64,000 nt of DNA. Origin: Azolla caroliniana (lineage: Eukaryota > Plantae > Polypodiophyta). A program made the translations under genes and the position numbers. Positions 1-64,000 of this stretch are shown here, one piece after another; position 1 is the first letter of the stretch; each line of letters starts with the position of its first letter. The stretch covers positions 14,632,001-14,696,000 of the forward strand of contig JBHGNT010000008.1 in assembly GCA_043228905.1 (NCBI GenBank), given 5' to 3'. A model generated the notes under the pieces. It saw only the letters and a program-made list of their open reading frames with translations. It was not told the DNA's origin and ran no database searches.

Positions 1-9
1 TATCAGAGC
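1..9 (+). promoter_or_regulatory. Primer-binding site for tRNA-iMet, truncated by the window edge
   Basis: TATCAGAGC is the tail of the canonical TGGTATCAGAGC, 15 nt before the gag ATG. Confidence 0.85.
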
Positions 10-24
10 GAAACGACACAAAAA

Positions 25-3000
25 ATGGACGATTCGTTGGGAGGTATGTTCAAGCTCACGGGCTCCAACTATTCAGTGTGGAAGTCGAAGATGAGGGACA
101 TGCTCGTGGTTAAAGATCTTTGGTTTCCGGTTCAGTTCAGGACAAGAGACCGGACACGATCGACGCCGCGATATGGGAGGTGATGCACATGAAGACAACG
201 GCGTACATCCGGTGCTTCATCAACATGAGCCTATACAACAACTTCAATGAAGAGAGCAAGGCTCATGAGCTCTGGGAGAAGATTGGCATTATGTTTCAGA
301 ACAAAAATGTTGTGAACCAGGTTTCGATATTCCGAAAGCTAGTAAGACTACGGTACCAAGATGGCTCCAGCATGGCGGAGCACATGAATGCCTTCCAGGG
401 GCTGATACACCAGGCAGGCAACATCATTGGAAGTACCTCTCGCCGATGAGGTACTAGCACTACTCCTGCTCAGTTCCCTCCCGAATAGCTGGGAGATGTT
501 GGTTGTCACTTTGGGCAACGCCGGGCCGGAAGGAAAACGGTTATCCCTAGCAAGAGTGAAGTCGAGCTTGCTAGATGAGGAGGCGCGTCGGAAAGACAAG
601 GATACGAGCTCAGACTTCAAAGCGCTCCTTACTGAATCGGAACGCGGAAGACAAAGGAACCGTAGCCCCCAGAACCGGGAAAAGTCGGGGACACGGTCAA
701 AGTCAAGGGGGAGGCCTACTTGCTTCTATTGCGGCAAGCCGGGACACTTCCAGAAGAACTGTCGGCACTTCCGAAAAGACAAGGAAACCGATGGTACTGA
801 TTCGAAGCGGACCCCGGACCGGAACGGTAAAGACTGGAGGGGAACGGATCGGAAGGGAACGACGGCAATCGCGGCAAGTGAAGAAGAGTTGATGCTCATC
901 ACCGAGGAGAGTCAGCTAAACCTTGCCGGCGACGAGATGACCTGGGTGGTCGACTCTGGAGTGTCGTTCCACCTTACCCTGGACCGGAAATGCTTCTCAT
1001 CCTACTCAGCCGGTGATCATGGCTGTGTCCGGATGAGGAATGAAGGTACATGCCGAATTGTCGGCATAGGAGACGTGTTGTTGACAACACCAACCGGATG
1101 CAAGCTGCTGCTGAAGGATGTCTGACACGTTCCGGAGGTTCGTTTGAACCTAATATCAGCCGGTCGGCTAGATGATGAAGGCTACACGGGTAGCATCCGG
1201 AACAGGGTTATGAAGTTCAGCAAAGGGAGCCTGATTGTGGCTCGGGCCCGGAAGGTCAACACGATGTACCTGATGAATGCCCGATTATGCCCGGAGGAAG
1301 TGAACGCGGCATCCGACACTGCCGGTGAGTTGTGGCACAAGAGGTTGTGTCACATGAGCGAGAAGGAGATAAAGAGGCTTGCAGACGACAACCTCATTCA
1401 AGTGAAGAACGTGCACTTGGAGAAGTGCACTGATTGTCTGGCCGGTAAACAAAACCGGACCTCCTTCCGATCGAGGCCACCGATGAGACGTAATGCACCA
1501 CTGGAGTTGGTGCATACTGATGTGTGTCAAGTGGACACGAAGACACATGCAGGATCGCAGTACTTCGTGACGTTCATAGATGACCACAACCGGAAGTTGT
1601 GGGCCACACCGTTGAAGACGAAGGATCAGGTGTTATCCATCTTCAAAGTGCTCCACGTGAGAGTGCAAAGAGAAACCGGCCGGAAGCTGAAGGCGGTTCA
1701 AGCAGATAACGGGGGAGAATACCAGGGGCAGTTCGAGGAGTACTGCCGCTCGAATGGAATCCGGCTCGAATTTACCGTGCCGAAGACGCCGAAACTAAAC
1801 GAGTTGGCCGAGAGGATGAACCAGACCATAATGGAGAGGGACCGGAGTATGCTGGCACATGCAAAATTACCCAAGACGTTTTGGGCTGAGGCACTGTCAA
1901 CAACGACATATGTGATAAACAGATCACCCTCAGTGCCCTTGGATGGAGACACGCCGCAGAGAGTATGGACCGGTAAGGAAGTGTCCTACCGGCATCTGAA
2001 GGTGTTCGGGTGTCTCGCGTACGTGCATGTAGCTAAGGACGGGAGAGGAAAGTTAGATCCAAAGACCCGGCCATGCATATTCCTCGGTTACGACGACGAT
2101 AAGTTCGACTACCGAGTGTGGGACCCGGTCGACAAGAAGGTATTCCGGAGTCGAGATATTATCTTCATGGAGGACAAGACGCTCGCCAACTGGGAGTCGG
2201 AGAAGAAGATAATGAGCTCCAAGTCGACCGGTAAGGATCGATTCTACGATGAGCAGACCCAATCGGCAAGAGACCGGTTAGCACTCGAGGAACCAGCCGG
2301 TGACGGTGAGGATACCGAACCGGCAGAAGAAGAAGTAGAGGAAGCTGAAACCGGAACTGGCCAAGACCCCGAATCGGATTCGGATGAAGAGAAAATGGAG
2401 GAGCCGGTTACCGAAGCCCAAAGACGGAGATATCCTCTCAGAGAGAGAAGGGCCCCTCAGAGATTTCTAGATGCAGAGCATGTGCTGCTAACCGATGAGG
2501 GGGAGCCAGAAAGCTTCGAAGAAGCGAAGGATGACACCCACAACTGCAAATGGTTAAGTGTCATGCAAGATGAGATGGATTCCCTGCACGAGAACCATAC
2601 GTACGAATTGGTGGAGTTGCTGAAAGGAAAGCGGGCACTCCAAAACAAGTGGGTGTACAAGTTGAAACCGGGAGATGCCGGCAAACCCCCGAGATACAAA
2701 GCTAGGATCGTTGTGAAGGGGTTCCAGCAGAAGAAGGGTGTGGACTTCGACGAGATATTTGCCCCGGTAGTAAAGATGACCTCCATCCGGACGGTGCTGA
2801 GTATAGCGGCAAGCATGGACCTCGAGGTAGAGCAGCTGGACATGAAGACGGCATTCCTTCACGGTGACCTCGAAGAGGAGATTTACATGCAGCAACCGGA
2901 AGGATTCGTGGAGAAAGGGAAGGAGCACCTGGTTTGCCGGTTGAAGAAGAGCCTGTACGGACTGAAGCAGGCTCCCCAACAATGGTACCGGAAGTTTGAC

Positions 3001-4066
3001 TCCTTCATGACCGATCAGGGGTACCACAAGACGCAGGCCGATCACTGCGTGTTTGTGAAGAAGTTCGAAGGAGGTAACTTCCTGATACTCCTTCTGTATG
3101 TGGACGACATGTTGATCGTCGGACGAGACCAAGTCAAAATACGGATGTTGAAGAAGGCTCTCAACCGAACCTTCGCAATGAAAGACTTGGGTCCGGCAAG
3201 ATAGATGTTGGGGATGCATATCATCCGGAACCGGCCAACGAAGCAGTTGTGGCTGTCACAGGAGAAATACGTGACAAAGGTGCTTCAGTGGTTCAACGTG
3301 TTAAAAGCGAAACCGGTCAGATCGACACTCCCGGCAAACTGCAGATTATCCGATAAGCAAAGCCCGAAGACGAAAACAGAGAAGGCTGATATGATGAAGG
3401 TTCCATACGCCTCTGCCGGCGGGAGCTTAATGTACGCAATGGTGTGTACCCGACCGGATATAGGATACGCAGTCAGAGTGGTGAGCCGGTTTATGAGCAA
3501 TCCCGGCAAGGAGCACTAGAACGCGGTCAAGTGGATACTCCAGTACTTGAAGGGCACTTCGAACATGTGTCTCCGATTCGGCTCCGGTAAACCTCAACTC
3601 AACGGTTTTACCAGCCGGCTGATGTGGATACCAGCCAGTCTACATCCGGGTATGTAATGACATATGCAGGGGGAGCTGTTTCGTGGCAATCGAGGCTGCA
3701 GAAGACGGTTGCGTTGTCAACCACAGAGGCGCGAAGTACATGGCAGCTGTGGAAGCCGACAAGGAAATAATATGGATGAAGGACTTCATCGGAGAGCTCG
3801 GTATCCGGCAAGATGAATATCGGCTCTATTGCGACAATCAAACTGCCATCCACCTTGCTAAGAATGCGGCCTACCATTCCCGGACGAAGAATATCCAGTG
3901 AAGGTATCACTGGATCCGGGAAAGAGTAGAAGATCGAGAGTTCGCGCTGACGAAGATCCACACGGCCGAGAACGGGTCAGATATGCTGACCAAAGTATTG
4001 ATACCCGACAAGCTGGATGCATGTCGGAAGCGGATCGAACTAGTAAGACATCCCATGCCGGAGTGA
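25..4066 (+). pseudogene. Copia gag-pol polyprotein with frameshifts and stops
   Basis: Zn knuckle CFYCGKPGHFQKNC, protease WVVDSG, GAG-pre-integrase LWHKRLCH, integrase LVHTD/ADNGGEY, RT LLLYVDDM and RNase H across several broken ORFs; stops at about 1123, 3202 and 3517. Confidence 0.95.
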
Positions 4067-4076
4067 AGGGGGAGTT

Positions 4077-4867
4077 TGTTAAGAAACAAGTCCCTCCGGA
4101 TGGGAAGTGAGAAGAATAGTGTCGATGACAAGTACCCGACTACGGAAGACCCGGTGAGAACCGGATGTGGTGTATCCGGCAAGCGCCGGATGACAAGTAC
4201 CCGACTACGGAAGACCCGGTGAGAACCAGATGTGGTGTACCCGGCAAATGCCGGATGACAAGTACCCGGCTACGAAAGACCCGGTGAGAACCGGATGTGG
4301 TGTACTCGGCAAGCGCCGAATGACGAGTACCCGACTACGGAGGACCCGGTGAGAACCGGATGAGGAGTACCCAGCAAGAGCCGGATGGTGAAGGCCCGGT
4401 GAGAAGTGCTCACCGGATGAAGGGACATATTCGTAAATATGTTTCTAAGAGTCCATCGAGGCTATATTTGTAAATAGCCGAAATGTCATATTAGTATAAA
4501 TATGACTTAGGGCAAACTTTGTATAAAATGTTGTCATTCTTGTTGGTGCAAGACTAGAGAGCGCAACAGTGTACAGAGAGAGTGAGAGAGAGGAAGAGGT
4601 TGTTGCCTCTGTTGTAACCGCCGCCTGTGGTGAAGATAGCAAGCTTGAGGTCGTTGCCTCGGTGCTTCACTATTGTACATTGTGATATAGTGATAGTTTG
4701 CAGTCTGTGGGCTGCCGTGGTTTTTTCCCTAGTTTGGGTTTTCCACGTTAACATCCTGTGTTCTCTTCTCTCCTTTGTGTCGTGCATTCATTCACCATTT
4801 TTCTGTGTATGATTCTAAACTCGGTTGTGGCCGAGCATTGCGCATACGGAGCGTGTAGTTCCTGTCA
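4077..4867 (+). repeat. 3' LTR of copia A
   Basis: Starts TGTT after the PPT and ends TGTCA; homologous to LTRs at 51816-52410(-), 55365-60470(+) and 60471-61279(-). Confidence 0.92.
4124..4400 (+). repeat. 65-bp tandem repeat (about 4 copies) in the LTR U3 region
   Basis: Unit GATGACAAGTACCCGACTACGGAAGACCCGGTGAGAACCGG... starts at 4124, 4189, 4254 and 4319. Confidence 0.9.
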
Positions 4868-6188
4868 AATTGTAAGGATCAAAGGTCAAGACTTAAAGAG
4901 GTTGAGTGGATACTAGAAAGACATGTGACCGATAGCAACTTAGTGCATATTGTGGATGAAGCCAGATATTAGTTTTGAATATTGAGCATGAACACTCCCA
5001 ATGTAGGGTACAATGTCTCACTCCAATGTTCATATTGTGATTGCCAAGACTTTGCAAGTAAATGTAAGAATTTTCTTTCCACTCGAATGATCATTGAGAG
5101 CCATATGCCCGCCATATGCCATTACCATTTATAGATCATGCAGTCCAAATGCGAATGGATGATGCCACAATGGATAGAGAACTAGAGTCGACACAAGAAG
5201 TAGAAGTCAAGATGAAATGTAGAAGTTGACGAAAGGGAAGCAATAAAGTTAGAAGTACATCAAACTATGGAAGCACTTTAACTTCTTGACAACGATGGGG
5301 AGCAATGAATAGTATGGCTCTTTGACTGTTGTCGGCAACTCATGGTAGATTTTCAAAAGGAATTGCTCTTATCTATGGGTGCATCGGCAACAACCAATAT
5401 GGCATCGGGAGGTTCAGTAAGTCGGAAGCAATAATTTGGTGCCAAAAGAGGAGCCACGCCCAACATTTCACAAGAACTTATTGGCAGCTCCCCAAACATG
5501 ACCAAGGCACACACCATAGATTAAAGAGAGCTGCTTGTCGTGCTAAGAGAGTTGCCAATATGTGACACTAAGCAAATTGCTACAAAAATTGTTGGTGTAT
5601 CTTGCCATCCTTTGAACAAGAGCCTTGATCTCATAGTTTTTTATTACATTACATCATGTGATTTTTATATGTAAAATCGTACAATTTTGTATTTTTGAAA
5701 AAGTTTTCGATATTTTTTTGAGTAATCTTAACATCTTTTTTAAACAATGGTCTCTTCAGAAATTTCTATAAGGTACCCAAGTTAGGCGCACACACTCGGG
5801 TTAGGTTCTTGTACCCAAGTTAGGTTTAGATGTTACAAAATAGCTTGTCAGGGCCGAGTTAGATGTGATAGAGGCTCGTCAGAGCCGGGTTGGGTTTTAG
5901 GCACCCACCTTTTATGGATAGAGATTGAACACTGTAGATTGCATACACCATTCAAAACGTGTCCTGCACCATCCATGTCCGTGATTACCTCACTAGCCCT
6001 AATTATGATTTGGTTGCAAATAGAAACGAGCATACACACCCACACACACACACACACACATACATATACACATACCAATACTGGGCCTCGCCCAAAATAT
6101 GCACTGAGTTGCTATCGATCACATATCTTTGTAGTATCCTCTCAACCTCTTTACATCTTGACCTTTGATCCTTACAATTTGCACGGGG
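4868..6188. repeat. About 105-bp inverted repeat pair (4868-4970 and 6076-6180); possible TIRs of a non-autonomous DNA transposon
   Basis: AATTGTAAGGATCAAAGGTCAAGA... at 4868 is the reverse complement of ...TCTTGACCTTTGATCCTTACAATT ending near 6180; the right arm continues GCACGGGG to 6188. Confidence 0.65.
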
Positions 6189-6929
6189 TTGGAAACTACC
6201 ACTCTAACACTCCTCTTGTCGTTGCATGTACCATTCTACCACGGTCCGGCCGATGCAAGTGCCAAAGACATTGTCCCCGACTAAGACATGCACAAGATTG
6301 GTAATAGATCTCTTTAGTCTTCCTCTCAAGGTAGTGTACTTGAGAAATTGTGAATGTCTCTCCACAAAATTGGTAGTGTCAACATGTCCATAATTGAATA
6401 GTCTACCAAACTTGGCCCATAGACTTCTTCAAACACAAATTTGCCCAATTATGGCATAATATTGAAAGAAACAACACATCTGATTGATTGTTTATGGCGT
6501 AATATCCACGAAAAAAAACTACAATACCTACAAGACATTCACAAGCCCAAAATATCGACTTTGATACTAAGAGTCAAAACAAGTTTGTTTACACACCCCA
6601 TATGACTTTGACAAATGGACCATTATTACTTCTCAGAGATACAAGTTTGGCTATTATAAGTGACCAATTACAATACCAAGGGGGGTAAAATAACAACATG
6701 TACAAGCCATATAGAGGATGGCAAAAAACATGATGAGGTTACAAGTTCAGAGACCCAAAACACGTTGTGCCTACTTAGCGATCGTAACACGTAGGAGATA
6801 GACGTCATCATCACTGTATCAATGCTCAGACCCTTGCCGAATAGGATGTATAAGAACCAACAATCAAGGATGACTATACAAAACTGAAATTATAAGATAC
6901 TTACAAAGTTTGGTGATTTGAGGTCATAT

Positions 6930-8200
6930 TAAGCGAACTCTTCGACAAACATATGAATTGTACATAATATCCGGAATCTGTCCCATTGGGCTGACTTGGG
7001 ATATGGATTTCAGTATATTGGTTCTTGGGTATGATGAGATGGTGTGCAACGGTATTTGTGACTTTGGTTATAGCCATTTCTACCAAACTCTTCAATTCCC
7101 TATTGATAGGGTGTATAAGAAAGATGATAGTCATACACAATATGAGGGCTTGATCAAACCGAAGTTGTGAATTATAATAGTTTTTATAGATCAAGGTAAC
7201 TACGAATTAGAGAGGGAGACTTAAGAAATTAAGACAAAAGGTAGAGAAGATGAGAAAGGTAAGAATGTTATAATATTCCACTATCAAGTCAATACAAAGT
7301 GGATAAACTCCAAATTGAACTAAAAAACCAAAGAACTTTGTACTTCCAATCACTCAAACCTACAAATGTCTTTCACTATTCTACCTTAATCTCTTTCTTC
7401 CTTCGACTATGCTTCCTTCTTCCCACTACTAAGACCTCTCCTCCTCTACTAAGACTCTCGCCTCCCCTTTCTTATAATCTTCTCATCCCCTTTTATAATC
7501 TTCTTATTCTCTCTCTTTCCTCATTCTTTCACGCTTTTTTAGAAGCTTTTTATCTCCTATTTTTAGCTATGACACAACGACCTTCTAATCGTCATATCTC
7601 CCTCCTCCGAGCTCCAAATTTAGAGATTTAAAAAGCTATAAATAGCTCTCTTTACTAGTTTTTCGAAAAGAGTTATGACCATTCCTTTTCGACTGTTTTT
7701 TGGTAGCCAGTTTTTTCTCTTTTTACTTTTCTTTGTCTCTTACTTTTACTTTTGACTTCTTCTTAAGGTCTTGGTTTGTGTTCTTAGCCTCCAAATGTGA
7801 ATGCTCCATACCTTATATTTTTCTAATGTTCAATGGCTTCAATTCTAAAAACACTTTCACACCTAGTAGCAGGATTATTCATAGGGTCAATAAATACAAC
7901 TAGACTTGTTACCTTATCTATATGTAAACCGCCACATCTTTACCCAAAGGACCTAATGCCCTTCATGCAATATGGGTATGAATACAAAATCGTGTTTGGG
8001 AACTTGTTGAAGGATGTTGTTGGCTTTATTGGTTTACTTGTATAATTGAAACCAAAGTGGATTGAATATTGGTCGGATATGTGTTGTGGTTGGGTGTGTT
8101 CCATCCACATATGTAAGACATTCATGGACCATGCTGATGCCATCTCTCCATGGGTGCACATTGATCGCAATTCGCCTTCCCTTATGTAAACTAACAAATT
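6930..8200 (-). pseudogene. Degenerate Ulp1/C48 SUMO-protease-like gene, interrupted by a solo LTR
   Basis: Minus-strand motifs FVFIPILHEGH*VL (~7945-7995), VVFIDPMNNP (~7871-7900) and IPSQPNGTDSGYYV (~6961-7002) match the His/Asp/Cys motifs of peptidase C48, with Cys replaced by Ser. Confidence 0.6.
7200..7861 (-). mobile_element. Solo-LTR-like repeat, same family as 22458-23067
   Basis: Reverse complement begins TGTGAAAGTGTTTTTAGAATT and aligns with the insert at 22458; left boundary approximate. Confidence 0.65.
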
Positions 8201-10129
8201 CAACCTTCTACAAAAAAGTTGCAATCGGTTTTGCGTTATAATATTACAACATGAGAATACCGTTTGAATGTTGATCGCTAGGACATTAAACCAAAATGTA
8301 CAACCAGAATACCTGGTGAATGTCTTTCCATTTATCATGGATAAGGATTTGATGACTTCCCCATACGTGATTTGAACGTAGCCAACATCTTCACAATCCT
8401 CCTCTAAACTCAGATGGAATCCTCACTAAGGTCGGGTCTAACTTTGGCCATCTCACTGGGGTTTTGGCTCTACTCGGAGGGTATGCTTCCAAGTCAAAAT
8501 GCGCCTTATGCCCACTAGCAGTTGAGATGTTCCCATCTTCTTTGTCCATTTGCACCTTCTGAGCCCTACATTTCAAGGTATCAAATTGACAATGTATTAT
8601 TACTTCAATGAGTATTATTAAAAATACATCAACCCAAAATACAATACTCACATAAGAATCGTAACCGTTTGCAATCTTAGCCTTAATCTTGTCCATTTGC
8701 TTCTCTTTTGTCAAATCATATTTCTCAAGTGCAAGTTCTGCCTCTTTGTAGGATCCGAGATCATTAGGGATTGCATTGTATTCCTCAAGCGCTCTTTTCT
8801 TTATTGTTCTTAAGTGGGACAGATGAGCTCTATTATATCAGCATTGAAAAATCACTTGAACATTGCATTTTAGATCAGCATTGAAAAATCGCTTGATTGA
8901 AAAAGCACTTGAACATTGAGAGGGTGTCAACTCCACTGATTTCACAGTGGCGACAATGTATCTAGATGTGAATGAATGTGAATAGTACCTCTCCTCACTG
9001 GTTTTTCTTTCACCCCAAAATTCATCCACGTCAAGGAGTTGTAAGGATCGAGCAACTATCAATCAAACAATGTTATACTTTTTTTTTGTCCTTTCGCATC
9101 AAAAGAGGACCTTCATAAGAAAGATGGATTAAACATGGAAGATCAACAACTTATGAAGATTTGAAGATAGAGAAGAGGAAGAAGGAGACAGGGAAGAAGA
9201 AGAACACAACATATCCTTTGATCTTTCATGCATCCAGAATGTATGAGATTATGTTTCTTTTTTTCTTTTTTTCTTTCTCTGTTTCACCTAATTTATATTT
9301 TTTCTTAATCAAGAATGTATGAGATTATGTATCTTTGAGAGCATGCAGAGGTCCAAAGTTATTTGATTTGAAAACCCAAATCTTTTTTTTTTGTCTCATA
9401 CTTAATTTCTTCATCCTCAAGTATTTGACCTTCTATTTTGCAATGTTTGTTCCATATCCATCTTCTATTGTAGAATATTCTTATGTTTCCTTTATCAATA
9501 ATTTCTCATTAGAAAACTTTTCACATTGATAATTTGGTGCAAAAAGCCACTATACTTGGAAACGATACTCATATGTTTCCTTTATCAATGAGATCTCATT
9601 AGAAAACTTTTCACATCAAAGCTGAAAAGGAGCATTTCAATTAACTAAGACCATCTTGATGATACCGATGGAAGAACCTTCAAACATACAAGGCTCATTT
9701 TGAAAGCAACTAAAGCCTCGCGACATGAAATGTTTTATATTTAAAACAATTGATGCAAGAAGTCACAAACTACAAAGGTCATAATGAAGCAAAAGATATA
9801 GAATCATCCAACTTAGAAATCTCATATTAGAGAATAGGTTATGAGAAGTCATACACAAGTTATTGATAAAGATGAAGTTGTAAATCACAGGTTGAGACTC
9901 AACATATCTTTCTTAAATCCCAAAGCAAAGATAAATATAGATGACGTGGTGGAAGAAAGTACTTACCAGGTGTAGGTAGAGGTTTTTGGTTTAGATGCAG
10001 GTGCAGATGCAAGTGCAAAATGTAACAGGTTGCAAATTTTCAAAAATAGGGGAAAAATGATTTATGTAGGGTTTTAATAATGCTGAAGTTATGCCCGAGT
10101 TTGATCAGAAGTTCATAGTTAGGTGCTCA

Positions 10130-10360
10130 ACCCGGGTTAGGCTCGAGGACCGGGTTAGGTTTACAGGATTACAAGGCCCAAGCTATGTACGTAGTAGAGT
10201 CCGGGTTAGGCTTAAATAATTACATTGCTCCGGTTAGGTAATGAGTGTCCGGGTTAGGTACGTAGAGTCCGGGTTAGGCTTAGATAATTACATTGCCCGG
10301 GTTAGGTGATGAGAGACCGGGTTAGGTAATCAAATCACATCATCACTGCCCAAGTTAGGT
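10130..10360 (+). repeat. Array of about 9 CCGGGTTAGG motifs; related block at 5775-6030
   Basis: Motif at about 10132, 10150, 10201, 10230, 10249, 10269, 10297, 10317 and 10351; the flank 10385-10560 resembles 5855-6030. Confidence 0.75.
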
Positions 10361-11100
10361 AATAAAATGGCATCATCACTGCCCAGCCTAGATGTGACAG
10401 AGGCTTGTCAAACCCAAGTTACGTTTTAGAGTTACGTTTTAAGCGCACGCTTTTTTTAAAGATAGAGATTGAATGGTGCAAATTACATGCACCATTGAAA
10501 ACGTGTCTTGGACTTTCCTTGTCCCTGATTTTCTCACCAAGCCTAATTATTATTTGGAATAGAAACATGAGAATATGTGTACATATATTCGAATGTAATG
10601 TGAGTATGACGGGTATACATAATGGTTGGGTACATTTGGGAACAATTTTACCATGGACATTTTTTTACTAATCCATTGGGTAGCAAAACCCCTCTGCGTT
10701 TTTGTTTTGTGCTCCCCTTTTCCGTTTTGATGCTCTTTAAGAGCTACAGTTTTGAGGGTTTTGGGTTTGATGCCATGTCTTCTTATGCAGCAGATTGCTT
10801 CTTATGTGTGATTGGGTGATCTTCTGTGCAGCGAGCATCTTTTAGTGTGTATAATGTTTTAGGGTTTTAGTGATCTTCGTCTTTTCTTAATGGCGTTACG
10901 TGCTATGTTGCGGAGGAATTCGGATAGGTAGAAATAACGTACAAAAGGGAAGGATGAAAACATTGTCTATTCATTTGGGTCTACTTGACATAGAAATTAA
11001 TGGTTTTCGTAATCTGGTTTTCTTCTCAATCTTCCACCACATACACGTCTCTGGTTTCACGGTAATATCCTCACCACATGTTTTACTCATATAATGAGGC

Positions 11101-11107
11101 TATATAA
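11101..11107 (+). promoter_or_regulatory. Putative TATA box of the O-methyltransferase gene
   Basis: TATATAA about 60 nt upstream of the ATG at 11162. Confidence 0.5.
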
Positions 11108-11161
11108 GAACACATAGAAGAGAGGCTATATCAGAACACATAGAAGAGAGAGACAAAGAGG

Positions 11162-12674
11162 ATGGCTGAAATTATTAATGAGCCAATGCATAGGGTAATG
11201 AGTGAAGGAGGAGTGGAAAATGAAGCATGGTTGAGGGCAGTAGAATTGAGCTTATTGTGTTGTTTGCCCATGGCCATAAACACACTCATTAAATTGAAAG
11301 TCTTCAATGTCATGGCCAATACAGATATAGAAAAGGGTATAGAGCGAGGGTTATATTCGACAGAAGAAATAGTATCACGAATGAGTAGTAGTGTCTTAAC
11401 AGATGCCAAGACGAGAGTCTCCGTAGCATTAGATAGACTTTTGAGAGTGGTGGCTAGTCATGGTGTTGTTCATGTGGACATTGGTCATGATCCCTTCACT
11501 AAGCACCCAACGAGAAGGTATGGGCTCAACTTAGTTAGCCAATATTTTGTCCACAATGAATCTTCTTTGGCACCAATGCTTTGTTTAAGTGTAGACCCTA
11601 TTATTATTAAATCTTGGCATATCTTACATGAGGCTGTTCTTGATGGTGCCCAACCCTTCGCCAAGGCCCACGATGGTCTAGATCTTTTTGAATATGGCCA
11701 ACATGATCCACACTTTGGTTCCATCTTCAACACTGCTATGACCAATTGTAGCATTGTCCCCATCCGTGACCTCCTCGACTCTTATCCCACGTGTTTCGAT
11801 GATATAAATATACTCGTTGATGTTGGTGGTGGCCATGGATCATCACTTCGTTTGATCATCTCTCGCTTTCCCAACATTCGTGGTATCAACTTTGACCAAC
11901 CTCATGTCATTTCTCTAGCCCCAAATTATTCAGGTACCCAATTAATGGCAAGCACACCTATTGTCTGATATACATAATGAACTCAAAATGTTGGTGACGA
12001 ATCCAAAATAAGTAATTTTCATATATTTCATTTTACTATTTTTTGATACAGGAATCGAGCATGTGGCAGGTGACATGTTTATTGAAATACCTCAAGCTGA
12101 TGCAATTTTCATGAAGGTTCCAATCCCTCCCTTATTAATTAATATTCATAATCTCATGCATTCTTAAGAACATTATAACCCAAATAATGACAATCTGTAT
12201 TTGAATAAAATATACAATTACAACTCAACTATATATCCTCACCTCAAGAGTTATATATGCATTGACAATCAAAACTTTCACAAATTTATTGGTACCAATA
12301 AACTCATATCATTTTATTATTCTTTTATGTCGACATGACTTTGCACAAAACTAACAAGCTTTAACATTACATAGATGATTTTGCACGATTGGAGTGACGA
12401 ACATTGCATGAAGATATTAGAGAATTGTTACAAAGCATTATCGAATAATGGAAAAGTAATTATAATTGATGCAATCTTGTCGATGGGTTTCGAAATGGAC
12501 TTGAGATCTCGCGTTGGTTACCAATACGATCTTCATATGTTTGCCCAAACCATTGGAGGTAGAGAACGAACTCGAGAAGAGCTTGAGAATCTTGCTAAAA
12601 GTGTTGGTTTTGCTCGTCTTGAAGTAAAATCCAAGCTAAATGAATATAGTGTCATGGAGCTATATAAGTTGTAG
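11162..12674 (+). CDS. SAM-dependent class II (COMT-like) O-methyltransferase; exons 11162-11933, 12052-12116, 12375-12674; 378 aa
   Basis: N-terminal dimerisation domain; motifs LVDVGGGHG, GINFDQPHV, HVAGDMF, DAIFMK, ILHDWSDEHC, GGRERT; GT-AG introns 11934-12051 and 12117-12374 join in frame without stops. Confidence 0.93.
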
Positions 12675-13079
12675 GTTGGAACTTTGAATAATAAACAATA
12701 TAAACTACCTAAATACATAACTCGAATTCGGAAAACGGAAAGCCTTGTTAGCTTCTCCCAAGCAAATAACTCGACATCGTACAAATACTTAATTCTAGCC
12801 TTTATTATGCATTCCATTGTAAGAAGATTATTCTCTATGATTAATTAAATTTTACATTTGGTAAAGTCATATAGTTGCTTCAAGTTTTACCTTATATAAT
12901 TTCAATTGTAAAAACAAATTTCATTAAGTGGGTAGATTTGGGAAGTCTATCATAAAAATGAGGTGCATCACTAGGTATCTATTGAAAACAACCTTGGGAA
13001 CAATGTTAAAGGAGAGAGGATTAAGAAGCTTGACACAAGAGTGTTGACATTCAAGACTATAATTATAATGATTGTTTTC

Positions 13080-14590
13080 TTATTGAATAATGGAAAATTC
13101 ATTATAATTGATGCAACCTTACTGATGGGTATTGAAAAGGACTTGAGAGGTCATGTTGGTTACCATTTGGATATTTTTATGTTTGCCGAGACCATTGGAG
13201 GCAGAAAACGAAACCAAGAAGAGCTTGAGAATCTTGCTAAAAGTGTTGGTTTTGCTCGTCTTGAAGTAAAATCCAAGCTAAATGAATAGTGTCATGGAGC
13301 TATATAATTGCTTCAAGTTTTACCTTATATAATTTCAATTGTAAAAAAAAAAATCATTAAGTGTGTCGATCTGCGAAGTCTATCATAAAAATGAGGTGCA
13401 TCACTTGGTATCTATTGAAAACAACATTGGGAACAATGTTAAAGGAGAGAGGACTGAGAAAAGTCTAGCAAGGAAGCTTGACACAAAAGTGTTGACATTC
13501 AAGACTATAATTATAATGACTTTTTTCTTATTGAATAATGGAAAAGTCATTATAATTGATGCAATCTTAGCGATGGATATTGAAAGGGACTTGAGAGGTC
13601 ATGTTGGTTACCTTTTGGATGTTTTTATGTTCGCAGAGACCATAGGAGGTAGAGAACGAAACCAAAAAGAGCTTGAGAATCTTGCTAAAAGTGTTAGTTT
13701 TGCTCAACTTGAAGTAAAATCCAAGCTAAATAAATATAGTGTCATGGAGCTATATAAGTTGTAGGTTGGAACTTGAAATAATAAACAATATAAAATACCC
13801 AAGTCCATAACTTGAATTCGGATAATTGAAAGCCTTGTCAGCTTCTCCCAAGCAAATACCTCGACATCACGCAAATACTTAATTATAGCCTTTACTATGC
13901 ATTCCATTGTAAGAAAAATATTCCCTATGATTAATTAAATTTGACATTTGGTAAAGTCATGCAATTGCTTCAAGTTTTACCTTATATAATTTCAATTGTA
14001 AAAAAAAAAATCATTAAGTGTGTCGATCTGCGAAGTCTATCATAAAAATGAGGTGCATCACTGGGTATCTATTGAAAACAACATTGGGAACAATGTTAAA
14101 GGAGAGAGGATTAAGAAAAGTCTAGCAAGGAACCTTCACATTCAAGACTATAATTATAATGACTTTTTGATTATTGAATAATGGAAAAGGCATTATAATT
14201 GATGCAATCATCTGATGGGTATCAAAAGGCGTGCAATAATAAATACTATAAAATACCTTAATCCATAACTTGAATTCGAAAAATTGAAAGCCTTGTCAGC
14301 TTCTCCCATGCAAATAACTCGACATCGAGCAAATACTTAATCATAGCCTTTATTATGCATTCTATTCTAAGAAGACTATTCTCTATGATTAATATAATTT
14401 TACATGTGGTGAAGTCATGTAGTTGCTTCAAGTTATATAATTTAAATTGTAAAAAATTTGGGAAGTATCTCATAAAAATAAAGTGCAACGGTATTTATTC
14501 AAAACATCATTGGGAACAATGCTAAAGGAGAGAGGATTTGGAAAAGTTTAGCAAGGACGCTGAACACAAAAGTCTTCATATTCAAGGCTA
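13080..14590 (+). repeat. Three further tandem, partly deleted copies of OMT exon 3 (3' part) plus 3' flank
   Basis: NNGK(V/F)IIIDA...EVKSKLN coding sequence recurs at ~13085 and ~13535, with a fragment at ~14175; downstream flank also repeated; full unit about 640 bp. Confidence 0.9.
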
Positions 14591-14724
14591 TATACAAGTG
14601 TTAAGTACTTGCCAAACATTACAAACCCATGCCGATCTACTAGCATTCATAATTTGTAGGTGAGACTCTTTTTCTAGATGAGGCTTTATAGCAAATAATC
14701 GTATATACAAGACAAGGTAATGTG

Positions 14725-14875
14725 GAGAATGTGGTGTGCTAAGAAGGAATTCATGTTGATTAACCAAAGATCAAAGTAATTTTAAAGGGGACAACATCAA
14801 CAAGTGTCAAAACTTTGAAGGTATTTGTGCAAAAAGTTCACTCGCTTCAAATGTTTATTCATATGTTAGCATTCT
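14725..14875 (+). pseudogene. Highly decayed Ty3/gypsy RT C-terminal fragment
   Basis: VVC*EGIHVD*PKIKVILKGTTSTSVKTLKVFVQKV resembles the gypsy VSxEGIxVDPxKIxAIxxWPxPTSVKELRSFLG consensus. Confidence 0.45.
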
Positions 14876-15959
14876 TAATTCTATTGAGAACTATATATCG
14901 CATGACCCTACTTGTGTTCCAAGAGCGGATAAAGACATAATAATTGTTGTAACCTCTTTCTTTATGTTGAAAAGGAAAAAGGTGGTGGTGGCAATTGTCA
15001 ATGTGTGTGTGGGTGTGTCTAGGAGTGTGAGATTGTTTTGCTACCGCTTAACAGGGGTTTTTTCTCACACAATAAATTGATATATGTTTCGTATTTATAC
15101 TCCTTTGTCTATAGCTTACCATAAGGCGAAGGAATTATTTTGCTCCTCGTTTTTAGGTTCACCATAAATGGTTCACTCAACAAGCAAGGAGGGGGGCTAA
15201 ATGTGAAGTTCGTTTTTGTTCGTAAGAAAATATTGTTGTGAATACGTTAGAGTGATATGAAGACCGATATGAAAGGAGCAAGTATTAAAGGAGGAATGGA
15301 CTTGAAGGGATATAAAGTTAGCAACGACATTTTTCAAAAGTAAAAAAGACAAAAAAAAAGCAAGGGCGTGGATATGAAGATTTAGGTAGAGAGAAAAGCA
15401 CATAACCTTTTCATTCGATATCGAAATTTCAAAAGAAAAGACTCACAAAAAAGTTGACAATGAGAACTTTTTAAAACTATTGTGCATTACAAATTTGGAA
15501 TTACAAAGGAGTTCAATAGTAATATAAAAAGCGCCTCACCTACACTCGAGTATATATATATATATATATATATTTATTTAAAAGCAATAATATTGCAACC
15601 CAAAACCTATAAATAACAGGGTATTCTTAGCCAAAAGGGGAAAAGAGTAAGCAGGTTAGAAGAAGTGAGAAGAGGCTTAGTAGAAGAACGAGGGAAGAAG
15701 GAAAAACTATTATCAACTAGAGTCATTGAGTTTAAAGTAGTTTTTTGGTCTCGTGTAGGGCAAGAATTTTACGAGTGTCATGCTTGTCAAAGGTCATTTT
15801 GCTTGTAAAAAACATACACATAATAAAAATACCCGTCAAGTGACATATAAAGTTTAAATTTCCATTTTGCATGTGAAAGGCCCCTACAAAATTTCAATGT
15901 CATATACATAATATATGAAGTATGTATAATAATATATTTATACTATATGTTCTTTATTT

Positions 15960-16120
15960 CAAAACAGAGTTTTCAATATGAACTCAATACATTATATCGA
16001 GTTCATGTTGAAAACTCAGTTTTTTACATCACCTCAATAAATGTATTAAATTCATGTTTAAAGTTATTTTTTTATTTTTTTGGAAAAAAAAACCTTTGAA
16101 CTTGAGGTGATGTAAAAACC
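15960..16120. repeat. AT-rich fold-back region with two hairpins
   Basis: GAGTTTTCAATATGAACTC...GAGTTCATGTTGAAAACTC and TTTTACATCACCTCAA...TTGAGGTGATGTAAAA. Confidence 0.6.
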
Positions 16121-16189
16121 AGACTTTTCATCACAATTCGATACAATGTATGGAATTCATGTTTAAAGGTTTTTTTTTCCCAAAAGAAA

Positions 16190-16464
16190 TAAAAAAGGAG
16201 GCAAAACGGATGATGAGGCAGCTGATGCTGATGCGGAGGAGCCGATAGGTTGAGGGGCACCAAATCTGAAAAGGCAAGGAGAAGGATGTTGAAGGCCTTG
16301 GGAGCAGACAAGTCAAACAAGTATGTCGAGGAGCGCAGAACCATACGAGCCGTGGAGCGTGAGCTGGCAAAAGGAATCGAGGTGAAGAACCGATTGCCAT
16401 AGAAAAAGGAACCTCAAGTTGAGCTTGAGGGGGAGTGTTGAGAGATAAGCTCAACATGAGGTGA
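16190..16464 (+). mobile_element. 3' remnant of a copia related to element C (PPT and LTR start); LTR continues at 24039-~24464 after the gypsy insertion
   Basis: CCTCAAGTTGAGCTTGAGGGGGAGTGTTGAGA at ~16412-16443 matches the PPT/LTR junction of copia C at ~42510-42540(-). Confidence 0.7.
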
Positions 16465-16944
16465 TGTCATGGACATGACAATAATCATGTCATGATTCGA
16501 ACTCTTAACCTACTGTATTGTAATCAATTGATATGTTTTAACCAACACATCCAATACATGGTCATATTACCTTTGTCGATTATTGTAGATTATCTATTTT
16601 ATGTCTAGGATATTTTAGAAGCTCAAGAAGCTCAAGAAGTTCAAGAAGCTGGAACATTCTAGAAGGTTGTGCATGAAAGTGAGTCTCTGCATGGAACTAC
16701 ATTTAGAGCCCACAAACATGACATATAAATACTAGGGCCAAGGTGAACAACACTAGTTATGGAAGCATAATATCAGTTCTTTTTCTTATGCTCTCTCTCT
16801 CACTTAGTATTTAGCCTCGTCAACTCATCTGTGACAGTTTGGTCACCTTCTGTCTTCTTGCTACCATGTTTGACTCTTACAACAACTTAAACCAAGTAAT
16901 GGCAACCTTGGAACAACTTCAACTAGAAAATGAAATTCTTCGTG

Positions 16945-17368
16945 TGTTAGGAATAATACTAAGAGAGAGAAGGAATTAGTATTAAAAGATAAGGATTAGT
17001 ACTAAGGGAGGTGTAGAACTCTCGAGAGAAGGAAAGAGTGAGTGAGAGATCGAGATCAAGTGAGAATGATGATAACAAAAGAGATATATATTATGTTAAG
17101 AGAATATACAATAGTCGCTAGGAGGCTTAAGACTAGCATTGAACTAATTTGGTTCGAAATAATGCCTTGTGCCTCCTTTTATAGTGTTCTCAAGAGTACT
17201 CCTGAAGTTTCTAGAATGTTCCACAGAAATATGGAACATACATCAATTTTCTATAGTAAAACTTAAATGAAAATAATATCTATCGTATTACAAAATATAG
17301 TCTAATGGTCAAGAGCTCGACCCCATGTAACATAAGGTCATGGGTTCGAGTCTTGCCATATCATGACA
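16945..17368 (-). mobile_element. Solo LTR, same family as the LTRs in 37783-41989, inserted in gag
   Basis: TG..CA ends; flanks TCGTG/TCGTC; removal restores ENEILR-QSLRELQ. Confidence 0.85.
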
Positions 17369-20149
17369 TCGTCAATCATTACGAGAGCTTCAAACTGGCA
17401 CATCCAACAATTCCCTACCTGCTAAGCCTCACCCTCCGTCAACACCTAGCCCAACCTCTTCCTCTTCCCATCCATATGTCCTCAAACCTAGTGTCAACCT
17501 ACCCAAATAATTCAACGGCTTGAGGGCACATCTTTGCGGCTTTATTAATCAAATTCGACTTATCATTTGTTTACAACCCCAACGTTATGCTAGTGATTTC
17601 TTTCAGGTCGGCCTCGTTGGCACCCTTCTCTCTGAACCGGAACAAGCGTGGTTTGCGCCATTGCTCGAGACCTCATCCCCACTCTTAGATAACTTTTCTG
17701 CCTTCCATATGGAGCTTGAAGCCAAATTTGGAGAGACGGACCGGCATCGAACAACACTCACGAAGCTCTATTCCTTGTAACAAGGCTCCTATCCAACCTC
17801 CATCTATGCTTCAGAGTTTCATCAGATCGCGTGTGATGTCAGCTGGGATGACCAAGTCTTATGCAACCATTTTCGTTGAGGCCTCCGAAATGAAGTCAAG
17901 ACTCTTCCCTTAAACTTTCCAAAGCCCACATCGTTGTCTCAGGTAATCTCTCAAGCTATTCAATGTGATAATAGTCTTTTTGAGCTTCGATAGGCGGAAC
18001 GTAGGACTCGAGGATTTTAGTCTTCCTCCCGCAAGGCTTGGGCCTAAAGCACATTGTGATTCAACAAGTGAGAGTATTCGGTGGAACCAATTGTCTTTTT
18101 TGCTCCCATAGCTATTAGTAAGATCAAAATAGATATATTGTATTTCTTGCTTATGCGAACCTAGATTTTGTCTCTCTTATCCATTTTTGATTTGAATCTT
18201 CCTCCCCACTCCGAAATTACAGTGTTAGTACACGCTGAGACTCCCCTCTGATCCAATTCACGATTAAGGTAGATACCGGTACTCCTCAATATTTAATTGA
18301 CTAGAACTCTAGCTATTCCATTAATAATGAATGTTCCTTGTGAATCCATCCAGGGGATAGATCCAAGACGTACAACCTCTTTTTGCACTAATTCATCTTT
18401 GTTTCGAGTTAATTAAGCTGGTACATACAAGTCAAATGAATATGTGGCACATTGATATGCAACATCCGTCTCTTCCGCCAAAGGTTCCACCATTTGGTAT
18501 TGTTCATCAACAGATCTTCTCGCAACGCTCTCATCACAAGGTCATATGTATCAGTTTTGCCAACCATGCCACGGCTGCCATCCTCCAATGATACTCATAC
18601 TTTGATGGAGGTCGCCCCCCATACCCCACTAGAGATTGACCATGCTCAATTCCAACCATTAGCTGATGCCCAATGACAACATCAACGTGACAATGGCCTC
18701 TTCCTCTATTGTGATACCCCCAACACTGTCATCCGCCATTGCCCTGTGTGAGGCCCTCCGCATCAATCCCACCGTGCATGTCTTGCAGAGGTTTCTCGAA
18801 GGAAAAAAACCAAGTCCGGTTGCACTAGGAGCCATGCCATTGGACGCTTCCTGTTACCCGACTTCTTCATGCTCCTACAATTCAACAAGAGGTTTTACTT
18901 TGCAAGTAAGTCTTTGTTTTGGGTCTACTTCAATAAAATCGCATGCCTTGCTCGATTCTGGTGCATCCACCTGTTTCATTGATAATATCTCGTTCGTTGG
19001 AGCACATAATATCCCCACTGTCCGCACAATACAATCCATATCCGTTGAAGCTATCGACGGACGAGTTCTCTCTTCAGGGGCGGTTACCAAAGCCACTATC
19101 CCGTTGGTACTTCAAGTCAGGCCCCACTAGGAGGTATTAACATTCTACCTCGTTGCAACCCCTCGACATCCGATTGTTTTAGGGCATTCCTGATTGAAAA
19201 CACACAATCCGATGGTGGATTTGTGCAGCCGGTCTACCACTTTCTCACAGACACCAGCGTGTGTCATGACTCCCCACCCCGTTACTTGTATGGGGGCTGC
19301 TTTCAACTTGGTCGTGCATTCTTCCGATTTCAACTCAGTCTCCGACACTGCTAATTCCGTTGTGGTCGATTCCAACTTGGTCATTTCTGTGCCAGTTGTG
19401 TCACGGGATGCCTTTGTTCCTATCACCAATTTGCCTACAAGATATAGCGACTTTTTTGATGTGTTCGAAAAGAGAAATGCAGACTAGTTACCGGCACATC
19501 GCCCCTATCATTGCCTAATAAAACTCCAAGTTGGCGCAAATCCACCATTTGGGCCCATCTATGGGCTATCGGAACCCAAACTTGCGGCTCTTCGCACATA
19601 TCTAGATGAAAACCTCGCTAAGGGCTTCATTTAACCCTCCAAATCACCAACTGGGGCCCCCTTCTTATTTGTCAAGAAGAAGGATTGCTCATTATGACTA
19701 TGTGTGGATTATCGGGGTCTCAACAAAATTACAGTGCGTAATCGTTATCCCGTCCCCTTAATTCCAACACTTCTCGATCGACTCCGAACTGGGCGTATCT
19801 TCTCCAAAATCGACCTTTGGGGAGCCTACAATTTGGTGTGCATCAAGCCTAGAGATGAGTGGAAAACGGCCTTTTGGACACGCTATGGACATTTCGAGTA
19901 CAAGGTAGTACCTTTCAGTCTCACCAACGCCTCGACAATCTTTTAACACATGATAAACAATATATTTCAGGAGTATCTCGATCACTTCGTGATAATCTAC
20001 CTTGACGACATGTTAGTTTTTTCTTCCAACATAGAGGAGCACACACGACACGTCCGACTGGTTCTATCCAAACTTCGGGAACATGGGCTTTATGCCAAAA
20101 GTGAGAAATGTGAATCCGATCGGAACTCTATAGAATTCCTCGGCTACGT

Positions 20150-20856
20150 TGTCATGAAGATTCTGGGCCATAGGTAGAAACAAGGCGAAATGCGCGGGAG
20201 CACTGGTGTGCACGAGTGCATACCCCTAGTGAATTAAATAGTGTAAGTACTAGGCATAGGTAGAGGGAGGTGTACTAGGTAGTGAAGGCATTAATAGGGG
20301 TTCAGACATCGCGTAAGTAGGGAGAGTTACGAGGAGAGCGAATCAGGGGGGAGAATCTAGGAAGGGAAAGCGACAAGTCATGAATGCTTTGTAATGGTCA
20401 CTCCTTGTGCTATAAAAGGGGTGACCTTTGACTGTTTGTGGGGATGTCATTTTTTTGGGAAGAAATAGAGAGAGGAAAAGGGGAACGGAGAGAAGACCAG
20501 ACGAGGAGTTCTACGAGAGATCACCAGATGGCGTTTCCCCTGCTCGCGTCGGACGCCCGAGTGCTCCCGACCAGGGATCGACCTTCTGTGTGCCTAGTCC
20601 ACTTTGTATCTGACTACTGTAGAGCCTACGCTCGACCACCGACACTGATCTGGTTGTAATCACCCACAGCGCTACGCGCATATATTGATTAATAGAAACT
20701 TATCTGTCGAACGCAAGTTGTTCTTAGCATCTTTGTCCGCGCTTGTCTCAAGGCTCACGTAAACCACAGACTCTTCCTCCTCATTTCTTGATTCCTTGGT
20801 TCAAGACCCCTGCCGTCTTGCCCAACTTCTACGCATCTGTGAGAATTTTCTCGACA
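20150..20856 (+). mobile_element. Solo LTR (707 bp) with a 4-bp TSD ACGT, inserted in the gypsy RT
   Basis: TGTCATGA...TCTCGACA; ACGT on both sides; removal restores FLGYV-ISPSGI in frame; TATAAAA at ~20411. Confidence 0.88.
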
Positions 20857-22457
20857 ACGTGATCTCACCCTCTGGGATCACAATGGATGTATGCAAGGTA
20901 GCGGCAATCACCGATTGTCCTGTCCCTACTCGGCTGAAAGAGGTACAATCATTTCTTGGTTTTGCAAATTTCTATAGACGTTTTATCAATAGGTTTTCCT
21001 CCTTACTGCAACCTCTAATCATCCTTACTGGAAAAGATACTCCATTTCTTTGGACCTCTACGGCACAAAGTGCTTTTGATGCCCTCAAGGCAACTTTTCT
21101 CACAACCCCAATGTTGGTCCACCCCGACCCCACAAGACCCTTCCAGGTTGAAACCGACACCTCCAACTTTGCCATGGGAGCTATCTAGTCCCAACCAGAC
21201 GACGATGACACACTACATCCTGTTGCCTTCTACTCCAGGAAGTTTACAACCCCGGATATCAATTATCTATCTATGACAAGGAGCTTGCAACTATCATCTC
21301 TACCTTCACCGAATGGCAACCTTATTTGGTTGGGGCCCAACATTGTATCCAGGTGCCGACCAACCACGAGAATCTAATTTACTTCATTAGTAGACGTACA
21401 TTGAATTGAAGACTGGCCCGATGGTTGAATTTGAGATCTTGTTTTGACCAGACGTTCAACATGGGAAAGCTGATGCTCTCTCTCGGCGACCTGATTTCGT
21501 ACTGCACCTAGGGGATGACGCATATTCACTGAAATCCTATTGTTTGTTGAGGTGCGATCAACTTTAGATGTTCGCAACCTGCATGTTGCATGGTGACTCT
21601 TTGCTTGAGGAGATAGCCAAAGCACTTCCCACCGACAAATTCGCCAATGATATTAAGGAAGGTCTTATTGATCCTTCTAAACTAAAGAACAAGGAAGACC
21701 TTGATCGCTTCATATTTGTGGGGGAATTGTTTTACCGAGACCAGCTCTTATATGTTCCGAAGGGATGGTGTCATGACGATCCCTTGGCTAGCCATTTTGG
21801 AGTTACAAAGACATTGGAATTAATCTCACGAGGATATTGGTGGCCTCAACCGTGGAAGTTCGTCAAGGAATTCATGAAGACATGTGATACGTCTGCTCAA
21901 TCCAAAGTCGTCCACTATAGGCCATACGGGTTGCTCCAACCACTTCCCATTACCAAATGACCTTGCGCATCTATTTCCATGGATTTCATCACCAACTTAC
22001 CTCTAGTCCATGGATATGACAAAATTCTCGTCATGGTACTAGGTTGGTTTACAAAAATGGCTCATTTTGCCCCATGTACAAAGACTATTTCAGCAAAAGC
22101 AACAACCGATCTATTTTTAAAGAATGTGGTCCGACTTCATGGGGTATTGGATGATGTCCCCTCAGATTGCAAAACCCAATTTGTCTCTCATTTTTGGCGA
22201 TGACTCCTTCAGACTTGGGCACAACATTGAATCTGTCTTCGTCCTATCATCCTCAAACCGATGGCCAAATTGAGTGGGTGAATCAAATTCTCGAGCAATA
22301 CCTTCGGAGCTCACTTAGCTACTAACAAGATGATTGGATTAACCTCCTACCCCTAGCAGAGTTCACATATAATAATATGCTACAGGGTTCAACTGGGGTT
22401 CACCCCATTTTTCGCCAACTATGGTTTCCATCCTCGCTTCAATATTTCCATCTCTGG

Positions 22458-23067
22458 TGTGAAAGTGTTTTTGGAATTCAAGCCATTGAACATTAGAAGA
22501 ATATAATGTATGAAGCATTTACATTTGGAGGCTAAGAACATGAACCAAGACCTTAAGAAGAAGTCAAAAGTAAAAGTAAGAGACACACAGAAAAGTAAAA
22601 AGAGAAAAAACAGGTCACCCAAAAATAGTCTAAAAGGAATTATCAGAACTCTTTTGTTTGTAACCCAAATATCATGTTCAAATATGCGTAAAGAGAGTTA
22701 TTTGTAGCTTTTTAAATCTCTTAATTTGGATCTCGGATGAGGGATATATGACAATGAGAAGATCGTCGTGTCGAAGCTAAAAATAGGAGAAGAAAACCTT
22801 CTATAAAAATAGGGGAAAGAAGATTTTTAGAAGTGAAAATAGGTTGCTTAGAAGAAGGGAGGAGAGAAAGCAGAAAGAGGTGAGAAGAAGAATAGGAAGA
22901 AAAGAAGGAGATGTATGAGTTTGGGTGATATGAAATCAAGTAGTTCTTTAGTTTTGTGGTTGTATTAGGAGTTTATTCAGTTTGTATTGTCTCCATAATA
23001 GAACATAGTAGCATTCTTGTCTCTTTCTCTTCTCTTCTCTATCTTTTCAGTATATCACTATCACTCA
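22458..23067 (+). mobile_element. Solo-LTR-like insert in the gypsy integrase
   Basis: Starts TGTGAAAG; integrase reading resumes near 23070; homologous to 7200-7861(-); TSD not clear. Confidence 0.65.
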
Positions 23068-23966
23068 ATTGCAAATTTGTCAACCAGTCAGCGGAAGCAC
23101 GTGCCCGTAGTTTAGCAGAATTTCATCAAGACCTCTCCCTTCCTATCGCCAATTACACCTGCCTTTGCAGTTGGTGATCAAGTTTGACTCTTATGTCGTC
23201 ATGTTGACACTACTCGACCTTGCAAAAAGTTGGACTACAAGAAGCTGGGGCCTTTCTACATCATTGAGCGTATCAACCCTGTCACTTTTCGGTTGGAACT
23301 TCCTCCACATTTCCGGATTCATAATGGCTTCCATGCCTCTCTCCTACCTCATCATCCATCCACTATGCCTAGAAGACACTCTCCACCACCTCCCCTAATC
23401 GAGCTTTCCACAGGTGAGGAGTATGAGGTGGACAAGATCCTGGACTCTTGTTGGCATCGATGACAACTTCAATACTTAGTCCCATGGAAAGGGTATCCCA
23501 TTTCCGAGGCAACTTGGGAACTAGCCCAACACTTCGAAAATGCACCAGATTTTGTTCATTAATTTCATCACCAATATCCACAAAAACAGGGGAGGCATCT
23601 TCAAAGGCAGCCTTAGAGGGAGGATAATGTCATGGACATGACAAAAGTCATGTCATGATTCGAACTCGTGACCTATTGTATTGTAATCGATTGATATGTT
23701 TTAACCAACACATCCAATACATGGTGATGTTATTTTAATACATTATTGTAAATTATCTATTCTATGTGTAGGAGATTTTAGAAGCTTCCAGAAACCTCGA
23801 GAAGCTGGAACATTCCAAAAGGTTGTGCATGAAAACGAGTCTCTGAATGGAGCTACATTTAGAGCCCACAAACATGTATAAATACAGGGGTTCACCTTAC
23901 GAAAGCATAATATCAGTTCTTGTTCTCTTGTCTATTTTCTCCCTCTCTTTCTTGTTCTCTTGCTTA

Positions 23967-24008
<42 letters not shown>

Positions 24009-24674
24009 GTATTTAGCCTCGTCTACTCATCTGTGACAACTGAACGACTAAAGGCCGGTAGACTAAAATGATTGAAGAAGCCGAAATCCGAGTCGGGTGA
24101 GGAGGATTGGCAGAAAAAGCCAAATGCCAAAGCGGTTGAAGAAGCCGTAGGGTGACAGAGCCGCTAGGGCCGAACATAGTATTAGGAATATTATGTTTAG
24201 ATATTGTTAGATGTTGATTTATGAGCATTCAAGTACCCGTCAATACTTGGGTTAACTTATGTCAGAGGCTTGTATAAAAGTGCTCAATAAGCGCGTTTTG
24301 ATGTATAGAGCATTATATTTTTTGGAATTGAGTTTGTTGTTTGCTCTCTCTATCTTTATCGCATATATTATGTATTCTCCATCTCTGTGTTTACCTAATT
24401 GTGTGCTATCATCTAGTAGAGATGACTGTGTCTGTTTATTAGCTTCTGCGTCTAACTCTTTTCAGTTTTGTACACGATAACTCTTTTATCAACGTTCTAT
24501 TTTATTTAATTTTTACTTTTGATGAATTGGTAAATGCCCCACATTTGTTGTAAACCAATTGTCTAATGGCCCAAATTTGGTCTTAGAAGACATTATTATA
24601 TCTTCCTTCCTTCCTTTCTTTTCTTTCTCTCTCAACCTCTATATTCTTGAAATACATAAAGATGATATTTGCTA

Positions 24675-24768
24675 GCCTTTACATAAAGGTGGAGATGTAA
24701 ATAATGAAAACAACTATCGAACCATCATGGTTGGCTCATTAATGGCAAAACTATTTGGATGTATAATG
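24675..24768 (+). mobile_element. Fragment of RTEX-like LINE RT; target site of copia B
   Basis: Encodes PLHKGGDVNNENNYRTIMVGSLMAKLFGCI, nearly identical to the LINE at ~34010-34100(-). Confidence 0.85.
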
Positions 24769-26712
24769 TGTTAGGAACAGGTACTTCTGGATGGGAAGAG
24801 AAGAGTCGAATCGATGAATGACCTCTTTCAAGGCCGAAAATCGATTTTCCGAAATCATTTTTTCGAAATCGAAAACCAAAATCGAGAACCGATCTATGAC
24901 CGATTCGGAGGACTATATTTGTGAATAGTCCAAATGTGCGCATGTGGGCTATGTATGTAAATAGCCAAAAAGTTGTATACATATAAATACAAATAGGGCA
25001 AACTTTATAAGAGAAGTTGTTGATCATTGTTGTATAGTTAGAGAATGTAGTTGCGTCTATAACCGTGTAAAAGGGAGAGAGAGAGTGAGAGTAGTAACTC
25101 TACAACCATCGATTTGTTGACGAAGACGATCTCGAGGTTGTTGACTCCGAGTTTCTTATTGTACTTCTCCTCTCATTCTAGTAATTCTGTTTCTTGGGGT
25201 TTCTGGACCCCGATGGTTTTTCCCTTTCGGGTTTTCCACGTAAAAGATATTGTGTCCCTATACTTGTGCTTTTTTGCTTTCTCGTTTTTTTGTGTGTACA
25301 CTATCTTTCTTGATCTTTGTACTCGAACATTACAAGTGAAACCGTTTGTGGCCGGTCACAATCGTAAGAAAGTGGTATCAAAGAGATGGAAGACTTGTTC
25401 GGCGGCATGTTCAACTTAACCGGCTCCAACTACTCAGTGTGGAAGTCGAAGATGAGAGACATGCTTGTGTGCAAAGACCTCTGGCTGCCGGTGCAGTTCG
25501 AAGATAAAAGGCCAGACAAGATCGATGCATCGACTTGGGAAGTGTTGCATCTGAAGGCGACAACGTACATAAGGTGTTTTATAGACATGAGTCTATACAA
25601 CAACTTTGGTGAAGAAACAGAAGCCGACATCCTCTAGAAGAAGATAGACGTAATGTTCGAGAACAAGAATGTCGTGAACAGAGTCTCAATTTTCAGGAAA
25701 ATCGTGAGACTTCAGTATGAAGACGGCTCCAGCATGGCAGAGCATATTAATGTCTTCCAAGGAATGATGAATCAAACCACCTCTCTAGAAGTACCTCTTG
25801 TTGACGAGGTATTAGCCTTATTGTTGTTGGGATCCCTTCCAGACAATTGGGAAACACTCATTGTCACATTGGGCCACATAGGACCGCAAAGGAAGCATTT
25901 ATCCCTAGAGCAGGTGAAGTCGAGCTTACTAAATGAGGAAGCTCTTCGGAAGGACCGAGAGTCCAATGTTAACCCGAAGGCCTTAGTCACGGAGAGTGAA
26001 ACAAATCAAGGAAGTGGTCGAAATCAAAGTCCCCATAATCGAGATAAGTCAGGGACAAGGTCAAAGTCGAGGGGAAGGTCCGCGTGCTTCTACTGTGGAA
26101 AGCCGAGGCACTTCCAAAAGAATTGCTGACATTTCCGAAAGGAAAAAGGGGAGCTGATAGTGTGCAACCGAAGAAGATTTTGGACAGCAAGACCACCTTG
26201 GCAATTGTGACAAGTGAGGAGGAGTTGTTGCTCATTAGTGAGTAAAATGAAGTGAACCTTGTCAGCGATGAATCAACGTGGGTAGTCAATTCGGGTGCAT
26301 CATTCCACCTGACCCCTGATCGGAAATATGTCTCATCTTTTAGAGTCGGAGATCTTGGATCTGTAAAGATGGGAAATGAAGGAGCATGCTGAATCATTGA
26401 GATTGGAGATGTGCGTTTGACAACATCAACTGGGTGCAGACTTCTGTTGAGAGATGTTCAACACGTTCTGGAAGTCAAATTGAATTTGATATTGGCCGAT
26501 TGGCTGGATGATGAAGGCTACATGGGTAGCATCCGAAGTGGTGTCATGACGTTTTGCAAGGAAGCCTAATCATGACCCGAGCTGGAAAAACTAACACATT
26601 GTACCTGATGCCTGCTCGATTATGCCGAAACGAGGTAAATGTGGCAGCCGACACAACTGCTAAGTTGTGGCACAAGAGGCTATGTCACATGAGCCAAAAG
26701 GGGATGCGAAAA
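24769..26712 (+). mobile_element. Copia B, 5' part (5' LTR 24769-~25370, PBS 25373-25383, gag-PR up to GAG-pre-integrase)
   Basis: LTR starts TGTTAGG; PBS TGGTATCAAAG; gag MEDLFGGMFNLTGSNY at 25386; ends at LWHKRLCHMSQKGMRK. Confidence 0.92.
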
Positions 26713-27112
26713 CCCCGGGGGCTTTACTGTCATAACTTGTATGATAGCATGTGAGTTCATCAAAAGGGGTTAAATTAACCATTGAGATACATAATGTATA
26801 TATATAAGGGTATTAATAAATATATAAACAATATATTTACATAAGGGTATTATCAATTATGCTGGAGAAAAATATTACATATGCCTGACATGAAATATTA
26901 GATATTTCAATGAGATAGTAAAGAATATATTGTGCAAACAATTGTCAAATTTGGAGTAACATACATACATATATACATATACATGCATTATTTAAGCATA
27001 TATACCTACATTTAAACATTACATCCATGAATATGTGTATATATACATTATACCCATGCTTCACCCCCCACCCCAACAACACTTTTGGCACACCCGGTGG
27101 GACATAAGGGTA

Positions 27113-30053
27113 TGTGTTACCTGTAAGAATATACGGGGAGGCATAAGGGTATGTGTAATGATGTGGTTGATGTGTATGTGGAAAGTAAATGAGTATGTGA
27201 GGATGAGTATGTGTGAGCACATGCACAATTATGTGCATGTGACAAGAGTGTAATGGTCGTCTCTTTTGTAACAGTCATTATGTATTATATAAACCCCTTA
27301 TGGGGAATCTAATGGATATACAATTTCCCCCTTCATTTTGTATCATTTTCTATTTGTATTTCTCTCTAGCTCTTGCTCTTTATTGTAACCCCCTTGAGAG
27401 GGGGGTGAAGCCATTCTAGGCCTCACCCCCTACCCCAACAACACTTTTGGCACGCCCGAATGGACGACCCTCCCTTGAGAAGAAGTCTCACTCTCCCTCT
27501 CTCCATCTCTCTATGTGTTGGTTTGTCTCTCTGTTAGGGAGTGATGCATCACTCTCTGTTAGAGAATGATGCAGACCATACATTTTGATTTCTGAGTCGT
27601 GCGATATTTTCTACTAGTAACCTGCATAAGTAAAGCTACTCATATGATGTTCTTGTTACTTATCTTATTTCTCTAATTAGTTCTATGTCTGTTTGTTTTC
27701 TGTTGTGGGGATTCATCGAATTCTTCTTCTCATTAAAGTCTTATCATCTCAATCATCTTTTGCTCACTTGGAGGCAGAAACTCTGGCTTCTGGATGGAAA
27801 CAATCTCTCTTCTAGCTTGGTCTAATTCAGAGACATCCAGAGATGGCTGCTGGTGTGAGTTCTTATCAGGAAGGCAATGGAGTTCATGATGAGCGTGTGA
27901 GAGAACGAGAGGAAGAAGAGATCTATTTGAAGCATAGATGAAGAATAGAGAAAGAAGACACGAGGAGAGCAACCATGGTGTCTTCAAAGAAGAAAACATG
28001 CATCTATGACCTCATTATTGTAGCTTCTCTCTCTTCCATTTTCAGTACTTTCCTCTGATCATCGCCATCCCTCAATGGTGTCTAGTGTCAAAATCCATGT
28101 GTTCTCATCCCAATCCCCATACCACTTGCCACGAGGCAGATCTGTTATGCTGTCGTCTACAACTCCATCGCCATCCATGGGAAGCTCGAAGAGATTGGAT
28201 GGCCTGAAGAACTCGATTGGCACCAGTCGATCTCTATTACCTTTGACATCAATGATGCAGAGGTCAATGTGAACACGATGATATCACTCAAAAAGATGGC
28301 TTTCTACACTCAAGCTCTTGACGAAAGTCATGAAGGTTTCATGAAGTTCCAAGTCTCTCAAAATTCCTTTTCTGAGACCTGTTGACTAGTACGCAGAGAT
28401 GATGAAGAGCGGTGTCCATATGGTGGAGGTGAAAGAGTTGCTTTTGTCTGAGTAGAAGCAAATGAAAAGGATGGTGGCCATAGCCATGTGGTGTGCACAT
28501 CCATGGCTGAACATACGGCCATGGCCAGCCGGACAGTCTGTGAGACAGCTGATAAAATGAAGGTCCAGCAACCAGCAACCGACGAACGACAATGACAACG
28601 GCCGGATAGAAGGTTTGACAGCCAACCGAACAGAGAGACAGTCGGCCAGAGAAATGGTGACAACCGTCAAACAAAGGGTCCCATAGGTGGCCGTCGGACA
28701 GAGCCGACAGAGACAGCCCATGGAGAGACGACTATGGACAGCCTACGAACCGAGACGGCCAGAGACAGACAGCAGGCGGGAGAAGAAGGTGATAATCAGA
28801 GAATGAAGAAGAAGAAGAAGATCATGACCACCGCCACCACAGAACAGAAGTAGAGAAGAAAAAGAACAAGAAGAAAGGGTATACATGAGGGACACATCAT
28901 TGATGTCACCACAAAATCAATTCCTTTAGCAAACTCTCTACACTCGTCTCTCTATGATATCAATTCGATGCAGAGAACCTAGGCAAAACCATATGAGGCC
29001 TCACATCAAGCGCAAAGTTCTGGATGGAAGATGCACCGCAAGTGGGCGGCCACAGTAAAGCTCATCCCGAGCGGACAGCCACACGGCCAAGACGTGTGGC
29101 AGAGAGGCGCGATTGAGAGAGCGGTTGAGAATATGGCCAACACGAGCAGCCGAGACGCGTGGCCGAGAGTACAGCCGAGACGCATGGCCGAGAGGACGAC
29201 CGTGATGCGCGACCAAGAGTACGGCCGAGATGCGCGACCAAGAGTACGGCCGAGTGACAACCGCGAAGACAGCCAAGCAAAAGACGAAGAGATAAGACGA
29301 AAGAGAAGAGGGTTATGAAGAGAAAATTTCAAAATTTGGAGGGTAGAATACAAAATTTTGAATATTAAAGGGCCAAAAATAAAATTTCAAAAAATTTGAG
29401 GGTAAAAAATTTTAAAGACCAAAGGGTAAAAAATATAAAACTCACTTCACATGATGAAAGAAAGAATACACAAATGCACAACATGATTTCACGACCCATG
29501 CCACATTGTACTAGCCGATTGATGTATGATCCAATCGCGACTTGTGCTAACTGAATAAGAAGGTTCGAGTCAAGCAAAGCTCTAATCGAAGTTATCGATC
29601 GTAGAGCAGTGATCCGGTCGAGGGATTTCCGACTGGAGTTCCGGTCGAGAAGAATTGCCATGGTGAGTGGATTCACTGTGCAATGCACTGTCCCACAGGC
29701 GTGCCATGTGTTACCCGTAAGAATATACGAGGAGGCATACGGGTATGTGTATTGATGTGGTTGATGTGTATGTGGAAAGTAAATGAGTATGTGAGGATGA
29801 GTATGTGTGAGCACATGCACAATTATGTGCATGTGACAAGAGTGTAACGGTCGTCTCTTTTGTAACGATCATTATTACCGTTACATTATGTATTATATAA
29901 ACCCCTTATGGGGCATCTAATGGATATACAATTTCCCCCCTCTCATCTTTTGTCATTTTCTATTTGTATTTCTCTCTAGCTCTTGCTCTTTATCGTAACC
30001 CCCTTGGGAGGGGGGTGAAGCCATTCTAGGCCTCACCCCCCACCCCAACAACA
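27113..30053 (+). mobile_element. Non-autonomous LTR element (LTRs 27113-27443 and 29707-30053) with a tRNA-Arg PBS and an inverted PBS in place of the PPT
   Basis: About 340-bp direct repeats TG..CA; PBS TGGCACGCCCGAATGGAC at 27448-27465; GTCCCACAGGCGTGCCA at 29690-29706; no pol motifs seen inside. Confidence 0.85.
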
Positions 30054-30450
30054 CACACACAAATAAATTACATATTAGATATCATATAATCCATACATTT
30101 ACACTGTCACAATATAAAAATTTACATACATTATATACATACATAGATGCAATACATACATACATACATATATTACATATGTACATACATATTTCACATA
30201 TCTCCATATATATATATATATATAGGTTATATGGGACCATACAAACTACAATACTTACATATATACATACATTCACACACATCGGATATATGAGTGCATA
30301 TTACAAACATACATCCATATACAATCCATACACATTCATATGCACATATATATGTATTTATTGTATGTATATATTGTATTGTATGCTGAAATACACACAT
30401 ATACACATACACATGTGCCATACATCGAATACATACAATAAATAGACATG

Positions 30451-30921
30451 TTAAAGACAATGCAAGAGGTATGGGAGCTACTATGCACCACCACAATGTG
30501 GTTTATTTGGACTGCTAGGTGTTCTAAGGTGTTTGGTAATACTACTATTCATCCAGTGGAAAGTACACGGAATGTCTGGATGGAGATGGTACATACCTTG
30601 AAAGGACAGTATGAGGATATTAAAGGTGAGACAGATGTTGCAGTGTTGCAACGTCTCGAATTTATTGTCTATTGGAAGAAGACCCCTTTTCTCACAATAC
30701 AAAATTCAAGACCTAAATGGTGCTTAGCGCCACCAGTATGGTTGTTCCCACCACCAATCACATAACTTGGTTAAGGAGTGGTGGAGTGTTGAGGGATGGG
30801 ACCTAAGGAAGAATGCACCAGATCAATGGTAGCTTGATGGTAGGTCAATTTTTTGTAATGTTGTTCATAACTAATGAAAGGATATTTTTCCCGGAAGAAA
30901 AAAAAAATAAAAAATAAAAAA
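30451..30921 (+). mobile_element. 5'-truncated L1/Tx1-type LINE with A-rich tail
   Basis: ORF2 C-terminal motif MWFIWTARCSKVF; A-rich tail ~30896-30921; 11-bp TSD AAATAGACATG at 30440-30450 and 30922-30932. Confidence 0.8.
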
Positions 30922-31425
30922 AAATAGACATGCACGTACGTGTAAAGAACATACACACACACATGCCATACATACAACACATTTAATACAATACAATATG
31001 TTGTACATACACACTACATATATACACATGCAATATAATACATACATATGTACATCAATAGAAAATACACACATACATGCCTATACACGTGATATATATA
31101 CAATACATAATACATACATATGTAGAAATATAGAACACACACACATGTATAGAACATACACACACATATAGCACATACATATGTACACACATGCGATACA
31201 CACATACACACATATAACACTATGTACATGGACACATGCCCCATATACAATACATACATATACACATATATAGAACATACACACACATAACACATAGATA
31301 AATTATACATACTCACATGCCATACATACAACACATGCAACACAATACAATATGCCATACATACAATGCATATATACAATAATGTAATTAATACAATATG
31401 ATACAATGCAATACAACACAATATA

Positions 31426-31502
31426 GGTAGCCTGACAGTAGCTCAACATTCTTGTAATATCTGTTTATAACTAATGAAAGGATATAATCCGGGAAAACAA
31501 AA
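31426..31502 (+). mobile_element. Very short 3' end of the same L1-type LINE
   Basis: GGTAGC...TGTAAT...ATAACTAATGAAAGGATAT...CCGG followed by an A-rich tail matches 30828-30905. Confidence 0.65.
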
Positions 31503-32429
31503 TACAATGCAATACAGTATGCACATTCATGCATATACACATCAATACATACACTCAACAAATACATATATATTCATGCAATACAATACATATACACATA
31601 TATAGAACACACACACACACACACACAAGATACATTCACACATGCCATACATATATGATATAATATATACAATACATACATATGCATATGTATAGAACAC
31701 ACACATGTATCATATACTTACATATGCACATGCCATACATACGATAAATACAATACATACATATGCACATATATAGAAGATACATACATATGGACATGCC
31801 ATACATACAATAAATACAATACATACATATGCACACATATAGAAGATACTCACATATGCACATGTCATACATACAATAAATACAATATATACATATGCAC
31901 ATATATAGAACATACTTACATATGCACATATATATAACATACTTACATATGCCCATGCCATACATATAGCACATACAATAAATACAATATATACATATGC
32001 ACATATATAGAACATACACACATATCACATACTTACATATGCATATGCCACACATAAAGCACATACAATGCATACATATGCACATATGTAGAACATACAC
32101 ACATATGACATACTTACATATGCACATATATAGAACATACAAACATATCACATACTTACATATGCACATGCCACACATATAGCACATACAATACATACAT
32201 ATGCACATATATAGAACATACACACATATCACATACTTACATATGCACATGCCATACATATAACACATACAATACATACATATGCACATATATAGAGCAT
32301 ACTCACATATACACATGCCATACATACGACACATGGAATACAATACATACATATGCACATGTATAGAGCATACACACACACACACACACACACACACAAA
32401 GAATATGTATGCAAAAAGATCACGAAAAA

Positions 32430-35400
32430 GAGATAGATAGATAGATAGATTATATTATCTTCTTCGGAGGTCAAATATGACCTATGAGACCAAAAATATT
32501 ACATTTCACGTGATACGTGTGAAGGTGAGTAGCAACTCTCGATGTTCAAGAACTTTACCAATGAATGTTGCAATCGAGACTGCACATCGTGGTTGTGAGA
32601 GAAATTTGTGCAATGATTGGGCTCGATCGAAGTGATGTGGAAAGCATGGTCGAATATGATCAACACTGTTCTTCTCACTTCCCATCCAGAGGGACCTGTT
32701 TCCTAACACAACATTTGTAGTATAATGTGTGAAGTGTGAGCCACCACATTTGTCCCATGTCATGATACATTGGCGTTGCAAAAAGGTCTCATTTACAGAG
32801 GAATCTAGTGATGCATCATGAAGTAAGTGTCCTACATCCTATCTACCAAACCATTTTTCTAAATCTTGCACCCAACTAGAACACAAAATTTTGCTTTTAT
32901 GCATCTTTTGGATCTTTTTGCTTGCTTCCCATGCAATTCTAGGAAATCAATGTGAGAGGCTTTTTTGATCTTTAAGCATGTATTTAGCAACCCTTTCTAT
33001 GGCCATGATCTCAATGGGAAGCGATCCCGTCTCAAGGAGGAGGAGGGTGTAGGGTGTTTGTTTCTTAACTTGTAGAAACTTTGTAAGAAAATGTTTTTGG
33101 ACATTTTCAAACTCTTTCCACATAGATTTAGGGATGCTACCGCCCCATACTTCCACCCTATAGAGAAGAACCGGGGTCACCAAAGTGTCAAAAAAATATT
33201 TCTTGAGGACCCAACACTTAATATCTCCAAGATTGCATGTGTTCTCAAATGCATAATATGCTCGCTTACCCGCCTCTAAGCGGCGTGTAGCACATTCATT
33301 CCATTTATGATTTGAAGGAACTTCAAGGCCAAGATATTTGAAGCGTTCCACACATTGAAGTGGCTCATTGTTGTACTTAATGCATGGTTTATCTCTTTTT
33401 TGACTCTTCACAAGCATAATCTTTGTTTTAGAGCTATTGACACTTAATCTAGTATGCATGCAAAATTTTTCCAATGCCTTCATAAGCTTTTGTGAATGTC
33501 CTGAAGTATTTGTAAAAAGCACTACATCATCCGCATATAACAAAAGCATAATCACAACATTCCCAATGACAACTTCTTCAACACATTCTTCCTTTACAAA
33601 CTTGGTAACCATTTCTTCTAATTCATCAATGTATAGACCAAATAATGTTGGTGAGAGTGGGCATCCTTCCTTAACACCAATAGTGCTATTGAAAAAATCT
33701 GAAAGTCTATCTCTCATACGTACACAACATATAACCTTCGCATATATTTGGGAAATTGCAAGCATATATTCACTTGGCACCTCAAGTTCTTCCATCCACC
33801 TCCAAAGATGCTCACGAGGTACCATATCAAAAACTTTCTTGAAGTCTACAAAGCAACACTATAAAACTTTACCTCTAAGGCGACTTTCCTCCATTAATAC
33901 TCTAAGAGTGACAAGATGATCAATGGTGCTATGGTGTTTTCGAAAACCAACTTTTCCATAAGCTCTCTTACCATTTTTTTCTGCCCATACACTTATCTTT
34001 GATTCCATTATACATCCAAATAGTTTTGCCATTAATGAGCCAACCATGATGGTTCGATAGTTGTTTACATTATTTACATCTCCACCTTTATGTAAAGGTT
34101 TGATCCAATTTTTAGTCCAATCATATGGAATACCTTGTTGCAATGCATCATTAAACATATCGCATATCCATATATGTGCTTCCTTTCCCGTCAATTTGAG
34201 CATTTCAGCTTTTATACATTGAAGATCGCTTGCCTTTCGAGAGACCAATTTCTTAAGTCCTATGCATATATCTTCCATTGTAAAGAAGGGAGACATATGT
34301 GAAAGAGAACCATAACACATCATCTTTCCGGCAAGAGATAACACATATAAATTCTTATAATGCATAGACAAGTCATGAAGAGTTAAGTCACCATAACTCT
34401 CAACACGTTTCCCCTTTAGATTTCCCCAAAATTTAGCACATGCATGTGCTTTCTCTTGCGTTTGGAGAAGTTGTTGAGTAACTTCCCATATTCGTCTCTT
34501 TCTTTGAATAAGCCTTTTATAGTCATGCAAATGCTTTTGGTAATTTTCTTTATCCTTAACTACATCCAAAACCATAAGGCACTTTCGAGCTTCATGACAT
34601 TCTTTATCAAACCATTTTTTCTAACATTTCTTGGTGCATTTCCATGATGTGTGGTTGGTCGAAAAACATTTGTTTGTACAAGAGAGAATGTCATTCTTAA
34701 AAGCTTCCCATTTGCATTCTACTGTGGCACCATGTTGTGTCTTTGTCATTTGTAACATATCCTCAACCATCTTGGAATACATGGGCACTCGCTTAAGATT
34801 CATGCTCAAGTGCGTTTGTTTACTATCTTCAATGACCTTCTCGCAATCAAACCTATGCATACATTTGAGATCAATACATAAATTCCTATGATCATATTCC
34901 GGTGTCCATTACCCCAGTGAGAATTTATGTATACGATCCAAAATACCTTCGGAAAGTCGCACATAGTCAATCACACTATTTCCATTGTGTTTTCGACATG
35001 TAAAACCGTTAGTATTGGGCCATAAGAAAACACCATTTGCAATAAGCAATCCGGTACTATTGGACATTTGTAGGAGTAGTTTCCCAAATTGGTTCGGATT
35101 TTTTTCATCGCTAGAAGATCGACTATACATTTGCATATCCTCTTGCATCCTTGAGATATGTGGCATGAAAGATTCTTGTGAATCAAGTTGGAAACTTCTT
35201 GTACGAGCATTCATGTCACCAAAGACAATAACTTCCCCTTTGGATTTGAAATAAGCAATATCATCTTCTAGATTTGCAAAAGGTTGATCTTTATCCAAAC
35301 AAGCATAGAAGTTAGAATCTTGATGAGGAATGTAACATCCAACGACAAAAGTGGGAAAATCATTAGGTGTTTCTATTTTGAGCCATATGTAGCATTTATG

Positions 35401-36640
35401 TTCATCATTTTTTACAATTTATACATATTTCTGTATTTCCTTCTTAATCAAACATGCCACCCCTCCTTGTCCTCTTCTTTGTCTTGGATTTTTCTTCCAT
35501 ATCAAACAGTGTACATTATAGTTTCCTAAACCTTGAATCATTTGAGTATCATGCTCCCATGTTTCAACAAGAAGTGTGATATCCGAGTCATCGATGAACT
35601 CCTCTATGCTGAATCCTGCATTTCATGGGTATCCATTGCAATTCCAAAAACATAGTCGTAAGAGACGTGGTTTAGTCTCATAGGTCACGTGTCCCTATTT
35701 CCCTACATTTCCATCTTTAAGCACATCCTTAATCTTATTTTTCAACCTTTCTTCATATGCTTTACGACGGGCATTTTGTTGTGAGATAGTACAATCTTCA
35801 CTCACAAAGCATTGAGTACCTTTGAGGTATACCCAAGTATTTTCGAGTATGATCTGCCACTTTGTATCATCCGTCATTGTGCATACAATTGGCCTTTCTC
35901 CGGAGCGAGTAACACCATGTTTCCCAACTCAGTGTGCCCCATATACATTCACATCCGACATCCCATAATGCATGCTAAAAAATTCACCAATGGCCTTTCC
36001 AAGGGAAGTGGGTGTTTCCATACTCTCCTCTTTAATCCCACGGATAACAATGTTCTTTGATCTTCATTCACGCTCTTTCAATTCTCGGGCATCTATGTTT
36101 TCTATATTCTTCTCTTGATGCATCACATGCATATTAGATGAGTTTGATACCCCATACCCACCCCATACATCGGCCCATGATTTCGTTGTACATACATTTT
36201 TCATCTCACTTACATCCCGCCTCATCGTGTCTAATTTTTCTTCTTTTAATGCTTCCTTTAACTCAATCTTATTAAGGCGCTCATTTGTTTCGAAAGAAGC
36301 TCTTTTATATTCTTGAATCTCTTCTTCAAGTTTTGCAACCACTTTCTTAATAATTTCATTCTCAATGGTAATAGTTTGGAGCTTAGCATTCTCTTTCATT
36401 AACATCCTAATCTCTTCACCTTGCTTGTTTATGGTTTCTTGAATAGAAATCAAGTGACTCATAACCATTTTGTCCATTGTGTTTATTGCATTGGAATCAA
36501 CATTTGTTGGTGATTTCGGTTCATTATCAATCATACTCCCGAACTTTGAGGTGGCCTTACGAGTGTGTGTCATTGTAGGACCAAACCCTACGAGAAGAGA
36601 GAGAGGGAGAGAGAAAGAGAGAGAAAATGTACCTCTCACT
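32430..36640 (-). mobile_element. Near full-length RTEX/RTE-like LINE (ORF1 ~36573-35695; ORF2 APE-RT ~35681-32510), degenerate
   Basis: Coiled-coil ORF1 with SWADV and FVSEDCT; endonuclease VFWNCNG, LVETW, GDMNAR, SVIDY; RT GVKEGCPLSPTLF and LLYADD; (TCTA)n tail at ~32430-32450. Confidence 0.92.
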
Positions 36641-36806
36641 TGATTTAGGGCTTCAAAATCTACCTTGCGTTTGAGGAGCCGTGGGGCAAAGATGGATGCA
36701 TACGAAAATGCTCATAACTTCTCGCCACGGTAACAGAATTCAGTAAATGAACATTCCTTAGAAAGCTCTCTAAAAGAGCTTTCCAATGAGTTATAGAATG
36801 TAAAAA

Positions 36807-37452
36807 ATGATGGATGGAGTGAAGAGAGAGAGAGAGGGAGAGAAGTTGGAGGGTGATGGATCCTGCAACGACCTCACCGCCGTGGAAGGTGCCATGGATC
36901 CTGCCACTACAGCCACAACCCTAATGCTCATGGACCAAACAATGCAAGAAGAAGAAGAAGAAGAAGAAGATCAAAGCACCTCCACGACCCACCGCCATCT
37001 CCTCCACTTGCAATCATCCAGCTCATCCTCCTCCTCCTCCAATGGTCGTGCCAGGGTGGCCCGCCCGCCTCGAAGCAGCCCTGGAGGTCAAGGTCGTCCA
37101 ACTCATTGTTTCTGGAGAGTTCAAAACCCTACTTCAACCTAACTTGGGGAAATTTGTCCCCATAGCTGGCCACCATTTATGTGTTTCATTCCATGATGAT
37201 ACCTCCATGGGGCAACGCGTGTGGAAGTGGCATGGTCACATGCTTTCCCTGCATGATGATTACCATGAACATGAAGATGCTTCATATTACCTTGAGCATG
37301 TCTATGGAAACTTCTTTCAGCCTTTGGCACAAACATGCACAACCAACAAGATCAAGAAGATAAATGATGGCAACAGGATAGGTCCGATAGATCGGAATGC
37401 CGTTCCTGATAGTTCATCATCACAATGTCGGCCTCCCCTTCTTTTGAAATGA
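36807..37452 (+). pseudogene. Frameshifted copy of a probable conserved plant protein of unknown function
   Basis: QLIVSGEFKTLLQPN..GHHLCVSFH..RVWKWHGHML..EHVYGNFFQ resembles, from memory, a land-plant hypothetical protein; split over ORFs 36807-37142 and 37042-37452. Confidence 0.5.
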
Positions 37453-37727
37453 CATGCAATGTGTTGTTGCTCTATGGTACCTAATCAAAACAAGTTCAAT
37501 ATATATTGCTCTGTGTTGAGGCTATCAAGGGAGAAGTTGGGATATTTGATGAGACTTGGCTTGGCTTGGCTTGCTTTGTAGTAAAAAATTATGTATGGCT
37601 TGGATTTTTGTGAGTAACTTTATAATTTGATGAGAGAGAGAGAGAGAGAGAGGAAAAAACCTTTTCTTTTTGATGCAGACATAGAGAGACTCTTGCTCAG
37701 GCACACACAAATGGAGCAATGTCGTCG

Positions 37728-37782
37728 ATGGGTGCTTACAAATATGAGGAGCTATGGAGGAACTGTTTATAAATATGAGGAG
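37728..37782 (+). pseudogene. RPL15: 60S ribosomal protein L15 processed pseudogene, piece 1
   Basis: ATG GGT GCT TAC AAA TAT GAG GAG CTA TGG AGG = MGAYKY-EELWR. Confidence 0.8.
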
Positions 37783-40700
37783 TTTCATGATATGGCAAGA
37801 CTCGAACCCATGACCTTATGTTACATGGGTCGAGCTTTTGACCATTAGACTATATGTTGTAATACAAAGGATATTATTTTCATTTAGGTTTTACTATAGA
37901 AAATTGATGTATATTCTAGATTTCTCTGGAACATTCTAGAAACTTCAGGAGTAATCTTGAGAACACTATAAAAGGAGGCACAAGGCATTATTTTGAGCCA
38001 AATCGGTTCAAACTATCAGGAGCAGTACTAAGACAAAGAAGTATTGTCAGGAACAGTACTAAAACAGAGAAGGAATTAGTACTAAAAGATGAGGATTAGT
38101 ACTAAGGGAGGTGTAGAACTCTTGAGAGAGTGAGTGGGAGAGAGAAAGAGAGAGAGAATGAGGATAACAAAAGATATATATTATGTTATGGGAATATACA
38201 ATAGTAGCTAGGTGGCTTAAGACTGGTGTTGAACCGATTTGGTTCGAAATAATGCCTTGTGCCTCCTTTTATAGTGTTCTCAGGAGTATTCTTGAAGTTT
38301 CTAGAATGTTCTAGAGAAATCTGGAATATACATCAATTTTCTCTAGTAAAACCTAAATGAAAATAATATTCTTCATATTACAACATATAGTTTAATGGTC
38401 AAGATCTCGACCCATGTAACATAAGGTCATGGGTTTGAGTCTTGTCATATCATGACATTATGCCCCTTTTAAAACGACAAGTGTCACGAGTAGTTTTGGA
38501 TTGAGGACCCGGTTTGTCTGGATATTGAAGATGGAAGTCTTCAAAAAGAGCATGAGCATTGACCACATTCTCTATTGGTTCCCAATTACGCTCTTTGGGA
38601 CTATATCCTAGCCAATTGACTAAATAGTAGAGGTTGTTGCGAACAATCTTGGAATCGAGGATGGCGGCAACGTCGTACTCAGGTCCATCTTCAAGGTCAA
38701 TTGGGGGTGGAGGTTGTTTAATACGACCTGGGATGGTGCTATCTTGATAGGGTTCAAGGAGAGAACTATGAAACACCGGATGTATCCGAAGTTGTGGAGG
38801 TAGATTGAGACAAAAAGCGACATCATTAATTTTTCCGATAATACGGAAAGTACCTAATCGCCGGTAATCCAACTTCTCGCATTGGCGAGTAGTCTTGATG
38901 TGTCATTGTAGTAGCCACACTCGATCTCCAATGTGAAAATTGGATGAAAGCCGATGACGATCCGCGTAAACCTTGTGTGTTTGTTGAGCTTGCTGTAGAT
39001 GAGTATATAAATCCCCTTGTATCTTACGTAGCCGCTCCAAATGATCCTCTACACAAGGATTTGTGGGTAACTCTGGGGTTTCAAATACACACCATCGGGG
39101 GTGACAACCCGTGTAAGCATAAAATGGTGTCACCTTTGTCGATGAGTGGACAGAGTTATTATACGCAAATTCGGCTAAGTGGAGAATATCCGCCCAATCT
39201 TGGCATTGGTAATGGTTCTAATAAACCATATGGATGATGCCTTGGCATTTTTGCTCTGCAACATGTATCACAAGTCCGAACAAAATCTTCAACAAACATC
39301 GGCGGTTTCTTCATTGGAGATTTCCTTAGTACATGGCAAGAATTGGGCCATCTTCGTATATCGATCTACTACTGTTAAGATCACATCGAATCCCTTAGAG
39401 ACCGGAAGATCTGTGATGAAATCTAGGGCAATGGATTGCCATGGCTTGCTTGGAATTGGTAATGGTTCTAATAAACCATATGGATGATGCCTTGGCATTT
39501 TTGCTCTGCAACATGTATCACAAGTCCGAACAAAATCTTCGACAAACTTCGGCGGTTTCTTCACTGGAGATTTCCTTAGTACATGGCAAGAATTGGGCCA
39601 TCTTCATATATCGATCTACTACTGTTAAGATCGCATCGAATCCCTTAGAGACCGGAAGATCTGTGATGAAATCTAGGGCAATGGATTGCCATGGCTTGCT
39701 TGGAATTGGTAATGGTTCTAATAAACCATATGGATGATGCCTTGGCATTTTTGCTCTGCAACATGTATCACAAGTCTGAACAAAATCTTCGACAAACTTC
39801 GACGGTTTCTTCACTGGAGATTTCCTTAGTACATGGCAAGAATTGGGCCATCTTCGTATATCGATCTACTATTGTTAAGATCGCATCGAATCCCTTAGAG
39901 ACCGGAAGATCTGTGATGAAATCTAGGGCAATGGATTGCCATGGCTTGCTTGGAATTGGTAATGGTTCTAATAAACCATATGGATGATGCCTTGGCATTT
40001 TTGCTCTGCAACATGTATCACAAGTCCGCACAAAATCTTCGACAAACTTCGACGATTTCTTCATTGGAGATTTCCTTGGTACATGGCAGGAATTGGGCCA
40101 TCTTCGTATATCGATCTACTACTGTTAAGATCGCATCGAATCCCTTAGAGACCGTAAGATCTGTGATGAAATCTAGGGCAATGGATTGCCATGGCTTGCT
40201 TGGAATTGGCAATGGTTCTAATAAACCATATGGATGATGCCTTGGCCTTTTTGCTCTGCAACATGTATCACAAGTCTGAATAAAATCTTCGACAAATTGT
40301 CACATATGGGGCCACTAGAAGGATCGTTGTACTAAATTTAGTGTTTTAGTACTACCAAAATGCCCAGTTGTATATGTGTCATGATAGTTTTGGACTACTT
40401 GAAGGCGACAAGTACCATTAGGAACATACAAGAGTTTCTTAAAGAATAGTAATCCATCATGACATTTGAATTGTCGATAGTCCGTACCTGGTTGTTGCGA
40501 CTTTGAACAAGATGCTCGAGAGGGATCAATTTGTGCTAGAATGGCTTGAGCGAAAACATCTGTCTTCAAGTCCTCACGTATAGTATTGATAACGTGGGAA
40601 TCCAAGGGCATACCAAAGACCTGCGTTGCTTGCAGTCGTGCCGGTCCCAAGATTACTTGCTTTTTGTTATCGAAAGCTGGCTCGTCGGGACATGGTGCTA

Positions 40701-41989
40701 GATACGAACGCCGTGAGAATGCATCTGCCATCTCTTGTTGCTTCCCCAAACGATACGTAATTTTGAAGTCGAAACGAGTGAGGAATTGGGCTCACCGAGC
40801 TTGAAGTTGATTTAACACACGAGCATTCTGAAAGTAGGCAAGGTTTTTGTGATCATTGAATACGATGACTTGATGGGAAGACCCCTTTAAAAAATGCGTG
40901 TCATGATATAGCAAGACTCAAACCCATGACCTTATGTTACATGGGTCGAGCACTTGACCATTAAACTATATGTTGTAATACAAAATATATTATTTTCATT
41001 TAGGTTTTACTATAGAAAATTGATGCACCCACAAACAGACGACCAAGTAGAACGAACAAATCAAATGTTGGAGCAGTATCTTCGGTGCTTTTTAAGCTAT
41101 CATCAAGATGATTGGGCGGATATTCTCCACTTCGCCGAATTTGCGTATAATAACTCTTTCCACTCATCGACAAAGGTGACACCATTTTATGCTTACACGG
41201 GCTGTCACCCCTGATGGTGTGTATTTGAAGTCCCAGAGTTACCCACAAATCCTTCTGCAGAGGATTGATACCCACAAATCCTTGTGCAGAGGATTGTTTG
41301 GAGCGACTACGTAAGATACAAGCGGATTCATCTACTCATCTACAACAAGCTCAACAAACACACAAGGTTCACGCGGATCATCCTCGGCTTCCATCCAGTT
41401 TTCACATTGGAGATCGGGTGTGGCTACTACGACGACACATCAAGACTACTTGCCCATGCGAGAAGTTGGATTACCGACGATTAGGTCCTCAATCCAAAAC
41501 TACTCGTGACACTCGTCGTTTTAAAAGGGGGATAGTGTCATGATATGGCAAGACTCAAACCCATGACCTTATGTTACATAGGTCGAGCTCTTGACCATTA
41601 GACTATATGTTGTGATACGAAGGATATTATTTTCATTTAGGTTTTACTATAGAAAATTGATTTATATTCCAGATTTCTCTTCAACATTCTAGAAACTTTA
41701 GGAGTATTCCTGAGAACACTATAAAAGGAAACACAAGGCATTATTTCGAACCAAATCGGTTCAACGCTAGTCTCAAGCCTCCCAGCTACTATTGTATATT
41801 CCCTTAACATAATATATATCTTTTGTTATCCTCATGTTCTCTCTCTCTCTCACTCACTCACTCTCTCTCTCCTTCACTTGAGAGTTCTACACCTACCTTT
41901 GTACTAATCCTCATCTTTTAGTACTAATTCCTTCTCTATTTTAGTATTGTTCCTGAGAGTACTTCTCTGTCTTAGTATTGCTCATGACA
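37783..41989. mobile_element. Rearranged composite of chromovirus copies of one family, flanked by TSD AGGAG
   Basis: (+) LTR part 37783-38013; (-) LTR 38014-38457 followed by chromodomain/integrase/RNase H to 40898; (+) LTR part 40899-41025; (+) integrase end; PPT; (+) LTR 41536-41989; AGGAG at 37778-37782 and 41990-41994. Confidence 0.88.
39201..40296 (-). repeat. 250-bp tandem repeat (about 4.4 copies) of an integrase fragment
   Basis: Units start at 39201, 39451, 39701, 39951 and 40201; each encodes CDTCCRAK...PWQSIALDFITDLP. Confidence 0.95.
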
Positions 41990-42063
41990 AGGAGGAGCTA
42001 TGGAGGAAGAAATAGTTCGATGTCATGCGATTCCTTCTTCATGTTTGTTGATGGGACTATAGG
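41990..42063 (+). pseudogene. RPL15: RPL15 processed pseudogene, piece 2
   Basis: EELWRKK*FDVMRFLLHVC*WDYR versus consensus [24 protein letters not shown]. Confidence 0.85.
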
Positions 42064-42150
42064 TGTAAAAAGAACGTGCGGAAGCAACAGAAAACAGAAC
42101 GTAGGAAAAAAACACAGGTTTAATGGAGAGCTTGGACACACACAGTACAC

Positions 42151-42188
<38 letters not shown>

Positions 42189-45100
42189 GCACACAATTCT
42201 CTTCAAGATAATAATCCTCAATCTATACATAGAATGTGTTGAGTGAGCACTTTTATATAAGTCCATACGGACTGACAGAAGTACTGACACGTACTTCAAC
42301 GCTCATAAATGAGATCTACACTAACTCTCAAAATATATTCCTACGCGGAATATCTTTCCAACGGCCTCGTGGTTTACACACCGCTACGGCTTCTTGTTAC
42401 GCACTGGTTTACGCACCCGGTTTACACGTCGGTCCGGCCTAACCGATTGGTCCCAATCGATCCGGTTCTCGGCTTGCACAGCCGATCTGACCAATGTTGA
42501 GCTTGTATCTCAACACTCCCCCTCAAGCTCAACTTGAGGCTCTTCTTGTTTTTCCAGATCACCACTCCGGTTTCTTCTGGCTTCACGCCTCGCTCGTGCT
42601 CCTCGTCCTGTTCGATTCCGCACGCCTCGAGCCTTCCAGTCGGCATGTGTGCTCGTGCGGCCCTTCTCAGCTCCCTTGCTGTCGTGGTGGTGGCGCCTCT
42701 TCGGTTGCCCTTTCTTCCGTTTGGCCCTCGGTTGATTCAACGTCTCCGAATCAAACATCTGAACCAAATCGGCTTCCTCCGATCGGTTTTCGCTCTCGTC
42801 TGAGTTGACTATCTCCCACTCATCTTTGGTCTTCTCGCCCTTCTTGGCTTCATCTCCCCTATGCTTGGCTGGCTTCCGCTCTTTCTTTTGGCTGCTGCCC
42901 TCACGTCCGTTTTCGGACTCTTTCACGGATCCGCCCTCGGGCTTGTTCAACCGACCCGAAATCGAAATCGTCATTTGACTCGGCGTCACGGTGTCTTCCG
43001 CTCCTTTCATGCTCCCTTCCGTGGTCATCCGGGACTGCTCTCCCCCTCGAGTTCGGCACATCTAAGTGTCGTAACCCAAGCGCACCCGAGAATTGCCGCA
43101 ACTTGTCGAAACCAAGGGGCTTGGTGAAAATGTCGGGGGTCTGCTGATCTGTCGGAACATACTGAAGTTCGACTTCACCGGAGAGGACACGCTCGTGGAC
43201 AAAGTGGTAGTGCACCTCAATGTGCTTAGTCTGGGTGTGGAAGATAGGGTTCTTCGCTAGCTGGATGCTACTGAGGTTGTCGCAGTAGATTGTCGTCGGA
43301 TCGGACACCTGCACCTACAGATCGTTAAGTAGCCGTTTCAGCCAGATGGCTTCGCATGTGGCAATAGCTGCTCCTCTATACTCGGCTTCAGTGCTCGATA
43401 GTGCAACTATCAGCTGCTTCCTTCTACTCCACGCGATCGCAACGCTCCCAAGAGAGAACGCGAATCCCGATGTGGATCGACAATCGCCGGCTTTTCCGAC
43501 CCAATCAGCATTGGTATAACCGACTAATTGCGCAGTAGTATCGGTCCAATATAGTAGCCCTCGGTCCTTAGTGCCATAGACATACCGGAGTACGCGTTGT
43601 GCACACTGAAGGTGCTCCTCGGTTGGCCGCACCATGAAATGACTAATCACGCGGACTGGGTAACTGAGGTCTGGTCGAGTGATAGTCTAGTATATGAGGC
43701 TTCTGACAATCTGTCGAAACCTCTTCAGGTCGCAAACATTTCCGGAGTTGGGGCGAAGCTTGACGATTCTATCCAGAGCAATCGAGACGGACTTACAATC
43801 TGCCATCTCAAACTTGAAGGGCATACCCAGCATGTAATGCCGTTGGGGGTACGGATCACTTCGATCCCGAGGAAGTAATGAAGGTTCCACAGGTCCTTCA
43901 TGTCAAATGATGCCGCGAGCTGGAGTTTTACGCGGTCAATTTCACCGAGGTCGGCGCCGATGATGACCAAGTCATCAACATAAAGTAAAATACTAACCGG
44001 CTTGAGATGACCTTTCCGAATGAACAGTGAAGAGTCCGATTTGGACGTCGCAAATCCCATCCTAAGCAATCGCTGCGTGATTTTCACTTTCCAAGCACGT
44101 GGGGCTTGCTTTAGTCCGTAAAGGGACTTCTTCAACCGGCAGACCGCTGAAGTGTTCATTCCGGAGTGAAATCCGGGGGGCTGTACCATGTACACTAGTT
44201 CCTCAAGCTCGCCTTGTAGGAATGCATTCTTGACATCCATTTGATGTAAATGCCACCCCTTCGCTGCAACTATGGCTAGCAGAACACGCATGGTAGTCAT
44301 CTTCGGGACAGGCGCAAAGGTCTCGTCGTAGTCCACCCTATGCTTCTGCGCGTAGCCTTTCGCTACAAACTGGGCCTTGTATTGGTTGACCGAGCCATCG
44401 GTGTTGTACTAGACCTTGAACACCCACCTACATCCAATCGGCTTCACACCCTTCGGTGCGTCAACTAGGTTCTAGGTTTCATTCTTTGCTAATGTCCGCA
44501 TCTCTTCCTCCATTGCGGCATGCCAATTTGCGTCCTTCGTCGCTTCTGCGTAGCTCTCCAGCTCCCGCATTTCCGCTACACGCGTCATGTACGCATAGTG
44601 ATGCGCCATGTACTCGTTGTATCCGAACCACACAAAAGGGTTCTTTTGGCGGGTAGATCGGCGTAATTGCTCATTAGCCGATGTTGAGGCTTTCTTGGTT
44701 GATGCGGACTTCGCTCTTGGAGGCCCGTCATCGCTCTCCTCGGAGACGGATTTGCATCGATCCGACTCGCCCCTGTCCGTGCCGTACTTCGGCATCTTCT
44801 TCTTCCCTTTTGCCTTGCGCGTAAACGGTCTCCTCGGCTTCCTGCGCGGGGAATGCACGACCGAGTCTCCACTACTCGCCAGCTCTTCTTCGGACTGGTC
44901 AAACCAACCCAATCTCTTGTTCGGTCCACTTAGCCGAAGTGAAATTTGACTCTCATCGAGGGTCTTGATTTCGTGGTCATCCAGAGGCATTTCAACCTCG
45001 ATGACCTCATCGTCAGAACTCAGGTTCGGAGATCCGGAGTTGGAGTTGAGGTCCGGTGTCGGAGGCAAGTACCAGGACACGGACTCGTCAAACACAACAT

Positions 45101-47519
45101 CGCGGCTCACGCAAGGTTGTTTGGTTCGGGGGTTATAACACTTATAACCCTTCAGTTCGTCCAAATAGCCGACCAAGATACACTCCTCTGCTTTCGCGTC
45201 CAACTTCCTCCGTTTCTCCTTCAGCACATGCACATACGCAATGCTACCGAAAACTCTCAAGTGTTGTAGATTCGGCTTTCTTCCGAAATACAGCTCATAT
45301 GCCGACACTTTGTCTCCGATCCGATTCTGGATGTAGACCGCGGTTCCTACCGCTTCAGCCCAACAAAAGTTGGGCAAGATCTTTTCTTCTAGCATCGCAT
45401 TGCCCGCGCCGCTTCCACAACTGACCGATTTTTCCTTTTGCCTACGCCGTTTTGCTCCGGCGTATACTTGCAACTGAATTCACGCCGAATTCCCATTTGT
45501 TGTAGATAACTGTTGAATTGGCTAGAAAAGTACTCTTTTCTGCCATCGGACCGCAGACACTTGATCTTTCTCCATGTTTCTCTTTCTACGAAGCTTTTGA
45601 GGTCCCGAAAACAGTCGAAGACTTCATTCTTCTTTTCAATTAGATAGATCCACGTGTGCCGCGTGTAGTCGTCGATGAAGGAGACAAAATATCGACTCCC
45701 ACCAAGACTAACGTTCTGTGCCGGCCCCCATACATCTGAGTGTATCAAGTTGAGCTTGTTCCGGCTCCGGTTACGCTCGTTGGGAAAACGAAGTCGGTGT
45801 TGCGTCCCTAGCTGGCAGGCTTCACAAATTTGGGCCTTGCGGTCATTGAATTTGGCCAATCCGAACACAACTTGTTTCGATTGCAAGTCCTGAAGCCTTT
45901 GATAGTGGACATGGCCTATCCGCTTGTGCCACAAGTCGATATCCGACGCGACTTTTTGTGCTTTTGCGAACATTGCGGTGCCAACGTCATTGGTGTCGAG
46001 GATAAACATCCTCCCGTCTCTACGCCCCTACGCAATAACTTGGCCTTCCTCCTCGATGAAGCACCCGAGATGCGTGAACCAGACTTGCATCCCCTAGTCG
46101 ACGATCTGCCCGACCGACACCAGATTCTTCATGATTGTTGGGGTGTGTAACACGTTCATGAGTTTCCCTTTTTGCCCGACATGGCTCAGGGGAACTTCAC
46201 CGACATTCTCGATCGGATGCGGAGTGTCGTCTCCTTTTGCGACTACTCGTGATTGCATCGGTTTCTCAAGGTATGAGAACCACTCCTTATGGCTCGTCAT
46301 GTGGTTTGACGCACCGGAGTCAACGTACCACACCTCGTCCAATTTCGGGGTGGTCTTCTTCATTGAGTTTGCCTTGTGTCTCGTCACGAAGGCTGCCCCC
46401 TTTCCGACTTTCTCAGATCCTTCGGCGTAGTGCGATCGCTGTCGATTTCCTTTGTTGGTTTGTCCGGATCCGAATCCGGTTTTCTCCGAATCGGCGCGCT
46501 TTTCCAGCACTCCCTCTCCTTGTGGCCTTTCTTGCCACAATACCAGCATTCCACAACAGATTTCCCTTGCCTGTTCTCGACACCTCGACTCTCTTTGTTT
46601 CCGGAGGGTCTCGAATTGCTGTCGGCATCACTACAGTGCCTTCTTCCTTGATCCCGTCGACCGCCTCCATTGCGCACCGACTCGCCTTGTCCGCCACGAC
46701 CATGGGGCCTGTCTCCCTCTGTGTACAACATCTTGCTATCAGCATGCGTACTCGTCGACGCACCCGCCTGATTCTCCTCTATAAGGAGCATCGACTATAG
46801 GTCGAAAAACGACGACATATTTTCCCTTGTGCACACAACAATTCGGAACACTCCGAACTTCAACGCCAGTCCCCTGAGATAGATTTGCACCATCTCGCCT
46901 TCCTCGATGTTCACATTGATGGAGGCTAAGGAGTCGCACATATCTTTGATCTTCGAGGTGTAATCAGCCATCGACAAGTCGCGTTGTCGTAAGTTGCTCA
47001 GCTCCTGTCAGAGTTAGAGCTTTCTGGATGTGGTGCTTGTGGCGAAAATCTTTTTCAGATTTCCCCAAGCATCCTTCAGTGTTTTCGTATCCCCAATATA
47101 GCTCAGAAGTTGTTTGCCAACACAAGACGCGAAGCAGTAGAGAACTCTGCTCGCGGATAGTTCCCAAGCCGGGAAGTCTTTGTGTGTCGAATCGGGTGTT
47201 GTGTATTTTGCTCCGTCGACATAGCTCCAATATCCATGCCCGAGCAGGTAATGGTGCATCTTGTACGACCAAGACGCGTAGTTGTTTCTGTCGAGCTTCT
47301 TGGTTGGAAGCAAGCTAGCCATGCCTCTATCCATTTTGTTTTTCCTGTTTTTTATTTTTACGAAGGTTAGGTTTTCTTCTCGAGCTAAGGTCGGCTGCAG
47401 AGGTTCTCAACCCTCGCACTTTGATACCATGTAAAAAGAACAAAGTGCGGAAGCAACAGAAAACAGAACGTTGGAAAAAAACACAAGTTTAATGGAGAGC
47501 TTGGACACACATAGTACGC

Positions 47520-47565
<46 letters not shown>

Positions 47566-47879
47566 GCACACAACTCTCTTCAAGATAATAATACTCAATC
47601 TGTGCATAGAATGTGCTCAGTGAGCACTTTTATACAAGTCCATACGGACTGACAGAAGTACTGACACGTACTTCAATGCTCATAAATGAGCTCTACACTA
47701 ACTCCCAAAATATATTCCTACGCGGAATATCTTTCCAATGGCCTCACGGTTTACGCACTGCTACGGCTTCTTGTTGCGCACTAGTTTACGCGCCGGTCCG
47801 CCCTAACCAATTAGTCCCAACCGATCCGGTTCTCGGCTTGCACAACCGATCTGGCCAATGTTGAGCTTGTATCTCAACA
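42064..47879 (-). mobile_element. Full-length Ty1/copia element C with degenerate ORF
   Basis: 5' LTR 47430-47879; 3' LTR 42064-42515; PBS TGGTATCAAAG ending at 47429; PPT 42516-42527; TSD ATAGG on both sides; gag/PR/INT/RT/RH motifs from 47334 to 42901. Confidence 0.97.
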
Positions 47880-48392
47880 ATAGGCAACTTCCTGGAATGG
47901 TTCGCATCACTCGCCCTACCCGGCCAAACAAAGCTCATTGTCTCGGTTATAAGAAAAAACAGGGTTATGTCGTCTACTGTGTTTCGTGTAAGGAGAGGAG
48001 AACATAAGAGGGATGTCTCCAAAGGCATTCTTTATGGTAAACCAAAGAACCAGGGTGTTACACAATTGAAATTCTGACGTACTTTGCACTTTGTTGCGGA
48101 CGAGAGAGCTGGACAAAAGCTTGGAGGTTTACGTGTGTTGAACTCTTACTAGATTAATCAAGATTCAACGTACACATATTGTAGATTTGGCTCATACTCT
48201 CATTCGGAAGTATCCTAGTATCAATTGGTTGTGTAATCTTGTTCACAAACACCATGAATTGAGAGGTCTTACTTCTATTGGTTAGAAGTACCCTGGACTT
48301 TGAGGGAAAGGTCAGAACAACTGTAAGTGCAAGCCTTCAATTCATGCTACATGGAAGCGCAACAATACAGTGTCCCTCCACCAAATTGTTGA
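47880..48392 (+). pseudogene. RPL15: RPL15 processed pseudogene, piece 3 (intronless)
   Basis: [32 protein letters not shown]...[13 protein letters not shown]...[16 protein letters not shown]...[12 protein letters not shown]...ATWKRNNT. Confidence 0.93.
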
Positions 48393-48642
48393 TGAAGTTA
48401 GTGTGTTTGTGCTCAAAATGATCTAGATGATGATTTTATTTTCTTGAGAGTTGAATGGATTTCCTTGTTTTTTCTCTTAATTTCAGTTGTTACCTTGGTA
48501 ATTTTGTTATTAATCAATGATGATGAGTTTTGGAGAGAGAGAGAGAAAGAAAGAAAGAAAGGGGGAGGGGGTTGGATGTGGGGGAAAAGATGGGAGAGAG
48601 ACAGAGAGAGACGAAACAGAAAACAAAGAGAGAGAAAGAGAG

Positions 48643-48807
48643 CCGGTATTTTCTGTCTATTCTGATGATATGATGGGTTAATTACACACTTTACTAATGT
48701 TAATGGTGGGAGTTGCAGAATTCGCAATTGGGCTGGCCATTCCAGTGGTAACTTCTCGAATTCACGGGACCATTGTTGTGGAATTTCCTAATCACATGAA
48801 AGGTCGA
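48643..48807 (+). pseudogene. nad4L: Nuclear copy of the 3' half of mitochondrial nad4L (NUMT), unedited form
   Basis: VFSVYSDDMMG*L...AEFAIGLAIPVVTSRIHGTIVVEF..MKG matches the plant Nad4L C-terminus; CGA stands at the stop position 48805-48807. Confidence 0.85.
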
Positions 48808-49942
48808 GCACCATTAAATTCAATTGCACTTCGTTTTTCCTTCTTGAATATAAAGTATACTTTGGCATTAAGAGGGGAGATACGATTCAAATCACTCTTT
48901 TGAAAGCTGATTTACTGAAATCAAACACTTTTTTCTTTCGGCTACTTCTTGCTTCGACTTTTCAAGCCAAGATTAGGGTTTATTTTAATATATGAACCTG
49001 GGCATATACGGGCTTTATGAGGATGAAATTCTCTGGATAGAAAGTAGGGTCCCATTCACGTTATTTGCTTCCACCACCGGCTTGCTAGAGGCTCTATGGT
49101 TTCTGAAGTAATAACTTTTAATATATTAAGAACAATTTAATAGAATCACCATGACTAATGCTTACTCTTTTATAGTCCTAGAGAAAGAGAGAGAGAGAAG
49201 GCGCCACGAGCGTGATCGACCTCTTCGAAGTGGCCCTCCTCTAGCAAGCAAGGATGAGCTACAAGAAGGTGGGAATTTGTTGCCATCAAGATCCATACCA
49301 TTTTCCGAGGGTTCTAGGTTTAGTACTATATCAATTTTTAACCATGTTTGTATGTGTCCATGTGTGCATGTGTATTTGCATATGCATGGCTGTGTTTCTG
49401 TGTGTGTATTTGTATGCATGTATGAATGCATGCACACATGCAATTGCAACATTCTCTCTCATGTTTTTATTTCCATGTTAATTTGTGTATTTGCTATTGT
49501 CATTTCCAAGGCAAGAAGAGCTCTTTTGGTCTTGAGAAGCCACATGGGGTGGTGCTTTCTTTAGGAAGGACCCTACCGAGGTTGATTGGAGTACATGTTA
49601 CATTTTGAGGCAAGTTGTGGAGAGTATTGTTGCAATGAGACTTGCCCGTCGTTGCATTGTCGAAGTATGTATTCATCTTGTGATCTTGGTGGATATTGAG
49701 CCTTGTTTTTCACTTATTGTGGCATGTTTTCTCCTTTTTCATGCAAATAAAGTCGTGAGAAATGATTAAACATTGTTCTTCTTAGGAGCTTAGTAGAAAC
49801 CAAGTCTGGTTGTGCATATTGGTCAAGGAATGTATAATAGTTTAAGAAAATAGCTTTATGCATTCATTGTGTTTCCTTTTTATTCTTGAAATTAAAAAGA
49901 AATGATGAAAATATTTGTACTTTAGGAAACCCTAATCCCAAT

Positions 49943-50092
49943 GATTTTCGACTTGGGATGATGGCTATCCATGACCTTTGCAGACGTAGAAACAAACGTT
50001 AGTAGAAGACCCCTGCATATGGACACTTTGGTCGTGATGATCCTGATTTCACATGGGAAATCGCTAAGCCATTGAAGTGGGAGAAAACTTAG
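49943..50092 (+). pseudogene. SAMS: S-adenosylmethionine synthetase C-terminal fragment
   Basis: DFRLGMMAI...KTPAYGHFGRDDPDFTWEIAKPLKWEK matches the plant MAT/SAMS C-terminus. Confidence 0.88.
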
Positions 50093-51099
50093 CTCTGCAT
50101 ATTTTTTTATTAGTAATTGTTAGAATGAAACAAAAGATAAACAAAATTTACTATTATGACTAGGGGTTTTGGCTTATGGTCTATGTCTTTATTTCTATAA
50201 GAGAAGTATGCAAAAATAAGAATGAAATGGTTGGAAAGGAAAATATAGAGGAAGGAGAGGATATTTTGCTTATTATAATTTTTTCCTCTTAAAACTCCTT
50301 TTTAACTAATATGGGAATTTTGTTCCATTTGTTTGAAGTTTTTTCTTTAGATATTTGTTTTCTTTTGATTACTTCAAATGGAAGACAAATAATGGGTTAT
50401 TTATGAAGAGAGCAGAGCAACAAATATTCACCTACTATGTGTGGTGATGGAGATGCTGAATTAATTGGATGTCTTCATCAAAGACTCGTTGTGTTTAATT
50501 GCTTTTCTATATGATATCTTTGTATTTAAGGATATGGAGCTTTTGATACTTGAGACTAGGCTTCACACCTATCTAGTTTTTATTTTGGTGTTCAGTCTAC
50601 GTTGAGAATGCACGCACCATCAAGGCTCTCATACCATGAGTTTGTTTTGGGGCTAGCTATCAAGGGAGGTCGAAGCTACGATTGTCTTTTGTTCTATCAA
50701 TATGGCTAGTCTTCATTCCTTTCATGACTTTCAAGATGTGGAGGTTGGCATTTATTAGAAACATTTTTGAAGCCAAGTGGGTCTTTTTTCATCGAGTCAC
50801 ACCCACTTTACTCTTCACTGACTGTGTTCGTGTATTTTTATTATCATCTGACATTGTGTTCATCTTTCTTGGTGCTACATTATTACAAGAATGCAAGGTC
50901 CTGATTTCTAGTTGTTGTAAAGGGAGGAGATTGATAAATAAATAATTGTATGTGTTGTAATATAGAACTGTTTCCATTACTTTCCTCTCATCTAATGAAT
51001 TATTGTTTGTTTGAAACATTATTTGAACCTTAGGTGTTTTATTATTATAGTAAGTTGGTTTTGCATGTGTTTGTTGTGAACTATATAATTTAAGAAAAA

Positions 51100-51195
51100 G
51101 GTGTACTAGAAAGAGATGTTGTATTGCCAATAGTGTGATTGATATGTATGTCAAATGTGGCTTGACCCATGTAGCACATATATTGCTTGATCAGG
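51100..51195 (+). pseudogene. PLS-type PPR repeat fragment
   Basis: IANSVIDMYVKCGLTHVAHILLDQ resembles the GNALIDMYAKCG..A..VFD PPR motif. Confidence 0.6.
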
Positions 51196-51557
51196 TTTGC
51201 ATATTGAAAGAGTCATATATTAATCTCTTCCTCGTTAAAAAATGTTGTGATGTGAGAAATTATTGAGCATTTGAAGGAACTTCTTGTAATGATGGAGTAT
51301 TCATGATGATTGTTGATGAAATTTTATAATGTTTAAATAGAGAATAGCTATCAAACCAAATAATGTGCTATTGAGTCTTTATTAGTAAAAGAATATTCAT
51401 GATTTATGTGCAAATAAACATGAGCCACTACACTCACATATACATAACACATACATACATACATGCATACATACCATACATCTAAGATATACAACACATG
51501 CAATACAATACATACATAAATAAACATGGAATACAATACAATACATACATACATATG

Positions 51558-51600
<43 letters not shown>

Positions 51601-51815
51601 CCTATATATAAAATATATACAACATATGCAATACAATATGATACATTTCTATGTAAGGGCATTTAAAATGAGTTGTTGTCAAAATATATATTGGCAAGTC
51701 TAAGGGTTATTTTTATTAACCATTTTTTTATAGAAGGGTATCTAAAATAGTAAAAAATATATGTATAAGGGGTTTATAAAAGATGTCGTGAATGCACGTG
51801 ATACAACCTCTATAT

Positions 51816-52410
51816 TGTTGAGAACTCGACGTTCCTTATGTCCGACGCTCGGCCACAACCGAGATTCTTTTCATACACAGAAAAACAGGTAATGAAACGC
51901 GACACAAAAGGGAGAAATGGTACACAGGAGGTTTACGTGGAAAACCCCAAAATAGGGAAAAAACCACGGCAGCCCACAGGCTGCAAACTGTCACTATGTA
52001 GGAATATACAACAGTGAGTTCACTGAGGCAACGACCTCGTGCTCTCAGATCTTCGCCACAGGCGGCGGTTACAACAGAGGCAACGACCTCGTCTCTCTCT
52101 CTCTCTCTCTTTGTACAGTTACGCGCTCTCACTTCTTCTTGCACCAACAAGGAAGAATAACAACAACAAAAACGACACACTAAAAGTTTGCCCTAATTCA
52201 TATTTATACTAATATGACTTTTTGGCTATTTACAAATGTAGCCTCGATGGGCTCTCAGAAACATATTTACGAATATGTCTCTTCCTCCGGTTCATACCGG
52301 GCCTGCACCATCCGGCTCTCCGTAGTCGGGTACTCCCCATCCGGTTCATACCGTTTGTTCGTCGGCATTGTTCTTCTCCCTTCCCATCCGGAGGGACCTG
52401 TCTCCCAACA
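51816..52410 (-). mobile_element. Solo LTR of the copia A family
   Basis: TG..CA ends; perfect TSD TATAT at 51811-51815 and 52411-52415; homologous to 4077-4867. Confidence 0.92.
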
Positions 52411-52437
52411 TATATATATAGTGGAGTCCCCGGGGGG

Positions 52438-54327
52438 AAAAATTGCTGAGGAAAATATGATACCGGAGATGAAGAACGTGCAACTCAAGAAGTGAAAATA
52501 TAATACCGGAGATGAAAAATGTGCAACTCAAGAAGTGTATTGATTGGTTGGTCGACAAACAAAACCAAACCCCCTTCCAATTGAATTCCCCAATGAGGAA
52601 GAAAATGTTGTTGGAACTCGTGCATACAGATGTATGCTACGTGGATACAAAGTCGCATGTTGGTCCACAGTATTTCGTGACCTTCATAGAAGACTGTAGC
52701 CGGAAGTTGTGGGCTTTTGTGCTGAAGACGAAGGATCAAGTGTTATCCATCTTCAAAGAGTTCCAAGCGAGGGCCGAGAGGGAAACCGACCTACAACTAA
52801 AGGCAGTCCGAGCGGACAATGGCGGAGATTACCGCGGACCATTCGAAGAATATTGCCGAGCGCAAGGAATATGGCTCATGTATACTGTGCCGAAGATGCC
52901 AGAGCATAACGGGATAGCCGAGAGGATGAACCGGAACGTAATGGAGAGGGTCCAAAGTATGCTTGCACATGCAAAGTTACCGAAGATGTTCTGGGCTGAG
53001 GCGCTGATGACGATAACATATCTGATAAACTGATCACCCTCAGTACCATTGGATGGTGATATTCCACAATGGGTGTGGAGCGGCAAAGACGTTTCGTACC
53101 GACATTTGAGGGTGTTTGGCTGTCTTGCCTATGTGCATGTTGCAAAGGACCATATGGGGAAGTTGGACCCGAAATCTCGGCCATGTATATTTCTCGGCTA
53201 CGGCAACGACAAATTGGGCTATCGGCTATGGGACTTAGCCGAGAAGAAGGTGATTAGGAGCGGAGACATCATCTTCATGGAAGAGAAGAAGATTGTCGAT
53301 TGGGAGATTCAAAATAAGTCTCCAACTACTGAATTGAACCGAGTTAATGCTGGACTAAATCGAGTAGAAGTTGATTCAATCGAAATGGAATCCAAGCTAG
53401 TTGGCGTATCTAATACTCGGCAAAATCAAGAACTGACTGAAGAACAAGGGGAACCGGGTGAACGAGAGACCGAATTTGACTCGGCTGAGAAACGTAATTT
53501 GACCTTGCCGAATGGAGGCCGAAGATATCCCCTAAGAGAGAGAAGGCCCCCGCGAAGATTTCCTGAAAAGAAGCACGTACTATTAACCGATGAGGGGGAG
53601 CCGAAAAGCTTTGAAGAAGCTAAACGAGATACCCACAATTGAGAGTGGTTAAGTGACATGCAAGAGGAGATGAATTCCTTGCATGAGAACCACACATATG
53701 AATTGACCAAGTTGCCGAAGGAGAGAAGGGCACTCTGGAATAAGTGGCTTCCAACAGAAGAAAGGTGTCGATTTCGACGAGATATTTTCCCTAGTAGTGA
53801 AGATGACGTCAATCCGAACAATGTTGAGCATAGCGGCCAACATGGATCTCGAAGTCGAGCAACTGGACGTCAAGTCTACCTTCCTCCATGGCGATTTGGA
53901 GGAAGAGATATACATGCACTATTTGGAAGGATATGTGGAGAAAGGTAAAGACAACCTCGTATGCCAATTGAGGAAGAGCTTATATGGGCTAAAGCAAGCA
54001 CCTCAGCAATGGTACCGAAAATTTGAATCCTTCATTACCGACAACGGGTACCACAAAACACAAGCCGATCCCTACGTGTTTGTGAAGAAGTTTGATGGAG
54101 GAAATTTCCTCATACTCCTGCTGTACGTGGACGACACACTAATTGTTGAACGAGACCCGAGGAAAATCAGAAGCTTGAAGAAGGCCTTCAGAATGTCATT
54201 CTCGATGAAAGATATGGGTCCGGCAAAACAAAACTTGGGTATGCACATTGTTTGGGATTGAACAAAGAAATTATTATGGTTTTCACAAGAGAAGTACGTG
54301 ACAAACGTGCTCCAAAGATTCAATACA
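52438..54327 (+). mobile_element. Copia B, 3' part (integrase-RT), truncated; contains a 43-bp tandem duplication at 52451-52536
   Basis: IAEENMIPEMKNVQLKKC...LELVHTDV...LLLYVDD; collinear with copia A downstream of the 26712 breakpoint. Confidence 0.92.
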
Positions 54328-54590
54328 ACCACAATGTGCACTCTCAATTGCAACATTCATTGGTAAAGTTCTTCAACATCGAGAGTTTCTACTCACTTTC
54401 ACACATATCACATGAATGTAATATTTTAGCTCTCATAGGTCATATTTGACCTCCGAAGACGATAATATAATCTCTCTCTCTCTCTCTCCCTCTCTCTTTA
54501 TGTTTGTCTATCTGTCAGTCTCTCTTTCTCTCTCTCTCTCCCTCTCTCTCTATGTTTGTCTATCAGTCAGTCTCTCTCTCTCTCTTCTTT
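54328..54590 (+). mobile_element. 3' end of an RTEX-like LINE with a TC-rich microsatellite tail
   Basis: 54328-54470 matches the reverse complement of ~32452-32595. Confidence 0.85.
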
Positions 54591-54599
54591 GGTCTGTTC

Positions 54600-55364
54600 T
54601 TTGTAATGCTGCTGCCAACGACTCTTTCTACTGCCTACCGTCATCACCGTCTGTAGCCGCCGTTGTAGCCGTTGATGTTGCCATCGCCGTCGTCTGTCGT
54701 CGCCACTGATGTCGTCGTCATCTGTAGTCGTCGCTGCCATCGTCTGATGTCATTGTTGTCATCGTCGTCGTTTTCCGCCATGGTTGTTTGGTTTGTATTC
54801 TTTGCCGCTATTGTCGTTATCGACCACCGCTATCACCTACACTTCTGACGACGTCGCCGGTTGATAAACGAGAGAGTATAAATGTGCTTCTACACTTGTA
54901 CCTAGCGCGCAAGGCACCGATGCTCGGCTAAGTTTTTTGTCATTTTTGTCTTTTCTTTCTTTTATCTTTTAAATTACAACATGACTTCTAGACGAAACCA
55001 TAATGAAACACACGAAGAAATTATAAATAAGGAAGAAATTTTAGATGTCTTAACTATTTAGTTAAAATAGAAAAATGGGCGAAAGAGATTAAAGCTGAAA
55101 AACAAAAAGATACGGAAGAAAAAGAAGTGCTTATTGCTGAAATAATGAAACTTAAAGTAGACAACACGAACCTTCAAATACAAGCTAAGGACCTTGAGAC
55201 ATCTAGGGATGATGGTGAAATATCTTCCCTACAGGGTATTAAGGAGGAGATAAAAAAGGTTAAGGAAGAGGTTAAAAGCGATATGGAATTAGCAAAAATT
55301 GGGTGAGTTGATGTACTAAACGTAATATTAAAATGGAACTAAAGAATGAAAATATTGTAAACAC
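54600..55364 (+). mobile_element. Probable 5' UTR and decayed coiled-coil ORF1 of another LINE
   Basis: GTC-rich leader; ATG at 54981; E/K-rich coiled coil ending in *VDV, compare SWADV in ORF1 at ~36170. Confidence 0.45.
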
Positions 55365-55528
55365 TGTTAGGAAACAGGTCCCTCCGGATGGGCCTCGGCC
55401 GAAACCGGATGTGTTGTACCCGGCAAGCGCCGGATGACAAGTACCCGGCTACGGAAGACCCGGTGAGAACCGGATGAGGAGTACCCGGCTACGGAAGACC
55501 CGGTGTGAACCGGATGAGGAGTACCCGG

Positions 55529-58500
55529 TGTCGCGAAAATACGATGAGGACACGCGAACTTGAGGCAGGACCTCGGGGCCTCCGACTAGAGGATAATCAC
55601 ATTCGTGCGTTTATATTTTTAACAATTAACGGAAAGAGTAAATTTAATAATTTTCATTAACAAAGGGAAAAGAAATTACAATTTGTCCCAAGATTGAGAC
55701 TTAGATGTTTTAGGTTTACTAAGATTAATAGAAAAGAAAAATTAGGGGTTTTGAGAGATATGGCTTCCGTAGGGAAAATTAGGATTAGGTTATATGAGTA
55801 TTATGGCTTCCGTAGGGAAGATTAGGGTTTTTGAGTGTTATGGCTTCCGTAGGGAAGATTAGGGTTTTTGAGTGTTATGACTTCCGTAGGGAAGATTAGG
55901 GTTTATGAGAGATATGGCTTCCCTAAGATAAGGGAGTTGAGAAGGAAAAGAAAAATATGGAGAGAGTCTGAGTGTAGGAAACCAAATGGAATATATATGG
56001 AGTTCTCCCTTGATCATAGCCTTTCCACTTTTTGTTGCATGGCCTCTACTTTTAGTTGCTTAGCTTTTTCTTTTAGTTGCATCTATTTTTAGTTGCTTAG
56101 CTTTTTCTTTTAGTTGCATCTATTTTTAGTTGCATGGCTTTTTCGTTTAGTTGCATGTGACCGTGCACATGACCTTTACTTTTTGCATGCACTCCAACTT
56201 TAGTTGCTTGTGTCCACATGGCCTTTACTTTAATTCTCTTCACTTTACTTTAGTTTGTTGCATGATCCCATCTTCCGTCCGCCCGCGTCCAACCTCGTCT
56301 GGTAGCCAGTTCCGCCCGAGTGCCGAATCCCTCGCCGACCGGTTCCATTTTGCTTGCCGGTTGTAGTTCCGGTTTTGCTTGCCGGCCAATTCTGGTTCCG
56401 ATTTTGGTTGCCAGTTCCGGTTCTAGTTTTGCTTACTGGCCGGTTTCTTGTTTGCATACCGGCCGGTTTCCGGTTCCGGTTTGCTTGCCGGCTTGTTTCC
56501 GGTTTGCATACCGGCCGGTTTCCGGATTTGTTTACCGGACCCGTTTTCCGGATTTGCTTACCGGCCAGTTTCTGGATTTGTTTACCGGACTCGTTTTCCG
56601 AATTTGCTTACCAGCCGGTTTCCGGATTTGTTTACCGGACGATTTCCAGTTTTAGGGTATTTGGCCACCATCATCCATCAAGACAAACTGGCCAAAGTGC
56701 TCTTAGCACAAATGAAAATTGAGGGAGCTCAAGGTGCTTATATAGCCAGGGCCTTAACTTCCCTATATATGTGGGATAGTTCTAATTTCCCTATCTTCTC
56801 AAACTTTATTTTCACATAACTTGATATGTATTTCTCCATTTTGTATATAGTAGAAAACGTTTTGAAGCTCTTGAGTATATAATCTTTCTATAGTAAGCTA
56901 CTAATCTAATCTATAATAATTATTTCATTATTTTTTTACATAGTGTGTGAAGATTCACACGACATTCGCCCCCACTAAACCTGCACATCCACCGGTATGT
57001 GCCAATTGTGATGAGGCTCCATTTTTGTTTACTTTAATTTTTCGTTGATGTACCACAATCGCCATTGCCATCCGATCCACCATATTCTTCGTTTACTCTT
57101 TGCATTTCCATAACCGGTTGTCATGGCTCTCTTTGCTCCTATTGAGCATAATGCTTTATGCCTCGTGCATGTGTCACCTTCATTTCGACCATCTCCTTGG
57201 TCATTTAACTTTCTTTTATCATTCTTTCTTGTTCCATGCATGTCTTTCAAAGGCCTTATCGAAGTACTATTGTTGAGTACTCTTAGCGATTCATTATTTA
57301 GCGTCATGCTCTCCTCTAGGTGCTTAAGTGACCACACCACATGTTTCCCACTTTGTCCACTTTCTTGGTATACTCTTGTGTTGGAATTGACCATGACTTC
57401 TACGCTACTATTATCCTTGTTAGATTTTGTGATTACATCTTTCGTATCCGCTTGGCCCACTTGGCCCACACTTTTGATTTTTGAGGTTTGCATGGTCTCT
57501 TTGTCACACACATTTGCTTTTGTCTTCATGCTTTGCTTGACCTCTTTGTCGTACACATGGACTTTCGTCATTTTGCTTTGCTTTACTTCCTCGTTGCACA
57601 CATTGGCTTTAACCCTTGCTTCCTCGCTGCCATCGTCCTTCGCTTGGGTCTTACATCGATTAATGCCCAAGTCTCTCAAACAAGTGTGGAGGAATTTTGT
57701 AGTTTGGCATTGCCTTTGTCGTGCTACTCTTTGCCACTTCCATCTTATGGTTGTTCATGTTGGAGTTGATCTTTGTTTTCTCACCGCCACCTTCCGTCTC
57801 TTGGTCTTACATCGGTTAATGCCCAAGTCTCAAGAACCTTTGTGGGGAGAGTCTCTTCATCATCATCGTCTACCCTCTTTGGCTTGACGTCTCTTTCTTC
57901 TTTGCATGTGTTAGCCTCGGCCTTCACTTCCTCGCCGCCACCTTCTGTCTCTTGGGTCTCATGTTTGCTTTCCGACGCATCTGCCCAAGTCTCTAGAACA
58001 AGTGTGGAAAAAGTCTTGACACGGCCATCCGCCATTGACTGGTCTTTAGCCACCTCTGACTCAATGTCGTTTCTCGTGGCTACCTCCTCAATCATGTTGA
58101 CGTTACACTTTTCATCTCCCTTGATCATGTAAGCTTTGCTCATGCTAGCACCTTCATCACTTGATGTTTCAGACACAATGTGTGTTCCAAAACATTTGCC
58201 CTTACTTGAAGTGGCATTCGCCACCCTCGATTCATTTGTTTCATTCTTCGCCATTGTTTCTTTGCAAGACGAGAAGGCTTCTTGTTCCACATCTTCTCCC
58301 ATGGTTACATTGTGGTACCGAACTTGGGCCTTTGCATCAACCGTAACATTAATCCGCATTTTTTGGGAGGCCTCTTCTTCCTCGCTCATCATTTGCTTCA
58401 ATTTTTGCTCCTTTTAAAGCTTCTCTTCAGCCTCAACTTGCGCCTTTAAGTTCTCGAATGCCTCTTCCATCAAGACTTCTATGTCGAGTATTGTTGAATC

Positions 58501-60243
58501 TTCCCTCTTCGAGTATTGTTGAATCTTCCCTCTTCGCTCATCATTTGCACCATCATCATCCTCAAATCAGATTCCAATGGTATTCCTTTCCTTCTGATCG
58601 ATTGACTTCACAAACATTAGGACTTTTTCCACCCCCACCAATCTTTGATCCCGCTCCGAGAGTTGTGCAAAGCGACACTCGAACTCAACGAAAGCATGCA
58701 TGACACTTTGGTGGGTCTTTAATGATGACACCCATTGATTGAACTCGTATAGTTTGCATCTCTTCGGCTCTTTGTATCTATATGCCTCCATGAGATATCC
58801 TCCTACCGCCTTGATTCACGTCGGGTTCACCAAAGATGTCGCGAAAATATGATGAGGACACACGAACTTGAGGCAGGACCCCGGGGCCTCCGACCAAAGG
58901 ATAATCACATTCGTGCGTTTATATTTTTAACAATTAACGGAAAGAGTAAATTTAATAATTTTCATTAACAAAGGAAAAAGAAATTACAATTTGTCCCAAG
59001 ATTGAGATTTAGATGTTTTCGGTTTACTAAGATTAATAGAAAAGAAAAATTAGGGGTTTTGAGAGATATTGCTTCCGTAGGGAAAATTAGGATTAGGTTA
59101 TATGAGTATTATGGCTTCCGTAGGGAAGATTAGGGTTTTTGAGTGTTATGGCTTTCGTAGGGAAGATTAGGGATTTTGAGTGTTATGACTTCCGTAGGGA
59201 AGATTAGGGTTTATGAGAGATATGGCTTCCCTAAGATAAGGGAGTTGAGAAGGAAAAGAAAAATAAGATAATATGGAGAGAGTCCGAGTGTAGGAAACCA
59301 AATGGAATATATATGGAGTTCTCCCTTGATCATAGTCTTTCTACTTTTTGTTGCATGGCCTCTACTTTTAGTTGCTTAGCTTTTTCTTTTAGTTTCATCT
59401 ATTTTTAGTTGCATGGCTTTTTCGTTTAGTTGCATGTGACCGTCCACATGACCTTTACTTTTTGAATGCACTCCAACTTTAGTTGCTTGTGTCCACATGG
59501 CCTTTACTTTAATTCTCTTCACTTTACTTTAGTTTGTTGCATGATCCCATCTTCCGTCCATCCGCGTCCAACCTCGTCCGGTAGCCGATTCCGCCCGATC
59601 GTCGAATCCCTCGTCGGCCGGTTCCATTTTGCTTGCCGGTTGCGGTTCTGGTTTTGCTTGTCGGACGGTTGCGGTTCTGGTTTTGCTTATCGGCCGATTC
59701 CGGTTCTGGTTTTGCTTACCGGCCGGTTTCTGGTTTGCTTGCCGGTTCTGGTTCCGATTTTGCTTACCGGCCTGTTTCCGGTTTGCATATCGGCCGGTTT
59801 CCGGATTTGCTTACCGGACCCGTTTTCTGGATTTGCTTACCGGCCAGTTTCCGGATTTGTTTACCGGACCCGTTTTCTAGATTTGCTTATCGGCCGGTTT
59901 CCGAATTTGATTACCGACCAGTTTCCGGTTTTAGGGAATTTGGCCACCATCATCCATCAAGACAAACTGGCCAAAGTGCTCTTAGCGCAAATGAAAATTG
60001 AGGTAGCTCAAGGTGCTTATATAGCCAGGGCCTTAACTTTCCTATATATGTGGGATAGTTCTAATTTCCCTATCTTCTCAAACTTTATTTTCACATCACT
60101 TGATATGTATTTCTCCATTTTGTATATAGTAGAAAACGTTTTGCAGCTCTTGAGTATATCATCTTTCTATAGTAAGCTACTAATCAAATCTATAATAATT
60201 ATTTCATTATTTTTTTACATAGTGTGTGAAGATTCACACGACA
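55529..60243 (-). mobile_element. Non-autonomous LTR element (LARD-like) with 1.4-kb LTRs, a tRNA-Trp PBS and a 4-bp TSD
   Basis: LTRs 55529-56964 and 58837-60243; PPT-like AGTGGGGGCGAA(-) at 56965-56976; TSD CCGG; 1.87-kb interior with only broken gag-like/coiled-coil ORFs. Confidence 0.92.
58813..58832 (-). promoter_or_regulatory. Primer-binding site complementary to the tRNA-Trp 3' end
   Basis: GATTCACGTCGGGTTCACCA equals the plant cytosolic tRNA-Trp 3' end as recalled; 4 nt from the LTR. Confidence 0.8.
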
Positions 60244-60470
60244 CCGGCAAGTGCCGGAGGAGGAAGGCCCGGTGAGAAGTGCTCACTGGATGATGGGACA
60301 TATTTGTAAATATGTTTCTGAGAGTCCATCAGGGCTATATTTGTAAATTGCCGAAAAGTCATATTGGTATAAATATGACTTAGAGCAAATAGAGAACATA
60401 GTAGTTGTTGTCATTCTTGTTGGTCTAAGAAGAGAGCGCGCGTAACAGTGTACAGAGAGAGAGAGAGAAA

Positions 60471-63400
60471 TGACGGGAACTCAACGCTCCTTATGCGCTA
60501 CGCTCGGCCGCAACCGAGCTTAGAATGATACACAGAAAAAACGGGAACAAATGTACGCGACACAAAGGAGAGAAAAGGTACACAGAATGTTTACGTGGAA
60601 AACCCAAAGAGGGAAAAACCACGGCAGCCCACAGGCTGCAAACTATCACTATGTTGGAATGTACAAAACAGTGAGTTCACGGAGGCAACGACCTCGTCTC
60701 ACGATCTTCGCCACAGGCGGCGGTTACAACAGAGGCAACAACCTCTTTCTTTTTCTCTCTCTCTGTACACTGTTACGTGTTCTCTCTTCTTCTTGCACCA
60801 ACAAGAAAATGACAACCACTCACTCCACATATTTGCCCTAAGTCATATTTATACTAATATGACTTTTTGGCTATTTACAAATATAGCCACGATGGGCTCT
60901 CAGAAACATATTTACGAATATGTCTCTTCCTCCGGTTCTCACCGGGTATGCGTCATCCGGCTCTCCGTAGCCGGGTGTTCCTCATCCGGTTCACACCGGG
61001 TCTGCACCATCCGGCTCTCCGTAGCCGGGTACTCCTCATCCGGTTCACACCGGGTCTGCACCATCTGGCTCTCCGTAGCCGGGTACTCCTCATCCGGTTG
61101 ACACCGGGTCTGCACCATCCTGCTCTCCGTAGCCGGGTACTCCTCATCCGGTTCACACCGGGTCTGCACCATCCGGCTCTCCGTAGCCGGGTACTTATCT
61201 TCTTGTTTCAGCCTCAGCGTAGATTGTTCGTCGGCACTGTTCTTCTCCCTTCCCATCCGGAGGAACCTGTCTCCTAACAAACTCCCCCTTCACTCCGGCA
61301 TGGGGTGTCTTATTAGTCCGATCCGCTTCCGGCATGCATCCAGCTTGTCGGGTATGAGAACTTTGGTTAGCATATCTGACCCGTTCTCAGCCGTATGGAT
61401 CTTCGTCAGCGCGAACTCCTAGTCATCTACTCTTTCCCGGATCCAGTGATATCTTCGCTGGATATGCTTCGACCGAGAATGGTAGGCCGCATTCTTTGCA
61501 AGGTGGATGGCACTTTGACTGTCACAATAGAGTCGGTATTCCTCTTGCCGGATACCGAGCTCTCCGATGAAGTCCTTCATCCATAATATTTCGTTGCCGG
61601 CTTCCACAGCCGCCATGTACTCCGCCTCTGTGGTTGACAATGCAACCGTCTTCTGCAGCCTCGACTGCCACGAAATAGCTCCCCCTACATAAGTCATTAC
61701 ATACCCGGATGTAGACCGACTAGTATCCACATCAGCCGACATGTCCGAGTCGGTGAAACCGTCAAGTTGAGGTCTTCCGAAGCCGAATCGGAGACACATC
61801 TTCGAAGTTCCCTTCAAATACCAGAGTATCCATTTGACCGCGTTCCAGTGCTCCTTGCTGGGATTGCTCATAAACTGGCTCACCACTCCGACTGCGTATC
61901 CTATATCCGGTCGGGTACACACCATTGCGTACATCAAGCTCCCGACGGCAGAAGCATATGGGATCTTCATCATATCCGCCTTCTCTGCTTTCGTCTTCGG
62001 GCTTTGCTTGCCCGATAGCTTGCAGTTTGCCGGAAGTGTCGATCCGACCGGTTTCGCATCTGACATGTTGAACCGGTGAAGCACCTTTGTCACGTACTTC
62101 TCCTGTGATAGCCATAATTGCTTCTTTGACTGGTTCCGGATGATGTGCATCCCCAACATCTGTCTTGCCGGACCCAAGTCTTTCATTGAGAAGGTCCGGT
62201 TGAGAGCCTTCTTCAGCATCCGTATTTTGACTTGGTCCCGTCCGACGATCAACATGTCATCCACGTACAGAAGGAGTATTAGGAAGTCGCCTCCTTCGAA
62301 CTTCTTCACAAACATAGTGATCGGCTTGTGTCTTGTGGTACCCTTGATCGGTCATGAAGGAGTCGAACTTCTGGTACCATTGCCAGGGGGCCTGCTTCAA
62401 CCCGTAGAGACTCTTCTTCAACCGGCATACCAGGTGCTCCATCCCTTTCTCCACAAATCCCTCCGGTTGTTGCATGTAGATCTCCTCTTCGAGGTCGCCG
62501 TGAAGGAATGCCGTCTTCACGTCCAGCTGCTCTACCTCAAGGTCCATGCTTGCCGCTATACTCAGCACCATCCGGATGGAGGTCATCTTTACTACCGGGG
62601 CAAATATCTCGTCGAAGTCCACACCCTTCTTCTACTGGAACCCCTTCACCACGATCCTGGCTTTGTATCTCGGGGGGTTGCCGGCATCTCCCGGTTTCAA
62701 CTTGTACACCCACTTGTTTCGGAGTGCCCGCTTTCCTTTCGGCAACTCCACCAATTCGTACGTATGGTTCTCATGAAGGGAATCCATCTCGTCCTGCATG
62801 GCACTTAACCATTTTTGGTTGTGGGTGTCATCCTCCGCTTCTATGAAGCTTTCGGGCTCCCCCTCATCGGTCAGCAGAACATGCTCTGCATCTGGAAATC
62901 TCCGGGGGGCCCTTCTCTCTCTGAGAGGATATCTCCGTCTTTGGGCTTCGGTAGCCGGCTCCTCCATCTGCTCTTCATCCGAATCTGATTCGGGGTCTTG
63001 GCCGGTTCCGGTCTCAGCTTCCTCACCGTAACCGGCTGGTTCCTCGAGTGCTAACTGGTCTCTTGCCGGTTGGGTCTACTCATCGTTGAGTCTATCCTTA
63101 CCGGTCGACTCGGAGTTCATTATCTTCTTCTCCGACTCCCAGTCGGCGAGCGTCTTGTCCTCCATGAAGATAATATCTCGACTCCGGAATACCTTCTTGT
63201 CGATCGGGTCCCACACTCGGTAGCCGAACTCATCATCACCGTAACTGAGGAATATGCATGGCCGGGTCTTTGGATCTAACTATCCTCTCCGGTCCTGAGC
63301 TACATGCACGTACGCGAGACACCCGAACACCTTCAGATGTCGGTAGGATAATTCCTTACCGGTCCACACTCTCTGTGGCGTGTCTCCGTCCAAGGGTACT

Positions 63401-64000
63401 GAGGGTGATCTATTTATCACATATGTCGCCGTCGACAATGCCTCAGCCCAAAACTTTTTGGGTAGCTTTGCATGCGCTAGCATACTCCGGACCCTCTCAA
63501 TTATGGTCCGGTTCATCCTGTCGGCCAGTCTGTTTAGTTCCGGCGTCTTCGGCATGGTAAATTCGAGCCGGATTCCCTTCGAGCGACAGTACTCCTCGAA
63601 CTGCCCCCGGTATTCTCCTCCGTTATCTGCTCGAACCGCCTTCAGCTTCCGACCGGTTTCTCTTTCCACTCTCGCGTGGAGCTCTTTGAAGATGGATAAC
63701 ACCTGATCCTTCGTCTTCAACGGTGTGGCCCACAACTTCCGGCTGTGGTCATCTATGAATGTCACGAAGTACTGCACTCCGGCATGTGACTTTGTGTCTA
63801 CTTGACACACATCCGTATGCACCAACTCCAGTGGTGCATTATGTCTCATCGGTGGCCTTGGTCGGAAGGAGGTCCGGTTCTGCTTACCGGCTAGACAATT
63901 AGTGCACTTCTCTAAGTGCACGTTCTTCACTAGAATGAGGTTGTCGTCTGCAAGCCTTTTCATCCCCTTCTCGCTCATATGACACAGCCTCTTGTGCCAC
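60471..64000 (-). mobile_element. Copia E (same family as A): 3' LTR 60471-61279, PPT, RH-RT-INT; continues beyond the window
   Basis: PPT at 61282-61291; ORFs nearly identical to copia A pol; inserted antisense into an LTR of its own family. Confidence 0.96.
60957..61195 (-). repeat. 54-bp tandem repeat (about 4.5 copies) in the copia E LTR
   Basis: Unit CCGGCTCTCCGTAGCCGGGTACTCCTCATCCGGTTCACACCGGGTCTGCACCAT. Confidence 0.9.

Follow-up and report, generated by a model that had tools for sequence, protein, structure and literature searches.

In LTR retrotransposons and retroviruses, priming of the plus strand from a polypurine tract (PPT) is regarded as the rule, whereas variation is known for the primers of the minus strand. 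The question raised by the locus described here is how an LTR element makes its plus strand when the position of the PPT is taken by a sequence resembling the 3' end of a tRNA. The locus lies in a stretch of 64,000 nucleotides of Azolla caroliniana DNA (contig JBHGNT010000008.1), hereafter the window, which is rich in repeats and contains copia, gypsy and LINE remnants.

Structure of the element and of its 3' junction

The whole element is 2.94 kb long and non-coding (Table 1). Its LTRs are direct repeats with TG...CA ends, and 95% of their aligned bases are identical (314 matches, 11 transitions, 4 transversions and one 16-nt gap; K2P 0.047). The initial annotation had the 17-mer that precedes the 3' LTR in direct contact with it; the motif is indeed present at 29690-29706, but the LTR begins at 29709 and not at 29707. 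The dinucleotide between them varies among 60 sequences (TG in 35, GG in 16, TA in 5 and AG in 4), the host DNA flanking the 5' LTR joins at TGTTA in loci L053 and L021, and unrelated loose ends were found before 27115 in 23 contigs of sequencing run X2 (agreement 0.37), so that the LTR is considered to start at TGTTA (27115 and 29709). The 3' part of the LTR can fold into a strong hairpin (27400-27435 and 30006-30041); in relatives a comparable inverted repeat is conserved, its loop sequence being different.

Table 1. Coordinates of the features of the LTR element and of its 5' side in the window
Feature	Position	Strand	Remarks
Extra LTR 3' (U5) end fragment	27058..27081	+	repeat family D10, 87% to 27420-27465
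18-nt PBS-like copy	27086..27103	+	tRNA geometry complete; 1 nt longer than the 3' motif
11-nt filler	27104..27114	+	recurs inside the LTR and in AT-rich flank; repeat families D11, D7
5' LTR	27115..27443	+	329 bp, TGTT...AACA; boundary from spacer variation, flank joins and loose ends
TATA-like box	27286-27293	+	within the 5' LTR
Internal region	27444..29708	+	no retroelement protein domains; non-autonomous
PBS core	27448..27457	+	4 nt past the LTR; 15/18 to the 18-nt type out to 27465
25-bp repeats	29084-29246		within the internal region
TΨC-arm-like box	29667..29676	+	7/10 to the commonest form GTGGGTTCGA
4-bp hairpin, 3-nt loop	29678..29688	+	splits the tRNA likeness; covariation
17-nt tRNA-3'-end-like motif ending CCA	29690..29706	+	inverted PBS on the - strand, PPT position
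2-nt spacer, CCA to 3' LTR	29707..29708	+	variable between families
3' LTR	29709..30053	+	345 bp; from LTR-LTR alignment

No retroelement family was found by Pfam in the 19 stop-to-stop frames of the internal region, which gave one unrelated match below the cut-off, and neither a gypsy pol profile nor the extra ORFs of relatives (see below) matched the element interior; the window copy is therefore regarded as non-autonomous. A target-site duplication (TSD) was sought at its flanks and none was found, the flanks being different, while in the search for TSDs in relatives 0 of the 20 loci inspected contained both outer flanks.

The motif at 29690-29706 reads GTCCCACAGGCGTGCCA and is the reverse complement of a primer binding site (PBS), so that it has tRNA sense in the genomic RNA. 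With up to 2 mismatches allowed, the window contains it a single time (shuffle mean 0.01; 1 of 100 shuffles). The initial claim that no purine tract stands at the 3' LTR was confirmed, since the 20 nt preceding it are 45% purine, versus 75% in a copia element (42064-47879) and 70% in a gypsy-type element (55529-60243) of the same window. These two have ordinary purine tracts and clean TSDs, and the motif occupies exactly the site where they carry their tracts. Its spacer of 2 nt is comparable to the gap of 1-7 nt at the PBS end.

On the upstream side, the 17-mer is adjoined by an invariant T, followed by the hairpin and then by a 10-nt box. Of 54 sequences, 52 matched GTGGGTTCGA at 7/10 or better, as against one of the 54 when a control window was used, and the box appeared as the consensus of the loose ends in every run examined. 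In the hairpin, changes on both sides were observed at all four pairs (eight cells; 0 of 500 shuffles; 87.5% paired) and controls slid along the alignment scored lower, in a test based on 22 of 60 sequences, hand-picked to span groups, and inflated by their kinship. In tRNAs, the 18-nt end corresponds to positions 59-76, with CCCAC as the 3' strand of the T stem, whose partner strand is GTGGG, and the TΨC loop begins with TTCGA. The box fits the 5' T-stem strand plus the TΨC loop, extending the tRNA likeness past the search query. Applied to motif and box, this geometry identifies the 3' site, on sequence grounds, as a copy of the 3' third of a tRNA, lacking one base and interrupted by the hairpin between positions 58 and 59. 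The tRNA behind it is presumably tRNA-Arg(UCU). A host tRNA was found neither by ARAGORN in the window and the 59 loci described below, nor by the motif scan of viral contigs or in the literature, and Rfam gave six chance-level matches, so that the match of the 3' site to a tRNA is one of geometry.

Conservation of the junction

A scan of public metagenome contigs for the junction gave 61 matches at 59 loci, which come from one set of related assemblies and were selected for the motif by the scan itself. The 52 sequences with at least 40 LTR bases, window included, formed 15 LTR-start groups. As a check free of any pattern, contigs of five runs, with four organism labels and from three studies, were compared with the window, one of these runs being possibly the source of the window itself. 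The depth peaked at the junction in all of them. In four (594, 745, 550 and 226 contigs) the summed depth, which is not a copy number, showed a plateau at 29687-29714 with a steep drop on both sides; in run X1 it reached 244,000-271,000 on the plateau, versus 2,400 at 29655 and 15,000 at 29743. Alternative letters within the motif amounted to 1-5% per position, mostly C>T and G>A, with one position at 6-10%, and no indels in the motif were present among the rows listed for the four runs. According to the loose ends listed for these runs, LTRs differ after 29712 and the upstream box is constant before 29678.

The DNA fetched contained 65 LTR-start-like sites: 56 follow the exact motif and were thus selected by the query, three follow near-exact copies that were not selected, and six follow other sequence. 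None of the 65, including those 56 query-selected, has a purine tract directly before the LTR start. A 12-mer with at least 11 purines was present in 6 of the 55 sequences having 60 nt upstream and in no case adjoined the LTR; four of the six (L006, L025, L028 and L031) form one group, with the purine-rich 12-mer around 40 nt upstream. The junction was absent from the viral contigs scanned. A further candidate, an LTR-start-like 22-mer near 36049 in the window, was discarded as a chance match within a LINE-like region.

The arrangement of CCA, 2 nt and LTR is common to about 15 LTR groups. Those groups, the depth peak and the 0/65 PPTs exclude the opposite case considered in the initial annotation, a junction unique to this copy with a normal PPT in its relatives. 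The replacement of the PPT is real and conserved, a family trait rather than a one-off event. In a few loci (L004, L009, L021, L042 and L045) the order is motif-LTR-PBS, with one LTR common to two internal regions; these may be tandem arrays, circles or collapsed assemblies.

Priming of the two strands

With respect to the minus strand, the PBS initially assigned to 27448-27465, which reads TGGCACGCCCGAATGGAC, is present past the 5' LTR, but only as a core of 10-11 nt. Relatives have a PBS at the same place, the bases past the core being family-specific, and the PBS types of this group of elements are presumably tRNA-Arg types. The window copy is rearranged upstream of its 5' LTR. An LTR end comes first, with 33 nt identical to the end of the LTR in L011, and after a gap of 4 nt there follow the 18-nt PBS-like copy and the 11-nt filler. 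The 18-nt form, with its extra base, was found past two LTR ends, namely at 27086-27103 in the window and past the 3' LTR of L008 (14 nt, then flank), and a shorter case of the 18-nt type lies past an unrelated LTR in L005. These copies look like the product of plus-strand read-through into the primer, as in Ty3, and the one at 27086..27103 is likely such a copy of the tRNA that primed the minus strand. The whole of 27058-27114 looks like a captured plus-strand strong-stop end, which would explain the absent TSD. Since the 18-nt type is one base longer than the 3' motif, the latter would not have primed those minus strands, and because the read-through copies have the tRNA-type form and not that of the motif, a host tRNA is the likely primer of the minus strand. 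Loci L024, L048 and L010/L030 have a different forward PBS past the LTR, presumably for another tRNA-Arg, and yet the same 3' site; with one LTR copy per contig they could be collapsed assemblies, so that the link between this PBS and the motif holds at the family level.

For the plus strand, we lean towards priming by a host tRNA that anneals to the minus-strand DNA at the 3' site, since this would explain the position of the motif, its near invariance, the extension into the T arm and the independence from the PBS. Following minus-strand synthesis by a host tRNA from the short PBS, as the 18-nt read-through copies suggest, the minus-strand DNA could pair with the 3' third of a tRNA through the blocks observed, of 10 nt, 7 nt and the 10-nt TΨC-arm box. 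One tRNA base would bulge, and the hairpin, whose existence is indicated by covariation, would be looped out at the passage from tRNA position 59 to 58. The CCA end of the tRNA would then start plus-strand DNA 2 nt outside the LTR, an offset that could give the usual short overhang for integrase, and enzymes would be supplied by longer relatives that share the site and carry the 3' extra ORF. The predicted pairing of an 18-nt tRNA-type end with the minus-strand site amounts to -33 to -35 kcal/mol, a rough value obtained with RNA parameters. The suggestion of a second tRNA priming at U3 stands as the best reading and has gained the box and the covarying hairpin, with the correction that a gap of 2 nt would separate the end of the primer from the LTR. 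It would imply, with slightly better than even confidence on our part, that a successful plant LTR lineage has dropped the PPT and has both strands primed by host tRNAs, that of the plus strand on a three-block site split by a hairpin. If both strands are tRNA-primed, as seems slightly more plausible than otherwise, both cDNA ends would be made by the same chemistry.

The main alternative, which we consider possible though doubtful, is that the plus strand is primed by the element's own tRNA-like, CCA-ended RNA, surviving RNase H with the aid of the hairpin as a non-purine PPT. Position and 2-nt spacer are those of a PPT, and for around half of 13 sequences representing the groups a T-arm-like stem enclosing the hairpin can be folded in the sense RNA. 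The box moreover pairs with the CCCAC of the motif in cis and could therefore serve such a fold, although the 5' side of this outer stem varies without compensation (79% paired, with the 3' side fixed by the query). The 18-nt tRNA type precedes the LTR start at 0 of the 65 sites, that is, at no U3 end, and no insertion at the U3 junction was found among the rows listed for the four runs, in which contigs drop rare variants. The sole aberrant U3-end molecule found, L033 (1-190), consists of an inverted LTR start followed by the element-type 17 nt plus 1, ending exactly at the hairpin base and joined to the 3' part of the LTR, PBS and leader. It carries the 17-nt form of the element and fits an RNA primer of this kind, but also a minus strand stalled at the hairpin. 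The near-invariant tRNA likeness of the 17 nt amid diverging LTRs would be left unexplained, and an RNA/DNA hybrid of mixed bases would be a normal substrate for RNase H, as far as can be drawn from the available parts of two papers (PMC5371799, PMC13332604).

It is unlikely that the motif acts instead by pairing with the element's own PBS, for circularisation or dimerisation of the RNA or as a self-made minus-strand primer, the plus strand being started otherwise. Most groups have a 10-bp complementarity, with predicted energies of -19 to -24 kcal/mol, but the groups with the other PBS (L024, L048 and L010/L030) keep the same motif and pair poorly (-8 to -12 kcal/mol, again a rough estimate with RNA parameters). 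Complementarity between base 8 of the motif and base 10 of the PBS was observed in 21 of 23 pairs, which represent few independent lineages, the window copy being one of the two exceptions; this concordance fits direct pairing or one tRNA variant at both sites. In addition, the read-through copies are of the 18-nt type and not that of the motif, the plus strand would be left without a primer, and pairing accounts neither for the 7 additional conserved bases nor for the box or the fixed distance of 2 nt to the LTR.

Replication from transcripts of either strand, with the motif as PBS of an antisense RNA started in the 3' LTR, had also been put forward and found little support; we regard it as very unlikely. 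The two ends of the element mirror each other, either strand reading ACA, a short gap and TGG, and in L020 an inverted LTR start is joined to forward PBS and leader (oriented coordinates ~350-960 and 1975-2905), but this single contig, of low coverage and with a second inverted, head-to-head LTR junction, could be an artefact. The TATA-like box and, in the long relatives, the 3' extra ORFs all lie on the + strand, and an antisense RNA would still need a primer for its second strand. No RNA run was among those listed as containing the stretch. Finally, a one-off inversion, nested fragment or assembly error, to which the rearranged 5' end and the absent TSD of the window copy might point, is hardly conceivable, since this junction recurs in 59 loci, in about 15 LTR groups and in five runs, and the hairpin shows compensatory changes.

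Priming of the plus strand by a tRNA can be compared with what has been described for known systems. In Ty3 and HIV-1 a purine-rich RNA fragment primes the plus strand, and the resistance of the PPT to RNase H depends on its purine-rich structure, according to the sections available of the corresponding papers (PMC5371799, PMC13332604). The element resembles these canonical systems in its TG...CA LTRs, in the tRNA-type PBS inwards of the 5' LTR and in a primer site near the 3' LTR, as well as Ty3 in the short PBS and the apparent plus-strand read-through into the primer tRNA, as presented in the accessible text (PMC5371799), and departs from them in having at the PPT position a sequence of 45% purine with a tRNA-sense motif and a hairpin. 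In HIV-1, loss of the 3' PPT yields circles and no new primer, in the part of the report at hand (PMC13332604). The bipartite PBS of Ty3 and Ty1, in which separated blocks engage the acceptor stem and the TΨC arm of the tRNA, offers a closer likeness. One of the Ty3 blocks is situated close to the RNA 3' end, and Ty3 retains its PPT; as far as the available sections describe, it is in the RNA that these blocks are complementary to the tRNA, and their role is in priming the minus strand (PMC5371799). The 3' blocks of the window element, in contrast, have tRNA sense, and only minus-strand DNA can pair with the tRNA.

Three kinds of minus-strand primer were distinguished by Neumann et al. (PMC6317226), and in the portion of that paper available to us neither replacement of the PPT nor a second tRNA site is described. 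The same portion lists tRNA-Arg PBSs for Ogre, Retand and TatIII and tRNA-Asp/Asn/Ala as the dominant PBS of Athila; the long relatives of the window element may resemble the plant non-chromovirus OTA gypsy elements (Athila, Tat/Ogre/Retand) in having a long 3' region with an extra ORF (PMC6317226). The readings based on the element's own RNA or on pairing with the PBS recall the self-priming elements Tf1, Tcn1 and TAR, since RNA of the element would replace the standard primer; in those, from what the available text states, it is the minus-strand primer that has changed, and it derives from the 5' end (PMC6317226), whereas here the plus-strand site has changed and the minus strand appears to be tRNA-primed. 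Finally, the TRIMs Helenus, Ajax and Cassandra are also non-autonomous LTR elements with tRNA- or 5S-derived sequence, although, in the parts of the source that are available, they measure <1 kb, keep the PPT and have that sequence inside the LTR as a promoter, stated not to act in priming (PMC10886601). The window element differs from these TRIMs, Helenus included, in its 2.94 kb, in the motif outside the LTR, in having no PPT and in that neither ARAGORN nor Rfam gave a tRNA. No description of a PPT replaced by a tRNA-like site was found in the literature searched, outside which lie most subscription journals and repeat-database reports, and both leading mechanisms would be new relative to it.

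If true, this natural exception, which spans multiple families, would mean that exact ends can still be made without a PPT, reverse transcriptase starting either on a DNA template with a tRNA as primer or from a structured RNA of non-purine type. Such elements would allow the reasons for the strong conservation of the PPT to be tested directly and suggest a route by which it can be lost in a lineage, and annotation tools based on the PPT will miss or mis-orient them.

Coding relatives and other elements of the window

An extra (second) ORF is found on the + strand upstream of the motif in 13 of the 59 loci. It is long, with coiled coils, has six longer homologues and matched no Pfam family at cut-off; a weak look-alike of Athila ORF1 in the Atlas (score 0.79) is a lead only. 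A pol gene linked to the motif was found in none of the 59 loci. The pol of L024 was considered as a possible autonomous partner and rejected, since it has a purine tract and a 1.3-kb LTR of its own at its end and is nested upstream; it belongs to the family of the gypsy-type element at 55529-60243. Searches with this pol gave named matches from Riccia and Adiantum, which concern that other family only and show a non-seed-plant context for it. Three more loci of the family were not used. L060-L062 are short contigs in two bacterial genome records with a plant-type gypsy pol (57-60% to the query), and probably represent contamination.

The element at 55529-60243, on the - strand, is separate from the one analysed here and has LTRs of 1.4 kb, a 4-bp CCGG TSD, following the NCGN pattern listed for Phygy, and no obvious tRNA-type PBS past its 5' LTR. 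The likeness to Phygy in NCGN TSD and pol belongs to this element and its relative in L024, unlike the motif element. In both (1-3744 in L024), the purine tract is preceded by a short conserved inverted repeat, which was also observed after pol in L060.

Regarding the rest of the window, two copia copies (1332-4867 and 60471-64000) are ~87% alike and in opposite orientation. The third copy, at 52513-54323, is older, and a fragment is present at 25386-26705. The ORF at 11144-11968 encodes what we take, by eye, to be a plant O-methyltransferase-like protein. A tandem array with a period of 250 bp and copies 94-97% alike was observed at 39199-40296, within a gypsy-like region.
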